NCBI RefSeq assembly: GCF_947568905.1
Contig: NC_079170.1
Span: 77,810,001-77,874,000 of the forward strand
DNA from: Ostrea edulis
Lineage: Eukaryota
Length of the DNA stretch: 64,000 bases
Direction: 5' to 3'
This document shows positions 1 to 64,000 of the stretch, one piece after another. Under the pieces are notes generated by a model. The model was not told where the DNA came from. It saw only the letters and a list, made by a program, of their open reading frames with translations, and did no database searches. Position numbers and translations under genes: made by a program. Positions within the stretch are counted from its first letter, which is position 1; the number at the start of each line of letters is the position of its first letter.

Positions 1-66
1 CAGATCCTATCTGAAAATCAGTCCTTGGATTACCTTACTCTCTGTGAAGTAGAGGTGTTTGATTAA
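1..66 (+). CDS. 3' end of last exon of upstream F-type lectin gene copy (QILSENQSLDYLTLCEVEVFD*)
   Basis: Near-identical to 35431-35496; the LxLCEVEV motif is the F-type lectin C-terminal strand; TAA at 64-66. The rest of the gene lies upstream of the window. Confidence 0.85.
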   Translation, partial: QILSENQSLDYLTLCEVEVFD

Positions 67-1638
67 CTTTGACTGATGCTTCCCTACAACTGGGTATACA
101 CGATTAGCTGAATACAAGTATATATATATATATTGTATGGTTATGTTTGTTTTACGTTCCGTTGACAATGTTTCATTCATATTGAGATGTCTATTGTATG
201 GTGGTATGTAATCATTGTCAATTCCATGACAATATCATGTGTATTACTTGCTTTAATCATATCTACTGTAAGGATATTCATAATCATGTTGATATATCAA
301 TACCCCCCCCCCTCGTACAAAATGTCTAATCTTTCTTTTTAAACATTGATAAGGGTCTTGGTATAATTCACAATAAATTACCATAAACGCCAATGCATAC
401 TCTGTTAACCAACAACCTTGAACTTAGATAGAAATGTATATCCATCCTGTATTCATTAATCTTACCGCAACATTACCTTTCTGCAATACAGCAATCGATA
501 ATATCTTTAAAATGCCCACACATTGTAAAACTTTTATATAACATAGACGTAGTTATATCGTTCTTTTCAAGCTGATTTTAACTATGTTATTTTCACCTTT
601 TCATGAACATGGGAACAATTACTTAAAATTTGATTACATCACCACTGCTTTTAAACTACGTGGACGTATCGTGCTTGGAAGTATAAACAATGTAAACAAA
701 TACCGTTGTTACCTCCTGGATCTAAAGAGTCTTAACGGGAGGTAATTTGACCATAAAACTGGCAACACATCGTGGATATCAATCTTGTTTTTAAATAGGT
801 GACTCGCGTATGATTTTATTTTTCGACAATTCTAGAATGAATGCCTTTGGAAGCAAAAGCTGTTTGTAAACTTTGATATGGTTAAAGATTTGTTCTAAAG
901 TCCACTGGATTTGCTGATTTTCAAAAGCAAAATTATCCTTGGAAAAGCAATATGATGGGTGAGGGGAATAATAAAGGAGTTCTTTTGAACAGAAATTAGT
1001 TTAACATATTTCCGAAGAAATAGTTTTTTTCATAGCTGAAAAATGCATAGGTTATAACACACACATATTTTATTTGTATTGCATTTGTATTATATTTGTC
1101 AGTATTGTATGCACATAAACTATCAATACCATTATAAAATATCATGCATGCACTCAGTAAGTGCTACCTTGTCTGTGCTAGATGTAGGTTTATAGTATTA
1201 GTGTAATGTTTAATATAATTCACTGTATACATGAAACTGATTTTTGTTGATATAATATAATTTAGACAGTCTTTTTAACAGCATAATTGTGTACAGCACA
1301 GAGAAACAAATGACTTACTGACTATTGATTTTCTGTATTATCAGCATAGATGTAAATTATTTTTATTGGTTTTATTTAAAATACTTTACATATAATATAT
1401 ATACTGCTTTTTGATGTGATATTGTGTCAGTGTTTAGTTTAATATGTGGTAAATGAAAATAATAATTCGAATTTTAAATCAAGAATGACAACATACGGTG
1501 GTGGGGCTGTATAAAGATTGTGTTTCATATTAATTGAATATTTGAATGTCAGAACAATGTTGTGTGATGATATCAGATATCGTGACACACACAGGAGTCG
1601 TGTAATCATACCAGACGGTACACGTCCTCCGAGGAAGA

Positions 1639-1726
1639 ATGTTGCGTTTGGTGCTGTGTGTTCTGTTCCTATTTCATCCATTACAAACGGATTCTTCAGG
1701 AATCAAACCCCATGCTTTTGTGAAAA
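1639..1726 (+). pseudogene. FReD-A exon 1 (signal peptide MLRLVLCVLFLFHPLQTDSSGIKPHAFVK)
   Basis: ATG, hydrophobic stretch, phase-1 donor A|GTAAGA; different frame from supplied ORF 1518..1730. Confidence 0.8.
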
Positions 1727-1734
1727 GTAAGAAT

Positions 1735-2007
1735 GTAAAACTTATACGGTACCAATTTTGATGCAGCAGATGCGCATTTCGAGAAATAATATCTCTTCAG
1801 TGATGCTCGACCAAAATTTTGGAAATCCGAAATAACAATAAACTTGAAAGAGCTATTTTAAGGAAAGTAAGAGTGCCAAAAATTGCAGTGAAACTCGTGT
1901 AAGCATGACGGAGATAATCCTTCATTTTGAAATGAATTTCTCAATCTTATCACAGCAATTAAATGTACATCCGTATTTTCAAGCTAGTAACGAAGTACTT
2001 AGCTACT
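1735..2007 (-). mobile_element. Truncated ~350-bp hammerhead repeat (retrozyme-like) in FReD-A intron 1
   Basis: Starts GTAAAACTTATACGGTACC 9 nt into the intron; degenerate hammerhead at 1758-1810 (stem I and stem II mismatches). Confidence 0.85.
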
Positions 2008-2334
2008 AATAATCCTATTTATAGCAAACCATTCTAGATAATATTCAATTATCAGAATGTGTATCTATAACAAAATCAAATAATTGATACCATTCAGCTT
2101 AATGGGAAGATTGATTTTAACGTCATTTAAATCATTAATCTTATAATAGATCGATCTATAATTCATTTGTCTAGAGTTATCATTTTATTCCCATACATCT
2201 GCACAATTACATAGGAAAATTTCTAAATTCTTCAATGTAGAAGGAATGAAATTTAAAATATCGTATTAAGTAGTATTTTCCTAAAGCATTTTTCACTACA
2301 CATCTATTCTCTCACACGCCTTCTCTCTCAACAG

Positions 2335-2466
2335 GTGAGGTTGGTTCTTTTCTGAAGCATGCGCCGTGGAAACACACCGATATGTCCGCTTCTCTCAGTG
2401 GTCCAATGATTTTGACTCTCCAGTCCAAATATAAGTTGGGCGGTGGTCTCGTTTTCAGAAAGAAGT
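2335..2466 (+). pseudogene. FReD-A exon 2 (132 nt, phase 1-1; SEVGSFLKHAPWKHTDMSASLSGPMILTLQSKYKLGGGLVFRKK)
   Basis: Pyrimidine tract plus CAG acceptor, T|GTAAGT donor, open frame consistent with exons 1 and 3. Confidence 0.75.
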
Positions 2467-2971
2467 GTAAGTATATGTAAACGGCGTTACCAAGAAATAG
2501 ACTTGCTGTTTAAGGAGTTGTATCATTTTTATTATGCGCGCATATTATAACATTTTTTTTAATATCAGCATGTAGTCAATGAATAGAAAAACAAGAAAGA
2601 TCAATGAAACAATGAACTATCGCAGAACACTTCTGTGAAAATATATTCAGCAAAGTTTCATGATCAATGCATACGTAATCTAATACAAACATGTAGATAG
2701 TGCCTGAGTTTCATTTTTGGGGGGAATCAGACCTCTACACATTCGACACAAATTAAGCACAAACCTTGATTAATTTCAAATAGAGGAATTATTTCTTCCG
2801 AAGATAGTGTTAACTTTGTATTTGTTTTGTATTTAATACATGAACATACAAAGCCGTCCTAACAATCTACATTCTGTCGATCCCCATAATAGCAAAGTTT
2901 TAAAAGATTTCAAAGAATTCGTCAGTCATTGTTAAGCGAATAATTGTAAATATCAATACATGTAACAACCA

Positions 2972-3998
2972 TAATGACAGTAACTATGATCCAGCTGAAC
3001 ATTGCAATACTGGTGATGTTGATATAGTTGAAAATAAGGACCTCCAATCACTAGATCTAAACAATCCCCAATGCAGAGAGCATCAGTCTTTCAGTTGGCG
3101 ACAGAACTTCATCTCTATTATAAATTATGTCGAACATTATGTCAGACAATGGGTTAAATGTGAAAAAGAAGAACTTGATACATTGTCAGAACGGATTAAA
3201 AATGTAAGGGAAATATCTAAATTTCACATTAGATACATTAACACAAAAGTACGTACCATCTATCCTTCTGTGTTTAGTAAACCAGAACTTATAAAAGAAT
3301 TAGATAGTTTACATGAGCGATATGTTTTGGTTCCAGCTGACAAAGTTTGTAACAGCATTGCCTTTGTTTGCAAGTTGAAGATAACGAACAATGATCAACC
3401 TTATAACTCCTATAAACAATACAACAGAGAGAGATGGGCAAACATGGACCCCTGGGTATACCAGAGGTGGGATCAGGTGTCAAAAGAATTAAGCAACCCC
3501 TGTCGACCGGTCCCACCAGCCGTCATTATTACAACTGTATTTTAAACAAATTTGGCATTCCACTCTTGTTAATCGTACATAGATTCCAACTGTCCTTTCA
3601 AAGGATGACATTCTTGAAAGCCATGCTTCAGTATTAGACACATTAAATATACCAGTCAATGGGTTGGATTAATATGAGTTGCCGTACCCATACTGGATTT
3701 CTTAAGTTCCTAAAAATCCTTACAAACAAAGATGCATTGCTGGATCCAGTAAGTGTTCTACCAAACCTCCAACTTTGCTCCTCACGAAAATATTAACAGC
3801 TGTGAATGAGAAACTTCAAACGTACAGTGTCACTACATATGACAGAGTTGGTGCAAATCAAATGTGGATTCTAAAACAATTCTAAAGAGCTTGTATTAAA
3901 CTTGAAATCGCAACGCTTTTCTCCAATTAAACGGTTTACTTTTCAACACCTTACACGATCATTTCTTACGATAGTTTAAAGACTAGAGTCTTTTATGA
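2972..3998 (+). mobile_element. Decayed Penelope-like (probably Naiad-type) reverse transcriptase fragment
   Basis: Frameshifted peptides YDPAEHCNTGDVDIV, LHERYVLVPADKVCNSIAFVCK, LPYPYWI..YKQRCIAGSSKCSTK, NQMWILK and a DFSTLYT-like segment. Family assignment is from recalled motifs. Absent from copy B. Boundaries approximate. Confidence 0.7.
3372..3523 (-). mobile_element. Penelope-like 3' tail inserted antisense in the RT remnant
   Basis: Matches the window-wide AAGGTGAAGATAACGAACAGTGATCAATCTCATAACTCC family. Confidence 0.8.
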
Positions 3999-4205
3999 AA
4001 GGCGAAGATAACGAACAGTGATCAATCTCATAACTCCTATCAGTAATACAATATAGATAGTTGGGCAACTATGGACACCTGGACACACCAGGGGTGGGAT
4101 CAGGTGCCCAGGAGGAGTAAGCATCCCCTGTCGACCGGTAACACCCGCCGTTATCCCTATATTCTGATCAGGTAAACGGAGTTATCCGTGGTCAAATCAG
4201 TGTTA
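3999..4205 (-). mobile_element. Penelope-like 3' tail, inverted relative to the adjacent RT remnant
   Basis: Same tail family. Confidence 0.8.
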
Positions 4206-4678
4206 CGAAAGTAACCGCGCATATACAGAATATCACTTCAACATTTAGTTTAGTCATATTAAGATAATTCATTTTACATCAGGTTAAGAAAAATGTTGAT
4301 GTGATCTCATCATCAGGTAAAATATGTTCCATTTGTCATTTAATTTCTTTATTTTCCTATCCGGATGATTTGTTGAATTAATATAGATGCCTGTGTATTT
4401 CAAAATGCCTTATCATCATTATAACTCCATAACATTTATGAAATAAATTCATTTCTTAAAAATCTTATTTTAGTACAACTAACAGAATCAGACCCCCTCC
4501 TCGTATATATTTCGTTTGTGTGCAACCAAACTCTGGTAGAATTTGCCAATAAAACCTAATTTCCACATGGATAGAAATAAAAAAAATTATTAATTGAGTG
4601 GTTAACTCCACGGTGAATGAACATGTCTGTTGAATGAAAAGGTCTTAATTTCTAAGGCTTTGGAAATGTAATAAAAGC

Positions 4679-4902
4679 NNNNNNNNNNNNNNNNNNNNNN
4701 NNNNNNNNNNNNNNNNNNNNNNNNNNNNNNNNNNNNNNNNNNNNNNNNNNNNNNNNNNNNNNNNNNNNNNNNNNNNNNNNNNNNNNNNNNNNNNNNNNNN
4801 NNNNNNNNNNNNNNNNNNNNNNNNNNNNNNNNNNNNNNNNNNNNNNNNNNNNNNNNNNNNNNNNNNNNNNNNNNNNNNNNNNNNNNNNNNNNNNNNNNNN
4901 NN
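4679..4902. other. Assembly gap (224 N)
   Basis: Run of N. Confidence 1.
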
Positions 4903-6424
4903 TTAGTAAAGCTTTAGCGCTTTCATTTCAAATCTTCAGAAGCTTAACATTTAGTAACATAGCGACGTTATGTCACAAACAGCGGAACGTTAAAATTAAA
5001 CAAATCTAGACGTCATTACATACTGACTGTTGAAACGTATTTTTCATTGTGACGTCATAGTAAACCAAAGCTGTGTGTCGAAATATTACGGTACCCGATG
5101 ACGTAAATCGGTTGTGACACGTAGGCCTAAACAACCGAATGAATGGTGGAAGTTGTAGCCTACAGTCCACCAGTTGTAATGTTATGTGGACGCCTAATTG
5201 ATGCCAGTGTCATATATTTGTACGATAACGTTAAAAATCATTCAACAACACGGGGTATTTGTCTTCACGTCTAAGTAGCCTATATGGTTAATCGAGTAAA
5301 AGACACCCTTCCCCCTGTGTGCTGCGGTAGCGATCTCAACATGCTCATCAGTGCCAAAAAAAGTGGATGAAGGTGAAGCCAGATACTCATTAAATTCAAC
5401 GACCTTTAGATTATTAAAATAAATATATGATAGCGCAAAACGAAAATGGGTGAAAGTAAAGGCGCAGACGATGGGTGGGTCTCGATTGTATCTGAAGTGG
5501 ATTGGAGGACTAACTTCATAATGTTTGATCAAATAACTAATGCTAAATAACTACTGTAAGGATTTTACAACTATTTCTCACATGGTTACATATATATTTA
5601 GTTTTATCAATTGAGAATATATATGATGAAACGTAAAGATGACGAGTGGTCAATCTTATAACTCCTTTAAGATCTATTTGAATTTATTTTTTTTTTGGGG
5701 GGGGGGGATCGATTGATGCACTTAACCCGATTTCGACCATGAAGTGGATCCAGTTAAATTTTGATAATATTGTTTAAAATAACCTTATTTTCTTAATTTA
5801 AATAATTACTGGTTTTGTTGAATGACAATGGAAGAATTCCCCAATTATATCTTTTAAATATTACGATTTATATTAAACCTATAAATTAGAAAAATATTCA
5901 GATTTTGTGCATGAAATGTAAAATTCTGGTCATTTGTAGCACATAAAAATACCAATTCACATATCCCACAGACCTCGATCTAGAAAAAACTCTTTACTTC
6001 TATGTATGTAATACAATAGTTCACAATTAATCAATGTTTTTGGATCGAGGCCAGGGGGTTATTCTAATTTTTGGTGCATATTGTTGGAAATTATCAATGT
6101 TTGCAAAAATAACACAACCGATTTGGGCATTATTATTTCTGCGTATAATAAACTTTAGACAGGCTACTCATAAATAACTTCATCTCACATGGGTTTCAAC
6201 CATTGTTTCAACAATTTGATGTTAAGTTATGCTTTCGTATATTGAACTATTTGAGATACATAATACCATACACAGGCGATGATTGAATACCCAAATATGG
6301 CCCTGTAATTCTAAGTAAAATAAAGTATCTTCATTAAAAAGATCATTCATTGTATCGAATAGCTTAGCCATTTTTTTTTTATAAACCCAGTGTATTTTTT
6401 CCGCGTAAATTCATGCATATATTT

Positions 6425-6550
6425 AGATCTAATATCTAAAACTTCATAATTATTTCGAATTTCAAACATTTCGGTTGAGCATCACTGAAGAGACATTATT
6501 TGTCGAAATGCGCATCTGGCGCATCAAAATTGGTACCGTATAAGTTTTAC
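6425..6550 (+). mobile_element. Short hammerhead-repeat fragment, sense to FReD-A pre-mRNA
   Basis: Reverse complement of the 53142 unit start; ends TAAGTTTTAC. Confidence 0.85.
6475..6527 (+). ncRNA. Minimal type I hammerhead ribozyme motif
   Basis: GCATCA-CTGAAGA-GAC attattt GTC-GAA-ATGCGCAT-C-TGGCGC; core intact, one A-C mismatch in stem I; predicted cleavage after 6516. Confidence 0.75.
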
Positions 6551-7116
6551 ATATAGAAAATATAGCATGGAGAAACAAATCGCGGATTCATCTAAAGTTT
6601 ATCATACGCAGGTATCGAGAAGTTGAGCCTGCAGAGCACTGCTATTTCACATGAACTTCATGGGCTCTGAGAAAAATACTGACAAATCAATGCAAGATTG
6701 TTCTTTACGTATTAGATTGCTCACTGCATACTAGCGCCAGACTGCATCACGAACTTATCCAACGTTACGTTCCAACATGTTATTCACGCTCAAAAATGTC
6801 GATCATGTCAACAGTAGTTTCACTCGGACACAACAAAAATGATATATTGTTACTTTTTACCTCTTAATGATTCACTATTTTGATTCTAGTTCATTATGTT
6901 TATAATTCTGATGTTATGGCTGCTTCATATATCCTACATGTACCTAGAACGCCACCGGGTATGTTTGTATAATCTGGTGATGTAAAAATAATTTCATTGT
7001 GTTTTTGTGAAAGAAATTGACTTTAAATTGTCATTAGCATTGTCCATTGTAAAATGAAATATAAGAGAATGATATACATGCATTGATTTCTGGCTACTTC
7101 TATTCTTTACCAAAAG

Positions 7117-7261
7117 TTTCTGAAAAGTACAAAGACTGCTCAGCCATTTTGAAAATGAAGCAACACAGAAAAAACAGATATGGTGTCTATACCATCTACC
7201 CCACTGAAGGAAGTAAGAAAAAGGTGTTTTGTGACATGACAACAGACGGAGGGGGTGGACG
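7117..7261 (+). pseudogene. FReD-A exon 3 (KDC..GVYTIYP..VFCDMTTDGGG), -1 frameshift
   Basis: 145 nt vs 146 nt in copy B; GGGGGTGGACG vs GGCGGGTGGACG destroys the GGGWT motif. Confidence 0.9.
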
Positions 7262-8203
7262 GTAAGTCAATTAAATATAGATTTGTATGATTACATATGT
7301 ACATTAATTCTTTAAAACTACGCACCAAATTATATATTGAATATAAATCACAAGCTCAGGCAGGTGACGTACATGATATCCGGTATGTCTGGGTATATGA
7401 AACCTAAACATTTCAACACAAATGTTACCGCTAAAGAATGAGTCCACTGACTGCACACAAATAGCCCGTGGTACTTTGCGTAAGAAAAAAATACTAACAT
7501 CTCGCAAATTTTTGTCGCATCTTTGATTTCAAACTTTGTTCTTTCTTGATTTCAATTGTTGTTTTTAATCCCGCGCATCGAAATGAAGTATTCGTTTGAT
7601 TAATACAACAAGGACGCTGTATACATCAATTTGTCATTGATTTCAGGTCACACCCCTTTTTAAAAGTATGTACGAAGCATGAGCACATTTATGTTTCAAT
7701 TCATCGTAAATATGGTGACCACAAAAAATGATGATGACAATGATTCACAGTCATAACAGATAGTGAAATAGCAGATTTCCATTTTTAAAAATGTAAAAAC
7801 CACAGCTACTTGACTTATTTTTTTATGATAAGAAAGTGTAAAAAAAAAATAATAATAATAAAATCACGAGTACTTGTTTCTTTTTTTTTCTTTTTTTTTT
7901 TGTAAGTATACTCCGTTTATGATATTCAATCTGTCTCTAGCCTTATGAATAACGAAATAATGGACACAGGAATAAATCATATTCATACCCACTGAAATCT
8001 ATACCTATTCGATAAATAGAGTTATGTCTGCACGTTATTCATCCTAATCCAGTAACGGTGATATTAAGTCTACATTTCCAATTCAATCAGAATCTACTTT
8101 AAATAAACATGTATAATAACTCTTTCATTAATCACTGCATAGTTTTCGGAACAATCAAATTTTGCAAAATAATAATTATGCAACCAAATAAATTCAGTTA
8201 CAT

Positions 8204-8367
8204 GATATGGGGCTCACGGCGGGTGTGGCTGGTCGACAGGAAGTGCCATCTCCTCCAAAGCACCTGGTCCCAACTCTGGTATATTCAGGGATCTGTGTTT
8301 GCCCAACTCCCTATTTTGGATATCTTATAGGAGTTATGAGGTTTATCACCGTTCGATATCTCCACCT
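8204..8367 (+). mobile_element. Penelope-like 3' tail (also at 41433-41597 in copy B)
   Basis: GGGCTCACGGCGGGTGTG...TATCTCCACCT. Confidence 0.8.
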
Positions 8368-8814
8368 TTCATTTTGTTAAAATCAAATAATTTTTTTAAT
8401 GTGAAGAATCTAGCATATCTTACTGATGTAATTCACACCGATTCCTTTCTCATGGCTTGGTGGTTCATTTACAATGTGTTTGATTATTTTTTCTCAATTT
8501 CAGTTTTAGTTTTTTTAATTCCATGAATCGAAAATAAGTATTGGTTTGGGTAATATAACGGGAACATTTTGATTACATCAATTTATCATAGACTTAACGT
8601 CAAGTCCAATTCATTTTACAAGCCTGTGTAATATATGATCGCATTAATGTTTAAAATTGTCAATGAAAAAGATTATGGTTACCACTTACATTCATAACAG
8701 AAATCGAAACAGATGTTGAATTATTTTCTTTTGATAAAATGTGTAAAACTCACTGGTACCTGTCTCATTTTCTATTGATAAAATGTGTAAACATCACGAG
8801 TACCTGTCTTATTT

Positions 8815-9240
8815 CAAATTAATTCGTCGACAAAAACCACGCCAAAGAAAATTTCTATCCAGAAATACAATTCGCCGAAAGAGTACGAAATACACCTGAG
8901 AGTATCGCTTCAGTTTTTGCTGACTACTTCTCAACTCTGTACGAGCCTGGAATAAATTGAAATATATGACAATCAATTTTACAACAATGCCACTTCAGAG
9001 TACAATCGTATCAAAATACTAGAAACTCAAAATCCTATCGATCTTCCAAGGTAGATATATTACAGAAAATGAAGTGGATGATTCTATAAAACTATTGAAC
9101 TAAAAAGCCCCTGGGCCTGATAAAATTCAATCAGAACTTTTGATTCATTGAAAAAAAAGTATGCTATCAAAATATATGTGTATTATTCAACAGTATAATA
9201 GAACTATGTATAATTTCCTCTGGATGGAAACAAAGTTTGA
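8815..9240 (+). mobile_element. Decayed LINE ORF2 fragment (pre-RT region); paralog at ~42165-42585
   Basis: Frameshifted peptides SVFADYFSTLYEP, ITENEV, KAPGPDKIQSELL and WKQ, typical of the region N-terminal to non-LTR RT domain 1. Confidence 0.6.
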
Positions 9241-9244
9241 ACGA

Positions 9245-9352
9245 AAGGTGAAGACAACGAACAGTGATCAATAAAATAGTTCCTACAAGCAATACAAAAT
9301 AGAGAACTGGGCAAACATGGACCCCTGTACATACCAGACGTGAGATCATATG
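9245..9352 (-). mobile_element. Penelope-like 3' tail (paralog 42586-42695)
   Basis: Tail family match. Confidence 0.75.
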
Positions 9353-9446
9353 CCCTTGCAGAATAGAAATTACTTGATGACCCCAATGAAGAAGGTATAT
9401 TTGCTAAAATCACCATACATCGTATCATGGGGTCAGTATTTTGTAT

Positions 9447-10034
9447 GAAAAACTGATACGGTACCAATTTTGCTGCACCAGATGCGCATTTCGATAAATA
9501 ATGTCTCTTCAGTGATGCTCAACCGAAATGTTTGAAATCCGAAATAACAAGGAAGTTTTAGAGGTTTTATAGGGAAAAACAGGGTTCCAAAAAAGTTGAG
9601 TCAAATTCGTCTAAGGATAAGAGCTATGTGTGAGGGAGATAATTCTTAATTTTGAAATGAATTTCTAAATTTTATAACAGCAATTAAATATACATTCGTA
9701 TTTTCAAGCTAGTAACGAAGTACTTACCTACTGAGCTGTAGAGACCCTCGGGGACTAACAATCCACCAGCAGAGGCCTCGACCCAGGGGTGATAATGAAA
9801 AACTTATACGGTACCGATTTTGCTTCACCAGATGCGCATTTCGACAAAGAATGTCTCTTCAGTGATGCTCAACCGAAATGTTTGAAATCCGAAATAACAA
9901 TGAAGTTTTAGAGCTTTTATATGGAAAAACAGGGTGCCAAAAAAGTTGACTCAAATTCGTCTAAGGATAAGAGCTATGTGTGAGGGAGATAATCCTTAAT
10001 TTTGAAATGAATTTCTAAATTTTATAATAGCAAT
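9447..10034 (-). mobile_element. 1.7-unit tandem of the hammerhead repeat (period 350)
   Basis: Units start at 9447 and 9797; hammerhead motifs at 9470-9522 and 9820-9872 with intact cores and single stem mismatches. Confidence 0.85.
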
Positions 10035-10359
10035 GTATGTGATATTGAATATCATCGTCCTGAATATGTATATTTGTAGTTCATCAGATTTGATCCAATA
10101 TCAGCAAAGATCCAAAATGTTCCATCTGTCCTAATAAATGATGTCTTTCAATTGTATATTTTCGGCGAATTTTCCCTTCGTCACCTTAGCTATTATTCTT
10201 ATTTATAAATGTGGATTGTTAGGGAAAGGAGCAACCGCTGCCTTACTTTTGACGCGGCCATGGTAAGAGTGGGGTTCAGGGGTTCAAACTCATAACCTCA
10301 CGGATATAACGCGAACTGGCACATATGTATCATTTATTTATTTTTCCTTATTTTTCCAT

Positions 10360-10421
10360 AAACAAAAAATGGAAAGATTTTGCGGAAGGATTTGGTCATC
10401 CTGATCACGAATACTGGCTTG
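10360..10421 (+). pseudogene. FReD-A exon 4 remnant (KKWKDFAEGFGHPDHEYWLG), acceptor deleted
   Basis: Alignment to 43383-43482 shows loss of TTATTTTTCAG plus the first ~38 coding nt. Confidence 0.85.
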
Positions 10422-10487
10422 GTTAATGTTTAATTTTGTAGAGTGAAAATTATTTTTACATAGTTTAAACAAAGTACTTGAATATGA

Positions 10488-10659
10488 AAGGTGAAGATAA
10501 CGAACAGTGATGAATCCCATAACTCCTATAAGCAATACAAAATAGATAGTTGGGCAAACACGAACCCCTGGACACACCAGAGGTGGGATCACGTGCTTAG
10601 GAGGAGTACGCACCCCCTATCGACCGGTCACACCAACCGTGAGCCCTATATCCTGATCA
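10488..10659 (-). mobile_element. Penelope-like 3' tail
   Basis: Tail family match; shorter at 43548-43620 in copy B. Confidence 0.8.
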
Positions 10660-10673
10660 TATACTTATATTTA

Positions 10674-11487
10674 TAGACCCTTTAGAGCGTACTACTACAT
10701 CTCCAAAGCATTCTGTTCATCGTTCCGAGAAAACCATTTAACGTTCCATGCAAACCGTTCAGTGTTCCTTGAAAACCGTTCAGTGTTGCTTACAAATAGT
10801 TCATTGTTTCGCGAAACTCGGTCAGTGTTCTGTGCAAACCGTTATGCGTTCCGTCTATTACAAGATCATCAGCTACTACAACTCCGCTGACATCGTCAAA
10901 ACTCTATGGTCTTCATAACGATCTAGTTTGCCAATACAACCTATCATAGGGTCAAATGCTGTCTGGCGTGTTTCATACCGATTGTCAGGTCGTTCTTGGC
11001 ACACTGGTTATACTTACAGGTGACTTCGTTTACCTAATCAAGATATAGGGGTCACGGTGGATGTGACCGGTCAACAGGGGGTGCTTACTTCTCCATGGTA
11101 CCTGATCCAGGGGTCCGTGTTTGCACAACTTTCTATTTTGTATTGCTGGTAGGAGTTACGAGATTGATCCCTGTTCGTTATCTTCACCATTCATGCTTCA
11201 ATGGGATAGTTTACAACGTCGTGGATAAGGTGCCAAGCTGACTATGATATACATGTACCGTATATCCCTTTCCAACATTCCGGGACCACACCTAGATGAT
11301 TTTAAGAACAGTTCAGTGTTCATTTTTTCTGCGGGTCAAAGCTTGTGTAATTTTATCAATCATTCATATACAGATAATGTTAGCGTTCATCGTTCCGGGT
11401 AAATCGTCCGCCGCATCGTGTAAACCATTCAACGTTAGTTTCGGACCGGTCCATGCCAGTAATACAGCAGAATGATTGGGGGGTCTG
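10674..11487. mobile_element. Putative MITE (TA-flanked, short TAGACCC/GGGTCTG termini, internal ACCGTTCA repeats) containing a Penelope-like tail at ~10884-11188
   Basis: Short imperfect inverted termini; segment absent from copy B. Confidence 0.4.
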
Positions 11488-11920
11488 TAAATAAAAGTAG
11501 GGGGAATGGAATAGAATAATTATTTTAATCCCCGTTTCCTCCTTTCTGAGATTTGTTCGAAGATAATATACCCGGTGTACATATATATCAATTGATTTAT
11601 AAATTTGATATATTTATTCGAAAATAATCTTAAGTATTTGGAAATTGTATAAATTGTATAAAAAGAAAATATACAGTTTCATTTTTTTAAAATTAAGAAA
11701 TACACCAAAGCATAACTTACAAATAAAAATAGAATATTGAAAATGTTTTGTTTAATCACATGAAATATTAAGAATATGTAATGCATTAAGTTACTGATTG
11801 ATCACTGTTCGCTATCTTCACCTTCATTTACGTACTTGTGCAACAGAATGTTAGGTAAGATGCATGTCTATATCTTCAGCCATCAAATCTGCTGTCCTTA
11901 TGTTTTGAAAATTCTTTCAG

Positions 11921-12091
11921 GCAAAAATATCATGCATAATTTAACTAAAAGCGGGAAAATGAAGCAAATAATAGACATGAAGAGGTTTAACGGGGGACAA
12001 GGATTTGTACAATACTCGACCTTTGTTGTCGGAAGTAGATCTGATAAGTACAGGCTGAAAATAGCGGGATTGCGGGGATCATTCGGAATGA
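11921..12091 (+). pseudogene. FReD-A exon 5
   Basis: 171 nt, phase 1-1, HNLTKSGKMKQIIDMKRFNGGQGFVQYSTF..YRLKIAG; TTCAG acceptor, A|GTAAGT donor. Confidence 0.9.
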
Positions 12092-12589
12092 GTAAGTATT
12101 TATTGTTATAGTAATTAGTATCACTAGTTCTATAAATTAATGTATATGGTGATTGTCTAAAGAGATATCAAACACAATGTCTATTTATACTATATTGTGT
12201 TTATGCAGCAAATGGACTCTACATAAACGGTAAATGTTCGATAATTCCGTTGTATGATACACATTCGATGATTATCAATGGATTTTACACACAATGGTCT
12301 ACATCGACTTTTCCAATAGTGTATGATGTAGAAACAATGAAAATGGCACAATGACAGAAGCCCAAATTATTAGCCAGAGACTCTGGAAAATTAACAGAAT
12401 CTGCGGCAGGGTTTCAAGCAAAATTCGACTATATGTCTGAAGGTGTCAGATCCCATTATCTGATGCCTGAAGACATCCGCCACAAGCGGGCATATTTTAC
12501 CCATGCCATGACAAAACAGCACTATTGACGAAAAGGTGGATAAATTGGAAATTTTCACACATGATTTTATACAAACATGCTTGTATACC

Positions 12590-13100
12590 ATACAGTTTGG
12601 GCAATATCAGAGAGATGGGTACCATCTGGGTATAACTTAGGGGAAGGTTTGTAAGTCGGAGTAATTAATGTAGCCACCACTTCTAGAGATAATGAAATTG
12701 GATATAGAACTGTTTATCCCAACCCTTGCTTTTTGGGCTGCGATGTGCGAAAACATGTGCCGATAATATCTTCGTGGTAAGATTTGGGACCAAATGATTC
12801 TACATCTAGGTAACATAGAATGGATATTAGCAACTGTTAATTTCATAATTTTTTGAAGATGACACAATGACGTAGTAGTAATACTATTTTCCCCGCATTG
12901 TAACACTATGACATCAGGATAGCCAAATTGTTGAACAACTTCACGTAACCGACGCTTCACATCTTCCCAAATCATGCCTCTCAGCCAAACCATCTTCCGG
13001 AAATGTGGGACTGAAGATGTAGGTGTTGGTTTGAGTAATTCACAAAAGTGTGCTGGTGGGCGTATTGAATTAAAGCTGAACCCACTATCCAAACTGTAAT
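12590..13100 (-). pseudogene. SGNH-hydrolase-like ORF of a tyrosine-recombinase retroelement remnant (paralog ~45700-46170)
   Basis: WLRGMIW..PDVIVLQCGENS..IIWSQILPR..ARVGINS pattern directly downstream of a YR remnant on the same strand. Confidence 0.6.
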
Positions 13101-13149
13101 ACCGGTACCGGCAAACTCAACATACTGTTAGAAAACATTATAAATGTTG

Positions 13150-13650
13150 CAAATTATTTTATACTCGAATATAAGATTGAACAGCATTGGATTTCCAACT
13201 ACCTTTATCCTTAATTTTGTCTTCGGGTACGCCTCTAAGAACAAATGTGTAGCCCCACCTATTCGAAATGAATGAGTCCAGGGGTCCGTGTTTGCCCAAC
13301 TATCTACTTTGTATTGCTTGGAGGAGTTATGAGATTGATCATTGTTCGTTATCTTCACCTTGCACTCAAAAGTACCAGTGTCCAGGCCAATAACTGTAGT
13401 TGACTTCTGGAGTGCCGCCGTAAATAGATATGATGTTAAAGGTTTTGAATTAAGGTGGCAAAATAATGGACCTTGACCATTAGGTCTGATTGATAAGAAT
13501 TGATGTAAGTGGGCAAATATAGTGGATGTTTGTTTCTTGAGTAGCATTTGAATTGTGGCGCCCTTGCGAAGGTGATCAGTTTTGAACCCCGTAAATATGA
13601 ACTTGATAGGTTATGCCACTCATGTAACATCTAGCAGGTGAATATGATAT
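13150..13650 (-). mobile_element. Tyrosine recombinase remnant (DIRS/Ngaro-like), interrupted by a Penelope-like tail at 13278-13361
   Basis: FKTDHLRKG..HQFLSIRPNGQGPLFCHLNSKPLT..GLDTGTFE[insert]HSFRIGGAT; copy B reads FESHSFQIGGAT without the insert. Confidence 0.75.
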
Positions 13651-13714
13651 TTAATTTGCTGCCCGATATGAGATGTAATTAACAGATTGATCGACTGGTG
13701 GTGACAATGAAAAT

Positions 13715-13858
13715 TTGTTATAAAATATGCTAAGCGAGTGAAACGTTTTCTTGTGAAATCTGTAAAGGAAGCGATCAATGCGCAAATTTGTTACGAAATA
13801 TGCTAAGCGAGTGAAACGTTTTCTTGTGAAATCTGTAGAGGAAGCGATCAATGCGCAT
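13715..13858. repeat. ~72-bp direct tandem duplication (copy A only)
   Basis: TTTGTTA..AAATATGCTAAGCGAGTGAAACG..GATCAATGCGCA twice; single at ~49779-49851. Confidence 0.85.
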
Positions 13859-14355
13859 GGTCAAGATAATTATGTTGCGGGGATTGACGATGATTACCGA
13901 TGGGCATGGCACTAATTAAGGACATAGGAGTTGCCTATCTTGAGCACATAATTGTTGTATTCGTTCCCAATAACGGGACTTAACTGGTATTGAATTAAGT
14001 CTGATTATGTGTAAATTTACATGTAAATGTGCGTTAATGACGTTTTGCCACCGGGAGAGGGCATATAGAGTACCTGTGTTCTTTCCATTCTCTACCCATA
14101 GGTGTCGCTACTCGTTAACACATCTGTCAATGCCGAGATTTCATAATTCTTGTAAAACGCATTGTAAATTCTTAAGCAGACGCATAACTTCGCTTAATCA
14201 AATTATGATGCAGAGTTTTAAGATAAAATTGATTTACCGCTCGTAAACAAATTCCCACAAATTTAGATTTTAATCATAATCAAGTATTTTCTTCCGATTT
14301 TGGTGTTATCTTAGTTAAATTAATCATTTTAATCTTTAAATCCTTAAATTCTGTT

Positions 14356-14416
14356 TCGTTTTCCGTTCCGTTCCGTCTTCTGTTCCGTTTTCCGTTCCGC
14401 GGTTTAGCAAAACCCT
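14356..14416. mobile_element. Orphan right TIR of the intron-5 TIR element (left TIR deleted in copy A)
   Basis: Reverse complement of 44462-44520; homologous to 50341-50402. Confidence 0.7.
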
Positions 14417-14552
14417 AATTCATACGTACTGGCGTAACAAAATAATTTCGGTTATCACTTTGTCGGTATATTGACGTAAAGAAAAAAGAACTAAGGGTTG
14501 TCGGTATGTTGCCATTGCACCACTTGATACGTAATGCACTTATTATTCACAG

Positions 14553-14806
14553 AGGATTCATTTTCTTATCATAATGGGATGAAATTCTCCACAATAGACA
14601 ACGATAACCACCGGTGGAAAAGTAACTGTGCCGCATCGTATGGAAATGGATGGTGGTTTAAAGACTGTATTTATAGCAATCTCAATGGTATATACTATAG
14701 AAAACCAACATCCGGTGGTAAAGGAATGATGTGATATTACTGGGGTCACAAAGGCACAACTGAACCTTTGAAATCTACAAAGATGATGATTAAGCCAAAC
14801 ACCTAA
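14553..14806 (+). pseudogene. FReD-A exon 6 with nonsense codon
   Basis: DSFSYHNGMKFSTIDNDN..NCA..GNGWWFKDCIYSNLNG..GM M*(TGA 14732-14734); original stop at 14804-14806; AATAAA at 14835-14840. Confidence 0.9.
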
Positions 14807-15720
14807 ATGTAATTGGATATGTTCCACGCTGATCAATAAATTCTTAGAACTTCAAGCACTTGATTGGTTATTCATATTCAACTATATCATTAATTTGATA
14901 CGTTATCTCAACTTACATATGGTACACTACAAGTAACAGAATTGTTTTAGAAAAATTTTATTCCAGACGATTTTTGTATCTAAAATGACATTTAGTGTTT
15001 TCATAATGTAAAAATTATAGCCTTTCCATTCTTCTCACAGTTCTGCCAATTTACTCTTCACCAATTGGAACCACGACATACCCTTTTCCAAAGAAAATAT
15101 ATTTTGTTTTATTTCGTGGAAATGACCAATTAAATATATATCCGATTAGTTCACACCTTAACATAGAGGGTGCACCAGCAGGACTGAGGCTACACGACCA
15201 GACTACGTTCTAAATTATATCTTTCATATTTCTGGTTTACCGGTATTAGTAGCTTTGTGGTGAAGGCGCTTCCTGCCCAACAGGGAATTTCCGGGTTGGA
15301 TTCTCGATCCTGGCACTTCTTCTAACTTACGACATTTAACATAGGTAGTGACATTTGCATTATCAATCGTCTAGCTTAACCAATGGCAGTCATGGTTGTG
15401 TTAACACGGAGATTCCTATTACAATAGGCGTTAGGACAATAAAGAACGGTGACTGCCACCGTCCTGAGATTCATGCAGGATTCATGCACATCTCGACGAC
15501 ATTTTAAATTAACGCTGGCGACCTCTTTACATAATTGCAAAAATTGCAAAAGGAAACAACATACAAACAAAAATAGAAAGAAGGATTAACTAAACTTGTT
15601 AACACTTGTAAAAATTATTTTGAGCATATTCCACTTGAAAAAATATAACAGGCACGTAAGTAAAGAAACAGTTATATATGACGATGTGAAAACTACTGCA
15701 GAACTTCAAAAATGATCATG

Positions 15721-16345
15721 AAAGGCGAAAATAACGAACAGTGATCAACCTCATAACTCCTGTAAGCAATACAAAATAAACAGTCGGGCAAACATGAACC
15801 CCTTCACACACCTGAGGTGGGATCAGGTGCCTAGAAGGAGTAAGCATTCCCTGTCGACTGGTCACACCCACTGTGAGCCCTATATCCTGATCAGGTAAAC
15901 GGAGTTATACGTAGTCAAAATCAGTGTGCCAAAAACGGCCTAACAATCGGTATGAAACACGTCAGACAGCATTTGACACAATGATTGGTTGTATTAACAA
16001 ACTAGATCATTATAACGACCATAGAATTTGCGAAATACTCACTTCAATCCAGACTGTTGAAACCCTTGTATCATCATCTTGTTTGTCAGTAGCTTGCCTC
16101 GATTTAAAAACTGACTATACGCAGAACAAGCTCTTACGTATCGAATCAGTTAAGAGATATAAACACCATATGCAGGTGATAATGGGATATTGCTACATAA
16201 ATATGGGAAGTTGACGATAGAGAAGCTGAAATCATCCCGTTTGCAATACAGTTGAGTTGTCAGTTTGCCGTTAATGTCTACTTTCAATAGAATATCTAAG
16301 TATGAAGCAGAAGTGGACGACTCTGTGGTATCTTTTATTTCGAGC
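15721..16345 (-). mobile_element. Penelope-like 3' fragment including the RT C-terminus (paralog 51616-52230)
   Basis: The minus strand encodes a decayed GKLTAN..RDDFSFSIVNFPY..AYGVY..LIR..QQSRLKSAFRKFYGRYNDLV region followed by the tail. Confidence 0.8.
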
Positions 16346-18639
16346 TCACATTGTAGTAAAGAGTAATCGGCGCGAAAATCGATTAAGTATACAAATATAT
16401 GAAGTATATGTTGTAAAAGTGACGGTTAATGTTGTAATAGTCCAAATAGTGGAAAGTAAATATCCCATAAAATTTGCATGATCAGCACCTATTTCGGAGA
16501 TATAGCGGGTTTGAAATTCGACCATGATTAAGGTAAAACAAATTTATGACTAGGATAAAGGAAACTTACTCAATTCAATGCCTAGGGTAACGCATACACA
16601 TACACCCTAGTAAATGAGTAAAATGTTGAATTATTTGATTGTTTTAAGGTTTATCCTAATGTATGAATTTTATATCATTCTTTGGAACAATCGGGTATCG
16701 AGCCCCGGGCCCTTGCATTACAAGTTAGGTGCTACCCAAGCCGATGTAAACTATTTGATGATAATATTGTAATATAGAATTCAAACTTATTTCGGAGATC
16801 ATACAGACTCTTCATACTGAGAAAATAATTTTAAAGAAAACGTAGGAAACGTCTTGAATGTCTTTAAACACCACGAACAATTTAATTCTCTGTGTTCTCA
16901 ATTTTGAGGTGAACACAGTGGGAAACTCAAGTAGAATTTAATAATAGTTAGGGGTTAGGGTTAGCATAACAGTTTATTCAAATTGTCAATGTTTAATAGT
17001 TTTCATTTGCAAACACACATATATATATATTCACACATCGTGGTTATGCTGCAAATATATAAAGACATAATTTCTAATGTATTACAATTATATGGAACTT
17101 ATATCTGTTTGATGAAATTTGGTTGGAAAATTCTGTGACTGCATCGCAAAATTCACTTTTCTGACGATGTAATCAACAGGAACTCTGTAAACATCCATAG
17201 TTACTGTTTACAATTTACTGTATACAATATATCGAATCTCAACGAATCCAAAATATGAGAAGAATCCGTCCTAAATTGTGATGTATCAAATCGACACATC
17301 AGTGGAGTAAATCTCGTTAAAGATGTTCGCTCTCCTGAGTTTTGTAGCATTGCCATTGTTTTAGGAGTATTTTACTGATGTCTACATGGAAGGAGAATTA
17401 TGAAATTAAAAAGAAAAACTTTGTTCATTATGCTTGTTGTAGGGCTATAACGTTTTAAGGTATTCAATGTATTATGACCATATTTCATATCTAATAAATG
17501 GATGGTGGAATTTTTGTAATCATGGTATCATTTTGAAGGGTTCATCAAATAAAAATAATGCACCATAGGAATTTTCAAAATTTTGTTTACTACTTGATTT
17601 ATTTCACCTAAAATTTAACATTGAGGTATATGGGAAAAGCATGTTTTATTACAATATTTTAAGAAAAAATTATATTTTCATACAAATCTCTTGGTAGAAA
17701 GTTACATACACTTTCTCTTAATGAAAATATGAAATAGAATTAATCATTGACCACACACATTTTTAGAAAATTAGATTCTTCTTATTTTTACAAAGGGCAG
17801 ACAACTCTTCCAAAAAGTCTTAAGTGTAAAAAGGTCAGCTTCTAATTATGTACCAGTCATGTGAATTTCATCTGCTTCACTTTCATCATTATTTAACAAT
17901 AAACATTTATGTTGATCTAAATCCTTCAAAATTGTTCATTATCCTTTCATTATACATGGAATACCTTAAATATGAATCTTTTTCCACTTAAGATTAACCA
18001 TCAATTAATTCACATCAACTTGATTTGTCTAGATATGTTGGTATCAAAACAATATAAGCAAAACAAATTAATCATAACATCAACTAAATATGCACTTATG
18101 TCTTTCAAGAATAATTATAATTTTAAAAAGTCCAATTTTTGTGGAATAGACATAAACAATTGCATTTATATACAGAAAAGTTCATCATAAGGCATTAGAC
18201 AGTTCAAAAGAAGCTTGTTGGAGTTTTGTCATTTGTTTTGATTACACATACATAGCTTGGACAAAAGTATTCGCATGACAATGGCCGACATAATTTTAAC
18301 TGACTCCAGCTGACATAATCTAAGTCCCTTTGCTTTCTATTTTTTTCCAGACTCTAAAAACTATTGACTCTGGATACCGAACCTTCTACCATTTATACAG
18401 GACTTGTACCACTTTTGGATCGATGTGACAATGTTAGCAGATGTAGTGATAATGATAATGACGTATGTTACGACTATGATTTACATATATTTAAACGGTG
18501 AACACAGAAAAAGAATAACACCACGAAAGACAAGGGAAATGCCAATGTCAGGATTGACGTTTGCGTCGGCCATTGGATCTACAGTGTGAAGCGTTTGTCC
18601 CAAATCACAAATCGGAAAAAAGAAACTGTGCATTATTTA

Positions 18640-20088
18640 ATATATGAAAAAAATAATAGAAATGAACACATTTTATTTTTTGTTATACTGTTAACAAATG
18701 TATTCTTTACAACATTTCATAATCCATTAATGTTAACGTCGAATAACGTCAATTTCAGCACACTCGAAAGACTCTGGTATTCGAAATTGAATTAACAGTT
18801 AATGATGCGTTTGACCACCATTTGCATTCACGCATGCTTGACAATGGCGCCTCATTGATGCCACTAAAGTGTTCAGAAATGCTTGAGGGATGTTGTTACA
18901 GATGTTGGTTAAAACCTGGCCTAAATCAACCAATGTCACTGACTGATTTGGTAATTGGCGTAGACGTCGTTCCGTTTCATCCCAGACGTGCTCGATCGGT
19001 GATAAATCGGGGAAAACAGCTGGCCAAGGCAAGACATCGACATTCTGTTGAATAAAAAAGTCCCTGACTACACGTGCAACATGTGGCCTTGGGTTGTCTT
19101 CCTACAGAGTGATGTGGTTTTGCTGTCTCTGTATAAAGGGTATCACATGGCGCTGAATAATGTCGTCTCGATAGCGTATGCCGGTGAGATTCCCATTGAC
19201 AATCTCTAGAGGGGTCCTTCCACGAGCTGTTATTCCACCTCACACCATGACGCTGCCTCCACCGAATTGGCCACCTTGCACAACACAAGCGTCCTGGTAA
19301 CGCTCCTCAACGCGACGATACACTCTACAACGACCGTCACTGCTATCCAAATGAAATCTGAATTCATCAGTGAACAGAATATTGGCCCAGTTTCGTATTC
19401 TGAATCGCAAATGTCGTCTACACCACGCTAGTCTAGCGATACGATGACGTTGAAGCAGTATTGGGCGCACCGCTGGACGTCTTGGTCTGATGGTGTGCTC
19501 GCACCGACGATAACGCACAGTTCTTGGACTGATTGGTCGAAGTCCAGTAATGCTACGAACAGTCAAACGTGCTATCTGGAAACGATTTCGCAGGTGCACA
19601 AGTCTAATGTGGTTATCCTGTCGACGCGACGTCACACGAGGACGCCCAGAGAGTGGTCGATCCCGAGTGCTGCCAGATTGTTGGAAACGTCTACATAATG
19701 ACTGGATGGTGTTCCGATGATTTCAACAGTGTCTTGTTACGTATTTTGTGCCATTCGAGCTTGAAGCATCCCACCAACACGATTACATTGCATTTCGCTT
19801 AGTCGTGGCATGACAAAACGGTAAATTTTGTCAAAACTAAAGTACTTCCCTTAACGAATAGTGTTAAAACAAACTTTTTACACTTCTTGCTCCAAACAGT
19901 TTGGCCAGTAAAACTCATGCGTACGAACACTTCAAAAAACAACATCTGTTCACTAACAATGCAAAAGTCCGTGCATCTGAGTCGGGTACTATCCGATATT
20001 GTTAAAAAAAACATCACCTTTATCGATTGTTTAGATTTTATAAATGTAACAATAATTATAGAAAATTTTCTTTTTTCTGCTAGTATAT
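18640..20088 (-). mobile_element. Tc1/mariner transposon, transposase pseudogene at ~18799-19790
   Basis: GRPRVTSRRQDNHIR, ILFTDE, Q*DNPRPHVAR, WPAVFPDLSPIEHVWDE; frameshifts and stops. TIR boundaries approximate and weak. Confidence 0.85.
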
Positions 20089-20187
20089 AATGGGTAGAAT
20101 CAGAATGGTGTTGAACAGAATGGTTTTTGCATGATTCATCACAAAGTAAGAACATAGTAGAATTATTGACACAGTTGTCTATTATGC

Positions 20188-20250
20188 AAGGTGAAGATAA
20201 CGAACAGTGATCAATATCATAACTCCTATAAGCAATACAAAATAGATATG
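20188..20250 (-). mobile_element. Very short Penelope-like 3' tail
   Basis: AAGGTGAAGATAACGAACAGTGATCAATATCATAACTCC. Confidence 0.75.
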
Positions 20251-20696
20251 TCATAAAGCCCCTGCTTTATTGTATTGTGAGGAATAGTGGTGTAAAGTGT
20301 TGAAAAATCGTAACTTTTAACCTGTTGATTTTGAAAAGGTTTGCGATTTCAGGTTTACTAAAAGTTGTTTACAATGTTTAGAATTTCCTGTCTGATTTAC
20401 TCATGTTTTGCAAAATTCCACTTTGAATTACTTTTTCACGCAGTTAATATTTGTGCTAGGAATGAAATAGTGCCTTAGTAAAAAAAAACATTATCCAAAT
20501 TAAAGCCATGATCTTCTGAAATATAATTATGCTAGGTCGTTCTTTACATACTGATCTTTAGTACATATTACTCCGTTTATATAATCAAAATATAGAGCTC
20601 ATGGCGGATATGACCGGTGAACTGTAGAGTAGTACCCCTCCTTGCATCTGATAAGCATCTGGAATATCCAGGTATACCTGTTTGCCATACTCTTGA

Positions 20697-21175
20697 TTTT
20701 GTATTCCTTATAGGAGTTATAAGATTGATTTTGTATTCTTTATAGGAGTTATAAGATTGATTTTGTATTCCTTATAGGAGTTATAAGATTGATTTTGTAT
20801 TCCTTATAGGAGTTATAAGATTGATTTTGTATTCCTTATAGGAGTTATAAGATTGATTTTGTATTCCTTATAGGAGTTATAAGATTGATTTTGTATTCCT
20901 TATAGGAGTTATAAGATTGATTTTGTATTCCTTATAGGAGTTATAAGATTGATTTTGTATTCTTTATAGGAGTTATAAGATTGATTTTGTATTCCTTATA
21001 GGAGTTATAAGATTGATTTTGTATTCCTTATAGGAGTTATAAGATTGATTTTGTATTCCTTACAGGAGTTATAAGATTGATTTTGTATTCCTTATAGGAG
21101 TTATAAGATTGATTTTGTATTCCTTATAGGAGTTATAAGATTGATTTTGTATTCCTTATAGGAGTTATAAGATTG
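20697..21175. repeat. 32-bp minisatellite, ~15 copies (TTTTGTATTCCTTATAGGAGTTATAAGATTGA)
   Basis: Directly visible period of 32; embedded in a degenerate Penelope-like tail (~20595-21195). Confidence 0.95.
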
Positions 21176-21487
21176 GTCCATGTTCCTTTTCTTCACTTTT
21201 TTAACATAATTAATCTTATTAACAAAAATAATTCACACCCTAGAATACTAGTTGATAAGCAAGCCAAAGACTACAAGCAATATAGATATGTTTGCAGACG
21301 TGGTATGTTTTCTTAAACATCTCATTTTCTTTACCCGTCTTATATAAAACTCCCTCGTTGTTTCTGAGGAGTGGTCAAGTCAATCAAAAAAAATTAAGTT
21401 TTGTATTGTTTGTGTGCTTGATCATCTTAGTGATGTATATTTACCTACCTATCTATTTAAAACAGATTCAGGAATTATATTCAGGGA

Positions 21488-21811
21488 ACAGCGGTTCCAA
21501 CAGTCTCGATTGAAGTCAGCATTTCGCAAATTCTATGGTCGTTATAACAATCTAGTTCGTCAATACAACCTAGCATTGGGTCAAATGCTGTCTGACGTGT
21601 TTCATACCGATTGCTAAGCCGTTATTGGCGCACTGATTTTGACTGCGCATAACTCCGTTTACCTGATCAGGATATAGGGCTCACGGCGGGTGTGACGGGT
21701 CGACAGTGCTCCAAGGCACATCTGGTGTATCCAGGGGTCCGTGTTTGCCCAACTATCTATTTTGTATTGCTTATAGGAGTTATGAGATTGATCACTGTTC
21801 GTTATCTTCAC
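21488..21811 (+). mobile_element. Penelope-like RT C-terminus plus 3' tail
   Basis: FQQSRLKSAFRKFYGRYNNLVRQYNLALGQMLSDVFHTDC* then the tail ending TTATCTTCAC. Confidence 0.85.
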
Positions 21812-23377
21812 ATTGCATATATACATGTATATAGTATAAAGCACATATATATTAAGATTCCCATACTAACCTGGATGGAACTTGTGACCTGTGAAAAGTC
21901 CGAGTCGTATAAGATTAACGTTTAGCCAGCGCGTAACAATCGCGGAAGACTCGTTTTTAATGATGATGGGATTCTTCCCAGTCTCTATTACGTGTTAACA
22001 CGCTTGTTTCTGTCAAAACATGGCTGAATTCAAATTCAAGTTGAAAGGGAACTTGGTAAACGATACCATCGTCGAAGAATTCAAGAACAAATGTGATGGA
22101 ATAATCACCACAAAATTAATTGTTTCAAGTTTTTGAATATTGAATTTTATGTTTAGTAATCGGATTTCCTATATCTAGTCTTGTAATGAGGCAATATGTG
22201 CATTACGGCAATTGATATGAAAGTATTCAGTGCTCATGTATTTCATTATCAAATGATTTTGTTTATACGGTGGACTACCATCGAACAACTAATGAAAGTT
22301 ACTTATATAGAATTGTATATCCTAAACATAAGTGTAAATGTGTGATACTCCATATAACCAGTGATCTCTAAGTACGGGCAAAATATCCTGGAGGGGACTT
22401 AGTATAAGCAGACAAAACCAATTACGCGCACGTGTCTTCGACTTGGATGTAACTTTAACTTTGGTTTCTTTAATATCGGGCTAAAATAAAACTCAACATC
22501 GATATTTTTGGTCACTCGGTTGAAACTTGTGTCTTTCCTCTTGTATCCTTTGAATTTTTAATGCCTGGCACTAATCGTATAGAAATAATAACTTCTATCA
22601 CAAACGTCAGTAATAATTGCTAATTTATAGTAACATCGAGCCCGATCTAATAATGACCGATCAGATATGATTTCAAAAATGCTACATGCTCTGGGGTGGT
22701 TTTTAGGTTTTGTAATTGAATTAATTAGTCATATGGAAAAAAAAAAATACCCCGCGTCTCTCATCACTGTGTACGGATTTTGCATTTTACTTGTACTCCA
22801 CTACAGGCAAAGATGACGTACCTGATATCGTTTTGTGAGCTCTAGACACGAGTTTTAATGATTGACATCATCCAACCATGTAATAAAACAGTTGTTATAA
22901 TCACTTCTAACCCTTTACATAATTCATTTGACAATAAATGGTGAGAGTGAAGATTTAAAGAAAGTGATTGCGTACAATGTTAGGAATCATATTGAGGATG
23001 GTCAACAAATAACAAAATTGAACTGTACATTCTGGAGTATTTTGGTTACAATTCGTCGAAGATTTAATTTCGTTTATATATGCTGCCAAAATAAAGATAT
23101 GTAATCGATAAGTATTTTGTTTTCAGAAATCAGATTAGGTTTTATGGCGTTTCTATTCTTATCCTTTGTTCCAAAAATGATTAAAATATTCATATGCTAA
23201 AAATGTGATATGGTATATACAAAGCATTTTCACTTTTAAAGGTCATTGCACTGGTTGCTTTAAAATCTGAACAAACATTGACTTTTTGAAACCACATTAC
23301 AATCTGGTTATTTTGATATAAAATGATATGGCTATGTAATACATTTATGTATCGTACTCATAAATGATTGTATTTCA

Positions 23378-23985
23378 AAGGTGAAGATAACGAACAGTGA
23401 TCAATCTCATAACTCCTAAAACCAATACAAACTAGAGAGTTTGGCAAACACCAGAGTTAGGATAAGGTGCCTAAGAGGAGTACGCATCCCCTTCCAACCG
23501 CTCAAACCCGCCGTGAACACGATATCTTGGACAGGTAAACGAAGTAATCCGTAGTCAAAATCGTTGTGCAAAGAATGGACTACCAATCTGTATGAAACAA
23601 GTCAGATAGCATTTGACCCATTGAAAAGTTGTATTGACGAACTAGATCGTTATAAAAACCATAGAATTTGCGAAATACTGACTTTAAACGAGACTGTTGG
23701 AACACCTACACCATCCACCTTTAGCTAGTAGCCTGCCTCCATTAAAACTGACTGTACACAAAACAAGCTCTTGCGTATCGAATAAGTTGAGAGATATAGA
23801 CAAAATTTGAAGGTGATAGTGGAATATTGCTACATGAATATTGGAATTTGACGATGGAGAAGCTGAAATCATCTCGTTTGTCATAAAGTTGAGTTCTTAG
23901 TTTGCCGTTAATATCAACTTTCAATAAAATATCAAAGTATCAAGTAAAAGTGGACGACTCTGTTGTGTCTTTTATTTCAAGTTTA
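23378..23985 (-). mobile_element. Penelope-like RT C-terminus plus 3' tail
   Basis: GKLRTQLYDKRDDFSFSIVKF..SNIPLSP..VYISQLIRYARAC on the minus strand. Confidence 0.85.
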
Positions 23986-24668
23986 CTGGGATATATCGAA
24001 TCGACATATGAATGGAAATTATTATTGTTAATAGATAATACGTCGTCGATATATCAAAATGTCAACTTGAAGACCAAAACATATTTTTCTTTTCATGTAA
24101 AATTATTTGAATAAAGTCTGTCTCATAGGAATGTAAAACAAGTCAGTGAGGAAAGGAGCACAATTTATGCCCATGAGAATTGCAAAAGACTGTTGGAAAA
24201 CCTGATCAACAAAAACCACGAAGACATTGTCAATGAGGAACTTCAGCATAGTTTATTTAAACTTCAGTGTACTTATGCGTGTAATCAAAGTGGCGTTTAA
24301 CAAAATATTTTGTTGGATAACTGATCACTAGATGGGATGCAACTGTCTATGATGTCAAAAAGTTTAGTCTTTAATTTACCTTGAGGAATGATCGAGTAAA
24401 GTGTTGAACATTCATACTTTTTGAGGTTGTTAATCTCAGAAAATTTTTGTGATTTCAAGTTTATTAAAACCTCTTACATATAAATATATTTCATTAACAC
24501 CATTACTTATACTAAACACTTATGAGACTTAAAAGAAGGATTTGTAGATGAACTAAAGACGGTTTTTATTTTTACTCGTAGATTTCTCTAAAGATAGTGG
24601 AAACTACTCAAAATTGTACATCATGAGAACAGACAAATACACTCACAAACTTTTTTTTTCATTTGCAG

Positions 24669-24885
24669 GTGAAAAACTACATAATGTGTATGTAAACATC
24701 ACAAAACATAGAGCGGAATACCCTTGTGGTTTTCCCTTCGATCAGCTGCCACTGGTGACCTCATTCTGTTTGTATATGAGAAAGACGCCATTGATGTTGA
24801 CGTCGCAACCAATATCCAATCTGAAAATGAAACTGTCGATACTTTTTAGGTCTGAGAAGTGGAGGTCTACAATGAACTGCAATGA
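24669..24885 (+). pseudogene. Decayed F-type lectin terminal exon (third paralog)
   Basis: TTTGCAG|GT GAA AAA CTA CAT AAT..: GEKLHNVYVNITKHRAEYPCGF / SAATGDLILFVYEK / ..SENETVDTF*V*EVEVYN, collinear with 35288-35496; two frameshifts and two stops. Confidence 0.8.
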
Positions 24886-27576
24886 CTTAATTGGGAAAAA
24901 ACATGCTAACTGTTCCACACAAATAAAAAGAATGTTTATATACTATTGATCTGAGACAATGAATTACGTAATTGCAGAAAAAGTCCAGATGTAACGAGCA
25001 AGCCTATAGCAAAACGAAACGTCATTACACACCATTTTCCATTAATCCTTTTACATAAAGCCAAATAGAATATGCCTTCAATTAGAATAGAAAACAGAGA
25101 TAAATAAGTACCGTGAATTTAAACGTATGGAAAAGTGAAAATGATGAACAGTGAACAATCTCATTAATTTTAATCGAAAATAAAGCCGTTGTATTCATCA
25201 AAACATAAATAATGTTGAAACTCATATCTTTCTTTCCTTGAGATATATATGAAAGATAATTAGATTGAAATGTTTTTACAGAGTCATTAAGGTTTGGAAT
25301 GATTTGTTGTCAAATCCTTAAAGACATTGTGAAAAAAGCAAGAGTATTTTCCTTTTATCTCATATATGAAAACAAATCATTATTAGCAATATTACTAGCA
25401 TTATCAAACATCGTTTAGTGTAAATTGATCACAGTGAGGATGTGGCGCATCACCGTGAAATAGATTAAACTCATTACTCAATGTTGACTGTGTTGTCCTG
25501 CCAAAAATAGTACAAAATGTCAAACGAAATGCTGTCTGTAGCACCGATATTTTTGAAAAACATCTGACAACTTTTTTTTTGCTTACATGCTATCTATGTT
25601 GAATTCATTTGAACGTGAAATGATTCATATTAGATATTTAACACTTACTGACGCGGCAAAGTAAATGTGAATAGAGTGATAAGTAAGTTAACACACGACA
25701 AAGTGTGAGTCTGGTTGCTCCCTTCTATAAAAGTTATTTTGAAATAAAAATATACGCTATAAAACCAAGCACTGTGATGGTGACCCGCATTATATAAGGT
25801 TGTACAAGGACACTTCAAAAATTTGTTAGTAGGTCGGCAAAAATTCTGGTTGTTATGTAGGTATACAGTATTTAGACGGCATCAAGAGCATTTTACATTC
25901 CAGAGATACCCCCATTATAGCATAGCATGATCATACATGCATTAGTCACGTCACCCAATATTTCTATATCTCAAAGTTCCTGTATCAATATCGTCGGTAG
26001 AAGTGAAAGGTGTCAATACATTAAAATATAAAGGAGTAAGATAAGTAAAGCGTGCACAAATGTAATTAAAATATGACGGACGATGAAAAAATTACTAGTA
26101 CCGTTAATCTTTGACATCTTCCGAACAGCGTTAAATTTAAGTGGATTTTTACAAATAAAGATTGTGTATAACAGCGGATATGTATCTGTCCTCTGCATTA
26201 TTTACATAAATACATGTTTCTTTTCACGGTTTCCTATATAAATATAAGAGAATGATTCTCATATTCTGTGTGTCCCAAGTCGATATTCGTAGATGTCAAA
26301 ATATATCTGCTCTCTAGGGACGATTCAATGTTCCAAATTGATATCTAACTCAAAATACCGCATGTAATATGACAAATATTAGAAATATATAATAGTAACA
26401 ATAAATAAAAAATAATTATTTCATAAGAACATCCCCACATATACTAATAAACATGTGATAACTGTGGTAGATAGAAATAAGAAAATATGATATTCATTGT
26501 TTCGAATTTAAACCTAGATGTCCCTTTTCACCTTGTGAGGTTATTCTGTGAAGCCTCATCATGTTTTTTTTGGGAAGTTTCAACTAATCTGCTGACAAAA
26601 TACTTTTACAACAGCAGTATAATAATTACCACTTTCCTTATCATAATCTTACAGTAAAAACATGCTGATATGATAGATATTTCCATTATTTTCTAAACAA
26701 AGTTCTTGTTATTAATATGCATAAATTATCACATAAGTGGATAAAAGTTCAGATAGAAATTTTCGTTTCCTCTTACGTTTTATTCAGTATTGATCACAAA
26801 ATGAAAAAGTGAATAGATTACGGACATTGGTCAATTTCCCAATTCCTATAAAGAATGCAAAATTAATATTAGAACAAACATATACCTCTGGACACATAAG
26901 GCGTTGGATTAGGTGCCTAAGAGGAATAAAAACTTCCTGCTAAACGGCTACATCCACACTCCAAATCACAACCTCTCGTCACGAAGAGAACGCTTTATCC
27001 ACAGAGCTAACGTGGCCAGACCAATATCAAATAAATCCTAGCAATCGCCTACATCATAACTGGCAACATGAAAGATACAGCTATGTAGTATTGGGGGGAA
27101 ACCCTAACCTTTAATGGATGGTGACGATATATATGTACATATAAAGAGATAGAACAGTAATTTGAATTGTCAATGATTAAAATTAAAACGTGTCAGTCGA
27201 ATTTTGTTTTATTATGACATTATTATGGTAACCTTCGTTTAGTATTTTGGTGTTTGTAGATCAAAACGGAAGTTAGGCAATGGACACTTTATCTTCTACT
27301 AAGAGATATTTAATTACTTTTTTTGTTTGTTTGACTACACCAGACGTAAAGGAATAGTTTACCTTCAAAGCAATTGAATGTAAATTATTAAACAGTATCT
27401 AAATTCAAATGATATTGAATATAAATGTTTAAACGGTCCCTATGTTTTTATGAAAGTTCAGGTTTTATTCTCCGTGTCCATTAGATGTTTTATAATGAAT
27501 AGTTGTATCATAATAACAAGTAACACTACCAGAGCTGCAGATCAGTTGAAGTAGTTCTATTAGATAACAGATAGAA

Positions 27577-27909
27577 ATGTGTAAGTTAGCTCTTTCTCTA
27601 ATTCTTATCTACCTTATAACTACTATTCCAGTAGTGTACCAACAGTGTCGTCGTCATCTGGAATTTCGTTTCAAATTCTTTGGAAGATTGTCAAACAAAG
27701 GCTATAAAACGATCTTTTCGGCAGAAGGGTCAACCTATGGGGATGTATTGAAGAAATGTTCTACGTTCTGTAATGGGGATCAGCGGTGTATTGGTCTAGA
27801 ACTCTGTCAAATCAGGGACGATATTTTTCGGTGTCGTGTTTGTTGTGGATGGAAGATAATTGGAAGTAATCATGTGGATGAACAAGCTGGTTGCAAGTAT
27901 CTAGAAATG
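27577..27909 (+). CDS. PAN/apple-like plus F-type lectin gene, exon 1 (signal peptide and Cys-rich PAN-like domain)
   Basis: MCKLALSLILIYLITTIPVVYQ signal-like start; C-x3-C-x5-C pattern (KKCSTFCNGDQRCIG); phase-0 donor ATG|GTAATT. Confidence 0.75.
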
Positions 27910-28212
27910 GTAATTATATTCAATGTTCACGAGTTAATTGACGTAAAACAAAATATGCAATAATACTTAAGTACATGAATGAGAAAATACTTAAGTGATC
28001 GGAATGTCTGCGGAAAATACGAAATTAAATGCAAAACAAAGTTAAACTTCGTATGCCGGTATATGACATTATTGTATTATGGTTTTCAGAAATTCAATGA
28101 AAAAAAAATTCCCATGTTTTAGCTTTATCTTTGAAATGAATCGAACATCGTTACGTATCAAAACGCTTGTATACCAAATCATTGTCAGAAATTGATAAAA
28201 TTTGTTTTACAG

Positions 28213-28234
28213 GACCAAGAACACAGGGAGAACC
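28213..28234 (+). CDS. PAN-FTL gene exon 2 (22-nt microexon, DQEHREN)
   Basis: TTTTACAG acceptor, C|GTAAGT donor; converts phase 0 to phase 1 as required to join exons 1 and 3. Confidence 0.65.
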
Positions 28235-28461
28235 GTAAGTAGAGATCGATGAAACATGTTCATATTGAAAAATTACTGAGTAGTACGAAAATCCATAGGT
28301 TTGTACTAGGGCTATCTGTAGGGGATGGTATTTACAATATTATGGACGGATGGGAAAACGTGAAACACTTAATCAAAGAGCACTAGAAAACAATAGTTTA
28401 TCAATAGGATTATACATCAGTGTCAATGTACGACGACACAATCTCTATTGAATAGTAGACT

Positions 28462-28463
<2 letters not shown>

Positions 28464-28520
<57 letters not shown>
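28464..28520. repeat. (CT)n microsatellite
   Basis: Direct. Confidence 0.95.
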
Positions 28521-28522
<2 letters not shown>

Positions 28523-30449
28523 TTCTCTCTCCATATAGACATAACACACGTAGGGATCGCCCTATCCATTTAATGACACTGAATAGTATAATCTGCTTTC
28601 ATAGCATTATCATCATACAAAGTAGTATGTTAATCTTAAAGTATACATACACGATGTGACCGTTAGACCTAGCAAAGCATGACAGGTGAATATAACGAAC
28701 AGTGATCAATCGCAAAACTCCTATAAACATTACAGAATAGGATGAAATGTCAATGACGTACCCCGAGTGATAATCATAGTTCAGTCCAGAGTGATTAATT
28801 AGAAAGCGACATATTAAATCACTTCTTAAATGGACAGCAACATCCAAATAATGACTATACAACGGAATACATAAGACGAACTACATGACTCGTCTACTCA
28901 TTCAACACAGGACATATGATTAGTAAACATGTAAACGTATACAATATTGTATATTTTCATTTAAAGGAACTCGTGAACTCGTTCATCTAATTAGTTACAT
29001 CACTGTTTTTCTAATGATTGATAATGTAATAAAACTGTTATAATAAGAATTATTTCATTTCTTTTGAACAAATTGAGTTAGCGTCTTGTATTTTGACAAT
29101 GAAATCTAAAACACGAATAACTGTTTAGGCAACCGATGGAGGAAAATGGCGGCGTCCAAATGGCTCACAAAAGTTTCAGTGAACTTCTTTGGAAATCATC
29201 TCTTCTCTTTTGGCAATTTTAACTTTTTATCTTAGGGAGATTTTTTTCCCGCGTTTCGAAGTATAGCGGAAAAATATTGTATATACGGATTTTTAGTCAT
29301 GTGATGTGTGTTATTCGTGGGCTGATAATTTTCAGCCAATGAAAATACTTGCGATGTGTTCGATTGTGTGTATCAGGTGCTCATTCTCTAGCCGCCTTTC
29401 GAGCTGTGAACTCAAGTTTTCTTATTTTCATTATAATGAAAATGTCATGAAATAAGATTTGGAGTAATATAGGATGCCCAGTTTTCAGAGTTTTTTGGTC
29501 CCAAAATTCAAGGGGTTCCATCTCTGTTTTCCCCCTAGGCTTCATATATTACATCATTTTCCCCCATAGAATATTCGAGAATAACTGTGAAGATGAATTT
29601 TGCACAATGTGTAGACACTGTTATGTTTGAATATGAATTATAAGTGAATATCATATATTAATAAATAGTCGGCGTCTAATAACTACGGCGGACTGTTGGC
29701 AAAATATATAATTTAGTTTTCGTCATCAGATATGGAAATATAGTGGATACCGCCATTTACTTTCACTTTTGTTAACGCCAATAACTCCCGTTATACATTC
29801 TACGAACGAGAAATATTTTCTCTTGGGAGGCTGAAAAATAAAGTTCTGAATTTAGGTACTTGTAAGTACTATATATATTAAATATTTTTTTCTTAAACCT
29901 TGATAAACCAAAATATGAAGAAGAAGAAGAAGAAGAAGAAGTAAAAACGCTGCGGAATTTTTTAACGTGCTGAACAAGATACATGTACGATGATTGTGTC
30001 GTTATTTCTCTATTACGCAATTACCTCATTTGGACCCAAAGTCTCATGACGCGTCACAATTTTTAACACACATGGAGGCAGCAACTACGACACTGTACAT
30101 CATGAAGCGCACTATTTATTACACTTATTCCTATGTGGCATATTTTTAGATGTAATTGGAATCAAAAATCGAAATAAATACTCATAGTATTCGATCCACC
30201 ATTGCCTAAATTAGTTCGATTACCTCATATTGAACAAGTGACAAACACCGAAAAAGGCACGATGAATGATCATGTTTACAAATAAAAACGCAATTGGATT
30301 TATTGTTTCACATTACGTTGATATCGATGTTTTGTTCCACAAATGGCTGGAATAGTAAAGATGGACATTTTACAACACAGATATTGGTAATCGTTTTGGA
30401 AATATTGATATCATACCATAGATTTGACTAAATGCATACTATTTAACAG

Positions 30450-30656
30450 TTGCAGCTATCGCATCGTTAAGTACAGTCTTTGTACACACTGGGGTTCCTT
30501 TATATGCATCAAACGCAGTAGATGGAAAAACGAAATGCATAAACCTTACACAAATTGCACACTCCAGGGGAGAACAAAATCCATGGTTACGAATTGGTCT
30601 GAAACGGGATACCAATGTGAGGAAAGTTTTATTATACAACAGACAGGACTTGGTTG
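30450..30656 (+). CDS. PAN-FTL gene exon 3 (F-type lectin N-terminal half)
   Basis: LAAIASLSTVF..YASNAVDG..IAHSRGEQNPWLRIGL..VLLYNRQDLVG; TTAACAG acceptor (alternative TGCAG 6 nt downstream, same phase), G|GTAAGA donor. Confidence 0.85.
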
Positions 30657-30998
30657 GTAAGATATAACAGATATAGAAACAATTGCTTTCTCTATCTCCA
30701 TCCTTTCTCTGCCTTTTACGACATACTACTTTTAGGATTATCATAATTTGACATATTATATCATAACAATCTAGTTTGCCAATACAACGTATATCAATTG
30801 TTTGCTTTCAAAACAATGACACCATACGTTGATAAAGATAACTGTATTATCTTTAATGACAAATCAGTTGAAAGAGATTTAATGAACATTTTGTAGGCGC
30901 AGGTATCATAGAGGATGGTAAAACACTTTGACTTAAACTCACATGCCAAAAGTATGTCACCTCCCCCCAAAGATGGCCGCTTATATTTTTGTTTACGT

Positions 30999-31470
30999 GT
31001 AAAACTTATACGGTACCAATTTTGATGCACCAGATGCGCATTTCGACAAATAGTATCACTTCAATGATGCTCAAACCGAAATTATTGGGAATCAAAATAA
31101 CAATTAACTTGTAGGAGCTAAAAGGAAAACTAGAATGCCAAACCAACTAGAGCCAAATTCGTCCAAGGATAAGAGCTATGCATGAGGGAGATATTCCTTA
31201 ATTTTCAAATGAATTTCTAAATTTTGATCGCAGCAATTGAATATACATCCGTAATTTCAAGCTAGTAACGCAGCACTAAGCTACTGGGCTGTAGGGACCC
31301 TCGGGGAATAATAGTCCACCAGCAGAGGCCTCGACCCAGGGGTCATAATGTAAAACTTATACGGTACCAATTTTGATGCACCAGATGCGCATTTCGACAA
31401 ATAATATCTCTTCAGTGATGCTCAAACCGAAAGTTTGGGAAATCGAAATAACAATAAACTTGTAGGAGCT
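30999..31470 (-). mobile_element. 1.3-unit tandem of the hammerhead repeat in PAN-FTL intron 3 (period 351)
   Basis: Units start at 30999 and 31350; motif 31022-31074 has a mutated core (TTGAAGT), motif 31373-31425 is intact. Confidence 0.85.
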
Positions 31471-31639
31471 TTAAACTTGAATGAAAAAAAAACGCTAAAT
31501 ATATTGCTTCCTAGAATCCTAGTTGTGCCTCAATATTTTGTAATAAAGCCTTTCTATGCAATTACTTTCTGACTTCGTTTTGGTAGACTGAAATAGAGGA
31601 ATATGATAAAAATGTCTGACAGATTCCAGGCACAGAATA

Positions 31640-32100
31640 TTTTTCATTTTAAGTGATCGGTGGTACGGATATAAACAATTCTATGTTTTTATGCTTTTCC
31701 AAAACAGGCAAGATATTTTAACTTGGATTTAAGTCGGAAGATTGTGGGAACAAAACTTATGGGATTGTGTTTCGTTGTTTCAAATCCTCCGTCAATCGGG
31801 AACGTTGATCGGGACATTTGGGTAAATTTCCAAAATAGTTCACGATTGCAGACCACAAATACTCATTCAGTACACTAATATACCTTTGAAAATTAATATT
31901 ACATTCAACAAATGCCATCATTCGAGTTCCCTGGTATGTAAATGTCCCCCAAACACACCATTTCAAACTGCATGAGAATCCCTTTCTAAGTTTAATAGTC
32001 CATACATTTTCCCGATATTTTCCTTCAAACACCTTTGCCGCTTTCCTTCCACGTTCAGTTAAATAACACTTTTCTTCTCATCAATGATAAATTCTCAGCA
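31640..32100 (-). mobile_element. Decayed Tc1-like transposase fragment
   Basis: CVWGTFTYQG..AFVECNINFQRYISVLNEYLW..NTIP..PQSSDLNPS*NI resembles the Tc1 catalytic region. Boundaries approximate. Confidence 0.55.
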
Positions 32101-32104
32101 CTTT

Positions 32105-33440
32105 CGTAATAAGTTGAGATCTGAAATGGGAACAACATGTGAAATGGATAACTGAAAAGGCCTCAAAGCGTTTATTATCCCTACGCAAATTAAAATACTC
32201 TGGATTAAGAGAGAGTTATCGTCTTCGAGTTTATAAGTCCCATATAAGACCGATTTGTGAATATTCATACCAGGTGTGGTCCACATGCGTCATATCTACT
32301 CTATCAGATCAAATCGAATCCATCCAAAAGCGTGCTCTCAAGATCATACGACCATTATACTCCTACCAAAAAGCTTTGGAATATACCCGACTTGAAAACC
32401 TATCTGATAGACGCAAAAATATATGTTTAAAACTTTTCAAGGATATGGAAGACCCATCCCATCGACTTCACTGCCTCCTTCCTAACATTTGCGAAAACCT
32501 ATATAATCTAAGAAACTCCTCAAAATATTATTTACCAAAATTTAAAACAAACCGTTACAAGAACAGCTTCACACCCTGGTGTATACTAAACCAAACGCAT
32601 ACATAAGCATACATTGTATTCTGAAAGCTAGTCAGCAAACCTTTAATCCTTATTTCAGACTCATTAATTTGGTTGTTTTGTTTTAAGGTTAATCGATCCT
32701 CGTGTGATGTCATAGCTTTTTGCAAAAATCTTTATCAAATTAAACTTTACGCATGAAAGAAATATATCTTCAGAGGAATTTTATATACTACATGAAATAA
32801 AAACTTTGGTGAACTATTGATATTGAAAAAGTGTATATTTTCTATAGATAATCAATTCTTTATAATTAAAAAAAATGTTGTCAAGGGCAATAACTCCTAT
32901 GCTGGAATTTCTTCTACTGCATGTCTATTGTGCATGATTTCCCTTATATCCACAATTAATTTATACATATTTATGAATTAACAGTTTTCTTAAACTGTTG
33001 ACATTTAACATTTGTCATTTCAACAAGATTTTATCTATTTCAATTATTCTGAACAACGGAAATGTGTGATTTTCTGATGTTAACATATACTTCCGTTCTT
33101 TTATGTCTGACATCTTTAAAAATGTGGCAACATACACATTTTCTATGGTTATTGTTTAAATTTAACTATATTGAATGGAAATTAATACAGTTTTTGCACT
33201 TTTATCCATAGTTATTGATAAGTCACATGAGGATCGATCGACCTTAACTTATGTACGTCCATTTATTAATATTTTTCTCCAAATATTTTATTGTATGTAA
33301 ATGCTTTTTAAATTATTCTTTGTCTTTAATTTCATGCCTATTCTTATCACGTTTATATTTTGCTAATATTCTTATGTGTTTATCTTAGTTATTGTACTTT
33401 CAACTTTGAAAGTTGCCAATGAATAAATATCTATCTTTCT
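32105..33440 (+). mobile_element. 3' end of an L2/CR1-group LINE (RT C-terminus 32105-32606 plus 3' UTR)
   Basis: DLKWEQHV..KASKRLLSLRKLK..YKSHIRPICEYSYQVW..IESIQKRALKII..YNLR..TNRYKNSF; AATAAA near 33422. Confidence 0.8.
32687..33243. mobile_element. Kolobok-like MITE (TTAA TSD, GG..CC ends, 21-bp imperfect TIR) in the LINE 3' UTR
   Basis: TTAA|GGTTAATCGATCCTCGTGTGA ... TCACATGAGGATCGATCGACC|TTAA. Confidence 0.75.
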
Positions 33441-35287
33441 CTTATGCTTGTTGTTTACATTGGCAATGTAGAATTAGCAGAAGGGAAGGGAACTTTCGGT
33501 TTACATACGATAAAAATTGTATACGGTGACTTGTCTTTGACTAAAGTAAGTACATTCGTAAGTTTGAAATAAGATTTTATTGATAATAAATATCGATTTA
33601 CTTTTTTACGGTGGTCAACTTGGGAGATATTTACAAACTTTTGGCACGTGAGTTTACATTGCATAAGCATCTTACATTGGACAAGTGTTTGTCAATTACC
33701 CAGTTGATGCAAACTTCTAAATCTTCTTAATATTTCATTTCGTTTCCTTTCTTATAATTTGCATAGTGTTCGACGTTAAACACCCCCCAACAAAACAAAA
33801 ACCTTTAGTTATTAATCTTAATTATAATGTTTTATTTTGGTAATCTTACATATATAAGATCATGTGCCATAATGCCATTTACTTTCATTTAATTTGTTTT
33901 ATTGTATTATTCTTTTTCATGTCCTGGTAAACCGCCTTAGAGTAGTTTGTTTTATGTAAGGCGCTATATAAATTTTATTAGAACTATCATTGTTATTATC
34001 ACATTCGATTGCCTAAAGAGACGTGTATCACCATCGGAATCCGGAACATAATATAAAGTCACGGATTATTTGGTAATTCTCGTTTAGTAATGGGCAAGAA
34101 TCGATTGCATCTGAAACACCCGGGATTTTTCGTATACAGCCATGCCGGTCACGTAATATCAACAGGGGTACTTCCATTTAATCTTGTTTACACTGGTAGT
34201 AAAATTGTTTTCGACAAATACATAGATTTTGCGATACAAACGGTCGCAAATCAGATAAAGGATAGAAAGGGATGTATATCTACTTTGGATGATGTCAAAC
34301 TTCATCTTTTTCCAAACCTTCAGTTCACGCAGAGGAAAGGATGGTGTCATTTATAAGAACACCACGAGCAGCAGAACAGTGCAGAGCGTCAGAGTGATTA
34401 CTACATTCCATGAAAGCTGAACACAAAGAAAAACACACTTGTTCTGGCGAGTTTGCTTGCCAACCAAGATATTTGTGCTGACTCTTAAAACATAGATTGA
34501 GTAACATCCTGTCAATCTTAAAAATAGGCATATTTAATGGATACCCTCATCCACATATGCGCAGTGCATATATTTTACAATGGTGTTCATGTGAGATCAA
34601 GCTGATAATAAAGCATCACATATTAGGGAATTTCTCACATATAGAGAAATCCTTATGAATTTTACAAAACTAAAACCAATGATAAATCAATGATACCGAT
34701 CAAGATTTTAATCGAAAAGTTAGTTGTGGTTGCAATCAAAACATGTTTAGGTTTAGGTCAAATTTGAGGTTTGGTCAACTGCTTAGGCAAGGCCAAAATT
34801 TGGATCAGAGCCAAATCTGAGGGCAAGGTAGGGGTCAAGACATGGGATGAGACCAGGGTTTATAGTATGTCCGAGAAAATAAATGCGCTGTTTCGTGTAT
34901 GTTGCAGGAAATTGTCTGTGTATCAGCATGGCGGCTTTATGTGTAATACTCTTTGAGCGCAGACGATTAGTTTTTTGTTGAATATAGATATCCGTCAGTC
35001 ATTTATAATTTTTATGAGAAATATTTATTAATCTTTATGAAGATTAAGTTTTAGATTTCATTCTTCTGTTAACAAAACACAAAGCGTAAAACCAATAAGG
35101 GGAAATTCTACAAGAGCCACGATATGTAGAAAACGGGAATTCAATATGAACTTAATGAATATTTATTTCTAAAGTTTCTTCTATAGTAGTATTCTGATAT
35201 GTCAATGATGCCATCAGTTTAGAATATGCGAAATGGGTGTTATTCATCATGTTTTATTAACGTAGAATACTTCAATTTTATCAACAG

Positions 35288-35496
35288 GTGATCGACTCCA
35301 TAATGTAAGGGTAACGGTCACAGGACATGGGAGGGATTATTCTTGTGGATTTTTCCCGGGACCAGCTGCAACTGGTGATCTCGTCCTGTTCATGTGTGAG
35401 AACGGTGTTACTGGTGTTAACGTCACAATTCAGATCCTATCTGAAAATCAGTCCTTGGATTACCTTACTCTCTGTGAAGTAGAGGTTTTTGATTAA
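35288..35496 (+). CDS. PAN-FTL gene exon 4 (F-type lectin C-terminal half); spliced CDS 771 nt, 256 aa
   Basis: CAG|GT GAT CGA CTC CAT AAT: GDRLHNVRVTV..CGFFPGPAATGDLVLFMC..GVNVTIQI..LTLCEVEVFD*; phases of all four exons are consistent. Confidence 0.88.
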
Positions 35497-35864
35497 CTTT
35501 GACTGACGCTTCCCTACCACTGGAGATACACGATTAGCTGAATACATGTATATATATATTGTATGGTTATGTTTGTTTTACGTTCCGTTGACAATGTTTC
35601 ACTCATATTGAGACGTCTATTGTATGGTGGTCTGTAATCATTGTCAATTCCATGACAATATCCTGTGTATTACTTTCTTTAATCATATATACTGTAAGGA
35701 TATTCATAATCATGTTGATATATCAATACCTCCTCCCCTCGTACAAAATGTCTAATCTGTCTTTTTAAACATTGATAAGCGTCTTGGTATAATTCGTAAT
35801 AAATTACCATAAACGCCAATGCGTACTCTGTTACCCAACAACCTTGAACTTAAATAGAAATGTA

Positions 35865-37325
35865 CAGTGGAACCTCGGTAATCCGAACGCCATTAATCCG
35901 GACGCTTCGCCTTCCGGACGAATTTTCTAGGGAACAGAATTCTTATAGGTTATTTTGCATCATTAATCCGGAAATTCATGTTTCGGATCCGGACGGTCAT
36001 TTTTTAGTACAAAACATTAAAATGCATTGAAAATTGTACCGTTAATCCGGACAGTAATTTTTTTAGGGAAGGTCTGTGTCGGACAATTTTAGCAAGGCGT
36101 AAATTGTAAAGAAACAAACCAAACTGTCTAATTGAAGCGATTACCATTTAATTAGGTGGTGTGTGATGATATGTCAGTTAGATAGCTAGCAAGTGCCGAT
36201 CGAGACATGGTATTGCCAATTTTTGCACATAAGATCTGTATTGCTTGGAGCGTTGAATTTTGTAAATAAATCTGTAGTTTATAATTTTGATCAAATAGCC
36301 TAATCGTATTAATAAATTAAACATCATGCCATAATGACATGTTTTATCGAACTGCTAAACATATCAGTTGTACTGATTCGTAAATTGATAGCGGCTTATT
36401 CAAATTCAAAGAGTGTAGATCGTACCTCTAGATTCTGGATTTTATACTGTAGATTGACATGAAATATGCATGTTTGTTCATGCACATGTATATGTAGTAA
36501 GTTTTTAATGTTTAGAATGTAACGCATATAGAATGTACCAGTCTATGATTGACTTTTGTTACGATGTTGTAGAACTTTATTACTTTCGAATTTTTAAACT
36601 TTCAGTAGAAGTGAGAAAATTACCATTTTCAGGAAAATGACAATAATAGGTCTGCGTGGCTAGATTAAAGCAGTGGTAGGCTTTAATATCACTATTTTGT
36701 TATCCCGATTTTGGCTTGGATAATTATAGAATAAGAAATATAAACTCTGGCAGATGGAATTTTGGTTAAAAAATGTTGTCAACTGATATGATAAACCTGA
36801 AATTCTTAAATCAACTTTGTACGATGAAGATTGTTTTAATAGACCGCCGAACTCGTGAATCGTGACTGATGGGAATAACCAGCTTCTTTACGAAGTTAAA
36901 TTGCGATGAAAAGTTTGAATTGTAAAAGATATGTTAGTTACTACACTGTAATGATTTATTTATTTATAGTTACATATATAATAGTGCTTCATTACTTGTT
37001 TTATTGCATACGATACAATTTTGTATAACAATTTGTAGTGCTAATATAAATGTACACTGTAAGCACAGGGAAATACACTGCACATGTATATTTCAATTTT
37101 ATTACTTTGAAATGCATGTAAATGTTAACATTATCATAATTTATTTACTAATGTAAATGGTCAAATCCAATGATAGAATGTGGTTAATTCACTACGCATC
37201 AATAAAGTAAGCATATTGGTTACTTATGTAAAGATAGAAAATATGCGATTCAGTTATCCGGAGGTTTCATTTATTCGGACGATTTTGCTGGGAACCAAAG
37301 TGTCCGGATTAACGAGACTTCACTG
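35865..37325. mobile_element. pogo/Tigger-like non-autonomous TIR element, TA TSD (copy B only)
   Basis: TA|CAGTGGAACCTCGGTAATCCG ... CGGATTAACGAGACTTCACTG|TA; repeated subterminal ATCCGGAC; empty TA site at 437-438. Confidence 0.9.
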
Positions 37326-38121
37326 TATATCCATCCTATATTCATTAATCTTAGCGGAAGATTGCCCTTCTCCAATACAGCAATCGACAATATATTTAAA
37401 ATCCCCACACATTGTAAAACTTTTATATAACATAGACGTAGTTGTATCGTTCTTTTCAAGCTGATTTTAACTACGTTATTTTCACCTTTTCATGAACATG
37501 TGAACAATTACTTAAAATTTGATGACATCACCACTGCTTTTGAATTGTGTGGACATATCGTGCTTGGAATTATAATGAATGTAAACAAATACCGTTGTTA
37601 CCTCCTGCACCTAAAGAGTCATAACGGGAGGTAATTTGACCGTAAAACTGGCAACATGTCGTGGATATCAATCTTGTGTTTAAATAGGTGACTCGCGTAT
37701 GGGTTTTTTTCCGATAATTCTAGAATAAATGCCATTGTAAGCAAAATGTGTTGGTAAACTTTGATATGGTTATAGATTTGTTCTAAAGTCCACTGGATTT
37801 ACTGCTTTTTAAAAGCAAAATTATCCCTGGAAAAGCAATATGATGGGTGAGGGGAATAATAAAGGAGTTCTTTTGAACAGAAATTAGTTTAACATATTTC
37901 CGAAGAAATAGTTTTTTCATAGCTGAAAAATGCATAGGCTATAAAACACACATATTGTATTTGTATTGCATTTGTATTATATTTGTCAGTAATGTATGCA
38001 CATAAATTATCAATACCATTATGAAATATCATTCACGCACTCTGTGAGTGCTACGTTGTCTGTGCTAGATGTAGGTTTATAGTATTAGTGTAATGTTTAA
38101 TATAATTCACTGTATACATGT

Positions 38122-38243
38122 AACTAATTTTTGTTGATATAATATAATTTAGACAGTCTTTTACTGATTTTTGTTGATATAATATAATTTAGACAGTCTT
38201 TTACTGATTTTTGTTGATATAATATAATTTAGACAGTCTTTTT
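38122..38243. repeat. 40-bp tandem repeat, ~3 copies (copy B only)
   Basis: TTGTTGATATAATATAATTTAGACAGTCTT at 38131, 38171 and 38211; single copy near 1240. Confidence 0.9.
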
Positions 38244-38604
38244 AACAGCACAATTGTGTGCAGCATAGAGAAACAAATGACTTACTGACTATTGATTTTC
38301 TGTATTATCAGCATAGATGTAAATTATTTTTATTGGTTTTATTTACAATACTTTACATATAATATATATACTGCTTTTTGATGTGATATTGTGTCAGTGT
38401 TTATTTTAATATGTGGTAAATAAAAATAATAATTGGAAGTTCAAAACAAGATGGACAACATACTTTAGTGGGGCTATGTAGAGATTGTATTTCATATTAA
38501 TTGAATATTTGAATGTCAGAACATGTTGTGTGATGATATCAGATATCGTGACACACACAGGAGTCGTGTAATCATACCAGACGGTGCACGTCCTCCGAGG
38601 AAGA

Positions 38605-38692
38605 ATGTTGTGTTTGGTGCTGTGCGTTCTATTCCTATTTTATCCATTACAAACGGATTCGACAGAAATTAAACCCCATGCCTTTGTGAAAA
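38605..38692 (+). CDS. FReD-B exon 1 (signal peptide MLCLVLCVLFLFYPLQTDSTEIKPHAFVK)
   Basis: Paralog of 1639-1726; phase-1 donor. Confidence 0.8.
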
Positions 38693-38700
38693 GTAAGAAT

Positions 38701-38954
38701 GTAAATCTTATACGGTACCAATTTTGATGCACCAGATGCGCATTTCGACAAATAATGCTCAACCGAAATTTTTGAAATCCGAAATAACTATAAACCTGTA
38801 AGAGATATTTTAGGGAAAAACAGAGTGCCAAAAATTGGAGTGAAACTCGCCTAAGCATGATGGAGATAATCCTTAATTTTGAAATGAATTATCACAACAA
38901 TTAAATATACATCCGTATTTTCAAGCTAGTAACACTGAGTAATACTTAGTTACT
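38701..38954 (-). mobile_element. Truncated hammerhead repeat with the catalytic core deleted
   Basis: AATAATG^CTCAACC: 14-nt deletion between ATG microhomologies removes CTGAAGA. Confidence 0.85.
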
Positions 38955-39300
38955 AATAATCCTATTTATAGCAAACCATTCTAGATAATATTCAATTATC
39001 AGAATGCGTATCTATAACAAAATAAAATTATTTATAGCATTCAGCTTAATGGGATGATTAATTTTAAAGTCATTTAAATCATAAATCTTATAATAGATCG
39101 ATCTATAATTCATTTGTCTAGAGTTATCATTTTATTCCCATATATCTGTACAATTACATAGGAAAATTTCTAAATTCTAAATTCTTCAATATTAAGTAGC
39201 AATGTAGAAGGAATAAATTTAAAATATCGTATTAAGTAGTATTTTCCTAAAACATTTTTCATTACACATCTTTTCTGTCACACGTTTTCTCTCCCAACAG

Positions 39301-39421
39301 GTGAGGTTGGTTCTTTTCTGAAGCATGCACCGTGGAAGCACACCGACATGTCCGCTTCTCTCAGTGGTCCAATGATTTTGACTCTCCAGTCCAAATATAA
39401 GTTGGGTTTTCAGAAAGAAGT
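39301..39421 (+). pseudogene. FReD-B exon 2 with an 11-nt deletion (121 nt, frameshifting)
   Basis: Lacks GCGGTGGTCTC relative to 2335-2466; inclusion gives GTT TCC TGA in exon 3. Confidence 0.75.
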
Positions 39422-40493
39422 GTAAGTATATGTAAACGGCGTTACGAAGAAATAGACTTGCTGTTGAAGGAGTGGTATCATTTTTATTATACGTGCATAT
39501 TATAACATTCTTTTTTAACATCAGCATGTAGTCAATGAATAGAAAAACAAGAAAGATGAATGAAACAATCAACTATCGCAGAACACTTCTGTGAAAATAT
39601 ATTCAGTATATTGTCATGATCAATGCATACGTAGTCTTATACAAACATGTAGATAGTGCTTGATTTTCATTTTTTCTGGAATTAGACCTCTAAACATTCG
39701 ACACAAATTAAGCACAAACCTTGATTCATTTCAAATGGAGGAATTATTTCTTCCGAATATAGTGTTAACTTTGTATTTCTTTTGTACTTAATACATGAAC
39801 ATACAAAACCGTCCTAACAATCTACATTCTGTTGATCCCCATAATAGCAAAGTTTTAAAAGATTTCAAAGAATTTGTCAATCATTGTTAAGCGAATAATT
39901 GTAAATATCAATACATTTAACAACCATCTGTGATTTTGCATCCACTATGAAAATTGCTTATTTCAACACTTTAACATTTTGTCCTGTCATTATGTTTAGT
40001 TCTTTTCTTGCATAAAATTCAAGGATACTCTTTTCCGTTATCAGATATCTCTGAGAAACATACTGAAAAATCAATGCAAGATTGTTCTTTACGTATTAGA
40101 TTGCTCACTGCATTCTAGCTCCAGACTGCATCACGGAACTTATCCAACGCTACGTCCCAACATGTTATTCACGCTCAAAGATGTCGATCATGTCAACAGC
40201 TACATCCACGCGGACAAAACAATAATGATATATTGTTACTTTTCACCTCTTAATGATACACTATTTTGATTCTAGTTCATTATGTTCATAATTCTGATGT
40301 TATGGTTGCTTCATATATCTTACATATACCTAGAACATACCCGGTGGCGAGTATTTTTTAAAATCTGGTGATGTAAAAGTAATTTCATTGTGTTTTTGTG
40401 AAAGAAATTGGCTTTAAATTGTCATTAGCATTGTCTATTGTAAAATGAAATACAAGAGAATGATATACATGAATTTCTATTCTTTACCAAAAG

Positions 40494-40639
40494 TTCCTGA
40501 AAAGTACAAAGACTGCTCAGAAATTTTGAAAATGAAGCCACACAGGAAAAACAGAGATGGTGTCTATACCATCTACCCCACTGAAGGAAGTAAGATAAAG
40601 GTGTTTTGTGACATGACAACAGACGGAGGCGGGTGGACG
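40494..40639 (+). CDS. FReD-B exon 3 (PEKYKDC..VFCDMTTDGGGWT)
   Basis: Canonical fibrinogen C-domain start; AAG acceptor, ACG|GTAAGT donor. Confidence 0.9.
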
Positions 40640-42788
40640 GTAAGTCAATTAAATATATATTTGAATGATTACATTAATTCTTCAAAACTACACACCTAAT
40701 TATATATTGAATATAAATCACAAGCTCAGGCAGGTGACGGACATGTTATCCGGTATGTCTGGGTATATAAAAACTAAACATTGTAATACAAATGTTACCA
40801 CCTGCGCAAATCTAAAGAATGAGTCCACTCACTGCACAGAAATGGCCCGTGGTACTTTGCTTAAGAAAAAATCAATAATACTCTGTATGTTTTTGTCTCA
40901 TCTTTGATTTCAAACTTTCTTAATTTCAATTTTTGCTTTTAACCCCACGCATCAAAATTAAATATTCGTTTAATTAATACAACAAGGATATGCTGCATAC
41001 ATAAATTTTTCATTGATTTCATGTCACATCCCTTTTTAAAAGCATGTACAAAACAGGAGCATATTTCTGTTCACATGTCTTTTTTTTCTTATGATGAGAG
41101 TGTAAAAAAAATCAAGTGTACTTTTTTGTTTTGTTAGTATACTCCGTTTACGATATTCAATCTGTCTCTAGTCTTATGAATAACGAAACAATGGTAACGG
41201 AAATAAATTATATTCATACCCACTGAGATCTATACCTATTCGATAAATAGAGCTATGTCTGCAAGTTATTCATCCTAATCCAGTAACGGTGATACTAAGT
41301 CTACATTTCCAATTCAATCAGAATCAAATACACATGTATAATAACTCTTTCATTGATCACTGTATAGTTTTCGGAACAATCCGATTTTGCAAAATAATAA
41401 TAACCATACAACAAAATAAATTTAGCTACATGATATGGGGCTCACGTTGGGTGTGGCTGGTCGACAGGAAGTGTCATTTCCTCCAAAGCACCTGGTCCCA
41501 TATCTGGTATATTCAGGGATCCGTGTTTGCCCAACTCCCTATTTTGGATTTCTTATAGCAGTTAAGAGGTTTATCACCGTTCGTTATCTTCACCTTTCAT
41601 TTTGCTAAAATCAATTAATTTTTGAAAAGTGAAGAATCTAGCATATCTTACTGATGTAACTTACAGAGATCCTTTTCTCATAGGTTATAGCTTGGTGGTT
41701 CATTTACAATGTGTGAATATGGTACAGTGAATTACTTGTAAATCAAACATCAAACCAAATTCTGAATATCAATGTGTATGTGACATTTCTTGATCTCATT
41801 GAATTCAATTGATTTTGCCTCATGCTTTTTTTTTAAAAACTGTTCATTGTTTCTCAATTTTAGTTTTTTAATTCCATAAATAAGTATTGGTTTGGGTAAT
41901 ATAACGGGAACATTTTGTTTACATCAATTTATCAGGGACTTAACGTCAAGTCCCATTCATTTTACAAGCCTGTGTAATATATGATCGCATTAATGTTTGA
42001 AATTGTCACTGAAAAAGATGATGGTTACCACTTACATTCATAACAGAAATTGAAACAGATTTTGAATTATTTTCTATGGATAAAGTGTGTGAAACTCACC
42101 GGTACCTGTCTCATTTTCTATTGATAAAATGTGTAAACATCACGAGTACCTGTCTTATTTCAAATTAATTCGTCGACAAAAACCACGCCAAAAAAAATTC
42201 TATCCAGAAATACAATTCATTGAAAGAGTACGAAATACACCTGAGAGTGTCGCTTCAGTTTTTGCTGACTACTTCTCAACTCTGTACGAGCCTGGAATAA
42301 ATTGAAATATATGACAATCAATTTTACAACAATGCCACTTCAGAGTACAATCGTATCAAAATACTAGAAATTCAAAATCCTATCGATCTTCCAAGGTGGA
42401 TATATTACAGAAAATGAAGTGGTTGATTCTATAACACTAGCGAACTAAAAACCCCTGGGCCGATAAAACTCAATCATAACATTTGATTCATTGAACAAAG
42501 TATACTATCAAAATATCTGTGTATTCTTCAACAGTATAATAGAACTATGTATAATTTCCTCTGGATGGAAACAAAGTTTGAACGAAAGGTGAAGACAACG
42601 AACAGTGATCAATAAAAATAGTTCCTACAAGCAATACAAAATAGAGAGCTGGGCAAACATGGACCCCTGTACATACCTGACGTGGGATCAGATGCCCTTG
42701 CAAAATAGAAATTACTTGATGATCCCAGTAGAGAAGGTATATTTGCTAAAATCACCAGACATCGTATTATGGGGTCAGTATTTTTTAT

Positions 42789-43025
42789 GAAAAACTTATA
42801 CGGTACCAATTTTGCAGCACCAGATGCGCATTTCAACAAATAATGTATCTTCAGTTTATGCTCAACCGAAGTGTTTGAAATCCGAAATAACAATGAAGTT
42901 TTAGAGCTTTTATAGGGAAAAACAGGGTGCCAAAAAGTTGAGTCAAATTCGTCTAAGGATAAGAGCTATGCGTGAGGGAGATAATCCTTAATTTTGAAAT
43001 AAATTTCTAAATTTTATAACAGCAA
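42789..43025 (-). mobile_element. Truncated, degenerate hammerhead repeat
   Basis: Positional equivalent of 9447-10034 but a single partial unit; motif mutated. Confidence 0.8.
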
Positions 43026-43382
43026 TGTATGTGATATTAAATATCATCGTCCTGAATATGTATATTTGTAGTTCATCAGATTTGATCCAATGTCAGCAAA
43101 GATCCAAAATGTTCCATTTGTCCTAATAAATGATGTCTTTCAATTGAATCTTTTCGGCGAATTTTCCCTTCGTCACCTTAGCTATGATTCTCATTTACAA
43201 ATGTGAATTGTTAGGAAAAGGAGCAACCGCTGCCTTAGTTTTGACGCGGTCGTGGTAAGAGCGGTGTTCAGGGGTTCAAACTCATATCTCCCGGATATAA
43301 CGCGAACGTTTTACCACTGTACTACTGGCACATATTATGTATCATTTACTTATTTTTCCTTATTTTTCCATTTATTTTTCAG

Positions 43383-43482
43383 GTGATACAAAGAAGAATG
43401 GATGGAACCACAAATTTTCAAAACAAAAAATGGAAAGATTTTGCGGAAGGATTTGGTCATCCGGATCACGAATATTGGCTTG
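43383..43482 (+). CDS. FReD-B exon 4 (VIQRRMDGTTNFQNKKWKDFAEGFGHPDHEYWLG)
   Basis: QRRxDG and EYWLG fibrinogen motifs; phases 0 and 1. Confidence 0.9.
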
Positions 43483-43706
43483 GTTAATATTTAATTTTTG
43501 TAGAGTGAAAATTATTTTTACATAGTTTAAACAAAGTACTTGAATATGAAAGGTGAAGATAACGAACATTGATCCATCTCATAACTCCTATAAGCAATAC
43601 AAAATAGATAGTTTGGCAAATAAAAGTAGGGGGAATGGAAATGGAATAGAACATTTATTTTAATCACCGTTTCCTCATTTCTGAGATTTTTTCGAAGATA
43701 ATATAC

Positions 43707-43710
<4 letters not shown>

Positions 43711-43757
<47 letters not shown>
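43711..43757. repeat. (AT)n microsatellite
   Basis: Direct. Confidence 0.95.
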
Positions 43758-43759
<2 letters not shown>

Positions 43760-44105
43760 ATTGATTTATAAGTATCGTATATCTATTCGAAAATACTCTT
43801 AAATATTTTGAAATTTTATAACATGTATAAAAAGAAAATATACAGTTTCAATTTTGAGCTGAAATTTCAGAAGTACACCACAGCATAACTTACAAATAAA
43901 AATAGAATATTAAAACTGTTTTGTTTACAAACATGAAATATTAAGAATATGTAATTCATTAAGTTACTGATTGATCACTGTTCGCTATCTTCACCTTTAT
44001 TTAGTTACGTACTTTTGCAACAAAATGTTAGGTAAGATGCATGTCTATATCTTCATACATCAAATATGTTGTTCTTATGTCCTTATGTGTTGAAAATTCT
44101 TTCAG

Positions 44106-44276
44106 GTAACAATGCCGTGCATGATTTAACTAAAAGCGGTAAAATGAAACTAAGAATAGACATGAAGAGGTTCAACGGGGAACAAGGATTTGTACAATAC
44201 TCGACCTTTATTGTCGGAAGTAGATCTGATAAGTACAGGCTGAAAATAACGGGATTCCGGGGATCATTCGGAATGA
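44106..44276 (+). CDS. FReD-B exon 5
   Basis: NNAVHDLTKSGKMKLRIDM..YSTFIVGSRSDKYRLKITGFRGSFGM; 171 nt, phase 1-1. Confidence 0.9.
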
Positions 44277-44777
44277 GTAAGTATTTATTGTTATAGTAAT
44301 TAGTATCACTAGTTCTATAAATTAATGTATATGGTGATTGTCTAAAGAGATATCAAACACAATGTCTATTTATACTATATTCTGCTTATACAGCAAATGG
44401 GCTCTACATAAACGGAACAGGGTTTTTAGTTCTTACAATGAATTACATTCAAATAATCAATAGGGTGTTGCTAAAACGCGGAACGGAAAACAAAACGGAA
44501 GACCGAACGGAAAACGGAAAATATTGTATGCAACAATGCTGTGAGGAGGGCAGCATTTTGCAGAATAAAAACAATTATCATGAAGAAGAGAAGCAGACAT
44601 TACAGAGAAAGTGAAAAGCCATCCACAGAATCCACCGTTTATAACACCCTATAATTTTAATAGGTATACTGGGACAGATTTTCACTTTGACATGGACTGT
44701 AATTCAGAAATTCTGACAGTTGTTTGAAAAGCTGAAAACATTACCCTACGATATTTCAGTGGTAGTCGACCCCCACA

Positions 44778-45030
44778 CCGCCGCGGTGGCCAAGAGGATA
44801 GAGCTTTTGTCCTGCATGCGGAAGGCCAGGGTTCGAATTCCGGCCGCGACAGACCTAAGTCTTTAAAAACATGTTCACTGTAGTGAAAGTTTCATCGTCA
44901 AACGCTCAGCATCAGGTGTAAATGTCACGGGTCCTCGGAGATGACCTTAAAAACGAATGGCGCGTGTCACAGTAGGTATGACACGCTAAATAACCCTCAC
45001 TGCTCAATGGCCATAAGCGCCAAACAAAGG
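44778..45030 (+). mobile_element. tRNA-derived SINE (possibly MetaSINE-like); partial copy at 46681-46848
   Basis: A box GTGGCCAAGAGG and B box GGTTCGAATTCC followed by a body shared between the two copies. Subfamily name is from recall only. Confidence 0.7.
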
Positions 45031-47769
45031 TCTTTTGAATCATATTATAAAATATTATTACACTGTATCATCTCGACAGAATAGAGCAAACAAACAAGTG
45101 TGTTGGCAGTTTTTGTCATGGCTTTACTTATTCTAAAATATAAATGACAGAACAAATTACAATACAATGTATAAATGATAAATGGAAATTCACAATGAGC
45201 AATGAGACATCAATGATTATATTCCATATTATCAATGGCCAAGAACCGTCAATGCTTAACCAATATTCACAATGAAGTCCATCATCAGTAAGCGTTCAAT
45301 ATTCATAGGTCAATGAAGTTCAATGGTAAATGTTCGATATGTTCGTTGTATGATACACATTAAATGATGATCAATGGATTTTACACACAATGGTCTACAT
45401 CGACTTTTCCAATAGTGTATGATGTAGAAACAATGAAAATAGCACAATGGCGGAAGCCCAAATTATTGGTCAGAGACTGGAAAATTAGCAGAATCGGCGG
45501 CAGGGCTTCCAGCAAAATTCGGCCATATGTCTGAAGGCGTCAGATCCCATTATCTGATGCATGAAGACATCCGCCACAAGCGGGCATATTTTGCCCATGC
45601 CATGGCAAAACTGCACTACTGAGGTAAAGATGGATAAATTGGAAATTTTCACACAAACCTTCTTGTATACCAATCAAAAATACAGTTTGGGCAATATCAG
45701 AGAGATGGGTACCATCTGGGTATAACTTACGGGTACAGTTTTGTAAGTCAGGGTAATTAATGTAGCCACCATTTCTAGAGATCATGAAATTGGACATGAA
45801 ACTGTTTATCCTAACCCTTGCTTTTTCGGCTGCGATGTGCGAAAACATGTGCCGATAATATTTCCGTGGTAAGATTTGAGACCAAATGATTCTACATCTA
45901 GGTAACATAGAATGGATATTAGCAAGTGTTAATTTCATAATTTTTTGAAGATGACGCAATGACACGGTACCAATACTATTTACCCCACATTATAACACTG
46001 ACATCCGGATAGCCAAACTGTCGAACAACTTCACGTAACCGACGCTTTACATCTTCCCAAAGCATGCTTCTCTAGCCAAACCATCTTACGAAAATGTTTT
46101 GGGACTGAAGATGTACATGTATATGTTGGTTTGAATAATTCGCAAATGTATGCTGGTGGGCGTATTGCATTAAAGTTGAACCCACTATCCAAACTGTAAT
46201 ACCGGTACCTGCAAACTCAGCATACTGTTAGCAAACAGTTTAAATGTTGCAAGGTATTTTATACCCGAAGATAAGATTGAACAGCATTGGATTTCCAACA
46301 ACCTTTATCCTTAATTTCGTCTTCGAGTACGCCTCTAAGAACAAATGTGTGGCCCCACCTATTTGAAATGAATGAGATTCAAAAGTACCAGTGTCCGGGC
46401 CAATAAAGGACAAGGTACGGTTTTAGCCAAAATCTGCCCGGCGTTTATGGAGGAAAATTATTTTGCGTTGCAGATATTTTCCTGTCAAATTCCTAAAAGA
46501 GTGATTTATAGTATCTCTCAAAAGCATATGGAAATCAACTCATCTACGCGCATGCGTAGTACATAATCAAATAAAGTAAGGGCTTTCAGGTTATTTGTGG
46601 TGTTTTCATGGTTTTTGTATTGATAAACTTGTGAAATTGAACACCTCTTCCCTCTTTTAAGCACACTATCTATAAATATTCGCCCCGCATGCGGAAGGTC
46701 CGGGGTTCGAATCCCGGCCGCGACAGACCGAAGTCGTTAAAACAGGTAATGACAGTTTCATCGCCAAAATGCTCGGCATCAAGTGTGAATGTTACGGGTC
46801 CTTGTAGATGACCCTAACACCGGATGACCGGTGTCACAATGTGGCACTGGGGGTCTTCAGTGTTCTACTATATCTGCAATGGTTGCAAAACTATTTAGTT
46901 GTTTGGGGAACACTAATTCACTTTCATTTTTGAAAACAATACAAAACAAAAAAAGTTTGTGTAGCTAAGATAGGGATTAATATACATTTCTTGCAAGGCA
47001 CTTTTTACTAAGGAATATATGTTACTCATTAAAATTATTTTTAAATTGAGGTGCCTGAAAGATAATTTGCTCCATATGTGTTACTCGTATTACTATATGT
47101 ATTTTAATTTACAATGATTGAAATAGATTATAGGCGCATAGATCGGGGTTTTTTTAAAAGGGGGGTGACTTCTCAAAACATTGACAAACACAAAAATAGG
47201 GATTTTGGTATCATTGGAGTGGGTTGATTACATGTATCCAATGTATCAATTACAAATACATTTCATCTATCTTTCTCTACTACTATAAAATGCAGTCCGG
47301 GGGAGGGGGGTTACACAAAGCGAATACACAACATATGGATAGATCTATATATAGATATAATATTGAGACTCGCAGTATTGAGCATTCCGTCAAAATTTTG
47401 TTTTTCTCCATTCGAGATAAATATACGATGTATGTATATACTTGCATAATCAGAAAATGCAGTTTAGATTTTAATGGTTTTCTTTTATCATGGGGCAGGG
47501 GTTGGTTAGCAAGTCTTAAGTTTTATTTCTCTTGTATAAACTATCGAATGATTTTTGTATTTTACAACTTTTAAGAGGGTTTCTTTGAGCAAAAGTGGAT
47601 ACGATGACACTAAATTGCGCAAACCAAGTGTTGGGGTGTACAAGCTTTGTGTCGCTCAGTTGTACAGTACCGAACACATTGACGATTTTTTGTGAAGAAA
47701 CCTGATAGTGGTGAGTGAGAATGTGTTTGAATATGTGCATGAGAGACGGTCTGTTTGAGGCATGGTATA

Positions 47770-47774
<5 letters not shown>

Positions 47775-47820
<46 letters not shown>
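47775..47820. repeat. (GA)n microsatellite
   Basis: Direct. Confidence 0.95.
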
Positions 47821-47825
<5 letters not shown>

Positions 47826-47926
47826 ACTTAAAAAGTTTTCATGTTTTGTTTGTTTATTTTACGTCCTTTCGAGAACTTTTCTCTCAAATTGAGAAATCAT
47901 CAGCTGTATGTGAAGTACCACATATA

Positions 47927-48268
47927 CCCTGGGTCGAGGCCTCTGCTGGTGGACTGTTAGTCCCCGAGGGTCTCTACAGCCCAGTTGCTAAGTACTTCGT
48001 TACTAGCTTGAAAATACGGATGTATATTTAATTGCTGTTATAAAATTTAGAAATTCATTTCAAAATGAAGGATTATCTCCCTCATGCATAGCTCTTATCC
48101 TTGGACGAATTTGGCTCCACTTGTTTGGCACGCTGTTTTTGGCTATATTTAGCTCTAAAACTTCATAGTTATCTCGGATTTCAACATTTTGGTTGAGCAT
48201 CACTGAGGAGACATTATTTGTCGAAATGCGCATCTGGTGCATCAAAATTGGTACCGTATAAGTTTTAC
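47927..48268 (+). mobile_element. Near-full monomer of the hammerhead repeat, sense to FReD-B pre-mRNA
   Basis: Reverse complement of the 53142 unit. Confidence 0.9.
48193..48245 (+). ncRNA. Minimal type I hammerhead ribozyme, all elements intact
   Basis: GCATCA-CTGAGGA-GAC attattt GTC-GAA-ATGCGCAT-C|TGGTGC; predicted cleavage after 48234. Confidence 0.85.
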
Positions 48269-48417
48269 ATATAAAACCTATGATTAGCACTTAAGGCTAT
48301 AGCATTGATTTTTTTTAACGTGCCAATACCTGTTGTGACACAGGACCTCCTTTTTTAAGGTCACGAAAAGCTGAAGGTATCGAATAGTGATGAATTCGAA
48401 TTTGCGTAATTTCTATA

Positions 48418-48490
48418 AAGAATACAAAATAAAGAGTAGGGCAAACACGGACCCCTGGACACAGTCGAGGTGGCATCAGGTGCCTATCTG
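48418..48490 (-). mobile_element. Internal fragment of a Penelope-like tail
   Basis: AATACAAAATAAAGAGTAGGGCAAACACGGACCCCTGG. Confidence 0.7.
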
Positions 48491-50501
48491 AAAGACCCGT
48501 GATTCTCACTTTTGTCGAGCGTTTGTCGAAGAGCACATGCATGTCTACCTCTCAGGTTCGACGTGGCATGTCATGAGCGGGGTTCGAACACACAATACCT
48601 CCCGGTTACGAAGCGAATGCCCTACCACTGATAACCGTAACCGTTTCATAGTTATCTTCCCTTTGAAGTTGTGTTTCTAGTTTCTCAGAAACACTGAGTT
48701 TTTTCCTGAGTATACCTATGAAATGACATTTTGCTCCAACTTAATACCACGCATATAATATTGAGAATATACATATATGGAATATTGCGTATGCCAATTA
48801 AAAACAAATACCGATGAATTCTATTGTGTTCCGATTCGTGAAAAATTACATTGGTGATAACCCAAACTTCGCATAAAATTCAGTGATTTGAATTTGAGCT
48901 GCCTTTGATGTCATCATTTTTTTCCGAATGCACGCGAGACTCTAACAAATATAAAAAAAAAATCTTAAAATTCGCCACAATAAAGGAAGTTGGAGACAGA
49001 AATAAGAAATCACTGTTACCAGCATATAAATGTTTCTTTAATTAATTTGGTGTTCAAACCATTATATTTCTACACCAGAAAAGCTTTCCGCGAATACCTG
49101 CAGTTTTTGCCCCTGTGCGGCATATCTGATGTGGTTTCAATTTCCATTTAATACCCATTCAAATCAGTACAAAAACCAATAATTTCGCATTTATTAAGAA
49201 TTAATAGTTCTATGTGTGATACAGTTTTTATTTCCTACTCAAAACATCGCTTGGGAAGAACTCGTATATTACGTCAAAATTAACGTCAAATTTGGTGACG
49301 TCGTCAGGTTAATATAAAGTTTTCCGTTGAATATATTACAGCTACTATTGTAGATAAAGAATAACAATGCTCATTTACATAAATGGCACATTCTCAAATA
49401 CCAGATTTAGTATTTTGGTGAATTTCCTTGACAGGGCAGATTTTGGCTAAAACCGTACCTTGTCCTTTAGTTGACATGTGGAGTACCGCCGTAAAATGAT
49501 ATGATGTTAGAGGTTTTGAATTGAGGTGGCAAAAGAATGGGCCTTGAACATGTGGTCTGATTGATAAGAATTTATGTAAGTGGGGCAAATAAAGTGGATG
49601 TTTGTTGAGTAGTATTTGAATTGTGGCGCCTTTGCGAGGTTGAACAGTTTTGAACCCCGCAAATATGAACTTGATAGCTTATGCCACTCATGTAACATCT
49701 AGCAGGTAAATATATTTAATTTGCTGCCCGATATGCGATGTAATTAAAAAAATGATGGAATGGTGGTGGCAATGAAAATTTGTTACGAAATATGCTAAGC
49801 GAGTGAAACGTTTTCTTTTGTGAAATCTGTAAAGGAAGCGATCATTGCGCATGGTCAAGATGATGATGTTGCGGAGATTGACGATGATCGACGATGGGCA
49901 TTGCACTAATCAAGGACATGGGAGTTGTCTATCTTGAGCACATAATTGTTCTAGTCGTTCTCAATAACGGGACTTAACTGGTATTGAGTTAAGTCTGATT
50001 ATGTGTAAATTTACATGTGAATGCGCGTTAATGACGTTTTGCCACCCGGGGGAGGGCATGTAAATACCTGTGTTCTTTCCATTCTCTACCCATAGGTGTC
50101 GTTACTCGCGAACACATCTGTCAATGCCGACATTTAAATATTCTTGTAAAACGCATTGTAATTTCTTAAACAGACGCGTAACTTCAATTTATCAAGCAGA
50201 ATTTTAAGATAAAATTGATCTACAGCTCGTAAACAAATTCCTACAAATTTAGATTTTAATCATAATAAAGTATTTTCTTCCGATTTTGGTGTTTTCTTAG
50301 TTAAATTAATCATTTTAATCCTTAAATCCTTAAATTTTGTTTCGTTTTCCATTCCGCTCCGTCTTCCTTTCCGTTTTCCATTCAGCGTTTTAGCAACACC
50401 CTTATCAATACGTACTGGCGTAACAAAATAATTTCGGTTATCACTTTGTCGGCATATTGCCATTGCACCACTTGTTACTTAATGTACTTATTTATTCACA
50501 G

Positions 50502-50755
50502 AGGATTCCCTTGCTTATCATAATGGGATGCAATTCTCCACAATAGACAACGATAACGACCGGTGGAAAAATAACTGTGCCACAACGTATGGAAATGGAT
50601 GGTGGTTCAACGTCTGTCATCATAGTAATCTTAATGGTATATACTATAGAAAACCAACATCCGGTGGTAAAGGAATGAAGTGGTATTTCTGGGGTCACAA
50701 AAGCACAAATGAACCTTTGAAATATACAATGATGATGATTAAGCCAAAGGCGTAA
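50502..50755 (+). CDS. FReD-B exon 6 (DSLAYHNGMQFSTIDNDND..NCA..GWWFNVCHHSNLNG..WYFWG..MMIKPKA*)
   Basis: Intact fibrinogen P-subdomain motifs; CACAG acceptor; AATAAA at 50779-50784. Confidence 0.92.
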
Positions 50756-51615
50756 TGTAATTGGACATGTTCCTGATCAATAAATTCTTAGAACTTGATT
50801 GGTTATTCATATTCAACTATATCATTAATTTGATACGTTATCTCAACTTACATATAGTACACTACAAGTAACAGAATTGTTTTAGAAAGCGTTTTATTCC
50901 ATACGATTTTTGTATCTAATATGACATTTAGTGTTTTCATAATGTAAAAATTATAGCCTTTCCATTCTTCTCACAGTTCTGCCAATTCACTCTTTGCCAA
51001 TCGGAACCACGATATACGTTTTTCAAAAGAAAGGATATATTGTTTTAATTCATGGAAATAACCAATTAGTTCACACCTTAATGTAGAGGACGCACCAACA
51101 GGACTGAGGTTACACGACCAGTCTACGTCATAAATTATCTCTTTAAATTTTCTTGTTTACCGTTATTGGTAGCCTTGTGGTGAAGGCTTTCTCTGCCCAA
51201 CAGGGGAGTTCCAGGTTCGATTCTTGATCCCGACTCCGCGTCTAACTCACGACATTTAACGTAGGTAGCAACATTTCCAAAACCAGGCGTCCAGCTTAAC
51301 AATTGACAATCACGGTTTTGTTAACACGGAGATTCCTATTACAATATGCGTTAGGACAATAAAGAACGCTGACTGCTACCTCGACGACAGTTTACATTAA
51401 CGCTGACAACCTCTTTACATAATTACATAATTGCCAAAATTTCCAAAGGAAACAACATACAAACAAAAATAGAAAGAAGGATTAAATAAACTTGTTAACA
51501 CTTGCAAAAATTATTTTGAGTATATTGAACTTGAAAAAAAAAACATAACAGGCACGTAGTAAAGAAAAAGTATGACGATGTGAAAACTACTGCAGAACTT
51601 CAAAAATGATAATAA

Positions 51616-52230
51616 GAGGTGAAGATCACGAACAGTGATCAATCTCATAACTCCTATAAGCAATACAAAATAAATAGTCGGGCAAACACGGACCCCTGGA
51701 CACACCAGAGGTGGGATCAGGTGCCTAGGATGAGTAAGCATTCCCTGTCGACCGGTCACACCCGCCGTGAGCCCTATATCCTGATCAGGTAAACGGAGTT
51801 ATCCGTAGTCAATATCAGTGTGCCAAGAACGGTATGAAACAGGTCAGATAGCATTTGACCCAATGATAGGTTGCATTGACAAACTAGATCGTTATAACGA
51901 CCATAGAATTTGCGAAATGCTGACTTCAATCGAGACTGTTGAAACCATTGTACCATCAACTTGTTTGTCAGTAGCTTACCTCGAATTAAAAACTGACCAT
52001 ACGCAGAACAAGCTCTTACGTATCGAATCAGTTAAGAGATATAAACACCATATGCAGGTGATAATGGAATTTTGCTATATAAATATAGGAAGTTGACGAT
52101 AGAGAAGCTGAAATCATCCCGTTTGTCATACAGTTAAGTTGTCATTTTGCTGTTAATATCTACTTTCAATAAAATATCTAAGTATGAAGCAGAAGTAGAC
52201 GACTCTGTGGTGTCTTTTATTTCGAGCTAA
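51616..52230 (-). mobile_element. Penelope-like RT C-terminus plus 3' tail
   Basis: FQQSRLKSAFRKFYGRYNDLVCQ on the minus strand; paralog of 15721-16345. Confidence 0.85.
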
Positions 52231-52472
52231 CATTGTAGTAAAGAGTAATCATCGTGAAAATTGATTAATTATACAAATATATGAAGTATATGTTGTAAAC
52301 GTGACGGTTAATGTTGTAATAGTCCAAATAGTGGAATGTAAATATCCCATAAAATTGGCATGATCAGCACCTATTTCAGAGATAAAGCGGTTTTGAAATT
52401 CGATCATGATTAGGGTAAAACAAATTAATGACTAGGGTAAAGTAAACTTGATCAATTCACTGACTAGGGTAA

Positions 52473-52475
<3 letters not shown>

Positions 52476-52522
<47 letters not shown>
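52476..52522. repeat. (AT)n microsatellite
   Basis: Direct. Confidence 0.95.
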
Positions 52523-52524
<2 letters not shown>

Positions 52525-53164
52525 ACTTAGTAAATTAGTAAAATGTTGAATTAATTGGTTTTTTCAAGGTTTATCCCAAATGTGTTACTTTTGTATTAAT
52601 CTTTGGAACAATCGGGTATCGAACCCGGGACCTATGCATTACAAGTTAGGTGCTACCCAGGCCGATATAAACTATATGGTAATGATACTGCAATATAGAA
52701 TTTAAACCTATTTCGGAGATCATACAGACTATTCATACTGAGAAAACAATTTTAGAGAAAATGTAGGAAACGTTTGGAATGTCTTTAAACATCACGAAAA
52801 TTTAATTCTCTGTGTCCGCAATTTTTAAGTGAACACAGTGGCAAACTCAAGCAGAATTTTAATAATGATTAGGGATGTACTCTACATCGTCATAATGGCT
52901 GACTTCCTTTAAAAACATGGAAGAAAAAATTAATATTATGAACATCTGACTTTTCCTTTTCAATTTAAATACCTATCCCAGTAGCTCAGTAAGTTATGAT
53001 ACCGATTGGTGAATTGTAGATCGCAGGTTCGAATCGAGCAGGGGTTTTAATATTTTTTCAGAATATCTTCTACTAAAACTGTATTTTTTGACAAAATACA
53101 GTAAATTTGAAAATTTTCAACTTGAAAATATTGTTGTACATGTAAAACTTATACGGTACCAATT

Positions 53165-53217
53165 TTGATGCACCAGATGCGCATTTCGACAAATAATGTC
53201 TCTTCAGTGATGCTCAA
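53165..53217 (-). ncRNA. Minimal type I hammerhead ribozyme (unit 1)
   Basis: Minus strand UUGAGCAUCA-CUGAAGA-GACauuauuuGUC-GAA-AUGCGCAU-C|UGGUGCAUCAA; cleavage between 53176 and 53175. Confidence 0.88.
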
Positions 53218-53514
53218 CCGAAATGTTTGAAATCCGAAATAACTATGAAGTTTTAGATCTAAATATAGCCAAAAACAGCGTGCCAAACAAGTGGAGCCAA
53301 ATTCGTCCAAGGATAAGAGCTATGCATGAGGGAGATAATCCTTCATTTTGAAATGAATTTCTAAATTTTATAACAGCAATTAAATATACATCCGTATTTT
53401 CAAGATAGTAACGAAGTACTTAGCTACTGGGCTGTAGAGACCCTCGGGGACTAACAGTCCACCAGCAGAGGTCTCGACCCAGGGGTCATAATGTAAACTT
53501 ATACGGTACCAATT

Positions 53515-53567
53515 TTGATGCACCAGATGCGCATTTCGATAAACAATGTCTCTTCAGTGATGCTCAA
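53515..53567 (-). ncRNA. Minimal hammerhead ribozyme (unit 2)
   Basis: Core intact; stem II third pair C-A mismatch. Confidence 0.75.
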
Positions 53568-53865
53568 CAGAAATGTTTGAAATCCGAAATAACTATGAAG
53601 TTTTAGATCTAAATATAGCCAAAAACAGCGTGCCAAACAAGTGGAACCAAATTCGTCCAAGGATAAGAGCTATGCATGAGGGAGATAATCCTTCATTTTG
53701 AAATGAATTTCTACATTTTATAACAGCAATTAAATATACATCCGTATTTTCAAGCTAATAACGAAGTACTTAGCTACTGGGCTGTAGAGACCCTCGGGGA
53801 CTAACAGTCCACCAGCAGAGGTCTCGACCCAGGGGTCATAATGTAAAACTTATACGGTACCAATT

Positions 53866-53918
53866 TTGATGCACCAGATGCGCATTTCGACAAATGATGT
53901 CTCTTCAGTGATGCTCAA
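53866..53918 (-). ncRNA. Minimal hammerhead ribozyme (unit 3)
   Basis: All stems and core intact; only a loop II change. Confidence 0.88.
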
Positions 53919-54216
53919 CCGAAATGTTTGAAATCCGAAATAACTATGAAGTTTTAGATCTAAATATAGCCAAAAACAGCGTGCCAAACAAGTGGAGCCA
54001 AATTCGTCCAAGGATAAGAGCTATGCATGAGGGAGATAATCCTTCATTTTGAAATGAATTTCTAAATTTTATAACAGCAATTAAATATACATCCGTATTT
54101 TCAAGCTAATAACGAAGTACTTAGCTACTGGGCTGTAGAGACCCTCGGGGACTAACAGTCCACCAGCAGAGGTCTCGACCCAGGGGTCATAATGTAAAAC
54201 TTATACGGTACCAATT

Positions 54217-54269
54217 TTGATGCACCAGATGCACATTTCGATAAACAATGTCTCTTCAGTGATGCTCAA
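54217..54269 (-). ncRNA. Minimal hammerhead ribozyme (unit 4)
   Basis: Core intact; helix III variant AUGUGCAU stays self-complementary via G-U; stem II mismatch. Confidence 0.7.
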
Positions 54270-56507
54270 CCGAAATATTTGAAATCGAAAACAACTATGA
54301 AGTTTTAGATCTAAATGTAGCTAAAAACAGCGTGCCAAAACATCAAAACATCAAAATCAAATTTCTCTGGTGTAGCATACCTCCATAAACAAACTGATTC
54401 TGGAAACAGTGTATAGTTGATTTGGATGGGTCAAATGTATATTTTTTCGAACATATACATATCAATGTATCATGAAAGATTAATACATTTGAACTTGAAT
54501 TGTCTTAAAGTGTGAAACAGAATCAAAGAAAAACTGTCAATTGATGAAAACGAGGATGGAGAGCGTTTTGCAAAAACGAGTAGAGTGTTAGAATAGAGGA
54601 GGGGATGACTTTAGAGCTCCTCTGAAAATAATTCTTCGCCATCCTCTTGACGTGCGTTATCCGTTTCTACGGGAGTAAGAAAAAATCTTGAAAGGGACGT
54701 TAATCAATATAGAATCAATTACTCAATCTAAATACTATACGATATTCCGATACCAGTCACCTTCTGATATGTTGTATACAGGATGTCCCCATGGGTGTTT
54801 TAAAGTGACTGTGTCATTTGATGAAGACTAAAGTAAAGGTAATGGTACAAATACAGAGTGATACGATCCTCAACTTTACATGAATGGTGAGATTCTACGC
54901 CTTCCTCAAACCAGAACACACTACTTGGTGGTTAACAGAATCCTCCTTCAGGGTACTTGCTTCGCCGGGTTGAACAACCATACAGCTTTTATCGGATCCA
55001 TTGACAACTGAATTGGGCACTGTTGCAAACTTACATAAACAGGAATCCGTTTTTGCCCAACTCTTAATTTTCCATTCTTTATAGGACTTATGAAATTACG
55101 GTTCTTTACTTTTTTGCAATAATTAGTTTTAAAAACAAAAACAATGTTGATAAAAGTTTCGTCAGCTAGAACCAGTGCATATTTCGCACGTAACCTATCT
55201 AATTATTTCGACTTCTTTCTTGGTTATTAAACACAAAAGGATAGATGGTATGCGGTTTTTGTTTTAGTGTTTTGTGATTCGATATTCCTCTTCTACAGTT
55301 TATCCATTCCGAAAAAGTATGTTAACGAGATATGACTTCAGAAAAGACAGACGTTAGAGTAGTAGGAGTTTTCTTTTTAACGTCAAAAATTCATTGGGCT
55401 CACACGTACCCTCGAATTTTCTCTGACCTAACCTTCAGCGTGTGTTACCTGACTAACTTTCAAATACCTTAATTCTTAAAAATGCCGTGCAATATGAATG
55501 TTGGAAGATTGCTTTAGTTTGGAGATTAGAGAGTACTAAGGTTTTAGAACTTGGTCTCAGAAAGAATCGGATTTTCTATTAAAAGGAAATTTTGAATTTT
55601 GTCAAACATACTAATTTTGTATTAACTTTAGAATACACAACGTATGCGCAACACATAGGACACACATGTTAATCGGGCCAAAAATGATGAACATGTATTG
55701 ATAAGCATCTGGGTTATGTTTTGACGTATTCGTGGAGTTCATTAACTAGAATTTATACACGAAATGTTGTGTGAACCATCGTTGTTTACAGCTGACCAAT
55801 ATCTTGCGCGAACATTACTACATGGAAGTGCTATTTGTGTTTCATGGTTGTATCATACACAAACGGGGATGAACGATAACACATAAATGGCGATGAATGT
55901 TAGTTTCCTTTTATTTGTACTACTCAACCACATAACACGGGAGGGATAGTGCATATATTCTTATCTATAACCGGAAAGTATAGCGTGAGAGATTTTTTTT
56001 CCCTTCAGAATGAATTGATATCCGTTATGTGAGCGAGTTTGTGTCCTTGTAAAATTTGATTACATAGTTGCATGTTGAGAAAGTTATCGAAATTCTGTGT
56101 TATATTCTTACGAATGAGATGGGTTGTTCTTAATGCTACAATAATATTATATCAGTTTACATGATTTCAACTTATAGTTAGTCTAGTGTTTGGTAAGCTT
56201 ATTGCATGAAGTAAAGAACTATGGAAAGCCAAAGGGTTCAATATTCTATCTTTGTAATTATGTATTTGTTGTTCCTAAATGCGCCATCGGTTCAATGTAA
56301 ATAGAAAAATGTCAATCGTTATCTTCACATTTGTAGTGCATAACGGTATATTCGTCATTTGAATTGCGTAAGATGTAAATGGAATATATGTTTGTGTAGA
56401 TGCGTAACAAGTGAATGCATTATTTATTTAATGTAAATTTGAAATTGGATCTTCGTCATCCGTAGTTGAGCATTTGCACATTGTAGTTTGTAAAGCCTAT
56501 GCGAGTT

Positions 56508-56919
56508 AAATCTCTCACCAGAGGGCGTATTACGCTGCGTTACAACACCTCTGTCAACGTCTAAATGTCAAGATTCTTGGCAAAACTTACCTATACCTAT
56601 AGCATCATGGATAATAATTTTATAAGTTTAAGTTTTATGCTTTAAATCTTAAAGTAGGTTCACAAAAACAACGAATTCCATGATTATACTAGTATTATTG
56701 AATGAATGAATATTTATATAAACCTTCTAATTCGCTCAGATGTCTCATATTTACCATCTTCTGATTTTAAAAAAGTCAGAGAAGTGTTTGATTTGCTCAG
56801 ATATTATCATTACAATTCGATATGCTAAGTTAGTTTTTGTGCATTTTGATATAACTTTTTAGACGTTGACAGAGGTATTAGTGGAGCGTAGTGGGAACGC
56901 TAACTCTGGGTAGAGATTG
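56508..56919. mobile_element. MITE with ~60-bp imperfect TIRs and a 9-bp TSD (ATGCGAGTT), Mutator-like
   Basis: TSD at 56499-56507 and 56920-56928; CCTCTGTCAACGTCTAAA inverted at both ends; the opposite foldback arm shows the empty site. Confidence 0.8.
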
Positions 56920-57479
56920 ATGCGAGTTGTGGTTAATGTGTTTTGGTAATCCGTCCGATGTTAATTCGCATTTGCGCAATTCAACATTTGTAAATTGTTC
57001 TACCATTATGACGACAGAGGGCGCGCGCTACATCGTATCTTTTGGGAAACAGACTATAGAATCATATAGGAGGATCAGTTAACACTCGGGACTACTTAGG
57101 TGTTTAGCACACTCAACATTAACCGGTTGGCGCTAAAAGTCGTTGAAAATGTGCTGCTGAAGTAGTTTGATCAGAGACTTGATGTAGAACATTGTTGTAA
57201 GCATCAATATAGATGACTGGACTGATTTTTTCCATGAGTTTACTTTAAACAAACAGTGTATGCCATTTAGTAACCATATACCACCAGGGACGTTACATTT
57301 ATTTGTGCGAAACGAAGAATTCTTGTACATATTTGCTTTGATTGGGATTGATTTTCGTTTTCGCGCCCCTTCCTCACCATTTTTGCATTGCTGTCACTGA
57401 AATACGTAATTCACAATATTAAATAGTTAATATGTACATTTGGTAAGAATTCTAAAACATGCAAAAACTATTCTGCTTT

Positions 57480-57636
57480 CATCGGCGTCGGAAAGTGAGG
57501 GGGGGGCGGGCTAAACCAACAAAAAAGTTTCTACGTCGTTTGGGGGGGGGGGGGGTATTATGTCTATCTTTGCAAAAAAAGTGGAGGGGGGCTAAGCCCC
57601 TCCCTAGTCCCCCCCCCCCCGGTTCCGACGCCTATG
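57480..57636. mobile_element. Small G/C-tract MITE-like element
   Basis: 14-bp inverted termini CATCGGCGTCGGAA / TTCCGACGCCTATG; no TSD found. Confidence 0.45.
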
Positions 57637-59944
57637 GGTTTTATATTTGTAAACAAAGTGAATCAGTTATCATTTTACCAGTTGTTTTCATTAAATGACA
57701 GCCAACCTTGAATGTAACATATTTAAAGTTTTTATGTAATAGACCAGTCGGGCTATTTTTCCATAATTTTTACTAGGCCAGGCCATAAAACCAGTAGCGT
57801 GAGCCATGGCCTAGATTTGAATTTTACATTATTTCCACAAGCACTTGTTTCGTATCTGATCACCCCCTTCTTTTTCTCTCCACAAGATCGCTAACTCAAT
57901 TTCAGACACCCAAATTTCAAAACTCCTATATTTTTGTTAAAAATGTATCATTGATCAACATTACCGGGCGTATTTTGATATAGTTTAATTTGAGATACTT
58001 TTCTCTTGTCAAAAAACTTGTTCCAGTTGTCCTCTGTTAAGCCTCTTTATTGTAAACCACTCATTTTGTCTGTTTAAAGCAGAGAAAGACACATTATCTT
58101 TTTATTTCATAGTCTAGCTGTTAGAGGTTATTTATAAATCTTGTTGACCACATGTAGAGTCCTTGTACATATATGTAAATATACGCTTCCTAGACTCTAA
58201 ATATTTAGAGGATGTAGAAGTATTCTTGCAATTAATTTTTTACTTAAAGCAAACACGAGAATAGAGGGGAAACAACTGAAAATCCCATGATACAGTTAAT
58301 TACACTAAAAAAGAGTAACAATTCCATTTTTAGTGTAATAATTGCCCTGTTGGGAACTTGTGTCCAACCTTTTAAACAATCGTAGTGATGAACCATCGGA
58401 ATATTTTTTCATGATTGATTATCAGTATAATCGGACGCACTATAATTGATTAATAATCGATTATTTTCAAGTATTAAATTTGTTTATTATTGAATGAAGA
58501 ATGAATTGGTAAAGAATTTGGGGTGATTTCTGAAATGCATTTTTATGTATTTTTATCATTGGATTAATTTATTAAATTAATACTTATGAATTAGTTACAT
58601 TCACAGAAAATAAATCAAGAAAGCATGAGAATAAATCACTTTAAGTTATATTTTGATTAATCGATTATCAAAAATTTTAATAGATTATCTATAATCGGGG
58701 GCCATTTCGATTATATAATCGAATTTTTCTATTAATCAGTACATCGTCGGAGAAGAAACTCTATTTATGATAAACAGAAGGAATGAAACTCATAGTAAAA
58801 ATATGGTGTGAATTTGCTTATCAAAATATCTTCCTTGCACAAAATAAAATAATTTACCTCGGACTTCGAAAGGCCGGGAAAATAATAGCTCCGAGGGAAT
58901 GTCACATAAACTGGTCCTCCAATATGATTCTATAGTCTGTTTCCCAAAAGATTCGATGTAGAGCGCGCCCTCTGTTGTCATAATGGTAAAACAACGAACA
59001 AATGTTGAAATGCAGTAAACGAATGAGCAAATTCGAATGTCGAACTATCATCGAACGGATTACCAAACATTTTTACTGTAACTCGCAACTGCAATGTGCA
59101 AATACTCAAATACGGATGACGAAGATCTAATTTCAAATTTACATTGAATAAATAATGCATTCACTTGTTACGCATCTACACAGACATTACATTCCTTTAC
59201 AGCTTACGCCATTCAAATAACGAATATACCGTTATGTACTACAAATGTCAAGATAACCATTAACATTTTTCTATTCTATATTGAACCAATGGCGCATTTA
59301 GGAACAATAAATACATGATGACAAAGATAGAATATTGAACTCTTTGGCTCTCCATACCAAACACCAGAAATGCTATGATTTGTGACTTTTCACTCTATGA
59401 AAATTTGTACTTTGGCTCTCCATAAAGAACACATTCAAAATATGGAAATACATGTTTAGTATGTATCTTTTATGTCTTTCAGTTTTTTCATCATGTACAT
59501 GTATTTTTCTGAATTTGTGGAAACAGAAATACTTTTTATATGACATATCTGTTTGAGCTGTATTGCATTGTTTCTAAAGCCGTGTACATTTCCTGTCTGT
59601 TCAAATCCTCTCTTCTACTCCATCTTTTTTTTTCGTGCATCTTCTCACATCACTCTCAGATTTACAATTATTTCTTTTATGCAAAATGTTTACTTGTTAT
59701 AATTAGATTTAATATTTGCTGAATATACATGCTCTCATATTTCTTTATGCTGGTCTAAGAAAGAGAAGGTTTGCAAATATGAACGTGTGTATCATTACTT
59801 GAATTAATTTGGATATGTCTGGACTAATGTTTAGAAATCAAAGACATGGAAACAATCTCTTTTATACAATGGGAAACTATGAGATAAATATGGCTTCGTG
59901 TGTAGAGTTACAAAAAGAATTATTTTCTCCCTACATTCCCTGAA

Positions 59945-60100
59945 AGGTGAAAATAACAGTGATCAATTTCATAACTCCTATAAGCAATACAAAATAGAGA
60001 GTTCGGCAAACACGGATCCTTGGATATACCAAAGGTGGGATCAGGTGCCTAGGAGGAGTAAGCATAACCTGTCGGCCGATCACACTCGTCGTGAGTCCTA
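59945..60100 (-). mobile_element. Penelope-like 3' tail
   Basis: Tail family match. Confidence 0.8.
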
Positions 60101-60673
60101 TATCCATAAAATCAATCTACATCGAAAATTGCGTGTACATTTTTTTTTTTTTTTTTGGCTTTGTAAGAAACTTTGTGATAGTTTCTGGATGAGGTGTCTT
60201 GATTATATTAAAATAAAACCTGGGCTAGTACACATATTAGATAGTTTGATTAAATACTTGTCATTACCTGTCGTATCTGCTTAAAATTCCCAATTGTCAG
60301 TACCATGACACCATGTTAGTAATTTGAAAATCATCGAATATAAGATATTCTCCACTCAATTATGCATACCAGCTTAATTGAGAAAGCGGTGTAGCGTATG
60401 CAAGTTTTGGTGATCTAATGAATTTCAGTGAGATATAAAAATATACTTATATGCTTTATCACGTTTGAGACTAGGAATAATATTAGATAACATTAAACGT
60501 TGTTCGCTTCCTCAAAAGGGATACAAGTACATGAGATCCTTTGTAAGATTCTTAACCCCCATTGTAGTCTCGGGTTGATGTTTTGTTTATACAATACATG
60601 CTGATGTTTTACACATAAATGCGAAGACCTCTGTTACTGTTGCTTTTGAGGAGATTTTTATTTTTCCTATATA

Positions 60674-61081
60674 CAGTAAAACAGGGTTATAGCGAACCTT
60701 CGGGCCCAGCAGAAAACACCAGTTCGTTATAAGTAAACTTCGTTACATCCAACAAAAGTTTTGTTATATTCCTCTCATTGGGAAATGGAAATCACTTTGC
60801 AACAAACATGAATTCGTTAATTTCTTATAAATATGAATTCGTTATATGGAATTTTGCGCATTATAAATAAAATTCTATGCCTCATAAAATCTTTTATATG
60901 CAAGCTTTTACATTGTAATTTCATGATAATTTATAATTTGCAATTATCATTATTTATTGTATTATGATCGGGTTCAACTCAGATCGGGATCGAATTCCAA
61001 ATAATGAAAATCCGGTGAAGCACGAAATTTTGCTCAGGAATTTTGCGCTTTATAAATGAATAAAATAATAACAATAATAAA
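60674..61081. mobile_element. Left end of a pogo/Tigger-like TIR element with scattered TTCGTTATA subterminal motifs
   Basis: TA|CAGTAAAACAGGGTTATAGCGAACC; matching right TIR not seen in the window. Confidence 0.55.
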
Positions 61082-61334
61082 CATGAATTCGCTATAAGCG
61101 TGAATTCTTTATAAACAATAATTCGTTATAAGCGTAAATTCGCTATAAGCGTGAATTCAATATAAACCTGGATTTTTTTATAAGCGTGAATTTGTTATAA
61201 GCGTGAATTTGTTATAGGCGTGAATTCATTATAAGCGTGAATTCGTTATAAGCGTGAATTTGTCATAAGCGTGAATTTGTTATAAGCATAAATTCGTTAT
61301 AAATATCAATTCGTTATAAGCATGGATTTGTTAT

Positions 61335-62684
61335 TGGAGTAAAGGACTTATCGTAAAACTAGCAAAAAAGGGAGACCTCCAAATGTGTGATAACTGGAGA
61401 GGAATAACATTGCTCTCAGTCCCCAGTAAGGTATTCTGCAAAATACTTCTCAGCAGAATAGATGAAGCTATTGATGATAAATTGAGAGAAGAACAAGCTG
61501 GGTTCAGAAGAGGAAGAGGCTGCATAGACCAGATGTTTGCCATTCGTAATATTATCGAACAATGTATTGAATGGAAAATGCCACTATACATCAACTATAT
61601 TGACTTTAAGAAGGCATTTGACAGTGTGCATAGGGATACATTGTGGAAAATAGTTATATCATATGGAATCCCAATGAAGATCTGTAACCTTATGCGAGCA
61701 TTCTACCAAAACTTTGAATGCAGTGTCATATTAGAAAAGAACATCTCTGAGTCCTTTAGTGTCAAATCTGGAGTTAGACAAGGATGTATATTGTCACCTA
61801 TCCTCTTCTTAATTGTCATTGATTGGATCCAAAGAAACAGCACAGCAGATAAGAAGAGAGGTATCCATTGGACTCTGTTCAGCAACCTAGAGGACCTAGA
61901 CCTTGCAGACGACCTGGCAGAGATCTCAGGGAACAAGACCCATCTACAAGAAAAAACAGATCAGCTGAACAAATTTGCCAAACAAACTGGTCTTAACATC
62001 AACACCAAAAAGACCAAGATGATGACAATAAATACTCCAGTGGAACCTGTGGTTTTAAATGGAGAACCGCTAGAGGAGGTAGAGAACTTCACCTACCTAG
62101 GAAGCATACTTAGCAAGGACAACGGTGCCGGGAAAGACATAAAGGCAAGACTCAACAAAGCACGTGCAGCATTCGCCCAACTCCAAACCATCTGGAAATC
62201 AAACAGCTACAGTCTGAGGACCAAAGTCCAACTTTATAACAGCAATGTGAAATCAGTCCTCCTGTATGGGTCTGAATGCTGGCGTGTTATAGACAGTGAT
62301 ATGAGAAAAATTGAGGCCTTCCACAACAGCTGCCTTAGAAAAATAAACAGAATCTTTTGGCCAAACAAAATCAGTAATAAAAACCTACACCAAAAGTGCA
62401 AAAGCAAGAACATCAGCACAGAGATTAAACAAAGAAGAATGAGATGGCTTGGTCACGTAATGAGAATGCCCCAGAACAGGATTCCCAAAGTAGCTCTACA
62501 CTGGACACCACCTGGAAAGAGGAAAAGAGGCAGACCACGTACCACCTGGAGGAGAATCGTAACATCAGAACTAGAGGAAATGGGCTACTCATGGGGACAG
62601 GCACAGTATATTGCCAAGGACAGAGGTAGATATAGACAACTTGTTGAAGCCTTATGTCCCACCGGGGACGAAGAGGATAAGTAA
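61335..62684 (+). CDS. RTE reverse transcriptase, open from the truncation point to the stop (450 codons; no endonuclease)
   Basis: The frame of ORF 61383..62684 extends 16 codons upstream (WSKGLIVKLAKKGDLQ) to the TSD; the stop lies in the TAAG tail. Confidence 0.9.
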   Translation, partial: WSKGLIVKLAKKGDLQMCDNWRGITLLSVPSKVFCKILLSRIDEAIDDKLREEQAGFRRGRGCIDQMFAIRNIIEQCIEWKMPLYINYIDFKKAFDSVHRDTLWKIVISYGIPMKICNLMRAFYQNFECSVILEKNISESFSVKSGVRQGCILSPILFLIVIDWIQRNSTADKKRGIHWTLFSNLEDLDLADDLAEISGNKTHLQEKTDQLNKFAKQTGLNINTKKTKMMTINTPVEPVVLNGEPLEEVENFTYLGSILSKDNGAGKDIKARLNKARAAFAQLQTIWKSNSYSLRTKVQLYNSNVKSVLLYGSECWRVIDSDMRKIEAFHNSCLRKINRIFWPNKISNKNLHQKCKSKNISTEIKQRRMRWLGHVMRMPQNRIPKVALHWTPPGKRKRGRPRTTWRRIVTSELEEMGYSWGQAQYIAKDRGRYRQLVEALCPTGDEEDK

Positions 62685-62691
62685 GTAAGTA
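61335..62691 (+). mobile_element. 5'-truncated RTE-clade LINE, young insertion
   Basis: 13-bp TSD ATGGATTTGTTAT (61322-61334 and 62692-62704); 3' (TAAG)n tail; RT motifs NWRGI, EEQAGFR, DFKKAFDSV, GVRQGCILSP, LADD, FTYLGS, RGRPRTTW. Confidence 0.95.
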
Positions 62692-64000
62692 ATGGATTTG
62701 TTATAAGCGTGAATTTGTTATAAGCATGAATTCGTTATAGGCATGAATGTGTTATAAGCGTGAATTTGTTATAAGTGTGAATTCGTTATAAGCGTGAATT
62801 TGTTATAAGTGTGAATTCGTTATAAGCGTGAATTTGTTATAAACGTGAATTTGTTATAAGTGTGAATTTGTTATAAGCGTGAATTTGTTATAATCGTGAA
62901 TTTGTTATAAGCGTGAATTCGTTATAAGCGTGAATTTGTTATAAGCGTGAATTCGTTATAAGTGTGAATTTGTTATAAGTGTGAATTTGTTATAAGCATG
63001 AATTCGTTATAGGCATGAATTTGTTATAAGCGTGAATTTGTTATAAACGTGAATTTGTTATAAGCGTCAATTCGTTATAAGCGTCAATTCGTTATAAGCA
63101 TGAATGTGTTATAAGCGTGAATTTGTTATAAACGTGAATTTGTTATAAGCGTGAATTTGTTATAAGCGTCAATTCGTTATAAGCGTGAATTCGTTATAAG
63201 CATGAATGTGTTATAAGCGTGAATTTGTTATAAGCGTGAATTCGTTATAAGCGTGAATTTGTTATAAGCGTGAATTCGTTATAAGTGTGAATTTGTTATA
63301 AGTGTGAATTTGTTATAAGCATGAATTCGTTATAGGCATGAATTTGTTATAAGCGTGAATTTGTTATAAACGTGAATTTGTTATAAGCGTCAATTCGTTA
63401 TAAGCGTCAATTCGTTATAAGCATGAATGTGTTATAAGCGTGAATTTGTTATAAACGTGAATTTGTTATAAGCGTGAATTTGTTATAAGCGTCAATTCGT
63501 TATAAGCGTGAATTTGTTATAAGCATGAATGTGTTATAAGCGTGAATTTGTTATAAGCGTGAATTCGTTATAAGCGTGAATTTGTTATAAGCGTGAATTC
63601 GTTATAAGTGTGAATTCGTTATAAGCGTGAATTTGTTATAATCGTGAATTTGTTATAAGTGTGAATTCGTTATAAGCGTGAATTCGTTATAAGCATGAAT
63701 TCGTTATCAGCATAAATGTGTTATAAGCGTGAATTTGTTATAAGCGTGAATTCGTTATAAGCGTGAATTTGTTATAAGCGTGAATTTGTTATAAGTGTGA
63801 ATTCGTTATAAGCGTGAATTCGTTATAAGCGTGAATTTGTTATAAGCGTGAATTCGTTATAAGCGTGAATTTGTTATAAACGTGAATTTGTTATAAGTGT
63901 GAATTCGTTATAAGCGTGAATTTGTTATAAACGTGAATTCGTTACGCAGTTGTGTTAAGTAGGGCCATAGAAATATGTCGGAAAAAAAGCATTAATAAAC

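What the first reader, a model, noticed from the sequence alone, without database searches (positions are those of the whole stretch)
53142..54340. Tandem ~350-nt non-coding units each carrying a minimal, dimer-type hammerhead ribozyme (non-LTR retrozyme / circRNA-like system)
Seen: on the minus strand every unit reads GCAUCA-CUGAAGA-GAC(7)GUC-GAA-AUGCGCAU-C|UGGUGC. This gives the full hammerhead core (CUGANGA, GAAA, AUC triplet), a 3-bp stem II, a 6-bp stem I extendable to 10 bp, and a helix III that is a perfect 8-nt palindrome. Predicted cleavage sites at 53176, 53526, 53877 and 54228 are 350-351 nt apart. Known: minimal type I hammerheads with palindromic helix III occur in Penelope-like pseudo-LTRs and metazoan non-LTR retrozymes, cleave mainly as dimers, and can yield monomeric linear and circular RNAs. 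Inference: transcription through this array would release ~350-nt monomers that circularise and are retro-copied as multimers. Whether this particular family is already described cannot be checked here.
Basis: partly seen in the sequence, partly recalled or inferred. Interest (0 to 1): 0.9.

Follow-up and report, generated by a model that had tools for sequence, protein, structure and literature searches.

The report
Oyster hammerhead retrozyme tandem array
This is a 1.2-kb, 3.4-unit copy of a very abundant non-coding mobile repeat of the flat-oyster genome whose 351-base unit carries a self-cutting hammerhead RNA motif; it belongs to a kind of element (animal "retrozymes") described in mussels in 2020, so it is real but ordinary.

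Summary
Window 53140-54339 (minus strand) is a 351-nt tandem array of 3.4 units at 97% identity. It carries four type I hammerhead motifs, with predicted cleavage after 53176, 53526, 53877 and 54228. The motif aligns end to end with Rfam Hammerhead_1 (31.2 bits, E 1e-6, just under the 34-bit cut-off).

The array is one insertion of a dispersed family. The genome holds 7,512 exact copies of the 32-nt ribozyme core. Nearly all inserts end 36 nt past the cleavage site and start anywhere in the unit, which is the mark of 5'-truncated reverse transcription. A young autonomous Penelope-like element (PLE) in the same genome shows the same layout.

A 75%-identical homologue from another organism keeps the ribozyme core and stems unchanged, and also keeps a GC-rich hairpin domain.

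Self-cleavage, circular RNA and mobilisation by a Penelope-like element are inferred, not shown. Only assembled RNA contigs were available, and they were not decisive.

The kind is known: mussel retrozymes (PMC7229834) and the palindromic helix III / dimer model (PMC4209133). This scan has already reported the same family many times elsewhere in this genome. Verdict: new member of a known kind, low interest.

The parts
53140..54339 (-). Whole insertion. In element orientation it reads: 5'-truncated unit (unit positions 240-351), three full units, then a 36-nt tail.
   Evidence: TRF; BLAST of the unit against the window
54228..54339 (-). 5'-truncated unit A (unit positions 240-351). It differs from the other units at 8-10 of 112 positions.
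53877..54227 (-). Full unit B (351 nt)
53526..53876 (-). Full unit C (351 nt). It was used as the query throughout.
53176..53525 (-). Full unit D (350 nt)
53140..53175 (-). 36-nt tail, equal to unit positions 1-36. It supplies the 3' strand of stem I for the last ribozyme and ends at the family's fixed 3' end (...AAGTTTTACAT).
53170..53213 (-). Hammerhead 1, consensus sequence. Predicted cleavage between 53176 and 53175.
   Evidence: Rfam RF00163, 31.2 bits, E 1.3e-6; pattern match
53520..53563 (-). Hammerhead 2. Stem II is weakened (GAC/AUC). Predicted cleavage between 53526 and 53525.
53871..53914 (-). Hammerhead 3, intact apart from one change in loop 2. Predicted cleavage between 53877 and 53876.
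54222..54265 (-). Hammerhead 4. Stem II is weakened and helix III reads AUGUGCAU. Predicted cleavage between 54228 and 54227.
53750..53834 (-). GC-rich hairpin domain of unit C (about unit positions 43-127). The same domain lies 351 nt to either side, in units B and D.
   Evidence: MFE -34.2 kcal/mol, z -2.96. 86% identical to the foreign homologue against 59% for the AT-rich part. Two compensatory pairs, not significant.
52996..53139 (+). Left part of the host repeat that the array interrupts: a tRNA-derived, SINE-like repeat with A-box-like and B-box-like motifs.
   Evidence: At least 1,147 candidate loci in the genome. Contigs of other copies bridge 53140 to 54357. The tRNA-like head was read.
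54357..54440 (+). Right part of the interrupted host repeat.
   Evidence: Joints and high depth
9445..10034 (-). Another insertion of the same family, with two hammerheads. Its paralogue in the segmental duplication is 42787-43026 and has exactly one unit fewer.
30998..31465 (-). Another, older insertion (about 86% identity).
47927..48270 (+). Another insertion (unit positions 43-351 plus the tail).
6434..6552 (+). Another short insertion (unit positions 269-351 plus the tail).
1732..2007 (-). Older subfamily insertion (unit positions 99-351 plus the tail). Its paralogue is 38698-38954.

Best explanation
The array is one insertion of a non-autonomous, non-coding retroelement of the flat-oyster genome, an animal non-LTR retrozyme with a 351-nt unit.

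Each unit encodes, on the window's minus strand, a type I hammerhead ribozyme. Its helix III is only 2 bp closed by the palindromic loop GCGC.

Proposed mechanism (inferred):
1. A transcript running through two or more units lets neighbouring ribozymes pair their palindromic helix III into an 8-bp helix, forming a double hammerhead.
2. Cleavage occurs after ...GCGCAUC and releases 350/351-nt monomers.
3. A host RNA ligase circularises the monomers.
4. The reverse transcriptase of a Penelope-like element starts at a fixed point 36 nt 3' of the cleavage site and copies round the circle, or along a multimer.
5. The resulting insertions consist of a tail, n whole units and a randomly truncated 5' unit.

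Shown here: the motif, the insert anatomy, the copy number, the parallel anatomy of autonomous Penelope-like elements in the same genome, and selective conservation of the ribozyme across lineages.

Inferred: cleavage, circularisation, the identity of the reverse transcriptase, and whether this particular locus is transcribed.
For: Motif. Four hits lie 350-351 nt apart, with 0 expected by chance. Rfam Hammerhead_1 aligns end to end at E 1.3e-6.

Dimer proneness. The monomeric hammerhead fold scores -5.6 kcal/mol against an MFE of -14.3 for a competing hairpin that buries the cleavage site. The monomer helix III is destabilising: -8.7 kcal/mol without it, -5.6 with it.

Family.
- The genome has 7,512 exact matches to the 32-nt core and 0 to the reversed control.
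- There are at least 1,380-2,140 candidate loci.
- About 45 of 48 sampled inserts end at unit position 36 +/- a few, while 5' starts range from 1 to 323.
- Flanks are unrelated to each other.

Insertion at this locus. The array interrupts a high-copy SINE-like repeat. Contigs of other copies of that repeat join 53140 to 54357 with about 21 nt in between.

Penelope-like element (PLE) parallel. A young 3,717-nt PLE (787-aa ORF with GIY-YIG, copies 99-100% identical) shows the same anatomy: a 5'-truncated unit, a full unit, then a fixed tail of 49 or 97 nt past its own hammerhead. That hammerhead also has a palindromic helix III (AGCGCU).

Constraint. The homologue on contig L071 comes from another organism. 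Its unit is at most 79% identical to any copy in this genome, and its flanks are absent from this genome. It keeps the core and all three stems identical and changes only loop 2. Its GC-rich domain is 86% identical against 59% for the AT-rich part.

Literature. PMC7229834: mussel retrozymes of 350-390 bp that accumulate as abundant circRNA, with tandem cDNA made from a primed circle. PMC4209133: palindromic helix III and dimers. PMC8557442: the 30-40-bp tail, pseudo-LTRs and inverted copies of PLEs. bioRxiv 10.64898/2026.07.22.740005: retrozymes as non-autonomous PLE derivatives.
Against: - No direct RNA evidence. Only assembled contigs were available. An RNA-library contig (377 nt, 53841-54217) crosses a cleavage site, but other contigs in the same run carry genomic flanks. 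DNA carry-over or read-through transcripts therefore explain it equally well.
- The Rfam score is 2.8 bits under the gathering cut-off.
- Two of the four ribozymes in this array have a weakened stem II.
- The whole 351-nt RNA folds no better than shuffled sequence (z -0.48).
- No Penelope-like element sharing sequence with the unit was found among 40 PLE loci. The only hits were retrozyme copies beside them (L037, L063) and a fragment in L058, a number that chance would give.
- Units within arrays differ by 1.7-3%, and unit A here by about 9%. The units were therefore not all identical at insertion, or the array has been reshaped since.
Confidence: 0.82

Rival explanations
1. The array is an ordinary satellite-like tandem repeat. 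The hammerhead motif is a fossil, and the unit number arose by unequal crossing-over. No RNA life cycle is active now.
For: The two copies of a 16-kb segmental duplication carry the same insertion, with 2 versus 1 hammerhead units (9445-10034 versus 42787-43026). Unit number therefore does change at the DNA level after insertion. Within the young family the ribozyme is only mildly less variable than the AT-rich part (1.28% versus 1.99%, p = 0.02), as expected for copies that are mostly decaying neutrally. No decisive RNA evidence was found.
Against: Thousands of dispersed inserts share a fixed 3' end and variable 5' truncation, which cannot arise by DNA-level amplification. Copies are about 97% identical, so they are young. 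The ribozyme is unchanged in a 75%-identical foreign lineage.
Confidence: 0.1
2. The units are solo pseudo-LTR fragments of an autonomous Penelope-like element, not a separate non-autonomous element.
For: Penelope-like elements in this genome carry hammerheads with a palindromic helix III in their terminal repeats, and they insert with the same tail and truncation pattern.
Against: In every insert longer than one unit, position 351 is followed directly by position 1 of the next unit and never by an ORF. BLAST of the unit against 40 PLE loci found no PLE containing it. The unit has stop codons in all frames.
Confidence: 0.05
3. The element is a SINE-type repeat mobilised by a LINE reverse transcriptase, and the ribozyme has no role.
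For: 5' truncation with a fixed 3' end is also the LINE/SINE signature. The window contains an RVT_1 ORF at 61383-62684.
Against: There is no poly(A) or microsatellite tail. Head-to-tail multimers with a short terminal redundancy are typical of Penelope-like elements, not of LINE-driven SINEs (PMC8557442). The same anatomy is seen in this genome's own PLE.
Confidence: 0.03

Closest known systems
Non-LTR retrozymes of the mussel Mytilus galloprovincialis (Cervera & de la Pena 2020, PMC7229834)
   Same: Both are bivalve elements. Both have tandem units of about 350-390 bp, each with a type I hammerhead lacking the classic loop 1/loop 2 contacts. Both are low in GC (39% here), non-coding, present in thousands of copies, and coexist with Penelope-like elements.
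   Different: The species and the sequence family differ. Sequence homology to the mussel clones (GenBank MN642551-MN642576) could not be tested here. CircRNA is shown for the mussel and not for this oyster family.
Metazoan type I hammerheads, Rfam RF00163 (newt satellite 2, Schistosoma Sm-alpha)
   Same: The core is the same: CUGANGA...GAAA...UH. Helix I has 6 bp. Helix III is short and palindromic, and the Rfam model draws it as 4 bp with no loop. Full-length alignment over model positions 1-45.
   Different: The score of 31.2 bits is just below the 34-bit gathering score. Stem II has 3 bp with a 7-nt loop.
Hammerheads in the pseudo-LTRs of Penelope-like elements (Cervera & de la Pena 2014, PMC4209133; Craig et al. 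2021, PMC8557442)
   Same: Both have a palindromic helix III and a dimer model. Both insert as partial tandems, with a short tail beyond the repeat and with inverted 5'-truncated copies.
   Different: This element has no RT/GIY-YIG ORF. Its hammerhead keeps a helix III, unlike the min-HHR of many PLEs.
Plant LTR retrozymes (PMC4918200)
   Same: Both are non-autonomous retroelements whose hammerheads delimit an RNA proposed to circularise.
   Different: [quoted passage not shown] None of these is present here.

Membership tests
Hammerhead ribozyme type I (Rfam RF00163) | Conserved core: C3-U4-G5-A6-N7-G8-A9, G12-A13-A14, the A15.1-U16.1 pair, and H17 before the cleavage site | tested here: met
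   CUGAAGA...GAAA...AU...AUC| is present in all four units
Hammerhead ribozyme type I (Rfam RF00163) | Three helices with helix I open (type I topology) | tested here: met
   Helix I has 6 bp (+4 across a bulged A). Helix II has 3 bp (2 bp in two of the units). Helix III has 2 bp plus a GCGC loop, or 8 bp between two copies.
Hammerhead ribozyme type I (Rfam RF00163) | Score at or above the Rfam gathering threshold (34 bits) | tested here: not met
   31.2 bits, E 1.3e-6, full-length alignment. No hit in the gathering-threshold scan.
Hammerhead ribozyme type I (Rfam RF00163) | Mg2+-dependent self-cleavage | not testable with these tools
   Needs in vitro transcription of one-unit and two-unit constructs.
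Animal non-LTR retrozyme (PMC7229834) | Short tandem units (about 170-400 nt), each with a type I hammerhead, low GC, no ORF, no LTR/PBS/PPT | tested here: met
   351-nt unit; GC 39%; stop codons in all frames; units join head to tail with no LTR.
Animal non-LTR retrozyme (PMC7229834) | Dispersed, multi-copy, with signatures of retrotransposition | tested here: met
   7,512 exact ribozyme cores; fixed 3' end with variable 5' truncation; this copy interrupts another repeat.
Animal non-LTR retrozyme (PMC7229834) | Expressed as unit-length linear and circular RNA | tested here: inconclusive
   The element is present in contigs of RNA libraries, but together with genomic flanks. There were no raw reads, so no ends, strand or junction counts.
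Animal non-LTR retrozyme (PMC7229834) | Coexistence with autonomous Penelope-like elements that carry hammerheads | tested here: met
   At least 1,102 GIY-YIG candidate loci. A young 3,717-nt PLE has a hammerhead-like motif and the same insert anatomy.
Autonomous Penelope-like element | ORF encoding a reverse transcriptase plus a GIY-YIG endonuclease | tested here: not met
   The unit has no ORF longer than 56 codons.
Viroid-like / HDV-like replicating circular RNA | Ribozymes in both polarities and no DNA copy in the host genome | tested here: not met
   The hammerhead is on one strand only. Thousands of genomic DNA copies exist.
Plant LTR retrozyme | [quoted passage not shown] | tested here: not met
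   Type I topology and no LTRs.

The most novel reading that the evidence does not exclude
Besides the ribozyme, the family may carry a second selected RNA module and a defined reverse-transcription start.

- Second module: a GC-rich two-hairpin domain at unit positions 43-127. It is locally stable (z -2.96), 86% conserved in a foreign lineage against 59% for the rest, and shows two compensatory pairs.
- Defined start: a fixed point 36 nt 3' of the cleavage site, mirrored by the 49/97-nt tails of this genome's autonomous Penelope-like element.

If both hold, the ribozyme-proximal tail would be the entry site of the PLE reverse transcriptase on a circular template. The GC-rich domain would be a protein-binding or stability element. 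The competing hairpin AUGCGC/GUGCAU would be the switch that keeps circles uncut. That would give a concrete, testable model for a step that PMC7229834 leaves open.
Probability: 0.2. Interest if true: 0.5.

Novelty: new member of a known kind. Interest (0 to 1): 0.25.

Why it matters
The finding adds a well-delimited oyster family to the animal retrozymes: a 351-nt unit, at least 7,500 intact ribozyme cores and a fixed 36-nt tail. Within one genome, the non-autonomous element and an autonomous Penelope-like element share the same insertion anatomy, which supports the proposed dependence of one on the other. A four-ribozyme array such as this one is a candidate source locus for unit-length RNA. 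The finding does not change what is known about the kind.

Tried and rejected
- Rfam at gathering threshold on the whole window and at E<=10 on 1.7 kb gave no hammerhead hit. Only the 91-nt search passed the filters.
- The whole 351-nt RNA folds no better than shuffles on either strand (z -0.48 and -1.15). There is no evidence for a viroid-like rod.
- My own circular-fold script with a shuffle control timed out.
- Autonomous partner: BLAST of the unit against 40 GIY-YIG/PLE loci found only retrozyme copies lying beside PLEs (L037, L063) and a fragment (L058), about as many as chance would give.
- The idea that the 5'-most partial unit generally comes from a different template was rejected. Partial versus next unit differ by 3.05%; full versus full over the same region differ by 2.72%.
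- The alternating variants at unit positions 333/337 hinted at a 702-nt higher-order repeat. Only two linked polymorphic sites support this, so I dropped it.
- Pol III A-box and B-box look-alikes occur in the GC-rich domain. Their order is wrong, and the A-box spacing is lost in L071 while the hairpin is kept. I dropped this idea.
- Covariation in the GC-rich domain gave 2 compensatory pairs, but 57 of 500 shuffles do as well. This is not significant with 5 sequences.
- An endless ORF on a 351-nt (3 x 117) circle was rejected, because every frame has stops.
- The scan of viral contigs for the ribozyme found nothing.
- RNA libraries: contigs only, with no ends, strand or circular junctions. In the one clear RNA run the element shows no obvious excess over the flanking SINE, but contig depth cannot be used to rank.
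The empty-site evidence comes from the contig joints.
- No consistent target-site duplication or target motif was found. Only 0-5-nt matches were seen by eye.
Full report
**What is there**

Window 53140-54339 is a head-to-tail array with a 351-nt period, 3.4 copies and 97% matches. Read on the minus strand, each unit contains GCAUCA-CUGAAGA-GAC(N7)GUC-GAA-AUGCGCAU-C|UGGUGC.

A pattern for the core plus helix III hits the minus strand at 53176, 53526, 53877 and 54228. The spacing is 350, 351 and 351 nt. The window holds 11 hits in all, against none in 100 dinucleotide shuffles.

The units at 53526 and 54228 have AUC instead of GUC, which leaves stem II with 2 bp and a C.A mismatch. The unit at 54228 also has AUGUGCAU in helix III.

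Stem I is 6 bp and extends to 10 bp across one bulged A. The unit is non-coding, with 4-9 stops per unit in every frame. It has 39% GC overall, with a 53% GC block at positions 37-135.

**Is it a hammerhead?**

Rfam at gathering threshold found nothing in the window, and an E<=10 scan of 1.7 kb also missed it. A scan restricted to 53150-53240 returned Hammerhead_1 (RF00163) aligned over the whole model, positions 1-45. The score was 31.2 bits and E 1.3e-6, against a gathering score of 34.

The Rfam consensus itself draws helix III as four pairs with no loop, which is the palindromic arrangement seen here. So this is the ordinary metazoan type I architecture and not an exotic minimal variant. 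PMC4209133 describes that architecture as follows. Helix I has 6 bp. Helix III has 1-2 bp and is capped by a 2-4-nt palindromic loop. The motif is inefficient as a monomer and active as a dimer when two copies lie in tandem.

Thermodynamic prediction agrees with that description:
- The monomeric hammerhead fold scores -5.6 kcal/mol. Its own helix III is destabilising, since the fold scores -8.7 kcal/mol without it.
- The minimum-energy fold of the same 68 nt scores -14.3 kcal/mol. It uses a competing hairpin, AUGCGC/GUGCAU, that places the cleavage site in its loop.

Catalysis itself cannot be tested with these tools.

**It is a mobile family, not a local satellite**

The 351-nt unit has full-length matches of 96-98% identity on all ten chromosomes, with 1,380 first-look candidates of which only 40 were scored. 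The 32-nt ribozyme core occurs exactly 7,512 times in the genome, 3,856 forward and 3,656 reverse. The reversed control occurs 0 times.

I sampled 48 inserts: 30 fetched loci plus the window. About 45 of them end at unit position 36 (35-42), that is, 36 nt past the cleavage site at ...AAGTTTTACAT. Their 5' ends fall anywhere from position 1 to 323. Longer inserts are always a partial unit, then n whole units, then the 36-nt tail. The flanks share no motif and show at most 0-5-nt duplications. This is the signature of reverse transcription from a fixed 3' start with random 5' truncation.

Among the first 100 listed core matches, about 8 loci have two cores 348-353 nt apart and none has three. 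The four-ribozyme array studied here is therefore unusually long.

The window holds nine inserts. Two pairs of them are paralogues inside a 16-kb segmental duplication (1-16596 versus 35431-52478), so seven are independent insertions.

**This copy is an insertion**

The flanks of the array (about 52996-53139 and 54357-54440) belong to a plus-strand, tRNA-derived SINE-like repeat with at least 1,147 candidate loci. In the laid runs, contigs from other copies of that repeat join 53140 to 54357. They carry about 21 other letters where this locus has the 1.2-kb array (tables 5, 5c and 7).

**Link to Penelope-like elements (PLEs)**

The genome holds at least 1,102 GIY-YIG candidate loci. One young family has a 3,717-nt unit, a 787-aa ORF and copies 99-100% identical. 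It carries a hammerhead-like motif: CUGAGGA...GAAA-GCGC-UU|GCGUUA, with the palindromic helix III AGCGCU.

This family inserts with the same anatomy as the 351-nt repeat. There is a 5'-truncated unit, then a full unit, then a fixed tail of 49 or 97 nt past its own cleavage site, and the inserts often form head-to-head pairs. That matches the pseudo-LTR, 30-40-bp tail and inverted-copy description of PLEs in PMC8557442.

The 351-nt element thus behaves like a PLE without an ORF. This agrees with the proposals in PMC7229834 and in the 2026 preprint 10.64898/2026.07.22.740005. I did not find a PLE that shares sequence with the unit among 40 PLE loci, so the partner is unnamed.

**Selective conservation**

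A scan of metagenome contigs for the ribozyme found two foreign contigs. L071 carries a partial unit, a full unit and a tail of a 75%-identical homologue. Its unit matches nothing in this genome above 79%, and its 2.3-kb flank is absent from this genome, so it comes from another organism.

Between the two lineages the hammerhead core and all three stems are identical, and only loop 2 differs. The GC-rich domain (positions 37-135) is 86% identical, while the AT-rich part (136-300) is 59% identical.

The GC-rich domain folds into two hairpins at -34.2 kcal/mol, with z -2.96 and 2 of 200 shuffles as good. It shows two compensatory pairs, G-C to U-A and U-A to C-G, but with five sequences this is not significant: 57 of 500 shuffles do as well.

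Within the young oyster family the ribozyme is only mildly less variable than the AT-rich part, 1.28% against 1.99%, p = 0.02. That is what one expects if most copies decay neutrally after insertion.

**RNA evidence**

Only Logan contigs were on offer. In one small RNA library a 377-nt contig (53841-54217) runs across a predicted cleavage site. Other contigs in that run continue into unrelated genomic flanks, so read-through transcripts or DNA carry-over explain it as well as circles do. No ends, strand or junction counts can be read from contigs. Expression is therefore unproven here.

**How the array got its size**

Units B, C and D differ from each other at 4-8 positions. The partial unit A differs from them at 8-10 of 112 positions. 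Across arrays, neighbouring units differ by 1.7-3%, and the 5' partial unit is not systematically more divergent.

The duplicated pair 9445-10034 and 42787-43026 differs by exactly one unit. Unit number therefore also changes at the DNA level after insertion. Both multimeric cDNA and later unequal exchange may have contributed here.

**Comparison with what is known, and verdict**

The element meets the sequence-level criteria of an animal non-LTR retrozyme as defined for coral, mussel and axolotl (PMC7229834). The mussel units are 350-390 bp and accumulate as circRNA. No paper in the searchable library describes the flat-oyster family.

This scan's own notes already report the same 351-nt family at many other places in this genome, and I reach the same classification independently.

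The finding is real, well supported at the DNA level, and a new member of a known kind.

Noticed in passing
window 1-16596 vs 35431-52478: A segmental duplication of about 16 kb (87-94% identical, with indels) carries two shared retrozyme insertions. One pair differs by exactly one 351-nt unit, so array length changes after insertion.
   Followed up: partly
window 61383-62684 (+), flanked by 61084-61334 and 62696-63944: A 433-aa ORF with RVT_1 (E 5e-32) and DUF6451 sits between two arrays of a 17-bp tandem repeat (15 and 73 copies). It is probably a fragment of a non-LTR retrotransposon. It has no GIY-YIG domain, so it is not obviously a Penelope-like element.
   Followed up: partly
window 52996-53139 and 54357-54440 (+): A tRNA-derived SINE-like repeat with at least 1,147 candidate loci in the genome. 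Its head has A-box-like (TAGCTCAGT) and B-box-like (GGTTCGAATCG) motifs. ARAGORN does not call it a tRNA.
   Followed up: partly
L061 (G000:C1:110499000-110508999), also L062, L064-L066: A very young Penelope-like element: 3,717-nt unit, 787-aa ORF, copies 99-100% identical, in tandem and head-to-head arrangements. Its hammerhead-like motif has a non-canonical stem II (UUAUAAAAU with no G10.1-C11.1 pair) and fixed tails of 49 or 97 nt.
   Followed up: partly
L041 and L070 (minus strand, about 469 and 6247): Other GIY-YIG/PLE loci carry a different small hammerhead: CUGAAGA-GGC...GCC-GAAA-GCGC-UA|ACAG. Its helix III is also palindromic.
   Followed up: no
L071 766-1198; L072 17-95: Marine-metagenome contigs carry a homologous retrozyme about 75% identical, from an organism other than the window's. 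Their flanks are absent from this genome.
   Followed up: partly
window 20693-21175: A 32-bp tandem repeat, 15 copies, 98% identical.
   Followed up: no
window 44780-44851 (+): A tRNA-Ala (TGC) gene inside the second copy of the segmental duplication.
   Followed up: no
window 53160-53227 (-): The predicted minimum-energy fold of the ribozyme region is a competing hairpin (AUGCGC/GUGCAU) with the cleavage site in its loop. It could keep monomers or circles uncut. This is a prediction only.
   Followed up: partly
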